Assembly (NCBI GenBank): GCA_018656065.1
Contig: JABHZY010000025.1
Location: 1 to 47,868 of the forward strand
DNA: 47,868 nucleotides
Direction: 5' to 3'
DNA from: Candidatus Komeilibacteria bacterium
Lineage (GTDB): Bacteria > Patescibacteriota > Patescibacteriia > UBA1558 > GWA2-36-10
Shown: piece after piece, positions 1 through 47,868 of the stretch
Position numbering within the stretch: position 1 is the first letter of the stretch
Layout of the letters: every line of letters starts with the position of its first letter
The notes under the pieces: model-generated
Seen by the model: only the letters and a program-made list of their open reading frames with translations
Database searches by the model: none
What the model was told of the DNA's origin: nothing
Position numbers and translations under genes: made by a program

Positions 1-150
1 AAGCCAAAGTATTCAACTAGAAGTACTAATCGTTGTTGGAGATGTGGTAGAAGTCGCGCTTATATGAGAAAGTTTGATCTTTGCCGTATTTGTTTTAGGG
101 AATTAGCCGATAAAGGTGAGATTCCAGGAATTAAAAAATCTAGTTGGTAA
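1..150 (+). CDS. rpsN: 30S ribosomal protein S14 type Z, C-terminal part (5' end lies outside the window)
   Basis: Frame 1 reads [49 protein letters not shown] with a CxxC...CxxC zinc knuckle. It sits directly upstream of rpsH, as in spc operons. Confidence 0.85.
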
Positions 151-170
151 TTAAATTAAATTAAAATATC

Positions 171-560
171 ATGACAGATCCTATTGCAGACATGCTAACA
201 AGAATTAGGAATGCCGTGGCCGTTAAAAAGCCAGAGGTGGTTTTGCCTTTTTCAAAATTAAAGTTCAATGTAGCTAAGATTTTGGAAGTAGAAAATTATG
301 TAGGCAAAGTAGAAAAAATAACAAATGGTAAATTTGATGAACTTAAGATTGAATTGAAATATACTGACAAAGGACCAATCATTCGTCATATCAAGAGAAT
401 TTCTACACCTGGTCAAAGAATTTATGTAGGCGGTAGTGAATTACCTTACGTATTGAATGGTTATGGTACAGCTATTGTTTCTACTTCTAAAGGTATTATG
501 ACAAACAAAGAAGCTAAGCGTCAGAATATAGGTGGAGAATTAATGTGTGAAATTTGGTAA
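171..560 (+). CDS. rpsH: 30S ribosomal protein S8
   Basis: 129-aa ORF with the S8 N-terminus MTDPIADMLTRIRNA and the C-terminal GGELMCEIW. Operon position follows S14. Confidence 0.95.
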   Translation: MTDPIADMLTRIRNAVAVKKPEVVLPFSKLKFNVAKILEVENYVGKVEKITNGKFDELKIELKYTDKGPIIRHIKRISTPGQRIYVGGSELPYVLNGYGTAIVSTSKGIMTNKEAKRQNIGGELMCEIW

Positions 561-569
561 TATAAAATT

Positions 570-1124
570 ATGTCAAGAGTTGGAAAAAAACCAATAGATA
601 TACCCCAAGGTGTTGAAGTAAAAATCATCACTGAAGACGTAGGTATTAAAGTAAACGTCAAAGGCCCAAAAGGATCTTTGGAAATTGTTTTACCCCAAGG
701 TGTAGCTATTGAAGAAAAAGATAATCAAATTATTTTTACAGTAACTAACCCAGAAGCTGGATCAGATAAGGCTTTGTGGGGACTTACTAGATCATTAGTT
801 AATAATCTAGTAGTAGGCGTCACCGAAGGATTTCTAAAAGAATTAGAAATAAATGGCGTTGGTTTTAAAGTAGCCCTACAAGGTAAAAAATTAGTACTTA
901 ATGTTGGTTTTTCTCATCAGGTAGAATATGATTTACCAGAAGGTATTGTTGCTGAAGTAGAAAAAAATAATATTAAAATTTCAGGTATTGATAAACAATT
1001 AGTTGGACAGGTTGCTGCTGAAATTAGAGCTATCAAAAAACCAGAGCCATATAAGGGCAAAGGCATTAAGTATATTGATGAACAAATTCGTAGAAAAGCT
1101 GGTAAAGTTGTTAAAGCAGCTTAA
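570..1124 (+). CDS. rplF: 50S ribosomal protein L6
   Basis: 184 aa with the L6-type start MSRVGKKPIDIPQGVEV and a PEPYKGKGIKY motif. Operon order fits. Confidence 0.95.
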   Translation: MSRVGKKPIDIPQGVEVKIITEDVGIKVNVKGPKGSLEIVLPQGVAIEEKDNQIIFTVTNPEAGSDKALWGLTRSLVNNLVVGVTEGFLKELEINGVGFKVALQGKKLVLNVGFSHQVEYDLPEGIVAEVEKNNIKISGIDKQLVGQVAAEIRAIKKPEPYKGKGIKYIDEQIRRKAGKVVKAA

Positions 1125-1146
1125 TGGCCTATTAATATAAAATATT

Positions 1147-1503
1147 ATGAAGGATAAAAATAAAGTAAAAAGAAACAATTTTTTTAGAAGACAACGTAGA
1201 GCTAGAGCTAAAATTGTTGGCACAAGTGCTAGACCTCGCGTTTCTGTTTTCAGAAGTTTGATGCATATAAATGTTCAAGCTATTGATGATATTGCTAAAA
1301 AAACTTTTCTAACTGCTACTGATCAAACTATTAAAGCTAAAGGTAATAAGACTGAAATTGCAGCTTTAGTGGGTGAAGCTTTTGGTAAAAAGTTGAAAGA
1401 GAAAAAGATTGAATCAATTATTTTTGACAAAGGTGCTTATAAATATCATGGTAGAGTAAAAGCTCTGGCCGATGGAATTAGAAAAGCAGGTATAAAATTT
1501 TAA
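1147..1503 (+). CDS. rplR: 50S ribosomal protein L18
   Basis: 118 aa with RPRVSVFRS and the C-terminal YHGRVKALADGIRKAGIKF typical of L18. Operon order fits. Confidence 0.9.
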   Translation: MKDKNKVKRNNFFRRQRRARAKIVGTSARPRVSVFRSLMHINVQAIDDIAKKTFLTATDQTIKAKGNKTEIAALVGEAFGKKLKEKKIESIIFDKGAYKYHGRVKALADGIRKAGIKF

Positions 1504-1506
1504 TAT

Positions 1507-2280
1507 ATGGAAGATAAAAAGACAACAGAAGTTAAAGACACTAAACCAGCTGTAGCCCCTCAGGGAGCTACTGGCCCTAAAAAGTTTCCTCCAAGGAAAC
1601 CGGGTGGTTTTAAGAAACCGGGTGGTTTTAGAAAACCAGGCGGCAGAAGAAGAATGCCAGAAAAACCAAAGGATGATTTTGATCAAAAAGTGTTGGATCT
1701 AGCTCGGGTTACTCGTGTAATGGCTGGTGGTAAAAGAATGAAATTTAGAGCCACTATGGTTATCGGCGATAAAAAAGGTAAAGTCGGCATTGGCGTTGCT
1801 AAAGGTGCTGATGTAGCCGCAGCTATTCAAAAAGCTGTTGCTAAAGCTAGAAAAGCTATTATTGAAGTACCTATTATTGAAGGCACTGTACCTCATGAAG
1901 TGCGTATTAATGATCATTCAGCTAAAATTATGATGCGCCCAGCTCGTAAAGGTTCCGGTATTAAAGCAGGTGGTGTAATGCGTATTGTATTAGAATTAGC
2001 TGGTATTAAAGATGTGGTAGCTAAAATTTTAGGAACTAATAATAAAGTTAATAATGCTAAAGCTACTATTAAAGCTTTAAATTCTTTTGTGCCTCAAGCT
2101 GTGGCTGCTGCTAAAGCATCCAAGCCAAAAGTAGCACCAAAAGCAGTAACACCAAAATTTGTTAAAAAATTTATTCCAAAGCCACAACAAGCTCCTAAGA
2201 AAGAAGCTCTAAAGGCGAAAGAAGTAAAAAAAGAAGATAAAGCCAAAGGTCCCGAGGGGACTCGAGGGGAAAGTAAATAA
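1507..2280 (+). CDS. rpsE: 30S ribosomal protein S5 with basic N-terminal and Lys/Ala/Pro-rich C-terminal extensions
   Basis: The S5 core VTRVMAGGKRMKFRATMVIGDKKGKVGIGVAKG...GSGIKAGGVMRIVLELAGIKDV is flanked by extensions. The N-terminal tail is about 55 aa and contains KPGGFKKPGGFRKPGGRRR. The C-terminal tail is about 60 aa and contains AAAKASKPKVAPKAVTPKFVKK. Confidence 0.9.
   Translation: MEDKKTTEVKDTKPAVAPQGATGPKKFPPRKPGGFKKPGGFRKPGGRRRMPEKPKDDFDQKVLDLARVTRVMAGGKRMKFRATMVIGDKKGKVGIGVAKGADVAAAIQKAVAKARKAIIEVPIIEGTVPHEVRINDHSAKIMMRPARKGSGIKAGGVMRIVLELAGIKDVVAKILGTNNKVNNAKATIKALNSFVPQAVAAAKASKPKVAPKAVTPKFVKKFIPKPQQAPKKEALKAKEVKKEDKAKGPEGTRGESK
1597..1650 (+). repeat. Three imperfect tandem 18-nt copies inside rpsE encoding KPGGF(K/R)
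   Basis: The copies are aaaccgggtggttttaag / aaaccgggtggttttaga / aaaccaggcggcagaaga, read directly and in frame with rpsE. Confidence 0.9.
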
Positions 2281-2282
2281 AT

Positions 2283-2852
2283 ATGTTAAGTCTACATAAT
2301 TTAAAAAAAGGAAAAGGCACTGAGAAAAAAAGCAAGCGACTAGGGCGTGGTAATGCTACTGGGAGTGGTAACTATTCTACTCGTGGTATGAAAGGACAAC
2401 GTTCTCGTTCTGGTGGTAAATCAGGTTTAGCCCTTAGAAGTATTAAAAGTTATCTTTTAAGAATTCCTAAAGTTAGAGGTTTTAAATCTCCAAACAAATC
2501 AAAATCTACTGTAAACGTAGGTGCTTTAGAACAAAAATTTTCTAATGGCGAAACTATTAATGCTAGAGCTATGCTTAAAGCTGGCCTTATTGATACTATT
2601 AGTAATGGTGTAAAGATTTTATCAGAAGGAAAGATTACAAAAAATCTTATTGTAGAAGCTAATGATTTTTCTGCTAGCGCTAAAGAAAAGATTGAAGCAG
2701 CTGGCGGTAAAGCAGTGGTAGTTGTTGTTAAAAAACAAGCACTTAAAAAATCAGCTGAAAGTGCTGACCAAAGCGGAAGTGCTAAAGAAGAAGTTGTAGA
2801 AAATACAGAAGTGGAGACAGCTGAAGCAAAACAAGAGAAAGAAACTAAATAA
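2283..2852 (+). CDS. rplO: 50S ribosomal protein L15 with an acidic C-terminal tail
   Basis: L15 N-terminus LHNLKKGKGTEKKSKRLGRGNATGSGNYSTRGMKGQRSRSGG. It starts 2 nt after the rpsE stop, so no L30 gene lies between them. The tail reads KEEVVENTEVETAEAKQEKETK. Confidence 0.9.
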   Translation: MLSLHNLKKGKGTEKKSKRLGRGNATGSGNYSTRGMKGQRSRSGGKSGLALRSIKSYLLRIPKVRGFKSPNKSKSTVNVGALEQKFSNGETINARAMLKAGLIDTISNGVKILSEGKITKNLIVEANDFSASAKEKIEAAGGKAVVVVVKKQALKKSAESADQSGSAKEEVVENTEVETAEAKQEKETK

Positions 2853-2869
2853 ACTACTAAAAAATATTT

Positions 2870-4147
2870 ATGCTAGCCAAATTACAACAAATTTTTAAGG
2901 CTAAGGACATCAGGAACAATATTTTATTTGTTCTAGCTCTTTTGATTGTATTTAGAATAGCAGCCCATATTCCTGTCCCAGGAATTAATGTTATGGATTT
3001 ACGTGAAGTTTTTGCTGGTAATGAAGCTTTGGGTATGTTGAATATGTTTTCTGGTGGAGCAATGCAAAACTTTTCTATTGTAATGCTTGGTGTTGGTCCT
3101 TATATTACAGCGTCTATTATTTTCCAATTATTGGTCATGATAGTGCCAAAATTAGAAGCATTATCCAAAGAAGGTGATTATGGACGACAAAAAATAAATC
3201 AATATACTAGATTACTTACTATACCTTTAGCTCTTATTCAAGGTTATAGTTTTATTAGACTTTTATCTAGTCAGACAAATGGTAGATTAATGGCTGACAT
3301 GACTAGTATGCAACTTGTGACAACTTTAGTAATTATAACAGCTGGTACAATATTTTTAATGTGGCTTGGTGAGCTTATTACAGAAAAGCATATTGGAAAT
3401 GGCGTATCACTACTTATCTTTGCTGGTATTGTAAGTGGCTTACCACAATCTTTAAGAAATACTTTGATAGCAGTTGATAATACAATGGTTTTAAATTTAT
3501 TAATATTTGCTATCATTGCTCTTATAACTATTGCCGCTATTGTACTTATTACAGAAGGAACGAGAAATATACCAGTTTCATATGCTAGGCATGTAGTTGG
3601 TCAAAAGAATGTTGGTGGCGTAAAAACTCATTTGCCACTTCGTGTGAATCAGGCAGGTGTTATTCCAATCATTTTTGCTATTTCAATAATTATATTTCCA
3701 CCTATGGTAGCTCAATTTTTTGTTAAATCTAGCGTTGATTGGGTAGCAAATTTTTCTCAATGGACAATAGATATTTTTGCTAATCAAACTTTTTATGCAG
3801 TGTTCTATTTTCTAATGGTTGTATTTTTTGCATTCTTTTATACTTCAGTTATTTTTAAACCAACTGAGATTGCTGAGAATTTACAAAAACAAGGTGGTTT
3901 TATTCCGGGTATTAGACCAGGCAGACATACTTCTGACTATCTAAACTATACTATGAATCGTATTGTTTTAGCTGGTGCTGTATTTCTAGGTTTAGTAGCT
4001 ATCTTACCATTGGTAGTAGGCCCTATTACTGGAGTGGCCACTATTAGTTTAGGTGGTACAAGTTTATTGATTACAGTAGCCGTAGTTATTGAAACTGTGA
4101 AACAGATCGATGCTCAATTAGTAATGAGAGATTACGAAGGTTTCTAA
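2870..4147 (+). CDS. secY: Preprotein translocase subunit SecY
   Basis: 425 aa and polytopic, with LGVGPYITASIIFQLL, GNGVSLLIFAGI and the C-terminal QLVMRDYEGF. It follows rplO as in spc operons. Confidence 0.95.
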   Translation: MLAKLQQIFKAKDIRNNILFVLALLIVFRIAAHIPVPGINVMDLREVFAGNEALGMLNMFSGGAMQNFSIVMLGVGPYITASIIFQLLVMIVPKLEALSKEGDYGRQKINQYTRLLTIPLALIQGYSFIRLLSSQTNGRLMADMTSMQLVTTLVIITAGTIFLMWLGELITEKHIGNGVSLLIFAGIVSGLPQSLRNTLIAVDNTMVLNLLIFAIIALITIAAIVLITEGTRNIPVSYARHVVGQKNVGGVKTHLPLRVNQAGVIPIIFAISIIIFPPMVAQFFVKSSVDWVANFSQWTIDIFANQTFYAVFYFLMVVFFAFFYTSVIFKPTEIAENLQKQGGFIPGIRPGRHTSDYLNYTMNRIVLAGAVFLGLVAILPLVVGPITGVATISLGGTSLLITVAVVIETVKQIDAQLVMRDYEGF

Positions 4148-4165
4148 ATTTTATTAATATTTTTT

Positions 4166-4208
4166 AAAACCTCTGCCAGATTATTTTTTGGGAGAGGTTT
4201 TGATTTTA
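4166..4208 (+). terminator. Rho-independent terminator after secY
   Basis: The stem aaaacctct (4166-4174) pairs with agaggtttt (4193-4201) and is followed by a T-rich tract. Confidence 0.6.
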
Positions 4209-4228
4209 AATAGCTAATTTGGTATAAT
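4200..4228 (+). promoter_or_regulatory. Sigma-70-type promoter for adk-map (TTGATT-N17-TATAAT with TGn extension)
   Basis: TTGATT at 4200-4205, a 17-nt spacer, then TGGTATAAT at 4220-4228. The same TTGATT-N17-TATAAT architecture recurs at 23287 and 27972. Confidence 0.55.
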
Positions 4229-4264
4229 TTGATTGATTATATCAATAAATATATGTTAGAAAAA

Positions 4265-4903
4265 ATGAAGAAAGTAGTGTTATTAGGTCCTCAAGCATCT
4301 GGGAAAAGTACCCAGGCTAAGGTGATCACTGATTTTTTAAATATTCCGCTAATAGCCGCTAGTCAGGCTCTTCGTAAGGTAGTAGCTAAAGATTCTAGTT
4401 TAGGTAGGAAAATTAAAGAAAAAATGGATCAAGGGCTATTAGTGCCAGATAATCAAATGATTACTTTGATTTTAGGAGAACTTGGTAGAGATCATTGTAG
4501 GAATGGATTTTTACTCGATGGCTTTCCTAGAAACCTTAATCAGGGCCAGGCTCTAGAAAGTAGTTGCGGAGTAGAAAAAGTATTTAACATTGAGATTTCT
4601 GATCAAGAAGCTATGAGACGTATATTAGGGCGTCGTATGTGTAAAAATGGACATGTATTTCATTTGGAATATAAGCCTTCTGAGAAAGGAGATGTTTGTG
4701 ATATTTGTGCGGAAGAGTTATATCAAAGAGATGATGATAAAGAAGAGGTAGTAAAAAAACGATTAGCCATCTATAGAGATGAAACATCCAAATTATTAGA
4801 TTATTATAAAAAGAAAGATAAGTTGGTAGTTTTTGATGGTCAAAAAGATATGGCTGATGTTTCAGAAGATATATTAAATTATTTAAAATCACATGTTGGA
4901 TAA
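4265..4903 (+). CDS. adk: Adenylate kinase with a zinc-binding lid
   Basis: P-loop VVLLGPQASGKSTQA, LLDGFPRN, and lid CKNGHVFH...CDIC. ATG 4265 is preferred over the TTG at 4229 in the ORF track because the promoter -10 ends at 4228. Confidence 0.85.
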   Translation: MKKVVLLGPQASGKSTQAKVITDFLNIPLIAASQALRKVVAKDSSLGRKIKEKMDQGLLVPDNQMITLILGELGRDHCRNGFLLDGFPRNLNQGQALESSCGVEKVFNIEISDQEAMRRILGRRMCKNGHVFHLEYKPSEKGDVCDICAEELYQRDDDKEEVVKKRLAIYRDETSKLLDYYKKKDKLVVFDGQKDMADVSEDILNYLKSHVG

Positions 4904-5639
4904 AAAAACTTCCGAAGAAATAAAGACTCTTAGAGAAGGAGGTAAAATATTAGGGAAAATACTTCGTCAAATAGCTGAAGATGTTAAAGTTGGTAATACT
5001 GGCAAACAACTTACTGCTAAAGCTGAAGAGTTGATTAAAAAAGCTGGCGGTACGCCCTCTTTTAAAAATTATCATGGTTTCCCAGATGCTTTATGCGTGT
5101 CTATAAATGATGCCGTAGTACATGGCATACCTACAGATAAGCCTTTTAAAGAAGGTGATTTGGTTGGTATTGATTTAGGTATGAAATATAAAGGTTTGTA
5201 TACTGACACAGCTATGACAGTGCCAATAGGTGAAATTAGTGCAGAAGCTAAAGAATTATTAGATGTCACTAAGAAATCACTTAATATTGCTATTAAACAG
5301 CTTAAAGTTGGCGGGTATATATCAGATATTGGTAAAGCAATAGAAGAACTTGTTAAGCCTTATAAATATGGAATAGTTAGAGATTTGGCTGGTCATGGAG
5401 TTGGCCGTCAAGTTCACGAAGATCCTAGTGTGCCAAATTATTATCCAGGTAAAAAGTCTGTAAAGATTTACGATGGCATGGTAATTGCTATAGAGCCCAT
5501 GCTTATTATGGGTGGAGATTGGAGAATAAAAATTAAGGATAATAAATGGGATGTTCTTTCTAAAGATGGTTCTTTGACTGCACATTTTGAACATTCTATT
5601 GCCATTACTAAAGATGGGCCTATTATTTTGACAGAATAA
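4893..5639 (+). CDS. map: Methionine aminopeptidase type I
   Basis: 248 aa with MetAP metal-ligand contexts DLVGIDLG, HGVGRQVHE, IAIEPM and HFEHSI. It overlaps the adk stop by 11 nt. Confidence 0.9.
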   Translation: MLDKKTSEEIKTLREGGKILGKILRQIAEDVKVGNTGKQLTAKAEELIKKAGGTPSFKNYHGFPDALCVSINDAVVHGIPTDKPFKEGDLVGIDLGMKYKGLYTDTAMTVPIGEISAEAKELLDVTKKSLNIAIKQLKVGGYISDIGKAIEELVKPYKYGIVRDLAGHGVGRQVHEDPSVPNYYPGKKSVKIYDGMVIAIEPMLIMGGDWRIKIKDNKWDVLSKDGSLTAHFEHSIAITKDGPIILTE

Positions 5640-5641
5640 TT

Positions 5642-6025
5642 ATGAAAAATAAGTTTTTAGGAATTGATTATGGTGATAAAAGAGTTGGTTTATCTTTAGC
5701 AGAGGATAAAGGTCCAGCTTTACCTTTTAAGATTCTTCAAAATACTAAAAAGCTTATTCAAGATATTCAAGAAATAATTGACCAGGAGTATATTAGTGAA
5801 GTTGTAGTTGGCTTACCTCATAGTTTTTCCGGTCAAGAAAATGAAAGATTAATTATTACTAAAAATTTTATTAAAAAATTACAAGATAATTTAGAAATAA
5901 AGGTAGCTACAGTTGATGAGCAATTAACATCTAAGCTCTACGAAAAAATGGGTGTGACTAAAGATATAGATAAGCATTCAGCTACAGCTATTTTAGATAC
6001 TTATTTAAGCCAAAATGATTCCTAA
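5642..6025 (+). CDS. ruvX: YqgF/RuvX-family putative pre-16S rRNA nuclease / Holliday junction resolvase-like protein
   Basis: 127 aa with the N-terminus FLGIDYGDKRVGLSLAE typical of YqgF. Confidence 0.8.
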   Translation: MKNKFLGIDYGDKRVGLSLAEDKGPALPFKILQNTKKLIQDIQEIIDQEYISEVVVGLPHSFSGQENERLIITKNFIKKLQDNLEIKVATVDEQLTSKLYEKMGVTKDIDKHSATAILDTYLSQNDS

Positions 6026-7079
6026 TATTCAAAAATTTGTTTTAGTCTTTGCCCTAGCCTTTGTATTGGCTTGGGTATTTTCAAAAATAGTCATTTATCT
6101 AGCTCATAAATTTAATATTTTAGACCATCCTAGTAGTGATAGAAAAATACATAGGCAAGCTACCCCACTTCTTGGTGGTTTAGCTATCTATGTAGCTTTT
6201 TTAATTACAGTCTTAATTTTGTGGCAGGGAAATCTATTAGTAGACGGCAGGGTAGATATAAGCTTAATTGGCTGGTTTTTGCTAGGAGGCTTCATTTTAA
6301 TGCTTAATGGGTATTTAGACGATAAATACTCTTTAGCGCCTTATATCACCATTTTAGGGCCTATTTTGGCCTCTTTAGTGGTTATTTGGGGTGGTCTTAA
6401 GATCGCTTATATTACTAATCCGGACGGAGGAATACTCTATTTAGATAATATGTTTATTTGGGATTTTATCCCCATACTTATTACATTTTTATGGTTAATG
6501 GGCATTACTTACACTACAAAACTATTAGACGGCATCGATGGACTGACCTCTAGCATTGGATTAATTGCTAGTTTAGTAATTTTTGCAGTTAGCCTTCTTT
6601 GGGATGTTGATGGTTCTAGTACTTCTTTATTATCATTAGCTATGGCCGGAGCTATTTTAGGTTTTTTAATTTTTAATTGGCATCCCGCTAAAATATTTTT
6701 AGGAGAAGGGGGTAGTACTTTAATAGGATTTTCTTTGGGAGTTTTATCAATTATTTCTGGATCTAAAATCGCTACAGCTTTACTTGTAATGGGTTTGCCA
6801 GTCTTAGATATTTTCTGGGTAATTATTAGAAGAGCTAAACAAGGAAAAGCTTTTTGGAGCGGCGATCAAGAGCATCTTCATTTTAGAATGCTTCGTAGTG
6901 GATTTTCTCAAAAGCAAATTGTATTATTTCTTAGTCTGGTTTCATTGTCATTTGGAGTGGTATCAATATTTTTTACTACTAAAATAAAGATTACAGCTTT
7001 AATTATAGTTGTAGTGTTGATGATTATGCTTAGTACTTGGTTAAATTATAGGCTAAAAGAAAGTAATGAAGAAACATAA
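6015..7079 (+). CDS. Polyprenyl-phosphate N-acetylhexosamine-1-phosphate transferase, WecA/TagO-like (MraY superfamily)
   Basis: 354 aa and polytopic, with YLDDKYSL, TTKLLDGIDGLTS and GDQEHLHFRML. The last resembles the WecA-type D..H.HHRL rather than the MraY PIHHHFE motif. Confidence 0.6.
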   Translation: MIPNIQKFVLVFALAFVLAWVFSKIVIYLAHKFNILDHPSSDRKIHRQATPLLGGLAIYVAFLITVLILWQGNLLVDGRVDISLIGWFLLGGFILMLNGYLDDKYSLAPYITILGPILASLVVIWGGLKIAYITNPDGGILYLDNMFIWDFIPILITFLWLMGITYTTKLLDGIDGLTSSIGLIASLVIFAVSLLWDVDGSSTSLLSLAMAGAILGFLIFNWHPAKIFLGEGGSTLIGFSLGVLSIISGSKIATALLVMGLPVLDIFWVIIRRAKQGKAFWSGDQEHLHFRMLRSGFSQKQIVLFLSLVSLSFGVVSIFFTTKIKITALIIVVVLMIMLSTWLNYRLKESNEET

Positions 7080-7524
7080 ATTCAAAATAGTTTTATTTAT
7101 TGTAATAATAGCTTTAGTATATGCAGTTTATTATAATTTTTTTCGATATAACGAAGCAACTGTAACTATAAATGATTATGTATTTAAAACAGAAGTAGTC
7201 CAATCTGAGAAAGATGTAACGCGTGGTTTATCAGGTAGGGAGATTTTAGCTGATAATCAAGCAATGTTTTTTATCCTACCAGAAAAAAAGATTTATCGTT
7301 TTTGGATGAAGGATATGAAGTTTAATATTGATTTGTTATGGATAGATGATAATAAAATAGTTGGTTTTGAAAAAAATATGCAAGCTTTTGAAAATATAAC
7401 ATCAGCTAATGATTTACCAGCGTATAGCTCACCCCAAGCAGTTGATAGAGTATTAGAAATAAAAGCCGGACTAATAGATAGTTTAGATATAAAAATAGGT
7501 GATATAATTAATATAAGTATATGA
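7066..7524 (+). CDS. DUF192-family protein with an N-terminal membrane anchor
   Basis: 152 aa. QAMFFILPEKKIYRFWMKDMKFNIDLLWIDDNKIVG matches the DUF192 (COG1430) core pattern from memory. Confidence 0.55.
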   Translation: MKKHKFKIVLFIVIIALVYAVYYNFFRYNEATVTINDYVFKTEVVQSEKDVTRGLSGREILADNQAMFFILPEKKIYRFWMKDMKFNIDLLWIDDNKIVGFEKNMQAFENITSANDLPAYSSPQAVDRVLEIKAGLIDSLDIKIGDIINISI

Positions 7525-7838
7525 CAAAAGAACGTTGGCAAGAGATAAAAGCTAATATAAAACAGAATTTTGAGATAGAGGATGAATATGAGCAAGAGCT
7601 AGATCCTGGAATAGCTGAGCTTATAGAATTCACTGGACCAGAAGGTAGAATGTTAGTTAGTTTTTCTACCAAACCAAAATTATTAGACAAAAAGACTAGT
7701 TTTTCTAATAGAAGTGGGTCTGATGTTAAAGTGGAAAATGTTTATTCTGAAAGTGAGATGGTTTCTTATTTTGATGCTTATACCTGGTCAGAACCTAAAG
7801 ATGATTGGGTAAAACTAGACTCCGAGGCCATATTTTAG
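7521..7838 (+). CDS. Hypothetical acidic protein
   Basis: 105-aa ORF with an ATGA overlap to the upstream gene. No recognisable motif. Confidence 0.4.
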   Translation: MTKERWQEIKANIKQNFEIEDEYEQELDPGIAELIEFTGPEGRMLVSFSTKPKLLDKKTSFSNRSGSDVKVENVYSESEMVSYFDAYTWSEPKDDWVKLDSEAIF

Positions 7839-7852
7839 TTATAATATAAGTT

Positions 7853-8266
7853 ATGTATAAAACAAAAAACGTTTTAATTTTAGCTGTGGGATTTATGTTG
7901 GTAGGATTACTAACAGTATTTTTTACTCATGATACAAAACAAGAGCCTGTAACTTTTGTTTCTCAGGAAAATTATGTAGACCATGTTAGGCCGTGGGTAG
8001 AAGAGGTGTCTTTGAATCCGTCTTTAGTTAATATTAGAAAAATTAAGGAAGAGCTTCTAAATTTTAAAGGCTCTGATGAATCAATGGGCTCAGCTCATAT
8101 AGCTTTATTTATGGCCTTTGATGCTTGGGAGAAGTTTTTATTGACTGGTGATGATAATAAGAAAGTGCAATCTATTGAACATTTTTATTCAGTAGTTAGT
8201 TTTTTACCAGAGCTTGATTTAGAAATTAAAACTTTAGAAAATATTTTAAAACAGCAAAATGTTTAA
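7853..8266 (+). CDS. Hypothetical membrane-anchored protein
   Basis: 137 aa with one N-terminal hydrophobic segment, VLILAVGFMLVGLLTVFF. No recognisable motif. Confidence 0.45.
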   Translation: MYKTKNVLILAVGFMLVGLLTVFFTHDTKQEPVTFVSQENYVDHVRPWVEEVSLNPSLVNIRKIKEELLNFKGSDESMGSAHIALFMAFDAWEKFLLTGDDNKKVQSIEHFYSVVSFLPELDLEIKTLENILKQQNV

Positions 8267-8984
8267 ATATCTAGTAATATTTATTAGCCCATTGTTATTA
8301 TTATTTAGTTTTTTGTCTTTATTTTATAGCCAGCAAAGTATACATCATTGGTTAATTCTTATATCAGCTGTTGTTATTTTATTATCAGGACGTATTTTAG
8401 CTAGACATAGATTCTGGAAGTTTAAGATTTTGTGGTTTAATTTAATTTTAGTTTATATATCACAGTTATTATTTTTACTATTATTAATTTCACAAGAGAT
8501 TAGATATACCTTGTCATTTATTTTAGCTTTAGCTTGGATGTTAGTTTGGTGGTTGATGGCTAAATATTTTGCCAATATAGATAATATAGATGGTAGTAGC
8601 TATCTAGTAGTTAATAAGTTTTTTTATTATATGGGCTTTTGGTTTTTATCCACTAGTTTATATTCTTTAGTAATATTTTTACACTTTCCATTATTAATTG
8701 CTTATATAATTTTAATTTTTGCCGCATTTTTCTGGACATTTGACATTATTAAAAGCAGAGGAGAGCCAAATTGGATTTATTTAATATTTTCTTTGTTTTT
8801 ATTGAGTCAGATTTTGGTCGTAATCTATTTATTGCCAGTTAGTTTCTATGTTGCTGGCACTATTGCAACTTTATGGTTTTTCTTTATAATAGATAGTACA
8901 GCTAACAATCTAAAGTCGTTTAAAGGATACTTGAGCTTGTTTTTATTGATTGTTTTGCTATTATTAATAACCTCTATAATATAA
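8259..8984 (+). CDS. Hypothetical polytopic membrane protein
   Basis: 241 aa with about 7 hydrophobic segments. It overlaps the upstream gene by 8 nt. Confidence 0.5.
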   Translation: MFKYLVIFISPLLLLFSFLSLFYSQQSIHHWLILISAVVILLSGRILARHRFWKFKILWFNLILVYISQLLFLLLLISQEIRYTLSFILALAWMLVWWLMAKYFANIDNIDGSSYLVVNKFFYYMGFWFLSTSLYSLVIFLHFPLLIAYIILIFAAFFWTFDIIKSRGEPNWIYLIFSLFLLSQILVVIYLLPVSFYVAGTIATLWFFFIIDSTANNLKSFKGYLSLFLLIVLLLLITSII

Positions 8985-8991
8985 TAAAAAT

Positions 8992-10077
8992 ATGGAAGAA
9001 AGACATAAACATTTTGCCAGACCGACTAGTACCAGACCGCCATCTATGTTTAATTTGACGTTGTGGACTATTTTAGTTGGTTTAATAGCTGGATTTGGAG
9101 GTTATTTATTAGCTAATCATTTATTACCAAATAATAGTGCTAGTTATTTCAATATTAGTAATCCAAATCGTGATATTAAAGTTAGCATTGAACAACCTTT
9201 AACTAATTTTGGCCATGACCATCAAAAAAGTGTAGCTGGTGTTTACAAGGCTTTACGCACTGTTCCGGCCGTAGGACAGCCTTTATTTTCGGTTGATGAT
9301 TTTTTAGGTTCAGCCGTAGTAGCTACTTCTGATGGGTGGCTAATGACTACTAATCAAGTAACCGCAGATGCCGAAGTTAATATTGTATTAGGTGACAAAG
9401 TATATGAAGTAGAAGATTTATTGGAAGATAATTTTACAGGCGCTGTATTTTTGAAAATTAATGAAAATTCTTTACAGCCAATTGATTTTCAATTGATTGA
9501 TGATGTTAAGATAGGGGAGAAATTATTTACTATAATTGATACAGCTAATAGTTATGATCATTTTTTTGCCACCACGTATTTAAGTAATTCTCATTATTCA
9601 CCTAATAAATATTTATACACTGATGTAGCTGATTATTACATAAAAATATCTGGAGAAAATCTGGACAGTGGAGCCCCTTACTTTAATTTAGATGGTGATT
9701 TAATTGGTTTATCTTATAATATTTCAGATGAAACATTATTATTATCCTCTGAATATTTAAAACAAGCAGTTAAGCACCTACTTAATAAAACAAAGCGTCC
9801 TAGATTAGGTATTAGATATGTAGACATGGAAAATAATAGTGGCTTTGAGCGCAAAGGTAGCTTAGTTTATAACCCTCAATACACAGCCGTGGTTTATAAT
9901 TCACCAGCTTATAAGGCAGGTATTAAATCAGGTGATCAAATAGTTGCCATTAATAACGACATAGTATCCAGTTACAGAACTTTAACTACAGTATTACAAA
10001 ACTATCGTTTAGGTGACAAAGTACTTATTAAAATTTTAAGAGATGGAGTCGAACAAGATATAGAAGTATCTCTTTAA
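8992..10077 (+). CDS. Membrane-anchored HtrA-like trypsin-fold protein with a C-terminal PDZ domain, apparently lacking catalytic His and Asp
   Basis: TM anchor LWTILVGLIAGFGGYLLA. It has GSAVVATSDGWLMTTNQV where HtrA has ...TNNHV, and TGAVFLKI where HtrA has SDIALLKI. LDSGAPYFNLDGDLIGL retains the Ser context. PDZ-like GIKSGDQIVAINNDIV...LGDKVLIKILRDG. Confidence 0.6.
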   Translation: MEERHKHFARPTSTRPPSMFNLTLWTILVGLIAGFGGYLLANHLLPNNSASYFNISNPNRDIKVSIEQPLTNFGHDHQKSVAGVYKALRTVPAVGQPLFSVDDFLGSAVVATSDGWLMTTNQVTADAEVNIVLGDKVYEVEDLLEDNFTGAVFLKINENSLQPIDFQLIDDVKIGEKLFTIIDTANSYDHFFATTYLSNSHYSPNKYLYTDVADYYIKISGENLDSGAPYFNLDGDLIGLSYNISDETLLLSSEYLKQAVKHLLNKTKRPRLGIRYVDMENNSGFERKGSLVYNPQYTAVVYNSPAYKAGIKSGDQIVAINNDIVSSYRTLTTVLQNYRLGDKVLIKILRDGVEQDIEVSL

Positions 10078-10080
10078 TAA

Positions 10081-10110
10081 AAAATCACCCTAGACTTTGG
10101 GTGTTTTTTT
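10081..10110. terminator. Weak bidirectional hairpin between convergent genes
   Basis: In aaaaatCACCCtagactttGGGTGttttttt, a 5-bp stem is flanked by an A-run and a T-run. It overlaps the last codons of the minus-strand HTH gene. Confidence 0.35.
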
Positions 10111-10389
10111 ATTTAAGGCTAACTTGATATGTGGACTATATTTTTTATTATGTATTTTCCACTTATCTATGTACTGTCCAATACCTTGATTGTCTAATTT
10201 ATTGGAACGACGAGTAGATTGACGAGACCATTCAATCAGTGAAGAAAAACTAATCTTGTATCTTCCCTTAACAATGATATACTTTAGGAGTTCTTCCTTA
10301 AGAGCTTGTCGAATAGTTTTACTACTTACTCCGAATAGGCGAGCGGCTTCTGAGACAGAAACTCTAACAACATTTTCATTTTTTGTCAT
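10090..10389 (-). CDS. Excisionase-family (MerR-like) helix-turn-helix DNA-binding protein
   Basis: 99 aa. VSVSEAARLFGVSSKTIRQALKEELLKY is a typical HTH_17/excisionase-type motif. It is the only minus-strand gene in the first 22 kb. Confidence 0.6.
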   Translation of the reverse strand: MTKNENVVRVSVSEAARLFGVSSKTIRQALKEELLKYIIVKGRYKISFSSLIEWSRQSTRRSNKLDNQGIGQYIDKWKIHNKKYSPHIKLALNKKTPKV

Positions 10390-10433
10390 ATTTTTATAAT
10401 TATATCCACCTTGTTGGCAAGGTAGGTAAATAA

Positions 10434-10462
10434 AGTATACAGTATTCTATACTTTATTACAA
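10434..10462 (-). promoter_or_regulatory. Candidate promoter of the HTH gene overlapped by an 8+8 inverted repeat
   Basis: The minus strand reads TTGTAA-N17-TATACT. The inverted repeat AAAGTATA-N8-TATACTTT (10432-10455) covers the -10 and spacer. Confidence 0.35.
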
Positions 10463-10548
10463 TAATGTGGATAAATTAGTCTAATAATAAGTTATTTCAT
10501 AAGATGAAAAAAGACTTAAAAAATAGCTAATTTTAGCCTCTTTTTCCC

Positions 10549-10577
10549 TTTACATAAGTTTAAAAAAGTGTTATAAT
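10549..10577 (+). promoter_or_regulatory. Near-consensus sigma-70-type promoter upstream of the ECF sigma gene
   Basis: TTTACA (10549-10554), a 17-nt spacer, then TGTTATAAT (10569-10577). This predicts a leader of about 160 nt before ATG 10746. Confidence 0.5.
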
Positions 10578-10643
10578 CTGTAAGATTTCAATAAATAAAA
10601 AATCTTTATTATTAATAAAGAAATAACTATATAATAAATATTA

Positions 10644-10677
10644 TTAACTTTTTAGCTAATATTAGCTAAAAAGTTAA
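10644..10677. repeat. 34-bp perfect palindrome in the sigma-gene leader
   Basis: TTAACTTTTTAGCTAAT|ATTAGCTAAAAAGTTAA was read directly. A second 19-bp palindrome, TCTTTATTA-T-TAATAAAGA, lies at 10603-10621. Confidence 0.9.
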
Positions 10678-10745
10678 GTAGAAAATAAACCCAATCGCGC
10701 ACTAATTTTACTGTAATATTTTGGGTCTTTTTTACGTCTATATAT

Positions 10746-11294
10746 ATGAAGAGTATAAAAAGTAATTTACAAGAGAGAATAGCTTTTTTAAAGCTTAGAT
10801 CAGGGGATTCTGATGCTTTTGCCTTTTTTTATGATAAATATGTAAAAAGTATTTATCGTTTCGTATATCTAAAGGTAGGAAGCAAACAAGTTGCCGAAGA
10901 TTTAACTCAAGATATTTTTCTAAAAATCTGGCAACATTTAGTAGATAAAAGAAATGTTAGAAGTTTTCAAGCTTTCATATTTCGCATAGCTCGTAATACA
11001 GTGGTAGATTATTATCGTAGTTCTAAGCAGGAATTACCATTAGAGAATATGCCAGAGTCTGTAGAAATTATAGAAGAAAGTGTATTAGCAGCTGATAAGA
11101 ATTTAGATATAGCTATACTTCTCAAAGAGATAGAGTTACTTAAATCAGAATACCAAGAAGTCCTACTACTCAGATATGTGGAAGATATGTCCATAGATGA
11201 TATAGCTCATGTGATGGCTAAGGATAAAAATAATATTAGAGTAACTATACACAGAGCTCTTACTAAATTAAAAACAATCACCAAAGGTAAATAA
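10746..11294 (+). CDS. ECF-type RNA polymerase sigma-70 family factor
   Basis: 182 aa. Region 2 is AEDLTQDIFLKIWQHL...FRIARNTVVDYYR. Region 4 is YQEVLLLRYVEDMSIDDIAHVMAKDKNNIRVTIHRALTKLK. Confidence 0.85.
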   Translation: MKSIKSNLQERIAFLKLRSGDSDAFAFFYDKYVKSIYRFVYLKVGSKQVAEDLTQDIFLKIWQHLVDKRNVRSFQAFIFRIARNTVVDYYRSSKQELPLENMPESVEIIEESVLAADKNLDIAILLKEIELLKSEYQEVLLLRYVEDMSIDDIAHVMAKDKNNIRVTIHRALTKLKTITKGK

Positions 11295-11312
11295 TAATCG
11301 CGCAATAAAATT

Positions 11313-12668
11313 ATGAGATTAACAAAAAAGATTTCTCGTCTCAGAGATCTGGAAAGTATTCAACCAGACAAAAGATGGGAAAAGACAACTAAGTATGATC
11401 TACTAGAGGAGATTTCTTCTCAAAATAGATTGATGCAAGCCTACAAACTATCTACTTCACAGAAGATAGACCTTTTTGTTATGAAATCTTTTAATCGTGT
11501 AGCTCCATCTTTGACTAAGGCTTTAACAGCCTTTTTAGTATTTATGATGTTCTTTGGTATGAATATTGCTGCGCAAGCTTCTGTACCAGGACAGCCATTG
11601 TGGCCAGTCAAAAGAGCTGTTGAAGAAGGTGAAGTATTAATTGCTTTCAGTCCAGTTAAAAAGACAGAAGTTCATATCAAACATGTCAATGAGAGATTAG
11701 ATGAAATTGAGAAAATTTTAGAACAAGATATAGCCGTAGAAGAAGTTGAAGTTCAAGTAGAGCAAGATATAGCTATTAAACAAGCAGTCAGTCATTTAGA
11801 GCAAGACATAGCTTCAGTTGATTCTGCTTTGCAGATTGTTAAAGAAGAAAAAGAAGCTATTGAAGTGGTAGAGTTAGTTAAAAAAGTTACTAGTGTTACT
11901 AAAGAAGCAATTATTGATTTAGAAACTCAAATAGAAGATACAGATTCTCTTATTATAGAAGAGGCTTTGGACGGTGCTAAGGAGGCTAATACAGAAGTAA
12001 AAGAAGCGGCCGTTGATTTAGCCATAGAGGTTCATGATGAAATTGTAGCTGCTGAAACTTTAGCTGCTGAAACTTTAGTTGCTGAAGAAAATATTATTCT
12101 CGAAGAGGTGGTTCTAGTGGAAGTTTCTGAAGAGTTAGAAGCTATTAAAGTATTAGTAGCAGAAATTGTAGCTGAACAAATAGAAGATTTATCTGAACAA
12201 ATTGATACTACTAAAGAAGATGTTGATAATGTAGTCGAAGAGGCTTTAATAGAATTAGTAGAGGTTGAAGAAAATAAAGAAACAGCCGAAGGCTCCGAGC
12301 AAAGCCGAGGGGAAGAAAGTATAGAAGTTATAGAAGATATTGATAATATTAAAGAAAATCCAGAGGAAGCTGCAGTAGTATTAGATGAGGCTAAGGTATT
12401 ACTAGAAGAAGGATCATTTAAAGAAGCAATTGATAAGATTGACGAAAGTAAAGAATTAAATGACAAGTCAGAAGTAATCCTTGAAAAGTTAGATGAGCTT
12501 CAAGAGGTAGAAGTGCCTTCTGAAGAGCCGGTAGAAGATGTAGAGCCTATTACAGAAGTGTTGCCAGAAGTTACTACATCTACTCAAAATTTAGATATTA
12601 AACCAGAGGATGAAGAAACAATTGAGTCTTCTGGAATTGATATAGTCGAAGACCCTGAACAAAGTTGA
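11313..12668 (+). CDS. Single-pass membrane protein, anti-sigma-factor candidate with a DUF5667-like juxtamembrane segment and a hyperacidic Glu/Val/Ile-rich ectodomain
   Basis: 451 aa, starting 18 nt after the sigma gene. TM segment LTKALTAFLVFMMFFGMNIAAQA. PGQPLWPVKRAVEEGEVLIAFSP resembles DUF5667 from memory. The rest is a low-complexity acidic helix-like sequence. No zinc anti-sigma motif is present. Confidence 0.5.
   Translation: MRLTKKISRLRDLESIQPDKRWEKTTKYDLLEEISSQNRLMQAYKLSTSQKIDLFVMKSFNRVAPSLTKALTAFLVFMMFFGMNIAAQASVPGQPLWPVKRAVEEGEVLIAFSPVKKTEVHIKHVNERLDEIEKILEQDIAVEEVEVQVEQDIAIKQAVSHLEQDIASVDSALQIVKEEKEAIEVVELVKKVTSVTKEAIIDLETQIEDTDSLIIEEALDGAKEANTEVKEAAVDLAIEVHDEIVAAETLAAETLVAEENIILEEVVLVEVSEELEAIKVLVAEIVAEQIEDLSEQIDTTKEDVDNVVEEALIELVEVEENKETAEGSEQSRGEESIEVIEDIDNIKENPEEAAVVLDEAKVLLEEGSFKEAIDKIDESKELNDKSEVILEKLDELQEVEVPSEEPVEDVEPITEVLPEVTTSTQNLDIKPEDEETIESSGIDIVEDPEQS
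12048..12077 (+). repeat. 15-nt tandem duplication inside the anti-sigma-like gene
   Basis: gctgctgaaacttta occurs twice, encoding AAETL AAETL, followed by a degenerate third copy. Confidence 0.9.
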
Positions 12669-13099
12669 AGGGAAGAAAGTGAAGAAGAGCAAATTAACAA
12701 TTAGTTTTTTATTCCTGTCGTGACGCACTGATTTAGTCGATCAAGGGCATCAAAATAGTCTAAGGATATTTAGTTTTTATTCCCATGCATGAATGAAGGC
12801 TAGTATCCCTAGATTATCGCCTAATCGCGCGCGAAATAGGGATTTAGTTTATAGCTTGCTATAGAGGGCTATAGACAAACACTCTTATATCAGATCCTAT
12901 CTGGTATAAGATATTAATAAGTGTTCCTAGACAATCTATTTTTTCAGACGAGTTTGTAGGCCTATTAATTTAGTTGACCAGAAAGGTCGGCGTGGCTAAG
13001 CCGTGGGCGCTAAACCTAATAGTATAAGCCTCCGTATTGTGGAGACGTTTGCAAATGAGCTGATTGAATAATGTTTAGAGAACTTTTAAAACCGAACAA
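12669..13099 (+). other. 431-bp non-coding, locally GC-enriched, structured region; putative long 5' leader of the surface-protein gene or an unclassified RNA element
   Basis: The track shows no ORF of 60 aa or more here. Direct repeat TTAGTTTTT(T)ATTCC at 12701-12715 and 12770-12783. Hairpin ATCCCTA-N25-TAGGGAT at 12805-12843. A 12-bp hairpin CTTATATCAGAT-CCT-ATCTGGTATAAG at 12884-12910. TTTAGT occurs 4 times (plus one TTAGT variant at the first direct repeat). Confidence 0.4.
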
Positions 13100-16000
13100 A
13101 TGAGTTTAATAAAAAGACTTTTCGTGTTTTCCTTGGTATTTACCACTGTCCTATGGTCATTTGGTGGCCTAAGCGTAAAGGCAGAAGGTACATACGGAGC
13201 AGGTTCTTTACTTGCTTTAGAAGGTGTTGAAGGCGCAGCTGTCTATTACATTGGTTCAGATGACAAGAAATATGTTTTCCCAGAAGGAAAAACATATGCA
13301 ACTTGGTATGAAAACTTTGACGACGTTGTTAGAGTTGACGTAGCTGAACTAGATATGTATGACGATGGTGGTGCTATGACTTATCGTGCTGGTACTAAAT
13401 TAGTAACACACGCAAATACAGCTAAAATTTACGCAGTAGGCCCTGGTGGATCACTTCACTGGTTACCTACAGCTGAAGTAGCTGAAGCTCTATATGGAGC
13501 AACTTGGTATGTAATGGTTCAAGATGTAATTCCTGGCTATTTCTCATCAAGCTACGTTTCAGGAGCTGATTTAAGTGACATGTATCCAAATGGTACATTA
13601 CTTCAAGTAGGTGAAGAAATGTATTATGTAATGGATGGTGATGTCAGACCATTTGCTGATTCAGATGCATTTGATGCTAATAACTTTGATTATGACAATT
13701 TAATCGAAGTTGATGATGTTGACGCTTATGGAGCTGGAGAATCTGTAACTGGTGAAGAAACTGGTTTAGCTGGATTCATGCCAGCTGAAAGTAGTGACGA
13801 TGACGATGACGATGATGTTGTTTCTACAGGTGATTTAACAGTAAGCCTAGCTTCTGGTACACCAGTTTCAAGATCTATCATTGCTGATTCTACAAATAGC
13901 GTAGGTGAAGCTTTGACACACTTTTCAGATTTCAAATTCCAAGCTGGCTCAAGCGATGACGCTGTTGTAACAAATTTGAAATTGACTAGAACTGGTATCT
14001 CTTCTGATACTGATCTAGACAATGTATATTTATACAATGGTATGATTCGTTTAGCTGAAGGTGGTAGCATCTCTTCTGGTGTTGTTACTTTCAATAACGC
14101 TGCTGGTTTATTCACTGTTCCAGCTGGAACAACAATGACAGTTAGTGTTAAAGCTGATCTTAACAGCGCAGTTTCTGCTGGTAAGACAATGGCTATTGGT
14201 TTAGCCTCTGCTGATATGGTCACTTCAGGTGGTTCAGTCGCTGGTAATTTCCCATTAACAGGAAATACAATGACTTTCGCCAATGTAGATGATTTAGGTA
14301 GAGTTACTGTAAGTAATTACAATAAACCAGCTTCTGCAGATACATCTGTAGACCCAGATCAAAGTGATTTTGAAGTTTTCACTTTCAATTTACAAAGTGG
14401 TGGTCAAATTCTAGAAGTAGACAAATTAGTACTTACAGAAGTAGGTTCAATCCAAGTTGGTGATTTGACAAACTTCGTATTATTGGCTGCTGGAACAGAA
14501 GTAGGTACTGCTGAAATGGCTGATGATTATACTGTCACTTTTGACATGTCATCTGCTCCAGTAGAAATTACTAAAGGTTCTACAAAGAGTTTTAGTGTAA
14601 GAGCTGATGTAGAAACAGGTTCTACAAAGACTTTCTACTTCTCATTCCAAAATTCTTCTGATATTATGGTTAGAGATACTAACTATAATGTATATGTACA
14701 ACCATATACAGGAGGAACTTGGAGCATTCTTAAACCAACAACAGGTAATTTCTTAATCTCTAGCGGTTCTGTAACTGTTTCTAGAGCTACAACTTCACGT
14801 ACAGATAATGCTGCTGTTGATGCTACCAATGTTACATTGGCAACATTTGACTTTAAAGCTTCTGGTGAAGATGTAAAGATTAAGAATTTAGATGTTTTAG
14901 CTGACACTACAAGTACAAATAACGGTGGTTTAGACAATGGTAAGATTATGGTTGATGGTGTTCAAGTTGGTTCTACAAAGGACTTGACTGAAGACACTGA
15001 CGTAAACTTTACTTTTGGTTCAAGTTTTATTATTCCAGCTGGAGATACTGTCGAAGTTACTATTGTAGCTGATATTAAAACAACAACATCTGCTAGTTAT
15101 TCTGATACTGATACAGTAACTATTTCAGTTGGTGCTGGTTCATCAAATGCGCAAGGTGTGTCTTCATTGACTACAAGTTCTGTACCAAGCTCTGATACAG
15201 CTGGTAACAGCATTACAATGACTGCTGATTCACTAACAATCAGTAAATATACTGGTTATGGTGATAAAACATTAGTAGCTGGTACAAACGGAGCCAAACT
15301 TGGTTCATTTGTATTAAATACAGGTGCTGCTTCTGCAGTAGATGTAAGCTCTATCACAGTAACTTTAAGTACAGCTGAAGCTGCTACAGTTACAAATCTA
15401 TATTTGGAGAGCGATGGCGTACAGTTTGGTTCTACCAAAGCTAGCCCATCTACATCAAATGTATTTAGTGATACTACAAATATTGTTGCTAATGGTGCAC
15501 AAGTATTTGACTTGTATGGAGACATCCTATCAGGTGCCGATGAGGGTACTTGGGTTGCTTCTCTAACTGCTACTGGTACTTCAGTTGAAGGACAAGCTAG
15601 CGTTAGTGCTACAAGTGCCGATGCTCAAACAATCACAATTGGCAGTGGTTCTATGTCAGCTAGCGCTGGTACACATGCTGATAGTGCTGTTGTATTAGCA
15701 GGTACTACAGGTAATGATTTCGCAAACTTTAACTTTAGTGCTCTTAATGAGGATTATACAATCCAAGAATTAAGATTCACTATTGAAAATAATTTTGCTA
15801 CTTCTACTACTGGTATTACATTAGACTACCCAACAGCTAGTGGCACAGCTACTGCTAACGGTATTTTCATTGCTAGTGGCGATGACTATTATGCTACATT
15901 TACTGGTCTAGATATGTTTGTTGAAGCTGATAACGAAGCTAGTGTAACCGTGAAGATTCATACTACAACTATTGCTAGTGGTGGTACTTCAGGTGCTAGT

Positions 16001-16639
16001 GGTACAGTTACCTTTGTTTATAACTCAGGATTTAAGGCTGTAGGTTCATCAGGAACAACTGTTTCAAGTGCTGGTTCTGCAAATCTAAGTGGTAACACTA
16101 TGTATTTGAGAAAATCAAAACCAACATTTGCTAAGACAGTAATTAGCGCTACTACACCAAGTTCAGACTCAGCATTGTTTAAATTCACTGTTGTGGCTGA
16201 TAGTCTAGGTGATGTCGATATTAAACAATTAGGTTTCACTGTTACTACAACAGGTACTACAGTAACTGCTTTGAAACTTTATAATACTGACACTGGCCTA
16301 GCTATTACTGACACTGGCGTAGATGCAGACTCTAGTGGTTATGTTAAACTACTAGTAGGCGCTGTTGATGACGACGTTGAAAGAGTTGGTACAACTACTA
16401 AGAATTATGAAGTACGTGGTACTATCACTGGTTGGGGTCAATCAGCTGATGAAATCACTGTAGGCTTCAAACAAGATGTAGCTGCTGCAACTAATGCTGC
16501 TGCTGACACTCAAAACGGTAGTTACTACAATGTATGGTCTGATAGATCAGCAACTAGTCATACTACTGCTACTACTGACTGGACAAATGGTTACTTGATT
16601 AAGGAAATGACAGGAAGTCATACTTTCTCTAAAGCCTAA
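13100..16639 (+). CDS. Large secreted Cys-free, Thr/Ser/Gly/Ala/Val-rich cell-surface repeat protein (S-layer or adhesin candidate)
   Basis: 1179 aa. Signal peptide MSLIKRLFVFSLVFTTVLWSFGGLSVKA|EG, three repeats of about 50 aa, and a D7 linker at 13796-16. At least six divergent modules share the pattern x-F-x-F-x-A-x(3-5)-D-V-x-[IV]-x-x-L. No Cys, no LPXTG and no C-terminal TM. Codons are biased to GGT/GCT/ACT/GTT/TCT. Confidence 0.7.
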   Translation: MSLIKRLFVFSLVFTTVLWSFGGLSVKAEGTYGAGSLLALEGVEGAAVYYIGSDDKKYVFPEGKTYATWYENFDDVVRVDVAELDMYDDGGAMTYRAGTKLVTHANTAKIYAVGPGGSLHWLPTAEVAEALYGATWYVMVQDVIPGYFSSSYVSGADLSDMYPNGTLLQVGEEMYYVMDGDVRPFADSDAFDANNFDYDNLIEVDDVDAYGAGESVTGEETGLAGFMPAESSDDDDDDDVVSTGDLTVSLASGTPVSRSIIADSTNSVGEALTHFSDFKFQAGSSDDAVVTNLKLTRTGISSDTDLDNVYLYNGMIRLAEGGSISSGVVTFNNAAGLFTVPAGTTMTVSVKADLNSAVSAGKTMAIGLASADMVTSGGSVAGNFPLTGNTMTFANVDDLGRVTVSNYNKPASADTSVDPDQSDFEVFTFNLQSGGQILEVDKLVLTEVGSIQVGDLTNFVLLAAGTEVGTAEMADDYTVTFDMSSAPVEITKGSTKSFSVRADVETGSTKTFYFSFQNSSDIMVRDTNYNVYVQPYTGGTWSILKPTTGNFLISSGSVTVSRATTSRTDNAAVDATNVTLATFDFKASGEDVKIKNLDVLADTTSTNNGGLDNGKIMVDGVQVGSTKDLTEDTDVNFTFGSSFIIPAGDTVEVTIVADIKTTTSASYSDTDTVTISVGAGSSNAQGVSSLTTSSVPSSDTAGNSITMTADSLTISKYTGYGDKTLVAGTNGAKLGSFVLNTGAASAVDVSSITVTLSTAEAATVTNLYLESDGVQFGSTKASPSTSNVFSDTTNIVANGAQVFDLYGDILSGADEGTWVASLTATGTSVEGQASVSATSADAQTITIGSGSMSASAGTHADSAVVLAGTTGNDFANFNFSALNEDYTIQELRFTIENNFATSTTGITLDYPTASGTATANGIFIASGDDYYATFTGLDMFVEADNEASVTVKIHTTTIASGGTSGASGTVTFVYNSGFKAVGSSGTTVSSAGSANLSGNTMYLRKSKPTFAKTVISATTPSSDSALFKFTVVADSLGDVDIKQLGFTVTTTGTTVTALKLYNTDTGLAITDTGVDADSSGYVKLLVGAVDDDVERVGTTTKNYEVRGTITGWGQSADEITVGFKQDVAAATNAAADTQNGSYYNVWSDRSATSHTTATTDWTNGYLIKEMTGSHTFSKA

Positions 16640-16684
16640 ATTGTCTCTTTAGTAGATAGAATTCGTTATTTATAGCGAATAGGT

Positions 16685-16725
16685 ACAACCCCCACCTTTT
16701 GGTGGGGGTTGTATTGATTTTTAGG
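16685..16725 (+). terminator. Strong Rho-independent terminator after the surface-protein gene
   Basis: ACAACCCCCACC-tttt-GGTGGGGGTTGT forms a 12-bp GC-rich stem (16685-16712), followed by ATTGATTTTT. Confidence 0.85.
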
Positions 16726-16742
16726 TCAAAAAATAGTATTCT
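16714..16742 (+). promoter_or_regulatory. Candidate promoter for the TPR / Wzy_C-TPR operon
   Basis: TTGATT (16714-16719)-N17-TATTCT (16737-16742). The -35 overlaps the terminator T-tract, the same arrangement as at 4200. Confidence 0.4.
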
Positions 16743-16772
16743 TAGCAGGTAAATTATTTAATATTTTATATT

Positions 16773-17489
16773 ATGGTCAAAAAGAAAAACTTATTTTTAG
16801 GAGCTATTTTGCTAGCATTATTGGTGATAGTTGGACTTTTGTGGACTTATAATAATCAAAAATCACCATTAATTACTAGTGAGCATTTTGAGCTTCTAGA
16901 TGATAAAGATGATATCTTACTTTATAAGGATTTATCAGAGATAAATATCATGACCGACGCTGTAGAGCATTATAATAATAAGATAGTGGAAATGGAGACT
17001 GAATTAGCAGATATTAATGATGATGAGCTTAGAAAAGCTTATTATGAAGATTTAGCTTTTTATCATAGTAGTCTGGGGCATTATGAGGTAGCTTATGAGT
17101 ATTATGTGAAATCTTTAGATTTAAGTTTTGTAAATAGGAAAACTTGGTTAAGCTTTGGAGAGTTACTAGTTAATATGCAGGCCTATAAAACAGCCGAAGT
17201 AGCCTTTACCAAGGCCAATGAAATAAATCCTTATGAAGAGCTTAATTATATAAAGATAGTTGATCTTTATAAGAAGACGGATCGTAGTCAAGAAGATATA
17301 ATAGCTGTTTATAATCAGGGTATAGATTTAATAGAGGCTCCAACTGTATTACTTAAAAATAAGGCAGAGTATTATGAGGATTTGGAGCTTTATAGAGAAG
17401 CTATAAATGCTTATAAAGAATGGGCTCGAGTTAGTGAGCATAAAGAATACATAGAAAATAAGATAAAGAAATTAGAAGATAAATTATAA
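16773..17489 (+). CDS. Membrane-anchored TPR-repeat protein
   Basis: 238 aa. N-terminal TM LFLGAILLALLVIVGLLW. TPR-like repeats include AYYEDLAFYHSSLGHYEVAYEYYVKSLDL and WLSFGELLVNMQAYKTAEVAFTKANEINP. Confidence 0.7.
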   Translation: MVKKKNLFLGAILLALLVIVGLLWTYNNQKSPLITSEHFELLDDKDDILLYKDLSEINIMTDAVEHYNNKIVEMETELADINDDELRKAYYEDLAFYHSSLGHYEVAYEYYVKSLDLSFVNRKTWLSFGELLVNMQAYKTAEVAFTKANEINPYEELNYIKIVDLYKKTDRSQEDIIAVYNQGIDLIEAPTVLLKNKAEYYEDLELYREAINAYKEWARVSEHKEYIENKIKKLEDKL

Positions 17490-17493
17490 GATT

Positions 17494-19695
17494 ATGCATA
17501 AAAATTTGGAAAAATATGGTAAATATTTATTGTTCTTAATCCCAATATTGCCTTTACTCTTTATTGATGGATATTTTTATCCTTTTGTGTTGATGAGGGC
17601 AGTATTTTTTAGGTCCATAATATTAATTGCTTTGGCTATATTTTTATATATAGCATTTAAAGATAAAGGCGCCTTAATACATTTAAAAATAAAACAAGAC
17701 AAAATTTTTGTTTTATTTACTACTTTTGTAGCTATAATGTTTACCACATCTATTTTTGGTACGCATTTTTATAATAGTTTTTTTGCTACTTTAGAAAGAT
17801 TACAGGGAGTAGTTTACTGGCTATTTTTACTAGTATATATATTATTATTAAAATTTTATTTTAGAACATCAAAAGATTGGATGGCCTTTTTTAAAATTAC
17901 TATCTTGGTTAGTTTTGTAGCATCTATATATGCAATACTACAAAAATTTTCTTTAATTGATGTTTTTCATTCTGGCATCGACAGAGCAGAGGGAACACTT
18001 GGTAATGCAGCCTTTCTAGGTTCTTATTTGTTGTTGGCTGTTATTTTGGGTTTTTGGTTATTTCTTAGAGAACAAAATAAAATATGGAAATATAGCATAT
18101 TAATTATCAATCTTTTTAACATATTTGTGCTGTATCTTACCTTAACCCGTAGTGCTTTGTTGGCCTTGTTAGTATTTTTTACAGTTTGGATTTTTACAGG
18201 AGCATCTAGTTTTTCTAGAAAATATAAGATGATTTCTAGAGGTGTATTAGCTCTGATGTTAATTTTAGTAGTTCTAAGTATAATTTTTAGAGACTATTTA
18301 GCTAATTTAGATAATGATATAATAAATCGTTTGTTTGTTATATCTTTGGATTCTCCAGTAATTAAAAATCGATTGCTCGTTTGGCAAGGGGCACTCCAAA
18401 ATATAGGTAATTATTTTTGGCTTGGTTTAGGAATGAATAATTTTGATGTTTTATTTAATAAATATTTTCATCCAGGTATTAGCGAAGATTGGTTTGATAG
18501 ATCACATAATGCTTTTCTTGATATATTTATTATGACAGGTATTTTTGGTTTATTAAATTATCTATTTTTGATCGTTTATTCAATGTGGATACTTATCAAA
18601 AACAGAGCTAAAGATATACTCTTATATTCTACATTTTTTGCTTTACTGGCAGCTCATAGTGTTAATAATCTTTTCGTTTTTGATACACTCAATACTTCTT
18701 TTATTTTATTAGCTGTTTTGGCTTTTATTTCTTTTAAGTTTTTGCTTAAGAGCGAAGAGCCGCAGACAGGTCTTAAAGAAGTACCAAAAGACAAGCCTTG
18801 GTTAAAGCCAATATTGTTTTTAGTGGCTTTATTGATCCCATTAGCCTTTTATTATGTAGTCTATCAGCCGGCTATGCTAAATAAGAATACTTACAAAGGT
18901 GTAGAGCGAATCTTGATCAACAAGGAAGCATCTTATAAAGCATTTTCCAAGCATCTTGGCTATAAATTTGCGTCTAATGAAATTGCCTTCCAAACCTTAA
19001 CTGCTTTTGATATTTTAGAATCAAACAATCCAAGTGTAGAAAATAAAATTAGATTTAAGGAATTAACCTATAACAGTTTTAAAGAAGCGCATAAATTTTA
19101 TCCTCAGGATGTGAGGATAAATATGCATATGGCACAATTTATAATTAATAATTATTCTGATATTGAAAAAATAAATGAAGCTATAATTTTGATTGAAGAA
19201 GCCAAAGAGTTAAGCCCTAATAGGCCTGAAGTTTATTATCTTTTAGGGCAAACTTATATAATAATAGAAGAAGTTGACAAGACAATCGTTGTTTTGAAAG
19301 ATTTGATGGAAAGGTTGCCAACCTTAGCAGATCCAAAATTTATATTAGCTAATATTCTATATTCTCAAGATAAAGAAGCGGCGCAAGCTCAATTTAATGA
19401 GGCTATTAATATGGAGTATAATAAAAATGTTTTAAATTATCAGAGGATTATAGAATTTTATTTAGCTGGAGAGGATTATGAAGCTGTCTTACCATATTAT
19501 TTAGATTTAATTAATTTGAAACCAGAAGATTATCGTTATAAAATTGATTTGGCCCAGGTGTATTATTTTGTAAACGATTTAGAATCAGCTGTGGAACAAA
19601 TAAATATAATTCAAAATAATGCCCCAGAACTCATACCTCAGTTTCAGGAGGCAGTCGACGCTATTTTAGGAGCCTATAACAAATCTTTAGAATAA
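17494..19695 (+). CDS. Wzy_C (O-antigen ligase / O-oligosaccharyltransferase-like) polytopic membrane protein fused to C-terminal TPR repeats
   Basis: 733 aa. LTLTRSALLALLVFF, NRLLVWQGALQNIGNYFWLGLGMNNF and FDRSHNAFLDIFIMTGIFGLLNYL fit the WaaL/Wzy_C/PglL pattern. The C-terminal ~300 aa are TPR-like, for example PEVYYLLGQTYIIIEEVDKTI. Confidence 0.7.
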   Translation: MHKNLEKYGKYLLFLIPILPLLFIDGYFYPFVLMRAVFFRSIILIALAIFLYIAFKDKGALIHLKIKQDKIFVLFTTFVAIMFTTSIFGTHFYNSFFATLERLQGVVYWLFLLVYILLLKFYFRTSKDWMAFFKITILVSFVASIYAILQKFSLIDVFHSGIDRAEGTLGNAAFLGSYLLLAVILGFWLFLREQNKIWKYSILIINLFNIFVLYLTLTRSALLALLVFFTVWIFTGASSFSRKYKMISRGVLALMLILVVLSIIFRDYLANLDNDIINRLFVISLDSPVIKNRLLVWQGALQNIGNYFWLGLGMNNFDVLFNKYFHPGISEDWFDRSHNAFLDIFIMTGIFGLLNYLFLIVYSMWILIKNRAKDILLYSTFFALLAAHSVNNLFVFDTLNTSFILLAVLAFISFKFLLKSEEPQTGLKEVPKDKPWLKPILFLVALLIPLAFYYVVYQPAMLNKNTYKGVERILINKEASYKAFSKHLGYKFASNEIAFQTLTAFDILESNNPSVENKIRFKELTYNSFKEAHKFYPQDVRINMHMAQFIINNYSDIEKINEAIILIEEAKELSPNRPEVYYLLGQTYIIIEEVDKTIVVLKDLMERLPTLADPKFILANILYSQDKEAAQAQFNEAINMEYNKNVLNYQRIIEFYLAGEDYEAVLPYYLDLINLKPEDYRYKIDLAQVYYFVNDLESAVEQINIIQNNAPELIPQFQEAVDAILGAYNKSLE

Positions 19696-19703
19696 ATTAA
19701 ACT

Positions 19704-22037
19704 ATGCTTAGTAATAAAATAGATAGTTATATAAATAAATTTTTAAAATTTATTGTTCCAAGTATTTTTTTATTGCATTTTTTAGTGGATGCAAATTATT
19801 ATTTTCCATTTATTACTACTAGAAATTTTTTATTTAGGATAATAATAACTATCGTTTTAGCTTTATATTTATATTTATACTTTAGAAATAAGTCAGAATA
19901 TGGCTTTGCTAAAAATAAATTATTAATAGCCTATATTGGTTTGGCGCTAGTTTTGACAGTGTCGAGTTTATTGGGGGGAGATTTTTTATATAGTTTTTGG
20001 AGTAATTATGAGAGGATGGAAGGTTTATTAGGTCTTTATTACCTAATAGCATTATTTATAGTCATATTAGGCTTATATAAGCGAAAAAAGGCGTGGTTGG
20101 ACTTACTCAGAGTATCTGTTTGGTCAGCGCTTATTATGGGTATTATGGCCCTATCTCAGCATTGGCATATTAATTTATTTATTGAGTCTTCCGGAGGCGA
20201 ACGAGTGACTGGCACTTTAGGTAATGCTACTTATTTAGCTGTCTATGCTTTGTTTAATCTATTTTTTGCTTTATATTTGTTATTTAAAGATAAGAATAAA
20301 CGACCAAAATTAGAGCTTTGGCTTTTTTATGTTTTGGATATACTGCTGATTATTGTAGAAATATTTGGTAGCGGTAAAGGACCTTTGTCTGGTATATTTT
20401 CAGATCTTAGGATATTTTTATTATTTGTTGCGCCACAAATATTTATTAATTTACAATACCATTTTTATAATAGTAATAAAGCAATTAAATATTCTAAGCC
20501 GGCTTATTTTTCTTTAATAATTTTATTAAATTTTATAGCCTTATTTAACACTCAGACCAGAGGAGTATTAGTTGGTATATTGGGAGCCGCTATTGTGGTA
20601 ACGATATTTTTATTATTTAGCAAATATGTTAAGAAAAAATTTAAGTATTTTATTTTAGGAGCCTTAGCTTTAATAATTTTATTGACTAGTAGTGTTTTTA
20701 CTTTTAAAGATTCTACTTTTGTACAATCAAATAATACCCTAAGAAGGGTGGCTGACATATCAGTTTCAGATGCTACTGCAGAAACTAGGCTGCTTACCTG
20801 GAAATTAAGCTTAAAAGCTTTTAAAGAAAAACCAATGCTTGGTTGGGGGGAAGAAAAATTTTATGTAGTTTTTAATAAATATTTTCCTAATCAAATTTTT
20901 AAAGGAGCTGGTTCACGAGTTTGGTTTGATAGACCGCATAATGTATTTTTTCAGCAATTAGTGCATGGAGGTATATTAGGCCTGCTAATTTATTTGTCTA
21001 TATTTTGGTTTGCTTTATGTAATTTATGGAGACATTATAAAAATACGCATGATCCAATAACTATTAGTATTTTAGGTGGCTTGATGATAGCTTATTTAAT
21101 ACAAAACTTTTTTGTATTTGATAGTCTTAATTCTTATATTCTAATGATTATATTTTTAGCTATTAGCATATTTTTAGCAGGAGAAGTAGAAGAAAAATCA
21201 TTTTTATTTAGAAAATTAACCAGCTTAAAAAATAAAATAACTTCTTTAACAGTTAGAAAAGATACAAAGGAATTTAATAAACGCTTGGCCATAAGTTCAG
21301 CTTTGCTCGTTTTAATTTTAGGTTTTAGTATAAATATTCCACAACTGATGACTAATCGTAATTTCATTAATCAGTATCAAGATTTACGTAAAAATATTGG
21401 GCAAGGTCAATATCAAAAAGCAGATTTGGATGAATTATTAGAGACTATAAACAGTCAGTATTTTGGTAAATTTGAATTAAGGCAAGTATATTCTGAATTT
21501 GCTGCAACTTTAGTTCAGACTTCACTTTTAACTCAAATTGAAAAACAATATTTTATAGATACTGCTGAAGAAATGATGCTTGATAGTATAGCCGAGCAAT
21601 CAGATAATGTCCGTCATCATAGCTTTCTATTAAATATGTATATGCAATCCAGTATTTTAAATCCAATTTATTTGCAAAAAGGCATAGATTTAACAGAAAA
21701 TAAAGCTATTCCTCTTAGTCCTAGTCGTATTCAGTTATATTATTCTTTAGGTCAGCTTTATATTAATTCGGGTCAGAATGAGAAGGCCATTGATAATTTT
21801 ATTAAAGGACAAGAATTAGCTCCTAAAGTTTTTGATTCTTACTATAATTTATTTATTACTTATTTAAATTTAAACGATTTAGATATGGCTAAGTTAACAA
21901 TCCTTGAGATGTTTGAAAATGTAGATGAGATATCTTTAGAAAGTTATGTTCATATTTCACAGGCTTATGAACATTTTGGCTTCACAGCTGAAGCAGAAGA
22001 TATAAAAAATAAGGCTTTTGAAAAATTTAAACAATAA
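19704..22037 (+). CDS. Second Wzy_C (O-antigen ligase-like)-TPR fusion protein, paralog of the upstream gene
   Basis: 777 aa with the same layout: NTQTRGVLVGILGAAIVV, TRLLTWKLSLKAFKEKPMLGWGEEKF, FDRPHNVFFQQLVHGGILGLLIYL. The C-terminal TPR-like repeats include IQLYYSLGQLYINSGQNEKAIDNFIKGQELAP. Confidence 0.7.
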   Translation: MLSNKIDSYINKFLKFIVPSIFLLHFLVDANYYFPFITTRNFLFRIIITIVLALYLYLYFRNKSEYGFAKNKLLIAYIGLALVLTVSSLLGGDFLYSFWSNYERMEGLLGLYYLIALFIVILGLYKRKKAWLDLLRVSVWSALIMGIMALSQHWHINLFIESSGGERVTGTLGNATYLAVYALFNLFFALYLLFKDKNKRPKLELWLFYVLDILLIIVEIFGSGKGPLSGIFSDLRIFLLFVAPQIFINLQYHFYNSNKAIKYSKPAYFSLIILLNFIALFNTQTRGVLVGILGAAIVVTIFLLFSKYVKKKFKYFILGALALIILLTSSVFTFKDSTFVQSNNTLRRVADISVSDATAETRLLTWKLSLKAFKEKPMLGWGEEKFYVVFNKYFPNQIFKGAGSRVWFDRPHNVFFQQLVHGGILGLLIYLSIFWFALCNLWRHYKNTHDPITISILGGLMIAYLIQNFFVFDSLNSYILMIIFLAISIFLAGEVEEKSFLFRKLTSLKNKITSLTVRKDTKEFNKRLAISSALLVLILGFSINIPQLMTNRNFINQYQDLRKNIGQGQYQKADLDELLETINSQYFGKFELRQVYSEFAATLVQTSLLTQIEKQYFIDTAEEMMLDSIAEQSDNVRHHSFLLNMYMQSSILNPIYLQKGIDLTENKAIPLSPSRIQLYYSLGQLYINSGQNEKAIDNFIKGQELAPKVFDSYYNLFITYLNLNDLDMAKLTILEMFENVDEISLESYVHISQAYEHFGFTAEAEDIKNKAFEKFKQ

Positions 22038-22071
22038 AAAAAGACTCTCCTTTGTGGAGAGTCTTTTTTTA
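22036..22071. terminator. Bidirectional Rho-independent terminator between convergent genes
   Basis: aaaaaaaGACTCTCCtttgtGGAGAGTCttttttt has an 8-bp stem (22043-22050 / 22056-22063) with an A-run and a T-run on the flanks. Confidence 0.75.
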
Positions 22072-22072
22072 T

Positions 22073-23278
22073 TTAAAATAATTTTTGATATATATCTTTA
22101 GTTTTTTTGAGAGTTTGTTGTAAGTTGAAATTTTCTTTTATATTTTTATAATTTTCTTCAACCATTTCAATGTTATCATGACTAGTTATTTTCTTAATAG
22201 CTTCGGCTAGAGATAGGGGATTGGCTGGTGTAGTTAGTAAACCAGTTTTTTTGTCTTCTATAATTTCAGGTATGCCACCCACTTTACTTGCTATGATTTT
22301 TATTTTAGCCAAACCCGCTTCTAATATAGCATAAGGCAATCCTTCTTTAACAGACGGTAATACAAAAGCTTCAAAAGCTTTAAGATATTTAGAAGCGTCG
22401 TTTTTAGATCCTAGTAATTTAAAGTATTTATCCAAATCATTATTTTTAATTTGTTCTTTTATATTATTTAATTCTGGTCCATCGCCAATTAATACCCATT
22501 GGTATTGGTCTAAGATAGGAGACTTATCTTCTTTTAATAACTTTACAGCCTCTATTAGGTATTCATGGCCTTTAGTTTTATAAAAACCAGCAATAGTTCC
22601 AAAATATTTTTTATTTTTATCTAAAGCTAATTTTTCTAAAGCAGTATCTCTATCATAAAAATTTTGATTATCTAAATCAATACCATTATGCACAGTGAAT
22701 ATTTTTTCTTTATAAGTAATTTCATTATCAATGGCACTTTGTTTGTCCGCTTCTGAGACTGTGATCACTATATCTTGAATAGCGGTAGAAATTTTTTCAG
22801 AAAATTTATATAATTTTTTCTTAAATTTAGAAAGCGGTTCATTAAATACAAAACCATGGGCCGTATAAATTGATCTTAATTTAGTATTCATTACATTAGC
22901 AGCATACATACGTCCAGCTAAGGACCCTAGTAGACTAGCCTTGGAACTATTGATATGAACTAAATCATATTTACCTTCGTTGTATATTTTTAGAATTTCC
23001 ATTAAGCCTAAATAATCTTTACCAAGATCTATTTTTCTGATCAAATATGGTATAGCAATACTTTTTATATTTAATTTTTCCAAAGTTTTTAAAAATTTTG
23101 GGTCTTTATTTTTTTCTTCACCATAGGCAACATGAACCTCATTATCTTTAGAAAAATATTGAGCTAGGTCTATTACGTATTTTTGAGCTCCTCCCCATTT
23201 GCTCTGAGTGACAATATAGAGGATTTTCTTGCCTTTTAACTCTTCTTTTGAATTAGTTTTTGGGCTAATGTTAGTCAT
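22073..23278 (-). CDS. Glycosyltransferase family 4
   Basis: 401 aa. N-terminal ILYIVTQSKWGGAQKYVIDLA and the E-x7-E region LPSVKEGLPYAILEAGLAKIKIIASKVGGIPEII. Confidence 0.8.
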   Translation of the reverse strand: MTNISPKTNSKEELKGKKILYIVTQSKWGGAQKYVIDLAQYFSKDNEVHVAYGEEKNKDPKFLKTLEKLNIKSIAIPYLIRKIDLGKDYLGLMEILKIYNEGKYDLVHINSSKASLLGSLAGRMYAANVMNTKLRSIYTAHGFVFNEPLSKFKKKLYKFSEKISTAIQDIVITVSEADKQSAIDNEITYKEKIFTVHNGIDLDNQNFYDRDTALEKLALDKNKKYFGTIAGFYKTKGHEYLIEAVKLLKEDKSPILDQYQWVLIGDGPELNNIKEQIKNNDLDKYFKLLGSKNDASKYLKAFEAFVLPSVKEGLPYAILEAGLAKIKIIASKVGGIPEIIEDKKTGLLTTPANPLSLAEAIKKITSHDNIEMVEENYKNIKENFNLQQTLKKTKDIYQKLF

Positions 23279-23286
23279 TTCTTTAA

Positions 23287-23315
23287 TTGATTTATTTACT
23301 AAATATTGCTATAAT
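23287..23315 (+). promoter_or_regulatory. Sigma-70-type promoter for the plus-strand glycosyltransferase operon
   Basis: TTGATT (23287-23292)-N17-TGCTATAAT (23307-23315). Confidence 0.5.
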
Positions 23316-23415
23316 TTTATAGTATTTACAGAGCTAAAGCAAGCTTTTATTAGGAAAATAGATAAAAAATGAAGATTGTAATAGCTGCCCCGCAGAGCGG
23401 GATGACATAAATTAT

Positions 23416-24528
23416 ATGAAGATATTGATTGCCTCAGGTATATTTATTCCCGAGCCCGGTGGGCCAGCTACTTATGCAGTAAAGATTGCTGAGGAGTTTT
23501 TAAAATTGGGGCATCAAGTTAGTATAATAACATATTCTGATAAGTCAGAATATGATTTTGATAAAGATTTAGCTTATTCAGTTCTAAGAATAAAAAGGTC
23601 AAATAAATTAGCCAATTATTTGAATTATTTTAAAGCCTTACAAAAAGAGGCTAAAGATGCCGATCGGATATATTCTTTTGATCATTTTAGTGCGGGTATT
23701 CCAGCAGCTATTTTTTCTACAATATTTAAAAAAGATTTTTACATTCGAGTAGGCGGTGATTTTATTTGGGAAAGATATTTGGATTTTAATGATGATTTAG
23801 TTACTTTAGATGATTTCTATAAAAAGAATTTACATCTTAATGTTGAGAAAAAAAGATTTCAGATTATACGTTGGGTTTTTACTAGAGCTACGGGTATTAT
23901 ATTTACTACTAAATTTCAGTTAAAGATATTTCAAAAATATTATAATTTATCATTTGATAAACTTTTTGTAATTAACAACCCGATAGATAAAGATATTAAA
24001 ATATCTAGAAAAAATGTAAATAAAGAAATTATTTTGGCTGGTAGATTTATTCACAAAAATAATATTTTGAATTTGATTAAAGCTTTTGAAAATATAAAAG
24101 ACAAAACTTACAAATTAATTTTAATTGGTGAAGGGCCAATTAAAAACAAAATGATTAATTTAATTAAAGAATTAGATCTTGGTGATAGAGTTTTAATTGA
24201 AGGAAAGCTTTCTAGAGAAAAGTTGAAAGAAAGAATGTCCAGTGCTTATCTTGGGATTTGGCCATCACTAACAGATATTAGTCCCAATTCTATGTTGGAG
24301 GCACTAAGTCTTAATGTACCGATTCTGAGTTCTAGTGAGATTGGTTTTGATTGGCTTAAAGATAAAATAATGGTTTTTAATCCTAAAGAGGTTTCAGATA
24401 TTACCAAGACTATAAATTATTTGTTAGATTCAGAAAATTATAAAGCTTATCAAAAAAATATAAATGATATTAGTTATGAGTATACATATTCTCAAGCTGC
24501 TGAAGATACAATAAATATTTTAAAATAA
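23416..24528 (+). CDS. Glycosyltransferase (GT-B fold, GT4-like)
   Basis: 370 aa. MKILIASGIFIPEPGGPATYAVKIAEE and the C-terminal LTDISPNSMLEALSLNVPILSS. Confidence 0.65.
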   Translation: MKILIASGIFIPEPGGPATYAVKIAEEFLKLGHQVSIITYSDKSEYDFDKDLAYSVLRIKRSNKLANYLNYFKALQKEAKDADRIYSFDHFSAGIPAAIFSTIFKKDFYIRVGGDFIWERYLDFNDDLVTLDDFYKKNLHLNVEKKRFQIIRWVFTRATGIIFTTKFQLKIFQKYYNLSFDKLFVINNPIDKDIKISRKNVNKEIILAGRFIHKNNILNLIKAFENIKDKTYKLILIGEGPIKNKMINLIKELDLGDRVLIEGKLSREKLKERMSSAYLGIWPSLTDISPNSMLEALSLNVPILSSSEIGFDWLKDKIMVFNPKEVSDITKTINYLLDSENYKAYQKNINDISYEYTYSQAAEDTINILK

Positions 24529-25604
24529 TGAGAGTAATTAATATTAGTTTAGATAATAAAATATTAGATAAAGATTCTTCAGTTGCTAAACGGACGATGT
24601 CTTTTGCTGGTAAGTTGGAAAATTTATTAGTTATTTGTGTAGGTAAAAATGGCCAGATTAATTTAGCAGATAATATACTTGTAAAAGGCATTAGAAAATC
24701 TAATAAAATATTAAGTTTATTTGCTTTACGTAAATTTTTACATCAAGAGTTAGTTAAAAATAAATATGATTTAATAACTATTCAAGATGCTTATTGGCTA
24801 GCAAAATTAGGCGTTTGTGTGGCTAATAAATTTGGTATTAAATCAGAGATTCAAGTGCATGGTTTTGAAAAATTAAATTTTATTACTAAAGTTTTGGCTA
24901 AGCAAAATTTTGCTAAAGCGGATAGAATTAGAACAGTTAGCTTGAGATTAAAAAATCAGTTGATAAAAGATTTTGCTGTAGATGAACAAAAAATATATGT
25001 AGTACCGATTGCTGTAGATAAAGATAAAATTTTGTCAGAGGAAATATCAGTAAATTTAAAAGAAAAATATTCTAATGACTTTATTTTTCTGACAGTGGCT
25101 AGGTTAGTAGCTGTAAAAAATATTGCTATGCAAATCAAAGCATTGGCAGAATTAGAAAATAAAAATACGAAACTTATAATAGTTGGTGATGGTTCGGAGA
25201 AAGAGAACTTGAAAAGTCTAGCTAAAGATTTAGATTTATTAGATAGAGTAATCTTCGAGGGCTGGCTAGATGACTTGAATGCTTATTATAAATCAGCGGA
25301 CTGTTTATTACTTAGTTCAGACAGTGAAGGCTATGGAGCAGTTGTGGCTGAAGCAGTTTTATTAGGTTTACCGATAATAATGACAGACGTTGGAGTAGCC
25401 GGTGAATTAGTAGAGGATAATGTAAATGGATTGATAGTGCCAGTAGACAATCAAGAAAAATTTATTCAAGCTATGAATAGCTTAGTAGTAGATAATGATT
25501 TGAAACAAAAATTTTCTACCAATAGCTTGCAGTTTAGAAATAAGATATTGGATAAAGATGAATTATTAAATAAAACGATTGATAATTGGAAATCTATTGT
25601 ATGA
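24528..25604 (+). CDS. Glycosyltransferase family 4
   Basis: 358 aa. LLSSDSEGYGAVVAEAVLLGLPIIMTDVGVAGELVEDNVNGLIV. TAATG overlap with the upstream gene. Confidence 0.8.
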   Translation: MRVINISLDNKILDKDSSVAKRTMSFAGKLENLLVICVGKNGQINLADNILVKGIRKSNKILSLFALRKFLHQELVKNKYDLITIQDAYWLAKLGVCVANKFGIKSEIQVHGFEKLNFITKVLAKQNFAKADRIRTVSLRLKNQLIKDFAVDEQKIYVVPIAVDKDKILSEEISVNLKEKYSNDFIFLTVARLVAVKNIAMQIKALAELENKNTKLIIVGDGSEKENLKSLAKDLDLLDRVIFEGWLDDLNAYYKSADCLLLSSDSEGYGAVVAEAVLLGLPIIMTDVGVAGELVEDNVNGLIVPVDNQEKFIQAMNSLVVDNDLKQKFSTNSLQFRNKILDKDELLNKTIDNWKSIV

Positions 25605-26674
25605 GTGTTGAAAACAGAAAAATTTGTTATGTTTTACCAAAGTTTGATCTGAATATAGATACACACTATTTTTATTTATATGATTTTATAAATGAAGTAG
25701 CTAAAGATTTAGATTTAGTTTTGTTAATAGAAAAAAGTAATTCAGATATTAGTTTTTTTAAAAATGTTTCTAAAGTTTATGTCCAAAGATTTTCTTGGAC
25801 ACCGTTGAGGATAATAGAGAATTTTATTTTATTGTTAATTATTAGAGCTCAAAATTATAAAAATTTTTATATTCACTATTCTTATATCTCAGCTGGCAAT
25901 GCTAGTTTAATAGCTAAATTATCAGGGGCTAGGACATTTTATTGGAGTTGTGGTATGATGTGGCTTTTTGGCAAAGATAGGGCCTTAGGATTAGTATTAA
26001 AGTTAATTAACCATCTGGTAACAGGCGTGAAAGCTTTAAAATCAGGTTATGTTGAACATTATGGTATTTCAGTAGATAAAATAAAGATAATGCCAAATTG
26101 GATAGATTTAAATAGATTTAATAATATAGATACAGATAATATTTTAGAAAAATATAAATTAAACAAAGATGATAAATATATCTTTTTTGTACATAGATTA
26201 GCCAAACGAAAAGGAGCGCATTATATAGCCAAATTAGCTAAAACTAACCCGGAATTTAAATTTTTAATAGCCGGTGATGGTCCATATAAAAAACAATTAG
26301 AACAAGAGATTAAAGATTTGGATAATGTAATTTTATTAGGTAAAATTCCTAATAAAGATATTCCAGGCTTAATGAGAATTTCTAAATTATTTTTTATGCC
26401 CTCAGAAGAAGAAGGTTTTCCTAGGGTGCTATTAGAATCAATGGCAGCTGGACTTCCTTACGTGGCTTTTGATATTGGCGGAGTTAGAGAGATTAGCACT
26501 AAAGAACAGCAGGAATATATTGTAGATGATGTTGCAAGTATGAATATAGGTATTAAAGAGATTCTAAGTAACCAGGATATATATAATAAGTTAAAACAAG
26601 TTAATCTAGAACACGTTAAACAATTTGATATCAAAGTAGTAAAGAATAAATTTATAGAATTAATATATGGATAG
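25601..26674 (+). CDS. Glycosyltransferase family 4
   Basis: PSEEEGFPRVLLESMAAGLPYVAFDIGGVREI. ATG 25601, which makes an ATGA overlap with the upstream stop, is preferred over the TTG at 25586 in the track. Confidence 0.75.
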   Translation: MSVENRKICYVLPKFDLNIDTHYFYLYDFINEVAKDLDLVLLIEKSNSDISFFKNVSKVYVQRFSWTPLRIIENFILLLIIRAQNYKNFYIHYSYISAGNASLIAKLSGARTFYWSCGMMWLFGKDRALGLVLKLINHLVTGVKALKSGYVEHYGISVDKIKIMPNWIDLNRFNNIDTDNILEKYKLNKDDKYIFFVHRLAKRKGAHYIAKLAKTNPEFKFLIAGDGPYKKQLEQEIKDLDNVILLGKIPNKDIPGLMRISKLFFMPSEEEGFPRVLLESMAAGLPYVAFDIGGVREISTKEQQEYIVDDVASMNIGIKEILSNQDIYNKLKQVNLEHVKQFDIKVVKNKFIELIYG

Positions 26675-27317
26675 TGTAGCAAAAATTTATGCCAAACATA
26701 ATTTAGAAATGAGAGGTAGGGGCTTTCTTATTTTAGGTAATGAAAGAAAACAGTTATTAAAAAAATATATTCAAGGCAATAATCTAAAAATTTGTGACCT
26801 TGGTTCTCGAGATGGAGCTTTGAGTAAAGAATATATAAAAGGTAATGAATTGTGGGTAGTTGATTTTGATAAAGCAGCTTTGGATGCTTTAGAGAATAAA
26901 GATAAAATTAAGACAGTTTGTCAGGATCTAAATGCTGAAGTTTGGGATTTACCAGAGGACTATTTTGACATAGTTATTTTTTCAGAAGTTTTAGAACATT
27001 TATATTATCCAGCCAGAGTGCTCAAAAAGATTTCAAAAATATTAAAACAAGATTCAGGGACATTAGTGGGCACTATCCCAAATGCTTTTAGTCTAAAAAA
27101 TAGATTTAGATTATTATTTGCCAAGAAAAAAGCCACTACTCTGGAAGATCCAACTCACATTAACCATTTTTCTTATTCAGAATTAGAGAGTATATTAAAA
27201 AATAATTTTAAGAATATAGAAATAAATCCTCTTATACAAAAGAAATATAAATTTTTATCAAAAATTTCGCCGTCTTTATTTTCTTCTATGTTATTTTTTA
27301 AAGCGAGAAATAAATAA
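26667..27317 (+). CDS. Class I SAM-dependent methyltransferase
   Basis: 216 aa. Motif I KICDLGSRDGALS and post-motif VIFSEVLEHLYYP. Confidence 0.7.
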   Translation: MDSVAKIYAKHNLEMRGRGFLILGNERKQLLKKYIQGNNLKICDLGSRDGALSKEYIKGNELWVVDFDKAALDALENKDKIKTVCQDLNAEVWDLPEDYFDIVIFSEVLEHLYYPARVLKKISKILKQDSGTLVGTIPNAFSLKNRFRLLFAKKKATTLEDPTHINHFSYSELESILKNNFKNIEINPLIQKKYKFLSKISPSLFSSMLFFKARNK

Positions 27318-27322
27318 ACATT

Positions 27323-27940
27323 ATGCATTCACTTTTCAGAAAATTAACCTACGATAAACTATCCAAGTTAAAGCTGGATGGGCAGATTTTAGATTTGGGT
27401 GGAATAAGAAAGGCTGATTACCACAAATTAATTAAAGGTCAGCATAATATAAAAGTGGTTAATATAGATGGTGACGCTAAGGCAGATTTTTCCTTTGATT
27501 TAGAAAATAAATTTCCTATAGAGAATGACTCATATAATAATATAATATGTCTTAATGTCTTAGAGCATATTTTTGATTATCAAAATGTTGTGGATGAGAG
27601 TTTTAGGATACTTAAATCAGGTGGAGAAATAATAAATGTTACACCATTTTTATTAAATATTCATGAGTGTCCAAACGATTATTGGCGTTATACCAAGCAA
27701 TCTTTACATAAAATATTTGCCAAAGCTGGCTTTAAAGAAATTGAAATTACAGAAATAGGCACTGGTTTGTTTGGAGCTGTCTATCAATTAAAGTTTGGTT
27801 TTTTCAAAATTGATATAATAAGAAAAATATTCATGACAGTTTATGTTTTTATGGATAGAGTATTAAAATTGGTCAGGCCTAATAGTTTTATTACAGCTAG
27901 GCATATGCCTTTGGGGTTTTTTGTTAGAGCGAAAAAATAG
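27323..27940 (+). CDS. Class I SAM-dependent methyltransferase
   Basis: 205 aa. ILDLGGIRKADY, IICLNVLEHIFD and LKSGGEIINVTP. Confidence 0.65.
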   Translation: MHSLFRKLTYDKLSKLKLDGQILDLGGIRKADYHKLIKGQHNIKVVNIDGDAKADFSFDLENKFPIENDSYNNIICLNVLEHIFDYQNVVDESFRILKSGGEIINVTPFLLNIHECPNDYWRYTKQSLHKIFAKAGFKEIEITEIGTGLFGAVYQLKFGFFKIDIIRKIFMTVYVFMDRVLKLVRPNSFITARHMPLGFFVRAKK

Positions 27941-27971
27941 CTAAACACCCCAAAAATATTGAGTCTTTGTG

Positions 27972-28000
27972 TTGATTTTTTTTAAATAATAGACTATAAT
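27972..28000 (+). promoter_or_regulatory. Sigma-70-type promoter for the sugar-nucleotide modification operon
   Basis: TTGATT (27972-27977)-N17-TATAAT (27995-28000), 33 nt upstream of ATG 28033. Confidence 0.5.
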
Positions 28001-28032
28001 CAGGTAGTTAAATAATCAGAATATACTAAATT

Positions 28033-29112
28033 ATGACATCAAAAAACAAGCCAAAATACGAGCCAAAATCAATATTAATAACTGGTGGGGCTGGTTTTAT
28101 TGCTAGTAATGTTTTACGCTATTTTTGGAAGCAATATCCAAATACACATTTTCATGTTTTAGATGCCTTGACTTATGCTGGGGACATGAAAAATATTGAT
28201 GACGCAATTCATTCTAGTGACAGGTTTACTTTCTGGTATGGCGATATCAGAAATGAACGTTTAGTTGATAAAATTATATCTCAAAGTGAAATAGTATTAC
28301 ATTTAGCCGCTGAAACTCATGTTACCCGGTCTATTTATGATGATATTAATTTTTTTGAAACAGATGTTATTGGTACTCAGGTTATAGCTAATGCAGTCTT
28401 ACGTCATAAAAAAACAGTTAAACGTTTTATACATATTTCAACCAGTGAAGTTTATGGTACAGCTATGACAGAAGACATGGATGAAAGCCATCCTTTGCAG
28501 CCTCAGAGTCCCTACGCTGCTGCCAAGACTGGTGCAGACAGACTAGTTTATTCTTATTATCATACTCACAAAATTCCAGCAGTTATTGTTAGGCCATTTA
28601 ATGCTTTTGGTCCTAATCAGCATTTAGAAAAACTTATTCCTAGATTTATCACTAGTGTTTTACTAAAAGAGCCAATGACTATTCATGGTGATGGTAGTAG
28701 TTCACGTGACTTTGTTCACGTCATTGATATAGCACGTGCTTTGGATATGATAATTCAAGCGTCAGCCAAGGATGTGGAAGGTGAAGTATTTAATGTAGGA
28801 ACTAATAAAGTTACATCTGTTTTGGAGATTGCTCAATTAATTGAAAAATTAATGTTAGATAATGGCAAACAGAAAATGGAGTTTAGTGAATATACCTTAA
28901 ATGTTGATGATAGGCCTGGGCAGGTGAATAAACATCTTTGTAATTATAATAAAATAAAAAAATGTTTAGGTTGGGAACCCACAATTACCTTAGAAGGTGG
29001 TATGAAAGATATTATTGATTGGTATGTAAATAATAGAGATTGGTGGGAATCAAAGGTATGGATGCGACAAGTTCCAATTGTAACAGAAACAGGTAAAGTA
29101 GAATTTCATTAG
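28033..29112 (+). CDS. rfbB: NDP-glucose 4,6-dehydratase (dTDP-glucose 4,6-dehydratase-like)
   Basis: 359 aa. ILITGGAGFIASN, DALTYAGDMKNI, HISTSEVYG, SPYAAAKTGADRL (YxxxK) and DRPGQ follow the RmlB pattern. Nucleotide specificity cannot be read from the sequence. Confidence 0.7.
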   Translation: MTSKNKPKYEPKSILITGGAGFIASNVLRYFWKQYPNTHFHVLDALTYAGDMKNIDDAIHSSDRFTFWYGDIRNERLVDKIISQSEIVLHLAAETHVTRSIYDDINFFETDVIGTQVIANAVLRHKKTVKRFIHISTSEVYGTAMTEDMDESHPLQPQSPYAAAKTGADRLVYSYYHTHKIPAVIVRPFNAFGPNQHLEKLIPRFITSVLLKEPMTIHGDGSSSRDFVHVIDIARALDMIIQASAKDVEGEVFNVGTNKVTSVLEIAQLIEKLMLDNGKQKMEFSEYTLNVDDRPGQVNKHLCNYNKIKKCLGWEPTITLEGGMKDIIDWYVNNRDWWESKVWMRQVPIVTETGKVEFH

Positions 29113-29118
29113 AGTAAA

Positions 29119-30039
29119 ATGATAAACAAATCATTAATTACAGGCGCAGGAGGTTTTATAGGTGCGAATTTAGCTCGCACACTACTTAAACGCGGCGATG
29201 AAGTATTTGCTTTAATCAGGCCGGGCGGTGATACTTGGCGTTTAGCTGAGATAGCTAACGATATAAAAATAATAGAAGTAGATATTGCAGATAAGGAAGT
29301 ACTGGAAAAGGCAGTAAAAGAAATTAAACCTGAATTCGTTTTTCATTTAGCACATTATGGTGGTAACAGGGGTCAGTCAGATTCTGAATTAATACATAAA
29401 GTTATTGTAGAAGGAACAGCTAATTTATTAGCTGTTTGTGCGCAAATTGATAGTATAAAATCTATAGTAAATGTTGGTAGTTCTTCAGAATATGGCGCCA
29501 AAACTGAGCCAATGCGAGAAAATATGTCAGTTGAGCCTAATACTGAATATGGTCAGGCTAAGGTTGAGGCAACCAAATTATCTAAAAAAACAGCAGTTAC
29601 AGTAAGGCCATTCTCTGTTTATGGTCCTTGGGAGTCTAAAGTGCGTTTAATTCCGGCAGTTATTATGGCTTGTTTAGAAAATAGAGCTCCACAATTAGCT
29701 AATCCAAAGACTGTTAGAGATTTTATATATATTGATGATGTTGTAGATGCTTTGATTACGGCATCTGAAAATTTTATGCCTGGTGAAGTTTTTAATCTAG
29801 GTAGTGGTCAGCAAACATCACTCAAAGAAATTGTTGATCTTATAGTTAAATTAACAGATGCTGATATCAAATTGGAGTGGAACGAAATAGCTGGTCAAAG
29901 TTTTGATACTAATACCTGGGTAGCCGACACCAAACATTCTAGTGAAAAATTAAATTGGCAAGCTAAATATTCATTGGAACAAGGCATTCAAGAGACCATT
30001 GATTGGTTTAAAGAGTATAAAGAATTATATGGCAGATAA
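29119..30039 (+). CDS. NAD(P)-dependent SDR, NDP-sugar epimerase/ketoreductase
   Basis: 306 aa. LITGAGGFIGANLARTLL, SSSEYG and YGQAKVEATKL (YxxxK). Confidence 0.65.
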   Translation: MINKSLITGAGGFIGANLARTLLKRGDEVFALIRPGGDTWRLAEIANDIKIIEVDIADKEVLEKAVKEIKPEFVFHLAHYGGNRGQSDSELIHKVIVEGTANLLAVCAQIDSIKSIVNVGSSSEYGAKTEPMRENMSVEPNTEYGQAKVEATKLSKKTAVTVRPFSVYGPWESKVRLIPAVIMACLENRAPQLANPKTVRDFIYIDDVVDALITASENFMPGEVFNLGSGQQTSLKEIVDLIVKLTDADIKLEWNEIAGQSFDTNTWVADTKHSSEKLNWQAKYSLEQGIQETIDWFKEYKELYGR

Positions 30040-30817
30040 ATATCAAGAATTAAAAAATAAAGCATTGGCAGCCCGTAGGACTGTCATAACTGAATCCAGT
30101 CGTAGTGGATCAGTACATATTGCTTCTTCATTATCAGAAATAGATTTACTAACTGCTTTATATTCTAAAATTTTACAAAAAAAAGATAAATTTATTCTAA
30201 GTAAGGGTCATGGCGCTTTAGGTTATTACGCAGTTTTGGCTGAGTATGGTTTTATTCCTCGTGAAGAATTAAATAAGTATGGTCAAGATGGTACTAAATT
30301 ATCTGTACATCCAGTTTATAAAACAGCGCCAGGCATTGAAGCTAGCACTGGTTCTCTAGGTCATGGTTTGCCAATGGCTCTAGGCTTAGCTCTAGCTGCT
30401 CGACAGGATAAAAATGATGGACACAGTTATGTTTTATTAAGTGATGGTGAATGTGATGAAGGTTCCACTTGGGAAGCAGCTATGTTAGCTGGTCATTTAA
30501 AGTTAGATAACTTAGTGGCTATTATTGATTATAATAAATTTCAGGCATTTGGAAAAACAAAAGACATTTTAGATTTAGAGCCCTTTGCAGATAAATGGCA
30601 AGCAGCTAAGTGGGCAGTCAAAGAAATTAATGGTCATAACTTTGAAGAAATAATCAATGCTTTAGAAAAATTGCCCTTAGAAAAAAATAAGCCAACCGTT
30701 TTCATTGCTCATACTGTAAAAGGTAAAGGAGTGCCATATATGGAAAATAAATTAGACTGGCATTATTTTAATGTTAAGGCAGAGGATTTAGATAAAACTT
30801 TAGAAGAATTATATTAA
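30029..30817 (+). CDS. Split transketolase, N-terminal (ThDP-binding) subunit
   Basis: SGSVHIASSLSEIDLL, SKGHGALGYYAVL, GSLGHGLPMALGLA and LLSDGECDEGSTWEA (the GDG-type ThDP motif). ATG 30029 is preferred over the TTG at 29999. Confidence 0.75.
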   Translation: MADKYQELKNKALAARRTVITESSRSGSVHIASSLSEIDLLTALYSKILQKKDKFILSKGHGALGYYAVLAEYGFIPREELNKYGQDGTKLSVHPVYKTAPGIEASTGSLGHGLPMALGLALAARQDKNDGHSYVLLSDGECDEGSTWEAAMLAGHLKLDNLVAIIDYNKFQAFGKTKDILDLEPFADKWQAAKWAVKEINGHNFEEIINALEKLPLEKNKPTVFIAHTVKGKGVPYMENKLDWHYFNVKAEDLDKTLEELY

Positions 30818-30820
30818 TAT

Positions 30821-31738
30821 ATGAGAATTGCTTTTGTAGAAACTATAACTAAATTAGCCATCAAAGATAAATCAGTTTGGCTACTTACTGGTGATCTTGG
30901 TTTTTCAGTTTTTGAAGACTTTGCTAATAAATTTCCTGATAGATATTTAAATGTCGGTGTGGCAGAACAAAATATGATGGGTATAGCTGCTGGATTAGCT
31001 ATGGCTGGTAAAAAAGTTTTTGTATATTCTATATCTACTTTTTCTTCTATGCGAGCTTTTGAACAAATTAGAAATGATATCTGCTATCAAAACTTGCCTG
31101 TTTGTATAATTGGGGGAGGTAGTACTTTTAGTTATAGTAGCTTTGGTTGTACTCACTTTGCTTTAGAAGATATAGGTATTTTAAGGATTTTACCTAATAT
31201 GACGGTAGTAAATGCTGGAGATCCTATGGAAGTTGAGGTCGCGCTTGATGATTATCATAAAAATCCACGACCTTTTTATCTACGTATAGCTAAAAGAGGT
31301 GAGCCAGTAGTTCATAAAAATAAAAAAGATATTAAAATTAATAAAGCTACTCAAGTTAAAGAGGGTGAAGATATAAGTATATTTGCTAGTGGCAAAGCTT
31401 TACAGTATGCGACAGAAGCAGTTGAAGAATTAAAAATACAAGGCATCAATGCTGAGTTATTAAGTTTTCATACTGTTAAACCACTTGATGAAGAGGCAAT
31501 CATTAAAAGTGCAAAGCAAACAAAAAATATTATAACCATTGAAGAGCATTTAATACATGGTGGTTTAGGAACGGCAGTATCAGAAGTTGTTGCTCAAAAT
31601 GCTTTAGCAACTAAATTAAAGTGTTTAGCTGTCGCCGATGAATTTCCAGCTGGAGTAGGTAGTGAACAATATATGCTTGATAGATATTCTTTAAATAAAG
31701 ATAGTATAATAGCCGAAGCTAAAAAAATGCTATCATGA
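30821..31738 (+). CDS. Split transketolase, C-terminal (pyrimidine-binding) subunit
   Basis: 305 aa. NVGVAEQNMMGIAAGLAMAGK, IGGGSTFSYSSFGCTHFALEDIGILRILPNM and IEEHLIHGGLG. Confidence 0.75.
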   Translation: MRIAFVETITKLAIKDKSVWLLTGDLGFSVFEDFANKFPDRYLNVGVAEQNMMGIAAGLAMAGKKVFVYSISTFSSMRAFEQIRNDICYQNLPVCIIGGGSTFSYSSFGCTHFALEDIGILRILPNMTVVNAGDPMEVEVALDDYHKNPRPFYLRIAKRGEPVVHKNKKDIKINKATQVKEGEDISIFASGKALQYATEAVEELKIQGINAELLSFHTVKPLDEEAIIKSAKQTKNIITIEEHLIHGGLGTAVSEVVAQNALATKLKCLAVADEFPAGVGSEQYMLDRYSLNKDSIIAEAKKMLS

Positions 31739-32901
31739 TTAAGATTGTTATCATTATTAATGAATTATTAGTTGGTGGAGCACAGAGAGTTGTGGTTGAT
31801 TTAGTAAATAATATTGATATTAATAAATTTGAAATAAATTTGATTTTATTAAAATCACAAAAAGCATTTTCATCAAATTTAAAGTGGCTTGATGAAGAGA
31901 TTGATAAGAATAAAATTAATTTTATTACAATAAGTGACCGAAGTAGATTTAGTTTTAGAGAATTTAAGAAACTACATAGCACTTTAAAAGAAATTAAGCC
32001 AGATATTGTACATACTTTTTTACCCTATGCCGGCATAGTTGGTAGAGTAGTTGCATTTTTAAGCGGTGTAAAAAATATAATAAGTACGCAATGTAATGTA
32101 CCAGTTGCTTATTCATTTAAAGTTTATTTGTTAGATAAGATTACTTTGCTTTTGGTAAAGTTATGGATTGCTCCAACCGAGGGTATTGAATATGAATATT
32201 CTGGTTCAATTGCAATTTATAATACTAAAGCTTATTTAGAAGGACGTAAGCATTTTACAATCAATTTTGCTATTGATACTGTAAAAATAAATAAAGCATT
32301 AGAAAATATTGATAGGCCGAAAAAAAGAAGAGAGTTAAATATTCCAGAAAATGTTAAAGTAGTAGCTATGACAGCTAGGTTACATACTTGGAAAGGTCAG
32401 GAAGATTTGATAGATGCTATGGCTAAATTAGATGCTAATATACATTTAGTTTTAATAGGTGATGGAGTAATGAAACAAAGCTTAGAAGCTCAAGTAAGGT
32501 CACTAGACATTGAAGGTCGAGTTCATTTCTTGGGAACACGTAGTGATGTATTTGAAATATTAGCTATTAGTGATATTTATGTGCAAGCACACAGAATAGA
32601 AAAAGATAAAGTTTGGGTTGGTAGAAATTCAGCTCAGACAGAAGCAGCTGCCATTGGTTTGCCGTCAATTTCTACAAATGTACCACTTATTGAAGAGTTT
32701 ATCCAAGATGGTGTAAATGGAAAAATTGTAGAAAGTAATAATCCAGAAATGATGGCCCAAGCAATTAAGTGGTTTTTAGATAATCCCGAAGAAACTAAGC
32801 AAATAGCTAAGAAATTACAAGTAGAAGCTACTAAAGGTTTTTCTATTGAAAGAGCAGTTAGCTTACACGAACAACTTTATGCAGATTTATATTCTAAATA
32901 A
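31735..32901 (+). CDS. Glycosyltransferase family 4
   Basis: 388 aa. IIINELLVGGAQRVVVDLVNN. The C-terminal AQTEAAAIGLPSISTNVPLIEEFIQDGVNGKIV. ATGA overlap with the upstream gene. Confidence 0.75.
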   Translation: MIKIVIIINELLVGGAQRVVVDLVNNIDINKFEINLILLKSQKAFSSNLKWLDEEIDKNKINFITISDRSRFSFREFKKLHSTLKEIKPDIVHTFLPYAGIVGRVVAFLSGVKNIISTQCNVPVAYSFKVYLLDKITLLLVKLWIAPTEGIEYEYSGSIAIYNTKAYLEGRKHFTINFAIDTVKINKALENIDRPKKRRELNIPENVKVVAMTARLHTWKGQEDLIDAMAKLDANIHLVLIGDGVMKQSLEAQVRSLDIEGRVHFLGTRSDVFEILAISDIYVQAHRIEKDKVWVGRNSAQTEAAAIGLPSISTNVPLIEEFIQDGVNGKIVESNNPEMMAQAIKWFLDNPEETKQIAKKLQVEATKGFSIERAVSLHEQLYADLYSK

Positions 32902-32924
32902 AATAATTAATAATATTAAATAAA

Positions 32925-34148
32925 ATGGCAGAAAATCATCCTTTTATACCTGGTGAAGATTGGGTTTGGTATAGCAGAGCAATCTATGGCCAAAAAGAAA
33001 TAGACTCAGTGCTAGAGTCTCTTAATTCTGATTGGTTAGTGCCAGGTGACTATAGTAAAAAATTTGAAGAGGCGGTAGCTGAGAAATTTGGGCAAGACTA
33101 TGGTTTGTTTGTAAACTCCGGTTCTTCAGCAAACACTTTAGCTTTGAGTATTTTTAATTTTAAGCCAGGCTCTGAAGTTATTACTCCAGCCTGTACTTTT
33201 GCTACTACAGTTAATCCATTATTGCAAGCGGGATTGATTCCAGTATTTATAGATGTAGAATTAGACACCTATCTTATAGATATAGATAAAATTGAAGGGG
33301 CTATTAGTGATAAAACAGTTGCTTTGATGATACCGCAGTTAGTAGGTAATATAGTTGATATGCCACGTTTACGCACTATCGCTGATAAACATAATTTAAT
33401 TTTAATAGAAGACAGCTGTGACACTGTTGGTGCTACGATAGATGAAGTGCCAACTGGTAAATATGCTGATGCAAGTACTACTAGTTTTTATGCTTCTCAT
33501 ATTATTACTGCGGCTGGCGGCGGCGGTATGGTTATGTTTAAGGATAAAGATAAAATTAAAACTGCTAAAGTTTTAAGAGACTGGGGTAGAGCTTTGCCAG
33601 AGCATGCCGATGAATCACCAGACAAACGTTTTGATTTTACTATAGATGGTAAACCTCATGATGGTAAATTTGTGTTTACTAATTTAGGTTGGAATTTTAA
33701 AGGTATAGATTTACAAGCGGCTTTTGGTTTAGCACAATTAAAACGTCTTCCTGGCTTTTCAGCTATTAGACAGAAAAATTTTGTTAGCCTAAATGAATTT
33801 TTTTCTAAATATCCAGATCATTTTATTTTACCAAGGCAGCTTGATAATGTTTCAACTAATTGGCTAGCTTACCCAGTTAACATTAAAAAAGATTCACCAA
33901 TTCAAAGAACAGATTTGATGCGTCATCTGGAAGAAAATAAGATTCAAACTCGAGTGTTATTTTCTGGCAATATATTAAAACATCCAGCCTATAAAGATAT
34001 TCCACACAGAGTGGAGGGTAGTTTAGAAAATTCTGATACTATAATGACTCAATGTATTTTAATTGGTTGTCATCATGGATTAAGACAAGAACATTTGGAT
34101 TATGTTATGAAAACATTGTCTGAGTTTTTAGATAAATATGCCAAATAA
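32925..34148 (+). CDS. DegT/DnrJ/EryC1-family PLP/PMP enzyme of the RfbH/E1 (NDP-4-keto-6-deoxyhexose 3-dehydrase) type
   Basis: 407 aa. VNSGSSAN, PGSEVITPACTFATTVNP, LIEDSCD and RDWGR are present. TSFYASHIIT has His where aminotransferases carry the Schiff-base Lys. KIQTRVLFSGN is also present. The segment after RDWGR (ALPEHADESPDKRF) has no Cys. Confidence 0.6.
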   Translation: MAENHPFIPGEDWVWYSRAIYGQKEIDSVLESLNSDWLVPGDYSKKFEEAVAEKFGQDYGLFVNSGSSANTLALSIFNFKPGSEVITPACTFATTVNPLLQAGLIPVFIDVELDTYLIDIDKIEGAISDKTVALMIPQLVGNIVDMPRLRTIADKHNLILIEDSCDTVGATIDEVPTGKYADASTTSFYASHIITAAGGGGMVMFKDKDKIKTAKVLRDWGRALPEHADESPDKRFDFTIDGKPHDGKFVFTNLGWNFKGIDLQAAFGLAQLKRLPGFSAIRQKNFVSLNEFFSKYPDHFILPRQLDNVSTNWLAYPVNIKKDSPIQRTDLMRHLEENKIQTRVLFSGNILKHPAYKDIPHRVEGSLENSDTIMTQCILIGCHHGLRQEHLDYVMKTLSEFLDKYAK

Positions 34149-35298
34149 GAAATTAGAAATCGGCATTGTTACACAATGCATAGATAATAGAAAAGCTATG
34201 GGCACCGCTTTGGTGGCCAGGCGTTTGGTGGAAAATTTAAAAGAATATAACAGTGAATTTAATTTTACTTTAATTCATCAACAAAAGGTTGATGACTCTA
34301 TTTATAAAGACACTAAACAATTATTTATTCCAAATATTAAGTTTCCAGTTGGTCAGGCTATTTTGAATGAGTCTATTTTTTGGCTAAAACAAAGGCTTTT
34401 CGGCAAGAAATTTGATATTGTACACTATCTACAGCCCAGAGTATGGCCATCATATATATTTACTAATAGTAAGTATATTGTGTGCACACCTCATGATGCG
34501 GGTATAATGCTTGATATTACTAAGGATACTCTAGCTTCTAAAGTATTTCGTTTTACCAACAAGTACTTACATCAACGTATGCATAAGCTAATGGTAGTTT
34601 CAGAATTTGCTAAACGTGAAGTTAGTAAATATTTTAAATATTCACTAGATAAAATATTTGTAGTATATAATGGCATTGATGCTAATTTTAAAGCTTCGGG
34701 CCAAGATAAAAATGAAATAAAAAAATATTTAAATAGTAAATATAAAATACCAGAAGAAAAAATTATATTATCAGTTGGTAGATTAGACCCTCATAAGAAT
34801 ATAATAAATTTAATTAAAGCCTTCAATAAAATATTAGATAAAAATCAGGATTTAAAATTAGTAATAGTGGGCGGTAAGCATATAGCAGATTATGATAAGA
34901 AGGTTTTAGATTTGGTAAGTAAATTAAATTTAGGTGATAAGGTTTTTATTTCCGGCTATATAGAAGAAGAAGATTTGCCAAAAGTATATGAAATATCCGA
35001 GTTATTAGTAAATGCCTCCTTGCATGAAGGTTTTGGTTTGCCATTACTAGAGGCTATGTCAACTGGTGTAGCAATTTGTTGTTCAGACAGCACAGCGCTA
35101 CCTGAGGTAGCTGGTGATGCAGCTCTAACCTTCAATCCTAATGATATAGACGATATGGCTAGTAAAATTAATCTTCTTATTAGTGATGATAATTTAAAAC
35201 AAAATTTAATAAGCAAAGGCTTAGAACGAATTAAGAATTTTAGTTGGGAGAAATCCACAGAAGAATTAGTTAAACAGTATAGAAAATTTTATGTTTAA
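34138..35298 (+). CDS. Glycosyltransferase family 4
   Basis: 386 aa. NASLHEGFGLPLLEAMSTGVAICCSDSTALPEVAGDAAL. Confidence 0.8.
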   Translation: MPNKKLEIGIVTQCIDNRKAMGTALVARRLVENLKEYNSEFNFTLIHQQKVDDSIYKDTKQLFIPNIKFPVGQAILNESIFWLKQRLFGKKFDIVHYLQPRVWPSYIFTNSKYIVCTPHDAGIMLDITKDTLASKVFRFTNKYLHQRMHKLMVVSEFAKREVSKYFKYSLDKIFVVYNGIDANFKASGQDKNEIKKYLNSKYKIPEEKIILSVGRLDPHKNIINLIKAFNKILDKNQDLKLVIVGGKHIADYDKKVLDLVSKLNLGDKVFISGYIEEEDLPKVYEISELLVNASLHEGFGLPLLEAMSTGVAICCSDSTALPEVAGDAALTFNPNDIDDMASKINLLISDDNLKQNLISKGLERIKNFSWEKSTEELVKQYRKFYV

Positions 35299-36484
35299 GG
35301 ACAAGACTTGTATATTATGTAAAAGTGATAATATTAAATCATTTTTTGATTTAGAGAATTCACCTCGGTCTATTTCTGGATTATTAAGTAAAAATAATTT
35401 AGATAAAGATAGTAAAATAAATATCCAGCTACACCAATGTCAAGATTGTAAGTTAGTTCAATTACCGGATAATGTTTTGACTCAGCAGGAAGATTTTTAT
35501 GAGGATTATCTAATGACTGTTACTCATTCCGAGTATATGATTGAGCATCAGAATCAACAGGCTAAATATTTTGTAGATAAGTTTAAGCTAAAAGACAAAG
35601 AAATATTAGAAGTTGGCAGTGGTGATGGTAATTTTTGTTCCGTGCTACAAAAATATGGTGTTAAAGCAACCGGCATAGAGCCTTCAGAAGTTTTTTATAA
35701 AGAAGCTGTAAAATTATTTCCAGATATAAAATTTGTTAAAGATTATTTAACTGCCAATAGTGATTTAGAAGTATCTAAGTATGATGGTTTTGTGTCTCGG
35801 CAGGTTTTTGAACATTTGGCTAATCCTAATGAAGTTTTGCAAGATGTAAAGAAATTTTTAAAACCAAATGCTGTGGGTATAATAGAGGTGCCTTCTTTTG
35901 AGTTTTCAAGGAAAAATAACCGTTTTTACGACATTTTTACTGATCATATAGTATATTATGCTAAACAAACTCTACAACGGTTATTGTCAGATAATGGTTT
36001 TGAAGTTGATGAGATTAGAGATGAGGCGGCTGGTGAATATATAGTGGCTTATTTTAGAAATGGTGATTATCAGGATATTTTAAATGAGGAATTTAAAAAT
36101 AAATATTTTGATACTAAAAAACAAGTTACTCAATTTTTTGAGGAGCATGAAGATAAAAAAGTTGGTATTTGGGGAGCTGGTGGCAAAGGTGTGGCTTTCT
36201 TGTCTCAATGTGGAGTAGATGCTAATGATTCAATGGTTTTATTTGACTCTGATGAACACAAACAAGATAAATACACGCCGGCTAGTCATTTTTTAATTGA
36301 AAAACCTGATACAGAAAAAATTAATAGTTGTGATTTAATAGTTATCACAGCCATGATGTATCATAAGCCGATTATTAGAAAATTAATTAATAATTATAAT
36401 TATCAAAATAAAATTGCCGTGGTAGCGCCGGTTATTCATATTTTAGATGAGCAAGCTATAAATGATATTGTCAAAGAAAAATAA
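35291..36484 (+). CDS. NDP-hexose C-methyltransferase (TylCIII/EvaC-like three-domain architecture)
   Basis: 397 aa. N-terminal zinc ribbon CILCKS...HQCQDCKLVQL, SAM motif ILEVGSGDGNF, and a C-terminal Rossmann-like VGIWGAGGKGVAFLSQCG...DSDEHKQDKYTP. This matches the Methyltransf_13/14 layout from memory. Confidence 0.7.
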   Translation: MFKDKTCILCKSDNIKSFFDLENSPRSISGLLSKNNLDKDSKINIQLHQCQDCKLVQLPDNVLTQQEDFYEDYLMTVTHSEYMIEHQNQQAKYFVDKFKLKDKEILEVGSGDGNFCSVLQKYGVKATGIEPSEVFYKEAVKLFPDIKFVKDYLTANSDLEVSKYDGFVSRQVFEHLANPNEVLQDVKKFLKPNAVGIIEVPSFEFSRKNNRFYDIFTDHIVYYAKQTLQRLLSDNGFEVDEIRDEAAGEYIVAYFRNGDYQDILNEEFKNKYFDTKKQVTQFFEEHEDKKVGIWGAGGKGVAFLSQCGVDANDSMVLFDSDEHKQDKYTPASHFLIEKPDTEKINSCDLIVITAMMYHKPIIRKLINNYNYQNKIAVVAPVIHILDEQAINDIVKEK

Positions 36485-37440
36485 TGTTAAATAATAATTG
36501 TCCATTATGTAAAGCGTCTAAAGAATTTAAATATTTAGAAGCTCATATTGATAATAATAAGGAATATAAGCTCTACGAATGTAAAGTATGTAGAGCTCAA
36601 TTTTGGTGGCCTTTAAAAAATCCTGGTGCTCAGTGGTATGAAAATGATGAACGCTATTCTGATAGAAATTTTGATCCGATATTAATTCCCAACTGGAATC
36701 ACAAAAAGATCATTTCTTTTTTAAAAAATAAAACAGGTAAAGTTTTAGATATTGGCTGTGGGGTTGGAACTTTTTTGAAACACGCTCAAGATAATAATTG
36801 GGATACTTATGGTCTTGATTTCGATAACGATGCCATTAAAGCAGCTCAGGAAACATTTAAATTAAAAAACTTAGAAGTTTGCGATTTACTGACATACCAT
36901 AATAAATACCCTGACAAAAAATTTGATTTAATAACTATTTTTGATGTATTCGAACATATTGATAATCATAATGAATTTATAAAAACTATTTTTGATATGC
37001 TTAGTCCGGGTGGGTATATTGCTATGAGTATGCCTTATCGTTATGGCGCAACATGGTTGAAGCCACATGATTTGCCACCACGACATTTAACTCGCTGGGA
37101 TAGGAGGTCATTGACTCAATATTTAGTCAAACAAAATTTTAAGGTTAAATATAAAAAAATATTAGATACCGGTTATAATTTTATATTAATGAAATTAAGA
37201 TTTCGCTATGGTAAGTTTTTTTCTTTTAATCTAGTTGGAAAAATTAAACAAAGTAAACGCAGTGATAATAAAATTGAGTTAAATAGTTCGTCTGAAAAAA
37301 TGATAACTAAAGTTCATATTTTAGCTAGAATAAAAGATTTAATTATTTTTGGTCTACCAGCTTTATTGATCTGGTTAGCTATGTTACCTTTTAAGAAGAG
37401 ATACGTGACATTATATGTAATTGCACAAAAGAATGAATAA
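36484..37440 (+). CDS. SAM-dependent methyltransferase with an N-terminal zinc ribbon and a C-terminal membrane anchor
   Basis: 318 aa. CPLCKAS...CKVCRAQFWWP, VLDIGCGVGTFL and ITIFDVFEHI. The C-terminal hydrophobic segment is LIIFGLPALLIWLAMLPF. Confidence 0.65.
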   Translation: MLNNNCPLCKASKEFKYLEAHIDNNKEYKLYECKVCRAQFWWPLKNPGAQWYENDERYSDRNFDPILIPNWNHKKIISFLKNKTGKVLDIGCGVGTFLKHAQDNNWDTYGLDFDNDAIKAAQETFKLKNLEVCDLLTYHNKYPDKKFDLITIFDVFEHIDNHNEFIKTIFDMLSPGGYIAMSMPYRYGATWLKPHDLPPRHLTRWDRRSLTQYLVKQNFKVKYKKILDTGYNFILMKLRFRYGKFFSFNLVGKIKQSKRSDNKIELNSSSEKMITKVHILARIKDLIIFGLPALLIWLAMLPFKKRYVTLYVIAQKNE

Positions 37441-38980
37441 ATTAAGAAATTTATTAACTACTAATTTTTTCCCACTAAGTTTGATTATATTAGGCTTGAT
37501 TATTAGGTTGGCTATGATAAATATGCCAAACTCTTGGTTACTAACTAATATTTTATCTGATGATGCTTTTTATTATTTTAAATTAGCTCAAAATATGGCA
37601 GCTGGCCTAGGATCTACTTTTGATGGCTGGCAAGAAACTAATGGCTACCATCCTCTGTGGCTTTGGTTGATTGTACCTATTTTTAAAAACAGTCAATCAA
37701 TTTGGCAACCTATTCAAATTACTTTAATATTATCAGCTATTATAAACGCCTTAACTAATTTAGGTTTATTGGCCATTATTTCAAAATATACTAAAAACAT
37801 TTGGATAAAAGTTTTAGGAATTTTTGTTTTTGTTTTTAATCCTTTTAATATATACGAATCTATTAATGGCTTGGAAACTGGTTTAGCTTTATTATTTTTA
37901 GTTTTATTTATACTAGTAGCTATAAATTTAAAAAATAAAAAAAGCTTTTGGTTATTTATATTATGGGGAATTATCGGCGCGGCAATGATGTTGGCTCGTT
38001 TAGATAATGTTTTTTATTATATAGCTGGATTAGCTTGGATATTTTTTACTCAAGACAAAAAATGGCAAAAAGTTTTTGTAGTAGGTTTGACCTCAACAGT
38101 ATTAGTTTTACCGTGGCTTATTTGGAGTAAATTAAAATTTGGTACAATACTCACTTCTTCTGGATCTGCTTCTACCATAGTTAATCATCATTTGATAGTT
38201 CAAGATCATGGACCAGGTTTAGCCCAGCAGATTAAAGCAGTTTTTTATTCTAGTTATTATGGTCTACAGATGGCTATTACTCAGACAGGTGCGCCAGAAT
38301 TATTTTTGATAGTTTTTGGCTTGGCTTTGGCTTGGCTGGTTGGACATAAGACTCTATCCAAGAAAGGTTATAAAAAATATTCTGTCGAAGTTTATTTATT
38401 TCTTGGCTTTATATTATTATTTTTATTAAATGCTAGTTTACGCTGGACTTATCGTACTTGGTATTTCATATCCATTAATATCTATTTGGTTTTAGCTATA
38501 GTTTGGTATTTACAAAAAATTAGACATTGGTGGCCAGCTAAAGCAAAATTTTATATTTTATTCGGTATTTTATTAGCTAGCTCATTTTATATTTCTTGGT
38601 CTAGGCATTTAGTTAATAGAGATGCTAGGCAAATTCAGATGCAACAAATATCTATTTGGGCTAATAATAATTTACCAGCTGATACAAAAATAGGAGTTTT
38701 TAATGCAGGTATTCAAGGATATTTTTCTAATAATAAAGTAGTTAACCTTGATGGTCTAGTAAATTTTCCAGGCTACCGCGCTTTAGCTGAATATAGACTG
38801 TGGGATTACGCACAAGAAGAGGGTATAGAATATTTGATTGATTTTGATGTATACTTAGATTATCGTTATAATGCTTTCTTTGGCATTGATGATTTAAAAT
38901 CCCGTTTAGAGTTAATTGAGCATGATTTATTAGAAGCTCAGGGTCCTAAAGATATAAAAGTTTATAAAATAAAAAAATAA
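37433..38980 (+). CDS. Large polytopic membrane protein, GT-C-fold glycosyltransferase candidate (ArnT/PMT/YfhO-like)
   Basis: About 515 aa with more than 10 hydrophobic segments. An acidic pair lies after TM1 (LSDDAFYYFKLAQNMAAGLG). The C-terminal soluble domain is about 120 aa. ATG 37433 is preferred over TTG 37421. The family call is inferred from topology and context only. Confidence 0.4.
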   Translation: MNKLRNLLTTNFFPLSLIILGLIIRLAMINMPNSWLLTNILSDDAFYYFKLAQNMAAGLGSTFDGWQETNGYHPLWLWLIVPIFKNSQSIWQPIQITLILSAIINALTNLGLLAIISKYTKNIWIKVLGIFVFVFNPFNIYESINGLETGLALLFLVLFILVAINLKNKKSFWLFILWGIIGAAMMLARLDNVFYYIAGLAWIFFTQDKKWQKVFVVGLTSTVLVLPWLIWSKLKFGTILTSSGSASTIVNHHLIVQDHGPGLAQQIKAVFYSSYYGLQMAITQTGAPELFLIVFGLALAWLVGHKTLSKKGYKKYSVEVYLFLGFILLFLLNASLRWTYRTWYFISINIYLVLAIVWYLQKIRHWWPAKAKFYILFGILLASSFYISWSRHLVNRDARQIQMQQISIWANNNLPADTKIGVFNAGIQGYFSNNKVVNLDGLVNFPGYRALAEYRLWDYAQEEGIEYLIDFDVYLDYRYNAFFGIDDLKSRLELIEHDLLEAQGPKDIKVYKIKK

Positions 38981-38984
38981 AAAT

Positions 38985-39347
38985 ATGCATTATTTTTTTC
39001 TAGTCAGTGCAGTTTTATTCAACTCTTTGGCGAATTTGTTACTAAAAATCCAATCCCAAAAAGGATTAGACATGAGTAATCTAAATATTTGGTATTTAAT
39101 TACTCATAATTATTTATTTATAAGTAGTGTAGTAGCCTTTGCTATTAATCTTATATTTTATCTTTTTGCCTTGAAACATATTTCTATGTCAGTGGCTTAT
39201 CCAATAATGATTGCCGTTAGTTTTATTATTATTAATGGAGCAGCTCACTTTATTTTTCATGAGCAAATTCAATTATTACAGGTGTTAGGTTACCTGCTTA
39301 TTCTAGTTGGTGTATCTTTAGTAGTTATTTTTGCGCCACGCGTTTAA
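38985..39347 (+). CDS. Small four-TM SMR/EamA-half membrane protein, candidate lipid-linked sugar flippase (ArnE/ArnF-like)
   Basis: 120 aa with four hydrophobic segments. It lies immediately downstream of the GT-C candidate. Confidence 0.45.
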   Translation: MHYFFLVSAVLFNSLANLLLKIQSQKGLDMSNLNIWYLITHNYLFISSVVAFAINLIFYLFALKHISMSVAYPIMIAVSFIIINGAAHFIFHEQIQLLQVLGYLLILVGVSLVVIFAPRV

Positions 39348-40419
39348 AAGTTTTTACCCAAACTTTCATACCAGCCACATAATCTTTTAGAAATTTTTGT
39401 TGGGCTGGTGTGCCGTCGTATTTTTTAACCAAAATATCTAATTGTTTAGTAAGTTGTGCAAAGCTGTCTTGGTAATTTTTACCAGTCAGTTTTATTTTTT
39501 TAAGTAAATTAACAAAATCTGTAGTTAGTTGCATACCCAGGTCTTCTTTGGCAAGATCTTTCCAATAATTATGAATATTACGTTCTTGGTTAACCAGTGG
39601 TTGACCGAAAGCAATATAATCTCCTAGGTAGTCAGAGATTCTTTTAACTACATAGGCTCCCCAAATATCATCGTAACGACCAACCAGTGGACTGAGAAAG
39701 TAAGCGGGAATAATATCTCGAGCTAGAGCAGTATTTTGGGAATTAAATGGAGTCCAAGTTTTTTTTGCTACAGCAAAATCATTTTTCTTTTTGTAAGCAG
39801 TAACTGTAATATCATTGTTTGGAAAGTATAATCTAGTTAAAGCATCTATATCTGGATCGTTTAGCCAGAAACCAGCGTTGACCACGACATTTATATTTTT
39901 TTTGATAGATTTAGTTTTTTCATCCAGGAATCTATATTCTTGAGCAAATCCACGATGATAAAAACGACGATTGTGTTTTTCTTTTAATTGATCACAAACA
40001 TTGAGCCAGCCAGTAGAGGAGGAAATAGTTTCTAAATTTCTTTTGCCCAGGGCATGTAACTTTATAAAATCTTTAGAAATAAAGAAATTATCATCATCAA
40101 TAGTAATAATTTTTTCAGCACCCATCTCATAGGCAAGTAAAATACCTATGTTACGACGTTGGATAGAATTATAAACTAAATGTTTATTCAATTCAGGAAA
40201 TTTGCGTAGATATTTTAATTGATCAGGAATATCTAAGTATTCTATAGTTACTTTAAATTGTTTAGCAATTTTTTTACAATAAGGTTTAGTGGCCTTCGGG
40301 GTTTTTTTGTCTCCAATTACTACAAAAAAAGCATCGTGTTTATATTTTTTTACATTTTTAGCATAGTCAGCTAATAGCGTAGGTACATTTATAGTCGTTG
40401 TTATAATGGCTGTTTTCAT
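39325..40419 (-). CDS. RGP/GT75-like (reversibly glycosylated polypeptide-like) or related DxD nucleotide-sugar enzyme; family uncertain
   Basis: 364 aa. IITTTINVP...FFVVIGDKKTP...SIQRRNIGILLAYEMGAEKIITIDDDNFF parallels the plant RGP pattern IVIPTI...IIVQDGD...IFTIDDDCFV as I recall it. Confidence 0.35.
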   Translation of the reverse strand: MKTAIITTTINVPTLLADYAKNVKKYKHDAFFVVIGDKKTPKATKPYCKKIAKQFKVTIEYLDIPDQLKYLRKFPELNKHLVYNSIQRRNIGILLAYEMGAEKIITIDDDNFFISKDFIKLHALGKRNLETISSSTGWLNVCDQLKEKHNRRFYHRGFAQEYRFLDEKTKSIKKNINVVVNAGFWLNDPDIDALTRLYFPNNDITVTAYKKKNDFAVAKKTWTPFNSQNTALARDIIPAYFLSPLVGRYDDIWGAYVVKRISDYLGDYIAFGQPLVNQERNIHNYWKDLAKEDLGMQLTTDFVNLLKKIKLTGKNYQDSFAQLTKQLDILVKKYDGTPAQQKFLKDYVAGMKVWVKTFKRVAQK

Positions 40420-40423
40420 TTTT

Positions 40424-41470
40424 TTATTTATTATTTTTTAAACGATCATGGGCATGATCTAATACTTTTTGTAGGCCTTCCTCTAAGCTTATTTTAGGTT
40501 TCCAGCCTATTTCATTATTTAAAATTGTAGTGTCAGCATAGCGAGATTGAACACCAACTGGTTTATCTAACAGTCTTTTAATATCTGCTTGATGTCCTTC
40601 TAATTTACAGAAAACTTCTATTAGCTGATTAAAGCTAGTTAATTTACCAGAGCCGATATTAATTCCGCGACCATCTTTAACTTTATCTAATATTATCAGC
40701 ATAGCATCTACACAATCATCAATATGAACAAAATCTCGTCCTTGTTCGCCGGTTCCCCAGACTTCTATTGGATTGTCGTGTCTAGCTATCCGTAGGCCTA
40801 TGGAAGGGGTAGGATAAGTCAGGTCTTGATCTTCACCATAGCCAGAAAAAGGACGTACGCAGGCTACATGTAAATTATAACGTTCATGAGCTAAAGTGGC
40901 TAGATATTCGCCAGATAATTTTGACCAACCGTAGGTCATGTCCGGTTGTCCTAGGCGACCAGAAAAATCAATAAATTCTTCTTTGAGAGCTAAAGCTTTT
41001 TCCTCGCTTTGTAAATCAGTTGGATAGGCTGCCGAAGATGAGGCATACAATAGTCTTTCTAAATTATTTTTATCACGAGTAGCCCAGAGGAAAATACTAG
41101 CATCAATTGCTAGATCAGTAGAAATAAGTAGAGGATCACCGTCAATCAATTCTCTCCCGCCAACTATAGAGGCTAGATGATAAACATCTTTGAAAGCTGG
41201 TAGTTTAATAATATCTTCTTTTTTACTGATCTGATCAGCAAAAAAAGTCAAACAATCTGTTTCTAAAAATATAATTTTTTTATTATCTAGAGAATATATT
41301 TGAAGATCTTCTTCGATTTTTTTTGACCAATCTTTTAGCCAAGTATCAGGGTGTAGACCAGTTGATAAATTATCAATTATCCAAAGTTCTTCAACTTCTT
41401 CTAATAATCTTTTTGTGAGGTGTCGACCGACAAATCCACAGCCACCGGTAATTAAAGTAGGTTTAGGCAT
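40424..41470 (-). CDS. NAD-dependent NDP-sugar epimerase/dehydratase (extended SDR)
   Basis: 348 aa. LITGGCGFVGRHLTKRLL, SSSAAYP, YGWSKLSGEYL (YxxxK) and DKPVGVQSRYADTTILNNEIGWKP. The layout resembles GDP-mannose 3,5-epimerase-type enzymes, but specificity is not determinable. Confidence 0.6.
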   Translation of the reverse strand: MPKPTLITGGCGFVGRHLTKRLLEEVEELWIIDNLSTGLHPDTWLKDWSKKIEEDLQIYSLDNKKIIFLETDCLTFFADQISKKEDIIKLPAFKDVYHLASIVGGRELIDGDPLLISTDLAIDASIFLWATRDKNNLERLLYASSSAAYPTDLQSEEKALALKEEFIDFSGRLGQPDMTYGWSKLSGEYLATLAHERYNLHVACVRPFSGYGEDQDLTYPTPSIGLRIARHDNPIEVWGTGEQGRDFVHIDDCVDAMLIILDKVKDGRGINIGSGKLTSFNQLIEVFCKLEGHQADIKRLLDKPVGVQSRYADTTILNNEIGWKPKISLEEGLQKVLDHAHDRLKNNK

Positions 41471-41474
41471 GTTA

Positions 41475-42185
41475 TTATTTTAATATTTTTTTCTTTGAAG
41501 TTAATAAAGTTTTTAGACCAGTGTAAATATAAACAAAGTTGGTCATAAAAGTATTTTGTGAGACACCTTCTTCGCGAGTTTTCCAGCTAGAAGGAATTTC
41601 TTTTATAGTATAACCAAGTCGCATTGGTTTAATCAAACATTCAAACAGGAAAGGGTGTTTTAGCTCGGTCCATTTTATTTTTTTTAGAATATCTGTTTTA
41701 TATATTCGAAAAGCAAAAGTCAGATCAGTTAATTTGGTTCTATACATTAATCTAAAAATTCCTTGGAAAATTTTGTTTAAAATTAATTTTATGGGATTAT
41801 AGCCTTTAAATGAAGCTGTTTTATGCCAACGGGTGCAAGTAACAATATCATAGCCATTTTGTGCTTCATTGATTAAATCTTTGACACTATGAGGATCAGT
41901 TTCTAAATCAGAAGCCATTAAAACCGTGTATTCATAATTTACCAAATCAAAAGCTTCACGCAAAGCTCCGCCCAGAAAGGGGAGGGTTTGTTGATGAGTT
42001 TTAATTAATTCAGGGTGATTATTTTTTAATTTACTGATTACTTTATTACTTTCGGGAGTAGTTATTTTAGCTGTTACTATTAAAATTTCACCAATGGTAT
42101 CTGGATTTTCTGATAGTAAAATATCTACAGTTTGTTGTAGAGAAAATGTTTCGTTGATTACTGGTAAGATAATAGAAACTTTCAT
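41475..42185 (-). CDS. Glycosyltransferase family 2, polyprenyl-phosphate sugar synthase-like (DPM1/ArnC/GtrB/CsbB type)
   Basis: 236 aa. MKVSIILPVINE and LMASDLETDP (a DxD-like motif). The size and layout fit short GT2 enzymes. Confidence 0.6.
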   Translation of the reverse strand: MKVSIILPVINETFSLQQTVDILLSENPDTIGEILIVTAKITTPESNKVISKLKNNHPELIKTHQQTLPFLGGALREAFDLVNYEYTVLMASDLETDPHSVKDLINEAQNGYDIVTCTRWHKTASFKGYNPIKLILNKIFQGIFRLMYRTKLTDLTFAFRIYKTDILKKIKWTELKHPFLFECLIKPMRLGYTIKEIPSSWKTREEGVSQNTFMTNFVYIYTGLKTLLTSKKKILK

Positions 42186-42188
42186 TTT

Positions 42189-43430
42189 TTAAACTTTATA
42201 TAAATAATAAAAAGAAGTAATAATATTGATTAGACGATTAATAGCTAGTCCAATGACCGCTCCCCAGATATCGTAGATTGGTATAAATATTATCATAGCA
42301 ATTAATCCTAAAATAAAACTACTGGATGAAATTATAAATAGCGGTTTAACTTTTTTGTGAGCAGTTAGAAAGGCACCAATTGGATAGGTAATTGAATAAA
42401 TAGCAGTGATAGCTATGACTTGAGTCAGTAATACAGCTTCTATATATTGGGGAAATAAAAATTTGAAAATATAGGGAGCTAGCAATATATAAGCAACTAT
42501 AGCTAAACTTATTAAGGCTCCTAATAATAATATTTTTTTAAGAATATGTTTACGTATTTCTTCTACAGATTTAGTAGCAAATTTTGGAAAAGAAACAGTC
42601 GCACTGATTCTAAAAAATCCTTTAATATGTTCTGGGATAGCAATGGCAAAAGTAAAAATAGCTAGTTGGGATGCGCCAAGAATTGTAAATAATAATATTT
42701 TGTCTATATATTGAGTGGCATTAGAAAAAATTTGAAAAGCATTTATACGTTTTATAAAATGATCAACCTCTGAGTCTTGTAAATCATTAGCTATATATTT
42801 TTTTTGAGAATAATTATAAAAAATAATTTTTGGTATAGCTATTGATAAAAAATAGACTAATAAAATTATATAAATATTTTGATTTAGATAAATCGTTATT
42901 AGTAAAGCTAAGGTAGAAATAGCGACTGTAATCAGATTAAAAATTGAATGTTGTTTAAATAATTTTTTGCCCTGTAATAAACTAACATAAATCCCATAAG
43001 ATTCAATTATTGGTAAAAATATAGCAATAATTACAAAAGAAGTTCCTAATATATTATTGTCTTTGATAAAATAATAAATAGCTAGAAGTAATGCAAATGC
43101 ACTAGCCAGCAAGCCCCAACGTAGTTTTTTTGAGAAACCAGTCTTTAAACTACCATCAAATCCACGACTAATTGATTGAGTAATAGCTGTATAAACACCA
43201 GGTAAGGCTAGTAAAGAAATAAATCCAAAAGCTGACAAAACATATCTATAATTTCCAAAAGTCTCTTTATCTAGCAAATTAGCATAAGCTATTGATAAGC
43301 CAAAAGATATAAGTAAGCTCAAAGCTTGATTTAAACTTAACCAAGAACCACTTTTGGCTAAATAAACCATATCAGTGTGAGTATATTTTTCACTTTTTTT
43401 AAGTAATTTGTATAATAAATTTTTAAGCAT
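42189..43430 (-). CDS. wzx: Wzx-type (MOP superfamily) polysaccharide/oligosaccharide flippase
   Basis: About 413 aa with 12 or more hydrophobic segments and a cluster context. ATG at 43430 (an ATGCTTAA overlap with the upstream stop) is preferred over the start at 43469. Confidence 0.6.
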   Translation of the reverse strand: MLKNLLYKLLKKSEKYTHTDMVYLAKSGSWLSLNQALSLLISFGLSIAYANLLDKETFGNYRYVLSAFGFISLLALPGVYTAITQSISRGFDGSLKTGFSKKLRWGLLASAFALLLAIYYFIKDNNILGTSFVIIAIFLPIIESYGIYVSLLQGKKLFKQHSIFNLITVAISTLALLITIYLNQNIYIILLVYFLSIAIPKIIFYNYSQKKYIANDLQDSEVDHFIKRINAFQIFSNATQYIDKILLFTILGASQLAIFTFAIAIPEHIKGFFRISATVSFPKFATKSVEEIRKHILKKILLLGALISLAIVAYILLAPYIFKFLFPQYIEAVLLTQVIAITAIYSITYPIGAFLTAHKKVKPLFIISSSSFILGLIAMIIFIPIYDIWGAVIGLAINRLINIITSFYYLYKV

Positions 43431-44406
43431 GTTTATAATATTCTTTGTACCAACTAATAAATTTTTCAATTCCTTCTTCTATGGACGTTTTAGGTTCAAA
43501 ATTTAATTTTTCTCTAGAATAATCTATATCGGCACAAGTATTTTCAACATCGCCAGGCTGAATATCCATCATTTGTTTCTCAGCTTTTTTATCAAGATTT
43601 TTTTCTATTAATTCTATAAAATAATTTAACTCTATTGATTTATTATTTCCCAAATTAAATATTTCATAAGGATAGGAATGATATAGGGCCGATAAAACTC
43701 CTTCAATTATATCATCTATATAAGTAAAGTCTCTTTTCATTTTACCATGATTGAAAACTTTTATTGCTTGCTTGTTATAGATAGCATCAGAAAATAAAAT
43801 AGGAGCCATATCAGGACGTCCGTAGGGCCCGTAGACTGTAAAGAAGCGGAGGCCAGTGCAATTCATGCCATATAAATGGTGATAGCTGTGAGCGATTAAT
43901 TCATTAGCTTTTTTGCTAGCAGCATAAAGAGAAATTGGTTGGTTTACATTATCTGTTATTGAAAAAGGTAGTTTTTTATTATTACCATAGACAGAACTAG
44001 AGGAGGCATAAATGAAATCTTGGATATTATTATTTTTGGCTTCATCTATAAGATTTGTAAAGCCAACTATATTTGATTGGATATAAGCATGAGGATTTTC
44101 TAAGCTATACCTTACTCCGGCTTGAGCAGCCAAGTGGCAAATTTTATTTATATTTTTATTTTCGTTTAAAACTTTTTTTACAAAACTTAAATCTTTTAGA
44201 TCGCCTTTATAAAATTTGTAGTTATCAAATTCTTTTAATATTTTATTTCTAGATTCTTTGAGACTAACATCATAATAATTATTGAAGTTGTCTATGCCAA
44301 TTACATCAATACCCATTTCCAAAAGTTTTTTGGCCACATGAAAACCAATAAAACCAGCTGAGCCGGTTACTAGTATAGTAGTTTCTTTTGGAAGTTGTAT
44401 ATTCAT
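43423..44406 (-). CDS. UDP-glucuronate 4-epimerase family NAD-dependent epimerase
   Basis: 327 aa. ILVTGSAGFIGFHVAKKLL, NFNNYYDVSLKESR, YAASKKANEL, LRFFTVYGPYGRPDMA and KRDFTYIDDI are typical of the CapI/GAE family. Confidence 0.7.
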   Translation of the reverse strand: MNIQLPKETTILVTGSAGFIGFHVAKKLLEMGIDVIGIDNFNNYYDVSLKESRNKILKEFDNYKFYKGDLKDLSFVKKVLNENKNINKICHLAAQAGVRYSLENPHAYIQSNIVGFTNLIDEAKNNNIQDFIYASSSSVYGNNKKLPFSITDNVNQPISLYAASKKANELIAHSYHHLYGMNCTGLRFFTVYGPYGRPDMAPILFSDAIYNKQAIKVFNHGKMKRDFTYIDDIIEGVLSALYHSYPYEIFNLGNNKSIELNYFIELIEKNLDKKAEKQMMDIQPGDVENTCADIDYSREKLNFEPKTSIEEGIEKFISWYKEYYKHA

Positions 44407-45767
44407 TATCTTCCTAAGCTTTTATTAAAGACGGTGTTTATAGTTTTTAGGATGATAGAAATATCGAGTGCTATAGATTGATTTTTAATATAAAATAAAT
44501 CATATTGAAGTTTTTGTTTAGCATCGTCTACGCTAGCTCCATAGGGAAAGCTTATTTGCGCCCAACCACTTAAACCAGGTTTGACTAGATGTCTTTCATT
44601 ATAAAAAGGAATTTCTTCTTTGAGCGTAGTTACGAATTCTGGTCTTTCAGGGCGAGGACCAACAAAACTCATATTACCTTTTAGAATATTTATAAATTGA
44701 GGTATTTCATCAATTCTAGTTTTACGAATGAATTTACCGACTTTGGTAATTCTAGAATCATTCTCCTTGGCCCATTGAGCACCATTTTTTTCGGCATTTT
44801 TAGCCATAGAGCGTAGTTTGTAGACAGTAAATACTTTATTATTTAAACCAACTCTTTTTTGTTTATAAATTAATGGCCCTTTAGATTCTAGTTTAATAGC
44901 CAAAGCTATAAAAGGTAATATTAATAAAGATAATAAGCCAAAAAAACTAGCCATTAATATATCGATAATTCTTTTGGAAATATTAAACCATTGTTGATTT
45001 TTTTGGGTAATATTTTCTAAAAACCAATGGCGCTCTAAAGAGCTAACAGGAATTTTACCAGTAATTTTTTCATAAAAATCTGTTAAATTAAAATATTGAA
45101 TTTTAAGATCTATATTTTCAAATAGGTAACGAGCTACTTCCGGACTATACTTTGGATCATTGATAGCTACTACAGTATTTATTTCGTGCTCTAATATTTT
45201 ATCTCTCATTTCACTAATATCACGGCTAACGTCAACGTTATTAATTTTTTCATTAATAGCAGAGGAATCAGGATTTATAATTAACTTTAATTTATAACCT
45301 AATTGAGGTTTTTTAATTATTTCTTCAGCCAATGATAATGATTCAGCATGTATGCCAATAATAGCCAGATTACTACCCAATTTATCACTGGACATCAATT
45401 TATAAAATATTTTTCGCCAGAGTAGAAAAAATATAGTAAAGATACCAACTAGAATTAATAATATGGTCTGAGGTTTGATGCCAGTAATATCACCGACTAT
45501 ATAAAAGAAGGCTATAGCTAAAACCGTATTTATAACTAAATTTTGAACTAGAGTGCCATAAAATTTAAAACCTTGTTGTACTTTTTCTATTTCGTATAAA
45601 CCATTGATAAAAAATACCAGCACCCATACGGCAAAAACAACAGTAAAAGACATTAAATGTCTATACCATAGTTCAGAATTTATATAAGAAAAGCGTAGCC
45701 ATAAAGTAATAGCCAACGCACTATAAAGTAGTGTTAGATCTCCAATTAATAAGATTATTTTCCGCAT
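44406..45767 (-). CDS. WbaP/CpsE-type polyprenyl-phosphate hexose-1-phosphate transferase (initiating phosphoglycosyl transferase)
   Basis: 453 aa with N-terminal TM segments and a central domain. The C-terminal catalytic domain reads GPLIYKQKRVGLNNKVFTVYKLRSM...DEIPQFINILKGNMSFVGPRPERPEF. Confidence 0.85.
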   Translation of the reverse strand: MRKIILLIGDLTLLYSALAITLWLRFSYINSELWYRHLMSFTVVFAVWVLVFFINGLYEIEKVQQGFKFYGTLVQNLVINTVLAIAFFYIVGDITGIKPQTILLILVGIFTIFFLLWRKIFYKLMSSDKLGSNLAIIGIHAESLSLAEEIIKKPQLGYKLKLIINPDSSAINEKINNVDVSRDISEMRDKILEHEINTVVAINDPKYSPEVARYLFENIDLKIQYFNLTDFYEKITGKIPVSSLERHWFLENITQKNQQWFNISKRIIDILMASFFGLLSLLILPFIALAIKLESKGPLIYKQKRVGLNNKVFTVYKLRSMAKNAEKNGAQWAKENDSRITKVGKFIRKTRIDEIPQFINILKGNMSFVGPRPERPEFVTTLKEEIPFYNERHLVKPGLSGWAQISFPYGASVDDAKQKLQYDLFYIKNQSIALDISIILKTINTVFNKSLGR

Positions 45768-45790
45768 TATCTTTTTTAATAATTTATTAT

Positions 45791-45820
45791 ATTATAATAA
45801 GAAACAAGTCATTTTGTCAA
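45791..45820 (-). promoter_or_regulatory. Promoter of the minus-strand wbaP-to-RGP-like operon
   Basis: The minus strand reads TTGACA (45820-45815)-N18-TATAAT (45796-45791), about 24 nt upstream of ATG 45767. Confidence 0.5.
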
Positions 45821-45877
45821 TGCAATAAAAGAAATTAAAATTAAGTTTTTTTTACTTATTTAGTCTTATTTCTTATT

Positions 45878-45905
45878 TTGTTTTATGGCTAAAATATGTT
45901 ATAAT
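45878..45905 (+). promoter_or_regulatory. Candidate promoter of the chemotaxis genes
   Basis: TTGTTT-N16-TGTTATAAT, with the -10 at 45900-45905. This is the same extended -10 as at 10569. Confidence 0.4.
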
Positions 45906-45937
45906 TTACTAATCAAAAAACAAAAATAAATTAAAAA

Positions 45938-47089
45938 ATGAAAGTATTTGAAACCAAAATCTATATTAGGTTTATATCTTGGTTTGTTGTGGTATCTGTA
46001 TTGCCAATAGCTTCTTTATTTATAGCTGTTTATTTTTTTAACCCTGAACTTTTTAATTCAGTTTTTTCACAAGCATCAAATACTAGAACTACTATATCAT
46101 TTGCTACTTTTATATCTTTAGCTTTAGTTTTATTGTTATCTTTAATAGCTACTAAATTACTTACTAAGTCAGTCACCAAGCCCATTCAAGTATCTATGAC
46201 AGAATTATCAAAGGTGGTTGATGATCTTTTCAAGAGCATACAAAATTTATCAGAACTTAGTCAAAATAATAGCGAGTTGTCACAATTTTTAATTACTAGT
46301 AGTAAAACACAAAAAAAGGGTTTGAAATCTGGTACTAAGGCAGTGTCTGGCATAGCCTCTTCATTAAATCAAATAGCTCAGAAAACAAAGTTAGCTGCTA
46401 AGAAAACCACTAGTGTTGATCAACTGGCAGCTCAAAGTGGTCAAAAATCTAAAGATGCTTTAGATAGCTTGGTAATAGTTAAACAATTACTTACTCAAAA
46501 TCAAAAATTAAGCCAAGCTCTAAACCAGTATGCCAAAGATGTTAAAAGCGTGGCTTCTGGAGTAGTAGCTTTGGCAGAAACAGCCAAGTTTATTAGCCTA
46601 AATGTATCTATTGAGGCTAGTAAAAGCTCTTTTAGTGAAGATTTTTCTTCTCTAGTAGCTCAAATCAGAGAATTAAATGTTACTAGTGAACAGGCAGCCG
46701 GAGCAATAGGAGGGATAGCTTCTGACATGCAGAGACAAATTGAACAAGGTAGAGATAGCGCTGATTATCAAAAACAAGAAACAGATAAAACTACGGAGGT
46801 AGTAGGACAGACTATCGATTTTTTGAGAAAAATTACTGCTAATGCCGCTCAAGTATCTAAGAGTGTTCAGGCTATAAATAAAGAAACGCAAGAAACCAAG
46901 GAAGATTCTAAAAATATTAGCACCGTGATTAAAAGTTTAGATAAAGAGGCTAAATCTTTAGTGACTCAGGTAGGTACAGTGACTCAGGTGATTAATCAAC
47001 AATTAGTGATTACTCGTTCGCTTAACCGTTCTTCTGCGGCGCTTAATTCAGTCACTAAAACTTTAAATGATTTAGTAGGAGAAAAATAA
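45938..47089 (+). CDS. Divergent methyl-accepting chemotaxis protein with a minimal extracytoplasmic loop
   Basis: 383 aa. Two TM segments are separated by about 20 residues. The signalling tip LAETAKFISLNVSIEASKSSFSEDFSSLVAQIRELN can be compared with the canonical [37 protein letters not shown]. Confidence 0.65.
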   Translation: MKVFETKIYIRFISWFVVVSVLPIASLFIAVYFFNPELFNSVFSQASNTRTTISFATFISLALVLLLSLIATKLLTKSVTKPIQVSMTELSKVVDDLFKSIQNLSELSQNNSELSQFLITSSKTQKKGLKSGTKAVSGIASSLNQIAQKTKLAAKKTTSVDQLAAQSGQKSKDALDSLVIVKQLLTQNQKLSQALNQYAKDVKSVASGVVALAETAKFISLNVSIEASKSSFSEDFSSLVAQIRELNVTSEQAAGAIGGIASDMQRQIEQGRDSADYQKQETDKTTEVVGQTIDFLRKITANAAQVSKSVQAINKETQETKEDSKNISTVIKSLDKEAKSLVTQVGTVTQVINQQLVITRSLNRSSAALNSVTKTLNDLVGEK

Positions 47090-47090
47090 T

Positions 47091-47510
47091 ATGGCTACTA
47101 GAGCACAAAAATTTATTTCATTTTATATAGGAGATCAACAATATGCTCTGCCTATTATGTACGGTAATAAATTCATTGAATTTAATAGATTAACAGCTAT
47201 ACCACAGGTAGATAAGGATATATTAGGTTTGATTTACCAAGGTGGGAATATTATAACTATTTTAGATATTAAAAGAATATTAAAAATTAAATCATTAAAT
47301 CAAAATATTCAACAGATTTGTCTAATGTTTGAGGTTGACGATTATCATTATGGAATATTAGTTGATCAAGGTGGAGAAACTATATCAGCTAATAGAACTT
47401 TCACTGACAGACAAAAAAAGATTTTTAAAAAATATATTAAAACAAAAGATAAGGCTAAAGTTTATATTTTAGAGCCCGACGATATTTTGGCACAAATAAA
47501 CATTTTATGA
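47091..47510 (+). CDS. cheW: Chemotaxis coupling protein CheW
   Basis: 139 aa. FISFYIGDQQYALPI and ILGLIYQGGNIITILDIKRIL fit CheW. It lies between the MCP and cheA. Confidence 0.75.
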   Translation: MATRAQKFISFYIGDQQYALPIMYGNKFIEFNRLTAIPQVDKDILGLIYQGGNIITILDIKRILKIKSLNQNIQQICLMFEVDDYHYGILVDQGGETISANRTFTDRQKKIFKKYIKTKDKAKVYILEPDDILAQINIL

Positions 47511-47868
47511 TTAGTGAGAAATACAAAGATTTATACTTGTCTACTACTCGACAACAATTGAAAAAATTGTCTGATCTTTTGCTTTATTTAGAAAAAAAGC
47601 CAAATAATCAAAATTTAATTGAAAATATTTTTAGACTAATTCATTCTATGAAAGGTGCGGCGGCCACTATGGGCTATAAAAAAACAGTTAGGCTCCTGCA
47701 TGCTATGGAATCTTTGGTAGACGCAGTTTATAATGGTGATCTTCAAGTTAATAAGAAAATATTAAATACATTTTTTGATACGCTTAATATTTTAAAAAAT
47801 AATTTTACTAGTATTGACTCTAAGAATAAAGAAATTACTTTAGATAAATACATAAAATCTCTTAAGGC
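47507..47868 (+). CDS. cheA: Chemotaxis histidine kinase CheA, N-terminal Hpt domain (3' end lies outside the window)
   Basis: ATGA overlap with cheW. The Hpt motif IFRLIHSMKGAAATMGYKKTVRLLHAMESLVD contains the HSxKG phospho-His context. Confidence 0.7.
   Translation, partial: MISEKYKDLYLSTTRQQLKKLSDLLLYLEKKPNNQNLIENIFRLIHSMKGAAATMGYKKTVRLLHAMESLVDAVYNGDLQVNKKILNTFFDTLNILKNNFTSIDSKNKEITLDKYIKSLK

Follow-up and report, generated by a model that had tools for sequence, protein, structure and literature searches.

A split transketolase-like enzyme in a surface-glycan gene cluster of a candidate-phyla-radiation bacterium probably adds a two-carbon branch to a 3,6-dideoxy sugar

Why should a marine candidate-phyla-radiation (CPR) bacterium carry both halves of a transketolase (TK) among its genes for sugar-nucleotide tailoring? 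We addressed this question in a window of 47,868 nucleotides (the whole stretch of DNA analysed) from Candidatus Komeilibacteria bacterium (contig JABHZY010000025.1, assembly GCA_018656065.1). The original prediction, made from the sequence alone, was that a single promoter-defined operon encodes an RmlB-like 4,6-dehydratase, a short-chain dehydrogenase/reductase (SDR), a split TK-type ThDP enzyme, a DegT-family enzyme with His in place of Lys and a sugar C-methyltransferase, and that these make a deoxy, C-branched and C-methylated hexose, with the ThDP enzyme doing the job of YerE.

Gene content of the locus

All five activities were found where they had been placed, so that the observation itself is confirmed (Table 1). 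However, two GT4 glycosyltransferase genes that had gone unmentioned lie between them, and the tightly packed, co-directional and mostly overlapping gene string is longer than had been described. The promoter proposed to define the operon does exist as a pattern matching at 10 of 12 positions, in the only sizeable gap (92 nt) of the string. Such matches nevertheless occur at chance frequency in this AT-rich region (115 found against 100 +/- 10 in shuffled sequences), so that, although it may be an internal promoter, neither this nor the operon boundary is established.

Table 1. Features of the gene string, which runs from 23416 to 39347
Position	Strand	Feature
23416..27940	+	Upstream part of the string: three GT4 glycosyltransferases (23416-24528, 24528-25604, 25586-26674) and two small SAM methyltransferases (26667-27317, 27323-27940)
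27972..28000	+	Promoter-like pattern TTGATT-17-TATAAT
28033..29112	+	RmlB-like NDP-hexose 4,6-dehydratase
29119..30039	+	Extended SDR, 306 aa; proposed side-chain ketoreductase and partner of the TK
29999..30817	+	Split TK-like enzyme, ThDP-binding N subunit (Transketolase_N); probable start at the ATG at 30029, database protein 262 aa
30821..31738	+	Split TK-like enzyme, Transket_pyr + Transketolase_C subunit
31735..32901	+	GT4 glycosyltransferase
32925..34148	+	E1/RfbH-like PMP/PLP sugar 3-dehydratase (DegT family)
34138..35298	+	GT4 glycosyltransferase
35291..36484	+	Three-domain NDP-hexose C-methyltransferase of the TylC3/TcaB9 type (PF08421 + methyltransferase + PF08484)
36484..37440	+	SAM methyltransferase with an N-terminal Cys-rich segment, substrate unknown
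37421..39347	+	519-aa membrane protein, possibly a GT-C-type transferase on weak evidence, and a 120-aa SMR/EamA-like membrane protein

The arrangement is not an assembly artefact. An independent sample (locus L001 among the related loci fetched for comparison) carries the whole syntenic block, including the upstream part of the string, at 65-85% protein identity. In addition, a DNA run covers the region at about 11x in a few overlapping or abutting contigs, one of which alone spans 28007-36497. In L001 and in two further related loci, L007 and L008, orthologs of the GT4 at 31735-32901 follow the TK C subunit, and the Cys-rich SAM methyltransferase travels with the block.

The 4,6-dehydratase scored 310 bits against TIGR01181 (cutoff 365), and its best PDB match was a dTDP-glucose 4,6-dehydratase at 225 bits. 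It keeps YxxxK, but has STSEVYG where RmlB has STDEVYG, i.e., Ser-Glu in place of Asp-Glu at the catalytic site; STSEVYG is conserved in six orthologs at 60-85% identity. In the fetched loci, 25 dehydratase homologs carry the RfbG-type motif SSDKAYG. The best PDB hits of the adjacent SDR, a CDP-tyvelose 2-epimerase and a GDP-6-deoxy-4-hexulose reductase, reached only about 90 bits.

The DegT-family protein is much closer in sequence to the E1 structures (AscC/RfbH/DdhC; PDB 3BCX/3BB8; 315 bits) than to ColD (PDB 2GMS; 180 bits), although it scored below the NCBIfam RfbH cutoff (394.6 against 423). Its SFYASH aligns with SFYPAH of E1, so that His192 replaces the Schiff-base Lys. However, the E1 loop RDWGRDCYCAPGCDNTC reads RDWGRALPEHADESPDK here, so there are no [2Fe-2S] ligands, and no E3 is present; in cofactor logic the enzyme therefore resembles ColD. 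The C-methyltransferase shares with the TylC3/TcaB9/mycarose 3-C-methyltransferases (PDB 4RV9, its best match, and 3NDI) the three-domain architecture, a CxxC...CxxC zinc site and an aligned acid-His dyad, but at only 92 bits and about 25% identity. Its substrate would be a 3-deoxy sugar, and the position methylated cannot be read from sequence.

As had been noted, no nucleotidyltransferase was found in the window, either in Pfam scans of every non-overlapped ORF of at least 100 aa or in a tblastn search with an RfbF-like query. The Pfam scans also revealed no TPP_enzyme-type protein and no lipoyl/E2 or carrier-protein gene in the window. At the downstream end of the string, the evidence on the membrane proteins was limited to a weak NF047440 hit, a weak PMT_2 hit on the L001 ortholog, and EamA and SMR hits, with no PDB relative found by sequence. 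Together the two may form a route that delivers a lipid-linked sugar.

The transketolase-like pair and its neighbours

It had been stated in advance that the interpretation would fall if the TK subunits grouped with housekeeping split transketolases, or if the DegT enzyme proved to be an ordinary aminotransferase. Neither was the case. The second point is answered by the replacement of the catalytic Lys by His. On the first, the TK belongs to a large non-canonical clade, spanning Patescibacteria, DPANN archaea, Omnitrophota, Planctomycetes, Chloroflexi, Firmicutes and Proteobacteria, in which the acceptor site is remodelled. In the window, the equivalents of Escherichia coli (Ec) TK residues His26, His66, His100 and His261, the Mg/ThDP Asp-Asn pair and the AEQN Glu are all present. 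Across the clade, His26, His66, His100, Asp155 and Asn185 are near-invariant, GDG reads SDG, and His261 is His in 58 of 75 members and Gln in 14. However, the C subunit has GGGSTFSYSSFGCTHF where canonical TK has ATHAGLTVGEDGASHQ, and the residues that read a sugar-phosphate acceptor are replaced (Ec His461 to Gly, Asp469 to Phe and Arg520 to Lys). Comparable replacements at these positions occur in all 87 TK C-subunit sequences from the fetched related loci, and in about 140 of the best 150 representatives clustered at 50% identity.

We next examined gene context in 44 related loci from other genomes with adequate flanks. Within 8 kb of the TK there was a His-type DegT 3-dehydratase in 28, an RfbF-like CDP-glucose pyrophosphorylase in 21, an extended SDR in 39 and a C-methyltransferase in 8. 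An extended SDR was the gene directly upstream of the TK N subunit in 27 of 65 loci. No pentose-phosphate enzyme appeared among the 25 commonest Pfam families of the neighbours.

Contiguous arrangements were also found. Two related loci, L041 and L065, have 4,6-dehydratase, E1-like enzyme, SDR, TK N and TK C in that order, and a complete Levyibacteriota chromosome has RfbF-RfbG-C-methyltransferase-SDR-TKN-TKC-E1. In Methylovirgula sp. HY1 the annotated order is rfbF-rfbG-SDR-rfbH-TKN-TKC, while Paenibacillus cellulosilyticus has an SDR::TK_N fusion beside rfbF-rfbG and a C-methyltransferase-like gene.

A proposed pathway and its alternatives

Taken with these amendments, the original interpretation is supported. 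The homologies, the residue replacements and the neighbourhood counts were read from the sequences, whereas all assignments of function, and every step of the pathway below, are inferred from sequence and gene context. With moderate confidence, we propose that this is the sugar-nucleotide tailoring module of a Wzx-type surface-glycan locus, in a marine Parcubacteria (Komeilibacteria-like) host, in which the TK/SDR pair replaces YerE/YerF and builds a 4-C-branched 3,6-dideoxyhexose. In this view, an NDP-glucose made by a nucleotidyltransferase encoded outside the window would be converted by the RmlB-like enzyme to NDP-4-keto-6-deoxyglucose. The E1-like enzyme would then remove the 3-OH, probably like ColD because it lacks Fe-S ligands and an E3 partner, with PMP regenerated from an amino-acid donor and the enamine hydrolysed, giving NDP-4-keto-3,6-dideoxyhexose. 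The C-methyltransferase would methylate a carbon next to the 4-keto group, C-3 or C-5. The split TK-like enzyme would transfer a two-carbon unit onto the C-4 carbonyl, most likely a glycolaldehyde/ketol unit because all the TK donor-side histidines are retained, to yield a tertiary alcohol carrying a hydroxyacetyl branch. The adjacent SDR would reduce the branch carbonyl, mirroring the YerE-then-YerF order of yersiniose synthesis, and the interleaved GT4 enzymes would install the sugar in the glycan. The order of the methylation, two-carbon transfer and reduction is not known.

There are important reservations. There is no biochemical, glycan-structure or transcript evidence (RNA runs from the same study gave only chance matches), and no TK has ever been shown to accept a ketone or a nucleotide sugar (PMC12247030). 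In 16 of the 44 well-flanked loci there is no His-type dehydratase nearby, so the acceptor cannot always be a 3-deoxy sugar. The adjacent SDR could instead be an ordinary 4-ketoreductase or an epimerase, and the donor substrate, the regiochemistry of methylation and the nucleotide have not been identified. The strong link to 3-dehydratases nevertheless points to the 4-keto-3,6-dideoxy intermediate.

Of the alternatives, the best surviving, although unlikely, is that the pathway logic is the same but the ThDP enzyme works decarboxylatively, like DXS or YerE, using pyruvate or another 2-oxo acid to install an acetyl or acyl branch rather than a hydroxyacetyl one; the product would be a yersiniose-type 4-C-(1-hydroxyethyl) sugar. 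The TK C subunit scored nearly as well against DXS models as against TK models (159 versus 194 bits), several DXS structures were among its PDB hits, the acceptor-side Asp that defines TK stereochemistry is lost, and YerE and ErwE use 2-oxo acids (PMC9306805, PMC12247030). However, the N subunit is clearly TK-like (244 bits, against 46 bits for DXS), and the pair keeps the equivalents of Ec His66, His100 and His473, which in TK bind the C1 hydroxyl of the donor.

More doubtful is that the enzyme acts on the nucleotide sugar at a position other than C-4, or on an aldehyde, either at a keto group made transiently by the SDR at C-2 or C-3, as proposed for miharamycin, or in chain extension to a higher-carbon sugar. 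The SDR is the most constant partner, its best PDB hit is an epimerase that works by transient oxidation, the 16 loci without a 3-dehydratase would be accommodated, and the miharamycin proposal places an oxidoreductase before the TK (PMC12247030). Against this, 4,6-dehydratases, which already supply a 4-keto group and remove the C-6 oxygen, are extremely common beside the TK.

It is very unlikely that the enzyme does not touch the sugar ring, and instead supplies a C2 acyl (glycolyl) substituent, as the NapB/NapD and QncN/QncL TK systems do, or feeds electrons from its ThDP-carbanion to the Fe-S cluster of E1 in place of the missing E3. No E3-like family (Fer2, FAD_binding_6 or NAD_binding_1) was among the frequent neighbours, even where E1 keeps its Cys loop, and many loci carry amino-sugar enzymes that could accept an acyl group. 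However, no lipoyl/E2 or carrier-protein family was among the frequent neighbours either, 14 of the 44 loci, including the window type, have a Cys-less dehydratase that could not receive electrons, and the TK is also present where no dehydratase is found nearby.

Least likely of all is a housekeeping pentose-phosphate TK that merely happens to sit in a glycan operon: CPR genomes are small, operons can be mixed and the rest of this genome was not searched for a canonical TK, but the acceptor residues are replaced, the clade is consistently embedded in NDP-sugar loci across phyla, and Methylovirgula and Paenibacillus carry it on plasmids inside rfb-type clusters.

Comparison with known branching systems

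One of the closest known systems is yersiniose A biosynthesis in Yersinia pseudotuberculosis, where 4,6-dehydratase and 3-dehydratase give the 4-keto-3,6-dideoxy intermediate, YerE branches CDP-4-keto-3,6-dideoxyglucose at the ketone, and the NAD(P)H reductase YerF then reduces the side chain (PMC9306805); there, too, the product sits in a cell-envelope glycan. However, YerE, to which ErwE and MMAR_2332 are similar, is a single chain of the decarboxylase (acetolactate-synthase-like) ThDP superfamily, whereas the enzyme described here belongs to the transketolase superfamily and is split in two genes. The nucleotide is also probably not CDP in the window type.

The idea that a TK might branch a keto sugar is not new. 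Split-gene TKs have been proposed, although not demonstrated in vitro, to transfer a ketol unit in forming the hydroxyacetyl branch of miharamycin and amipurimycin, and in 13 Streptomyces clusters (Krug et al. 2024, as cited in PMC12247030). Those are secondary-metabolite clusters of Streptomycetes, with whose enzymes sequences were not compared; the present cluster is a surface-glycan locus of a CPR bacterium. Finally, the canonical split TK of Carboxydothermus hydrogenoformans (PDB 6YAK/6YAJ), the best PDB hit of the pair, shares its two-gene architecture, ThDP and Mg site, and catalytic His and Glu residues, but not its remodelled acceptor and phosphate site or its glycan-biosynthesis gene context.

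Organization of the glycan locus

The genome has a low GC content (about 30%). A ribosomal-protein/SecY/Adk/Map block and a DUF5667 protein encoded in the window point to the candidate phyla radiation (CPR), the SecY being 86% identical to one from Candidatus Komeilibacteria, and the sequence occurs in marine and seawater metagenomes. A large part of the window is a single glycan locus, which encodes two Wzy_C+TPR proteins, nine GT4/GT2 glycosyltransferases, five methyltransferases, a Wzx flippase, a WbaP-like phosphoglycosyl transferase and several SDRs. The positions of these and other features are collected in the table.

Positions of features in the window and in related loci (L001, locus from a second sample; L041, L050 and L085, other fetched related loci)
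Feature	Location	Strand	Description
ORF without a Pfam match	window 13100-16639	+	1179 aa; in a stretch of higher GC (0.37-0.38 against about 0.29 around it)
Glycan locus	window 16.8 to 45.8 kb
Wzy_C-TPR genes	window 17494-22037	+	two tandem proteins of 733 and 777 aa, Wzy_C domain with C-terminal TPR repeats
Terminator-like hairpin	window 22033-22073		18 pairs, flanked by A and T runs
Co-directional gene string	window 23416-39347	+	genes separated by at most 23 nt or overlapping, except for one gap
Gap in the string	window 27941-32		92 nt; contains the TTGATT-17-TATAAT match
Span of the original prediction	window 28033-36484		in order: RmlB-like 4,6-dehydratase; 306-aa extended SDR; transketolase N subunit; transketolase Pyr/C subunit; GT4; DegT-family enzyme; second GT4; three-domain C-methyltransferase
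Membrane protein genes	window 37421-39347	+	519-aa GT-C-like protein and 120-aa SMR/EamA-like protein
Homolog of plant 'reversibly glycosylated polypeptide' / UDP-arabinopyranose mutase	window 39325-40419	-	PF03214, 50.8 bits; L001 ortholog 85% identical
Extended SDR	window 40424-41470
GT2	window 41475-42185	-	236 aa
Extended SDR	window 43423-44406
MCP-signal domain protein, followed by CheW	window 45938-47510	+	weak match, 36.6 bits, cutoff 34.6
Second TK_N/TK_C pair	L041 14733-16432
Second TK_N/TK_C pair	L050 about 16427-18200
Second TK_N/TK_C pair	L085 about 16640-18500
GIY-YIG-like ORF fragment	L001 2423-2575		50 aa, between the first two GT4 genes

The enzymes named in the original prediction were all found where it had placed them, although it did not mention the two GT4 genes that lie among them. 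It had also proposed that the genes form one operon with its own promoter. The promoter-like match does exist in the only sizeable gap of the gene string, but such matches occur at chance frequency in this AT-rich DNA (115 against 100 +/- 10), so the operon start is not established. RNA runs from the same study contained none of the sequence, and comparison with contigs gave only matches of about 20 nt, so that operon structure was not tested by transcript data. The block itself is real: the second sample carries it in the same order at 65-85% protein identity (L001), and a DNA run covers it at about 11x in a few overlapping or abutting contigs, one of which alone spans 28007-36497. L001 differs in its GIY-YIG-like ORF fragment, which is absent from the window.

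The ORF in a stretch of higher GC just upstream of the glycan locus may encode a surface protein. The two Wzy_C-TPR proteins, with an O-antigen ligase / O-oligosaccharyltransferase-type domain, are possible ligases or O-oligosaccharyltransferases in an organism with no outer membrane, and a similar gene follows the TK module in L002, another related locus. The strong bidirectional terminator-like hairpin lies between the convergent Wzy_C-TPR gene and the minus-strand GT4 gene. The UDP-arabinopyranose mutase homolog sits beside two extended SDRs, which suggests a separate UDP-pentose, possibly arabinofuranose, branch in the same glycan locus of this CPR bacterium. The MCP-signal and CheW genes are of chemotaxis type, in a small CPR genome.

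Sequence features of the individual enzymes

The 4,6-dehydratase matched dTDP-glucose 4,6-dehydratase structures at 195-225 bits, but its score against the TIGR01181 equivalog model (310 bits) was below the cutoff of 365. Of the catalytic residues of RmlB, the Tyr-x3-Lys motif is present (YAAAK) but the Asp-Glu pair is not, because the protein reads STSEVYG where every RmlB reference reads STDEVYG. This Ser-for-Asp change is conserved in its six orthologs.

That the DegT-family enzyme might prove to be an ordinary aminotransferase had been named in advance as grounds for rejecting the pathway, and this was not the case. The protein is far closer to the E1 3-dehydrase (E1/RfbH/AscC; 3BCX/3BB8, 315 bits) than to ColD (180 bits) or to any aminotransferase, and its 'SFYASH' aligns with 'SFYPAH' of E1, so that His192 replaces the Schiff-base lysine. 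However, the cysteine loop of E1, 'RDWGRDCYCAPGCDNTC', which supplies the ligands of the [2Fe-2S] cluster, is 'RDWGRALPEHADESPDK' here, and its score against NCBIfam NF011936 was 394.6 bits against a cutoff of 423. Neither a partner E3 reductase nor the CDP-glucose genes rfbF and rfbG were found in the window. It is therefore an E1-like protein that must work without the Fe-S/E3 electron relay. ColD, which also has His for Lys with no Fe-S cluster and no reductase partner, solves that problem by PLP/glutamate chemistry, although that the present enzyme does so is an inference. By sequence and context its assignment to the ColD type is left undecided, given the lower score against ColD and the fact that no GMD or GDP-mannose genes were identified.

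The C-methyltransferase has the zinc-binding N-terminal domain with four visible Cys residues, the SAM methyltransferase domain and the PF08484 C-terminal domain of the TylC3/TcaB9 type (33, 79.9 and 46.2 bits). It aligns over its full length with the mycarose 3-C-methyltransferase 4RV9 (only 92 bits) and over its N-terminal two-thirds with TcaB9; the position methylated (C-3 or C-5), which cannot be read from sequence, and the substrate were not assayed. No nucleotidyltransferase is present in the window, nor is any protein with the TPP_enzyme N/M/C architecture of the YerE-type carboligases (decarboxylase superfamily), the ThDP enzyme here being of the transketolase (TK) superfamily.

It had likewise been set as a test whether the TK subunits would fall with housekeeping split transketolases, and they did not. 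The domains are those of a split transketolase (EC 2.2.1.1), with Transketolase_N on one gene and Transket_pyr plus Transketolase_C on the adjacent one (139, 96.7 and 87.6 bits), and the best PDB hits were 6YAK and 6YAJ. Scores against the NCBIfam transketolase equivalog models were 244 and 194 bits against a cutoff of 488, although these models are full-length and therefore penalize half-size subunits. The N subunit keeps the residues equivalent to E. coli (Ec) TK His26, His66, His100 and His261 and the Mg/ThDP Asp and Asn, whereas the C subunit keeps the cofactor-activating Glu (Glu411, in AEQN). Residue numbering is from the TK literature, and the equivalences were read off alignments to 6YAK/6YAJ and human TK.

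By contrast, the sugar-phosphate site is only partly conserved. The equivalents of Arg358 and Ser385 are kept, but the stretch that reads 'ATHAGLTVGEDGASHQ' in Carboxydothermus hydrogenoformans TK and 'GSHCGVSIGEDGPSQ' in human TK is 'GGGSTFSYSSFGCTHF' here. As a result, the phosphate-binding His (Ec 461) is Gly and the Asp that hydrogen-bonds the C2-OH of the acceptor (Ec 469) is Phe, and Arg520 is Lys.

The same kind of replacement was found in every one of the 87 TK_C sequences from the fetched related loci, 80 of which came from the GTDB-species genome scan. It was also found in about 140 of the best 150 representatives, clustered at 50% identity, from an exhaustive search, with canonical 'H...G[EP]DG' sequences first appearing near the bottom of that list. 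The N-subunit residues are near-invariant in the clade, although GDG reads SDG in 69 of 83 sequences and Ec His261 is Gln in 14 of 75. This is therefore a large, old, catalytically competent-looking sister group of transketolase, in which the donor half-site is conserved and the acceptor half-site is rebuilt.

Gene context of the clade

The relatives come from Patescibacteria, DPANN archaea, Omnitrophota, Planctomycetes, Chloroflexi, Clostridia and others. The gene directly upstream of TK_N is an extended SDR in 27 of 65 loci, the other frequent neighbors being DegT, GT2, methyltransferases, sugar phosphotransferases and N-formyltransferases. No transaldolase, ribose-5-P isomerase (Rpi) or epimerase (Rpe) appeared among the 25 commonest neighbor families, nor did any E3-like or YerE-like family, and none of these three pentose-phosphate enzymes was found in the window. 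Of 67 DegT homologs in these loci, 44 carry His at the catalytic position, of which about 24 are classical E1 with the Cys loop and about 18 are the Cys-less form found in the window.

We also restricted the analysis to 44 loci with at least 6 kb upstream and 5 kb downstream. Within 8 kb, a His-type dehydratase was found in 28 of these, an RfbF-like glucose-1-phosphate cytidylyltransferase in 21, an extended SDR in 39 and a C-methyltransferase in 8. In the fetched loci, 25 dehydratase homologs carry the SSDKAYG signature of CDP-glucose 4,6-dehydratase.

Some arrangements were particularly clear. DH-E1L-SDR-TKN-TKC is contiguous in L041 and L065 (both related loci), and GT4-RfbF-RfbG-CMT-SDR-TKN-TKC-E1-GT2 occurs on a complete Levyibacteriota chromosome. 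On plasmid pHY1 of the cultured Methylovirgula sp. HY1, PGAP annotates rfbF-rfbG-oxidoreductase-rfbH-transketolase-transketolase C. Paenibacillus cellulosilyticus KACC 14175 has rfbF-rfbG, a C-methyltransferase-like gene, a 635-aa SDR::TK_N fusion, TK_C and a TylF-like O-methyltransferase, and the fusion is Rosetta-stone evidence that the SDR and the TK act together. A hit on a Streptomyces plasmid carried no annotation.

The window belongs to a subtype that differs from the CDP-type loci in its RmlB-like 'STSEVYG' dehydratase, its Cys-less E1-like enzyme and the absence of a nearby nucleotidyltransferase, so that the activating nucleotide was not identified. The subtype is shared by the related loci L001, L007, L008, L041 and L065, whereas L054 shares the dehydratase but keeps a classical E1.

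Proposed reaction and alternative readings

The recurring set of a 4,6-dehydratase, a 3-dehydratase, a ThDP enzyme and an adjacent reductase follows the logic of yersiniose biosynthesis, in which YerE adds a C2 unit to the C-4 ketone of CDP-4-keto-3,6-dideoxyglucose and YerF reduces the side chain (PMC9306805). Here, a TK-superfamily enzyme stands in place of the acetolactate-synthase-like YerE. Because the donor-side histidines that bind the ketol hydroxyl are retained, we favor transfer of a glycolaldehyde unit, giving a 4-C-hydroxyacetyl branch that the SDR would reduce to 4-C-(1,2-dihydroxyethyl), with the C-methyltransferase adding a methyl at C-3 or C-5. The Gly and Phe substitutions would make room for a 3,6-dideoxy pyranose in place of a polar aldose phosphate, and the retained Arg, Ser and Lys could bind the nucleotide diphosphate, although both points are inference. 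The original prediction of a deoxy, C-branched, methylated sugar made with a transketolase-type enzyme is thus supported, but at the level of a strong comparative-genomic prediction: what we observed directly are the genes, their active-site residues and their neighbors, whereas the reactions are inferred without any biochemistry. No TK is known to accept a ketone or a nucleotide sugar (PMC12247030), a third of the related loci have no 3-dehydratase nearby, and the SDR could be an ordinary 4-reductase or epimerase.

Of the alternatives, decarboxylative acetyl transfer of the DXS or YerE kind is unlikely but the best of them, and branching at a keto group made by the SDR, or aldehyde extension, is somewhat less likely still. 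A role off the sugar ring, as a glycolyl donor or as an electron donor replacing E3, is improbable, the latter because the Cys-less dehydratases have no cluster to reduce. A housekeeping TK is the least probable and was rejected on active-site and context evidence, although the same genomes were not searched as a whole for a second, canonical TK.

ThDP-dependent C-branching of 4-keto-3,6-dideoxyhexoses is known for YerE-like enzymes, and branching by PDH-E1-like enzymes is known in antibiotic sugars; experimentally, the ThDP-dependent formation of branched-chain deoxysugars, which are rare antigenic and bioactive building blocks, is known only for these two types. Split TKs have been proposed, but never demonstrated, for miharamycin/amipurimycin and for 13 Streptomyces clusters; the TKs listed in the in silico survey of Krug et al. 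2024 were not included in our sequence comparisons. A 2025 review states that the TK route is unproven and known only from Streptomyces clusters, and assigns TKs to specialized metabolites and YerE-like enzymes to cell-envelope glycans (PMC12247030). Apart from this review, literature searches linking transketolase to CDP-glucose or rfbH, to nucleotide-sugar branching or to Patescibacteria glycans found only an Actinoplanes EPS cluster (MT-TKN-TKC-DegT), noted without a function, whose deletion had no phenotype (PMC13390465). What is new here is that a large TK-like clade, with a diagnostic active-site signature, lies squarely in cell-envelope glycan loci of many phyla and is physically linked to the classical rfbF/G/H genes. 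This suggests that the TK route is common in such loci, including those of ultrasmall episymbiotic bacteria whose surface chemistry is essentially unknown, and two cultured organisms, P. cellulosilyticus and Methylovirgula sp. HY1, now offer a direct test. Because the gene products fail several criteria for the families after which they are usually named (TK, RfbH, RmlB), automatic annotations such as 'transketolase', 'RfbH' and 'dTDP-glucose 4,6-dehydratase' should be read as fold assignments, not functions.

A broader reading, which we consider about as likely as not, is that this widespread and so far uncharacterized clade of two-subunit enzymes, recognizable by Gly at the Ec His461 position and a non-acidic residue at the Asp469 position, are nucleotide-sugar C-branching enzymes. 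They would add a ketol unit to the C-4 ketone of NDP-4-keto-(3,)6-deoxyhexoses and work with a dedicated, sometimes fused, SDR. If so, they would be the first transketolases shown to use a ketone or a nucleotide-sugar acceptor, would be of interest to biocatalysis as makers of alpha-hydroxylated tertiary alcohols, and would imply a family of unknown 4-C-(dihydroxyethyl)-branched dideoxy sugars on the surfaces of CPR bacteria, DPANN archaea and other microbes.

Three genes of the window, encoding the GT-C-like membrane protein, the SMR/EamA-like protein and the 236-aa GT2, together resemble an ArnC/ArnEF/ArnT- or Gtr-type route that delivers a lipid-linked sugar outside the membrane. A PDB sequence search with the 519-aa protein returned nothing, and the only PDB relatives of the GT2 are polyprenyl-phosphate sugar synthases (DPMS 30 bits, ArnC 25 bits). 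GT2 is also the commonest gene just downstream of TK_C in relatives (16 of 67), and a GT2 with GtrA lies downstream of the TK pair in Methylovirgula, directly after it, and in Paenibacillus, two genes further on. Finally, the second TK_N/TK_C pairs in L041, L050 and L085 are more divergent (33-39% identity), and the two second-copy C subunits examined (L041, L085) also have a non-canonical acceptor motif, which suggests paralogous branching enzymes within one glycan locus.
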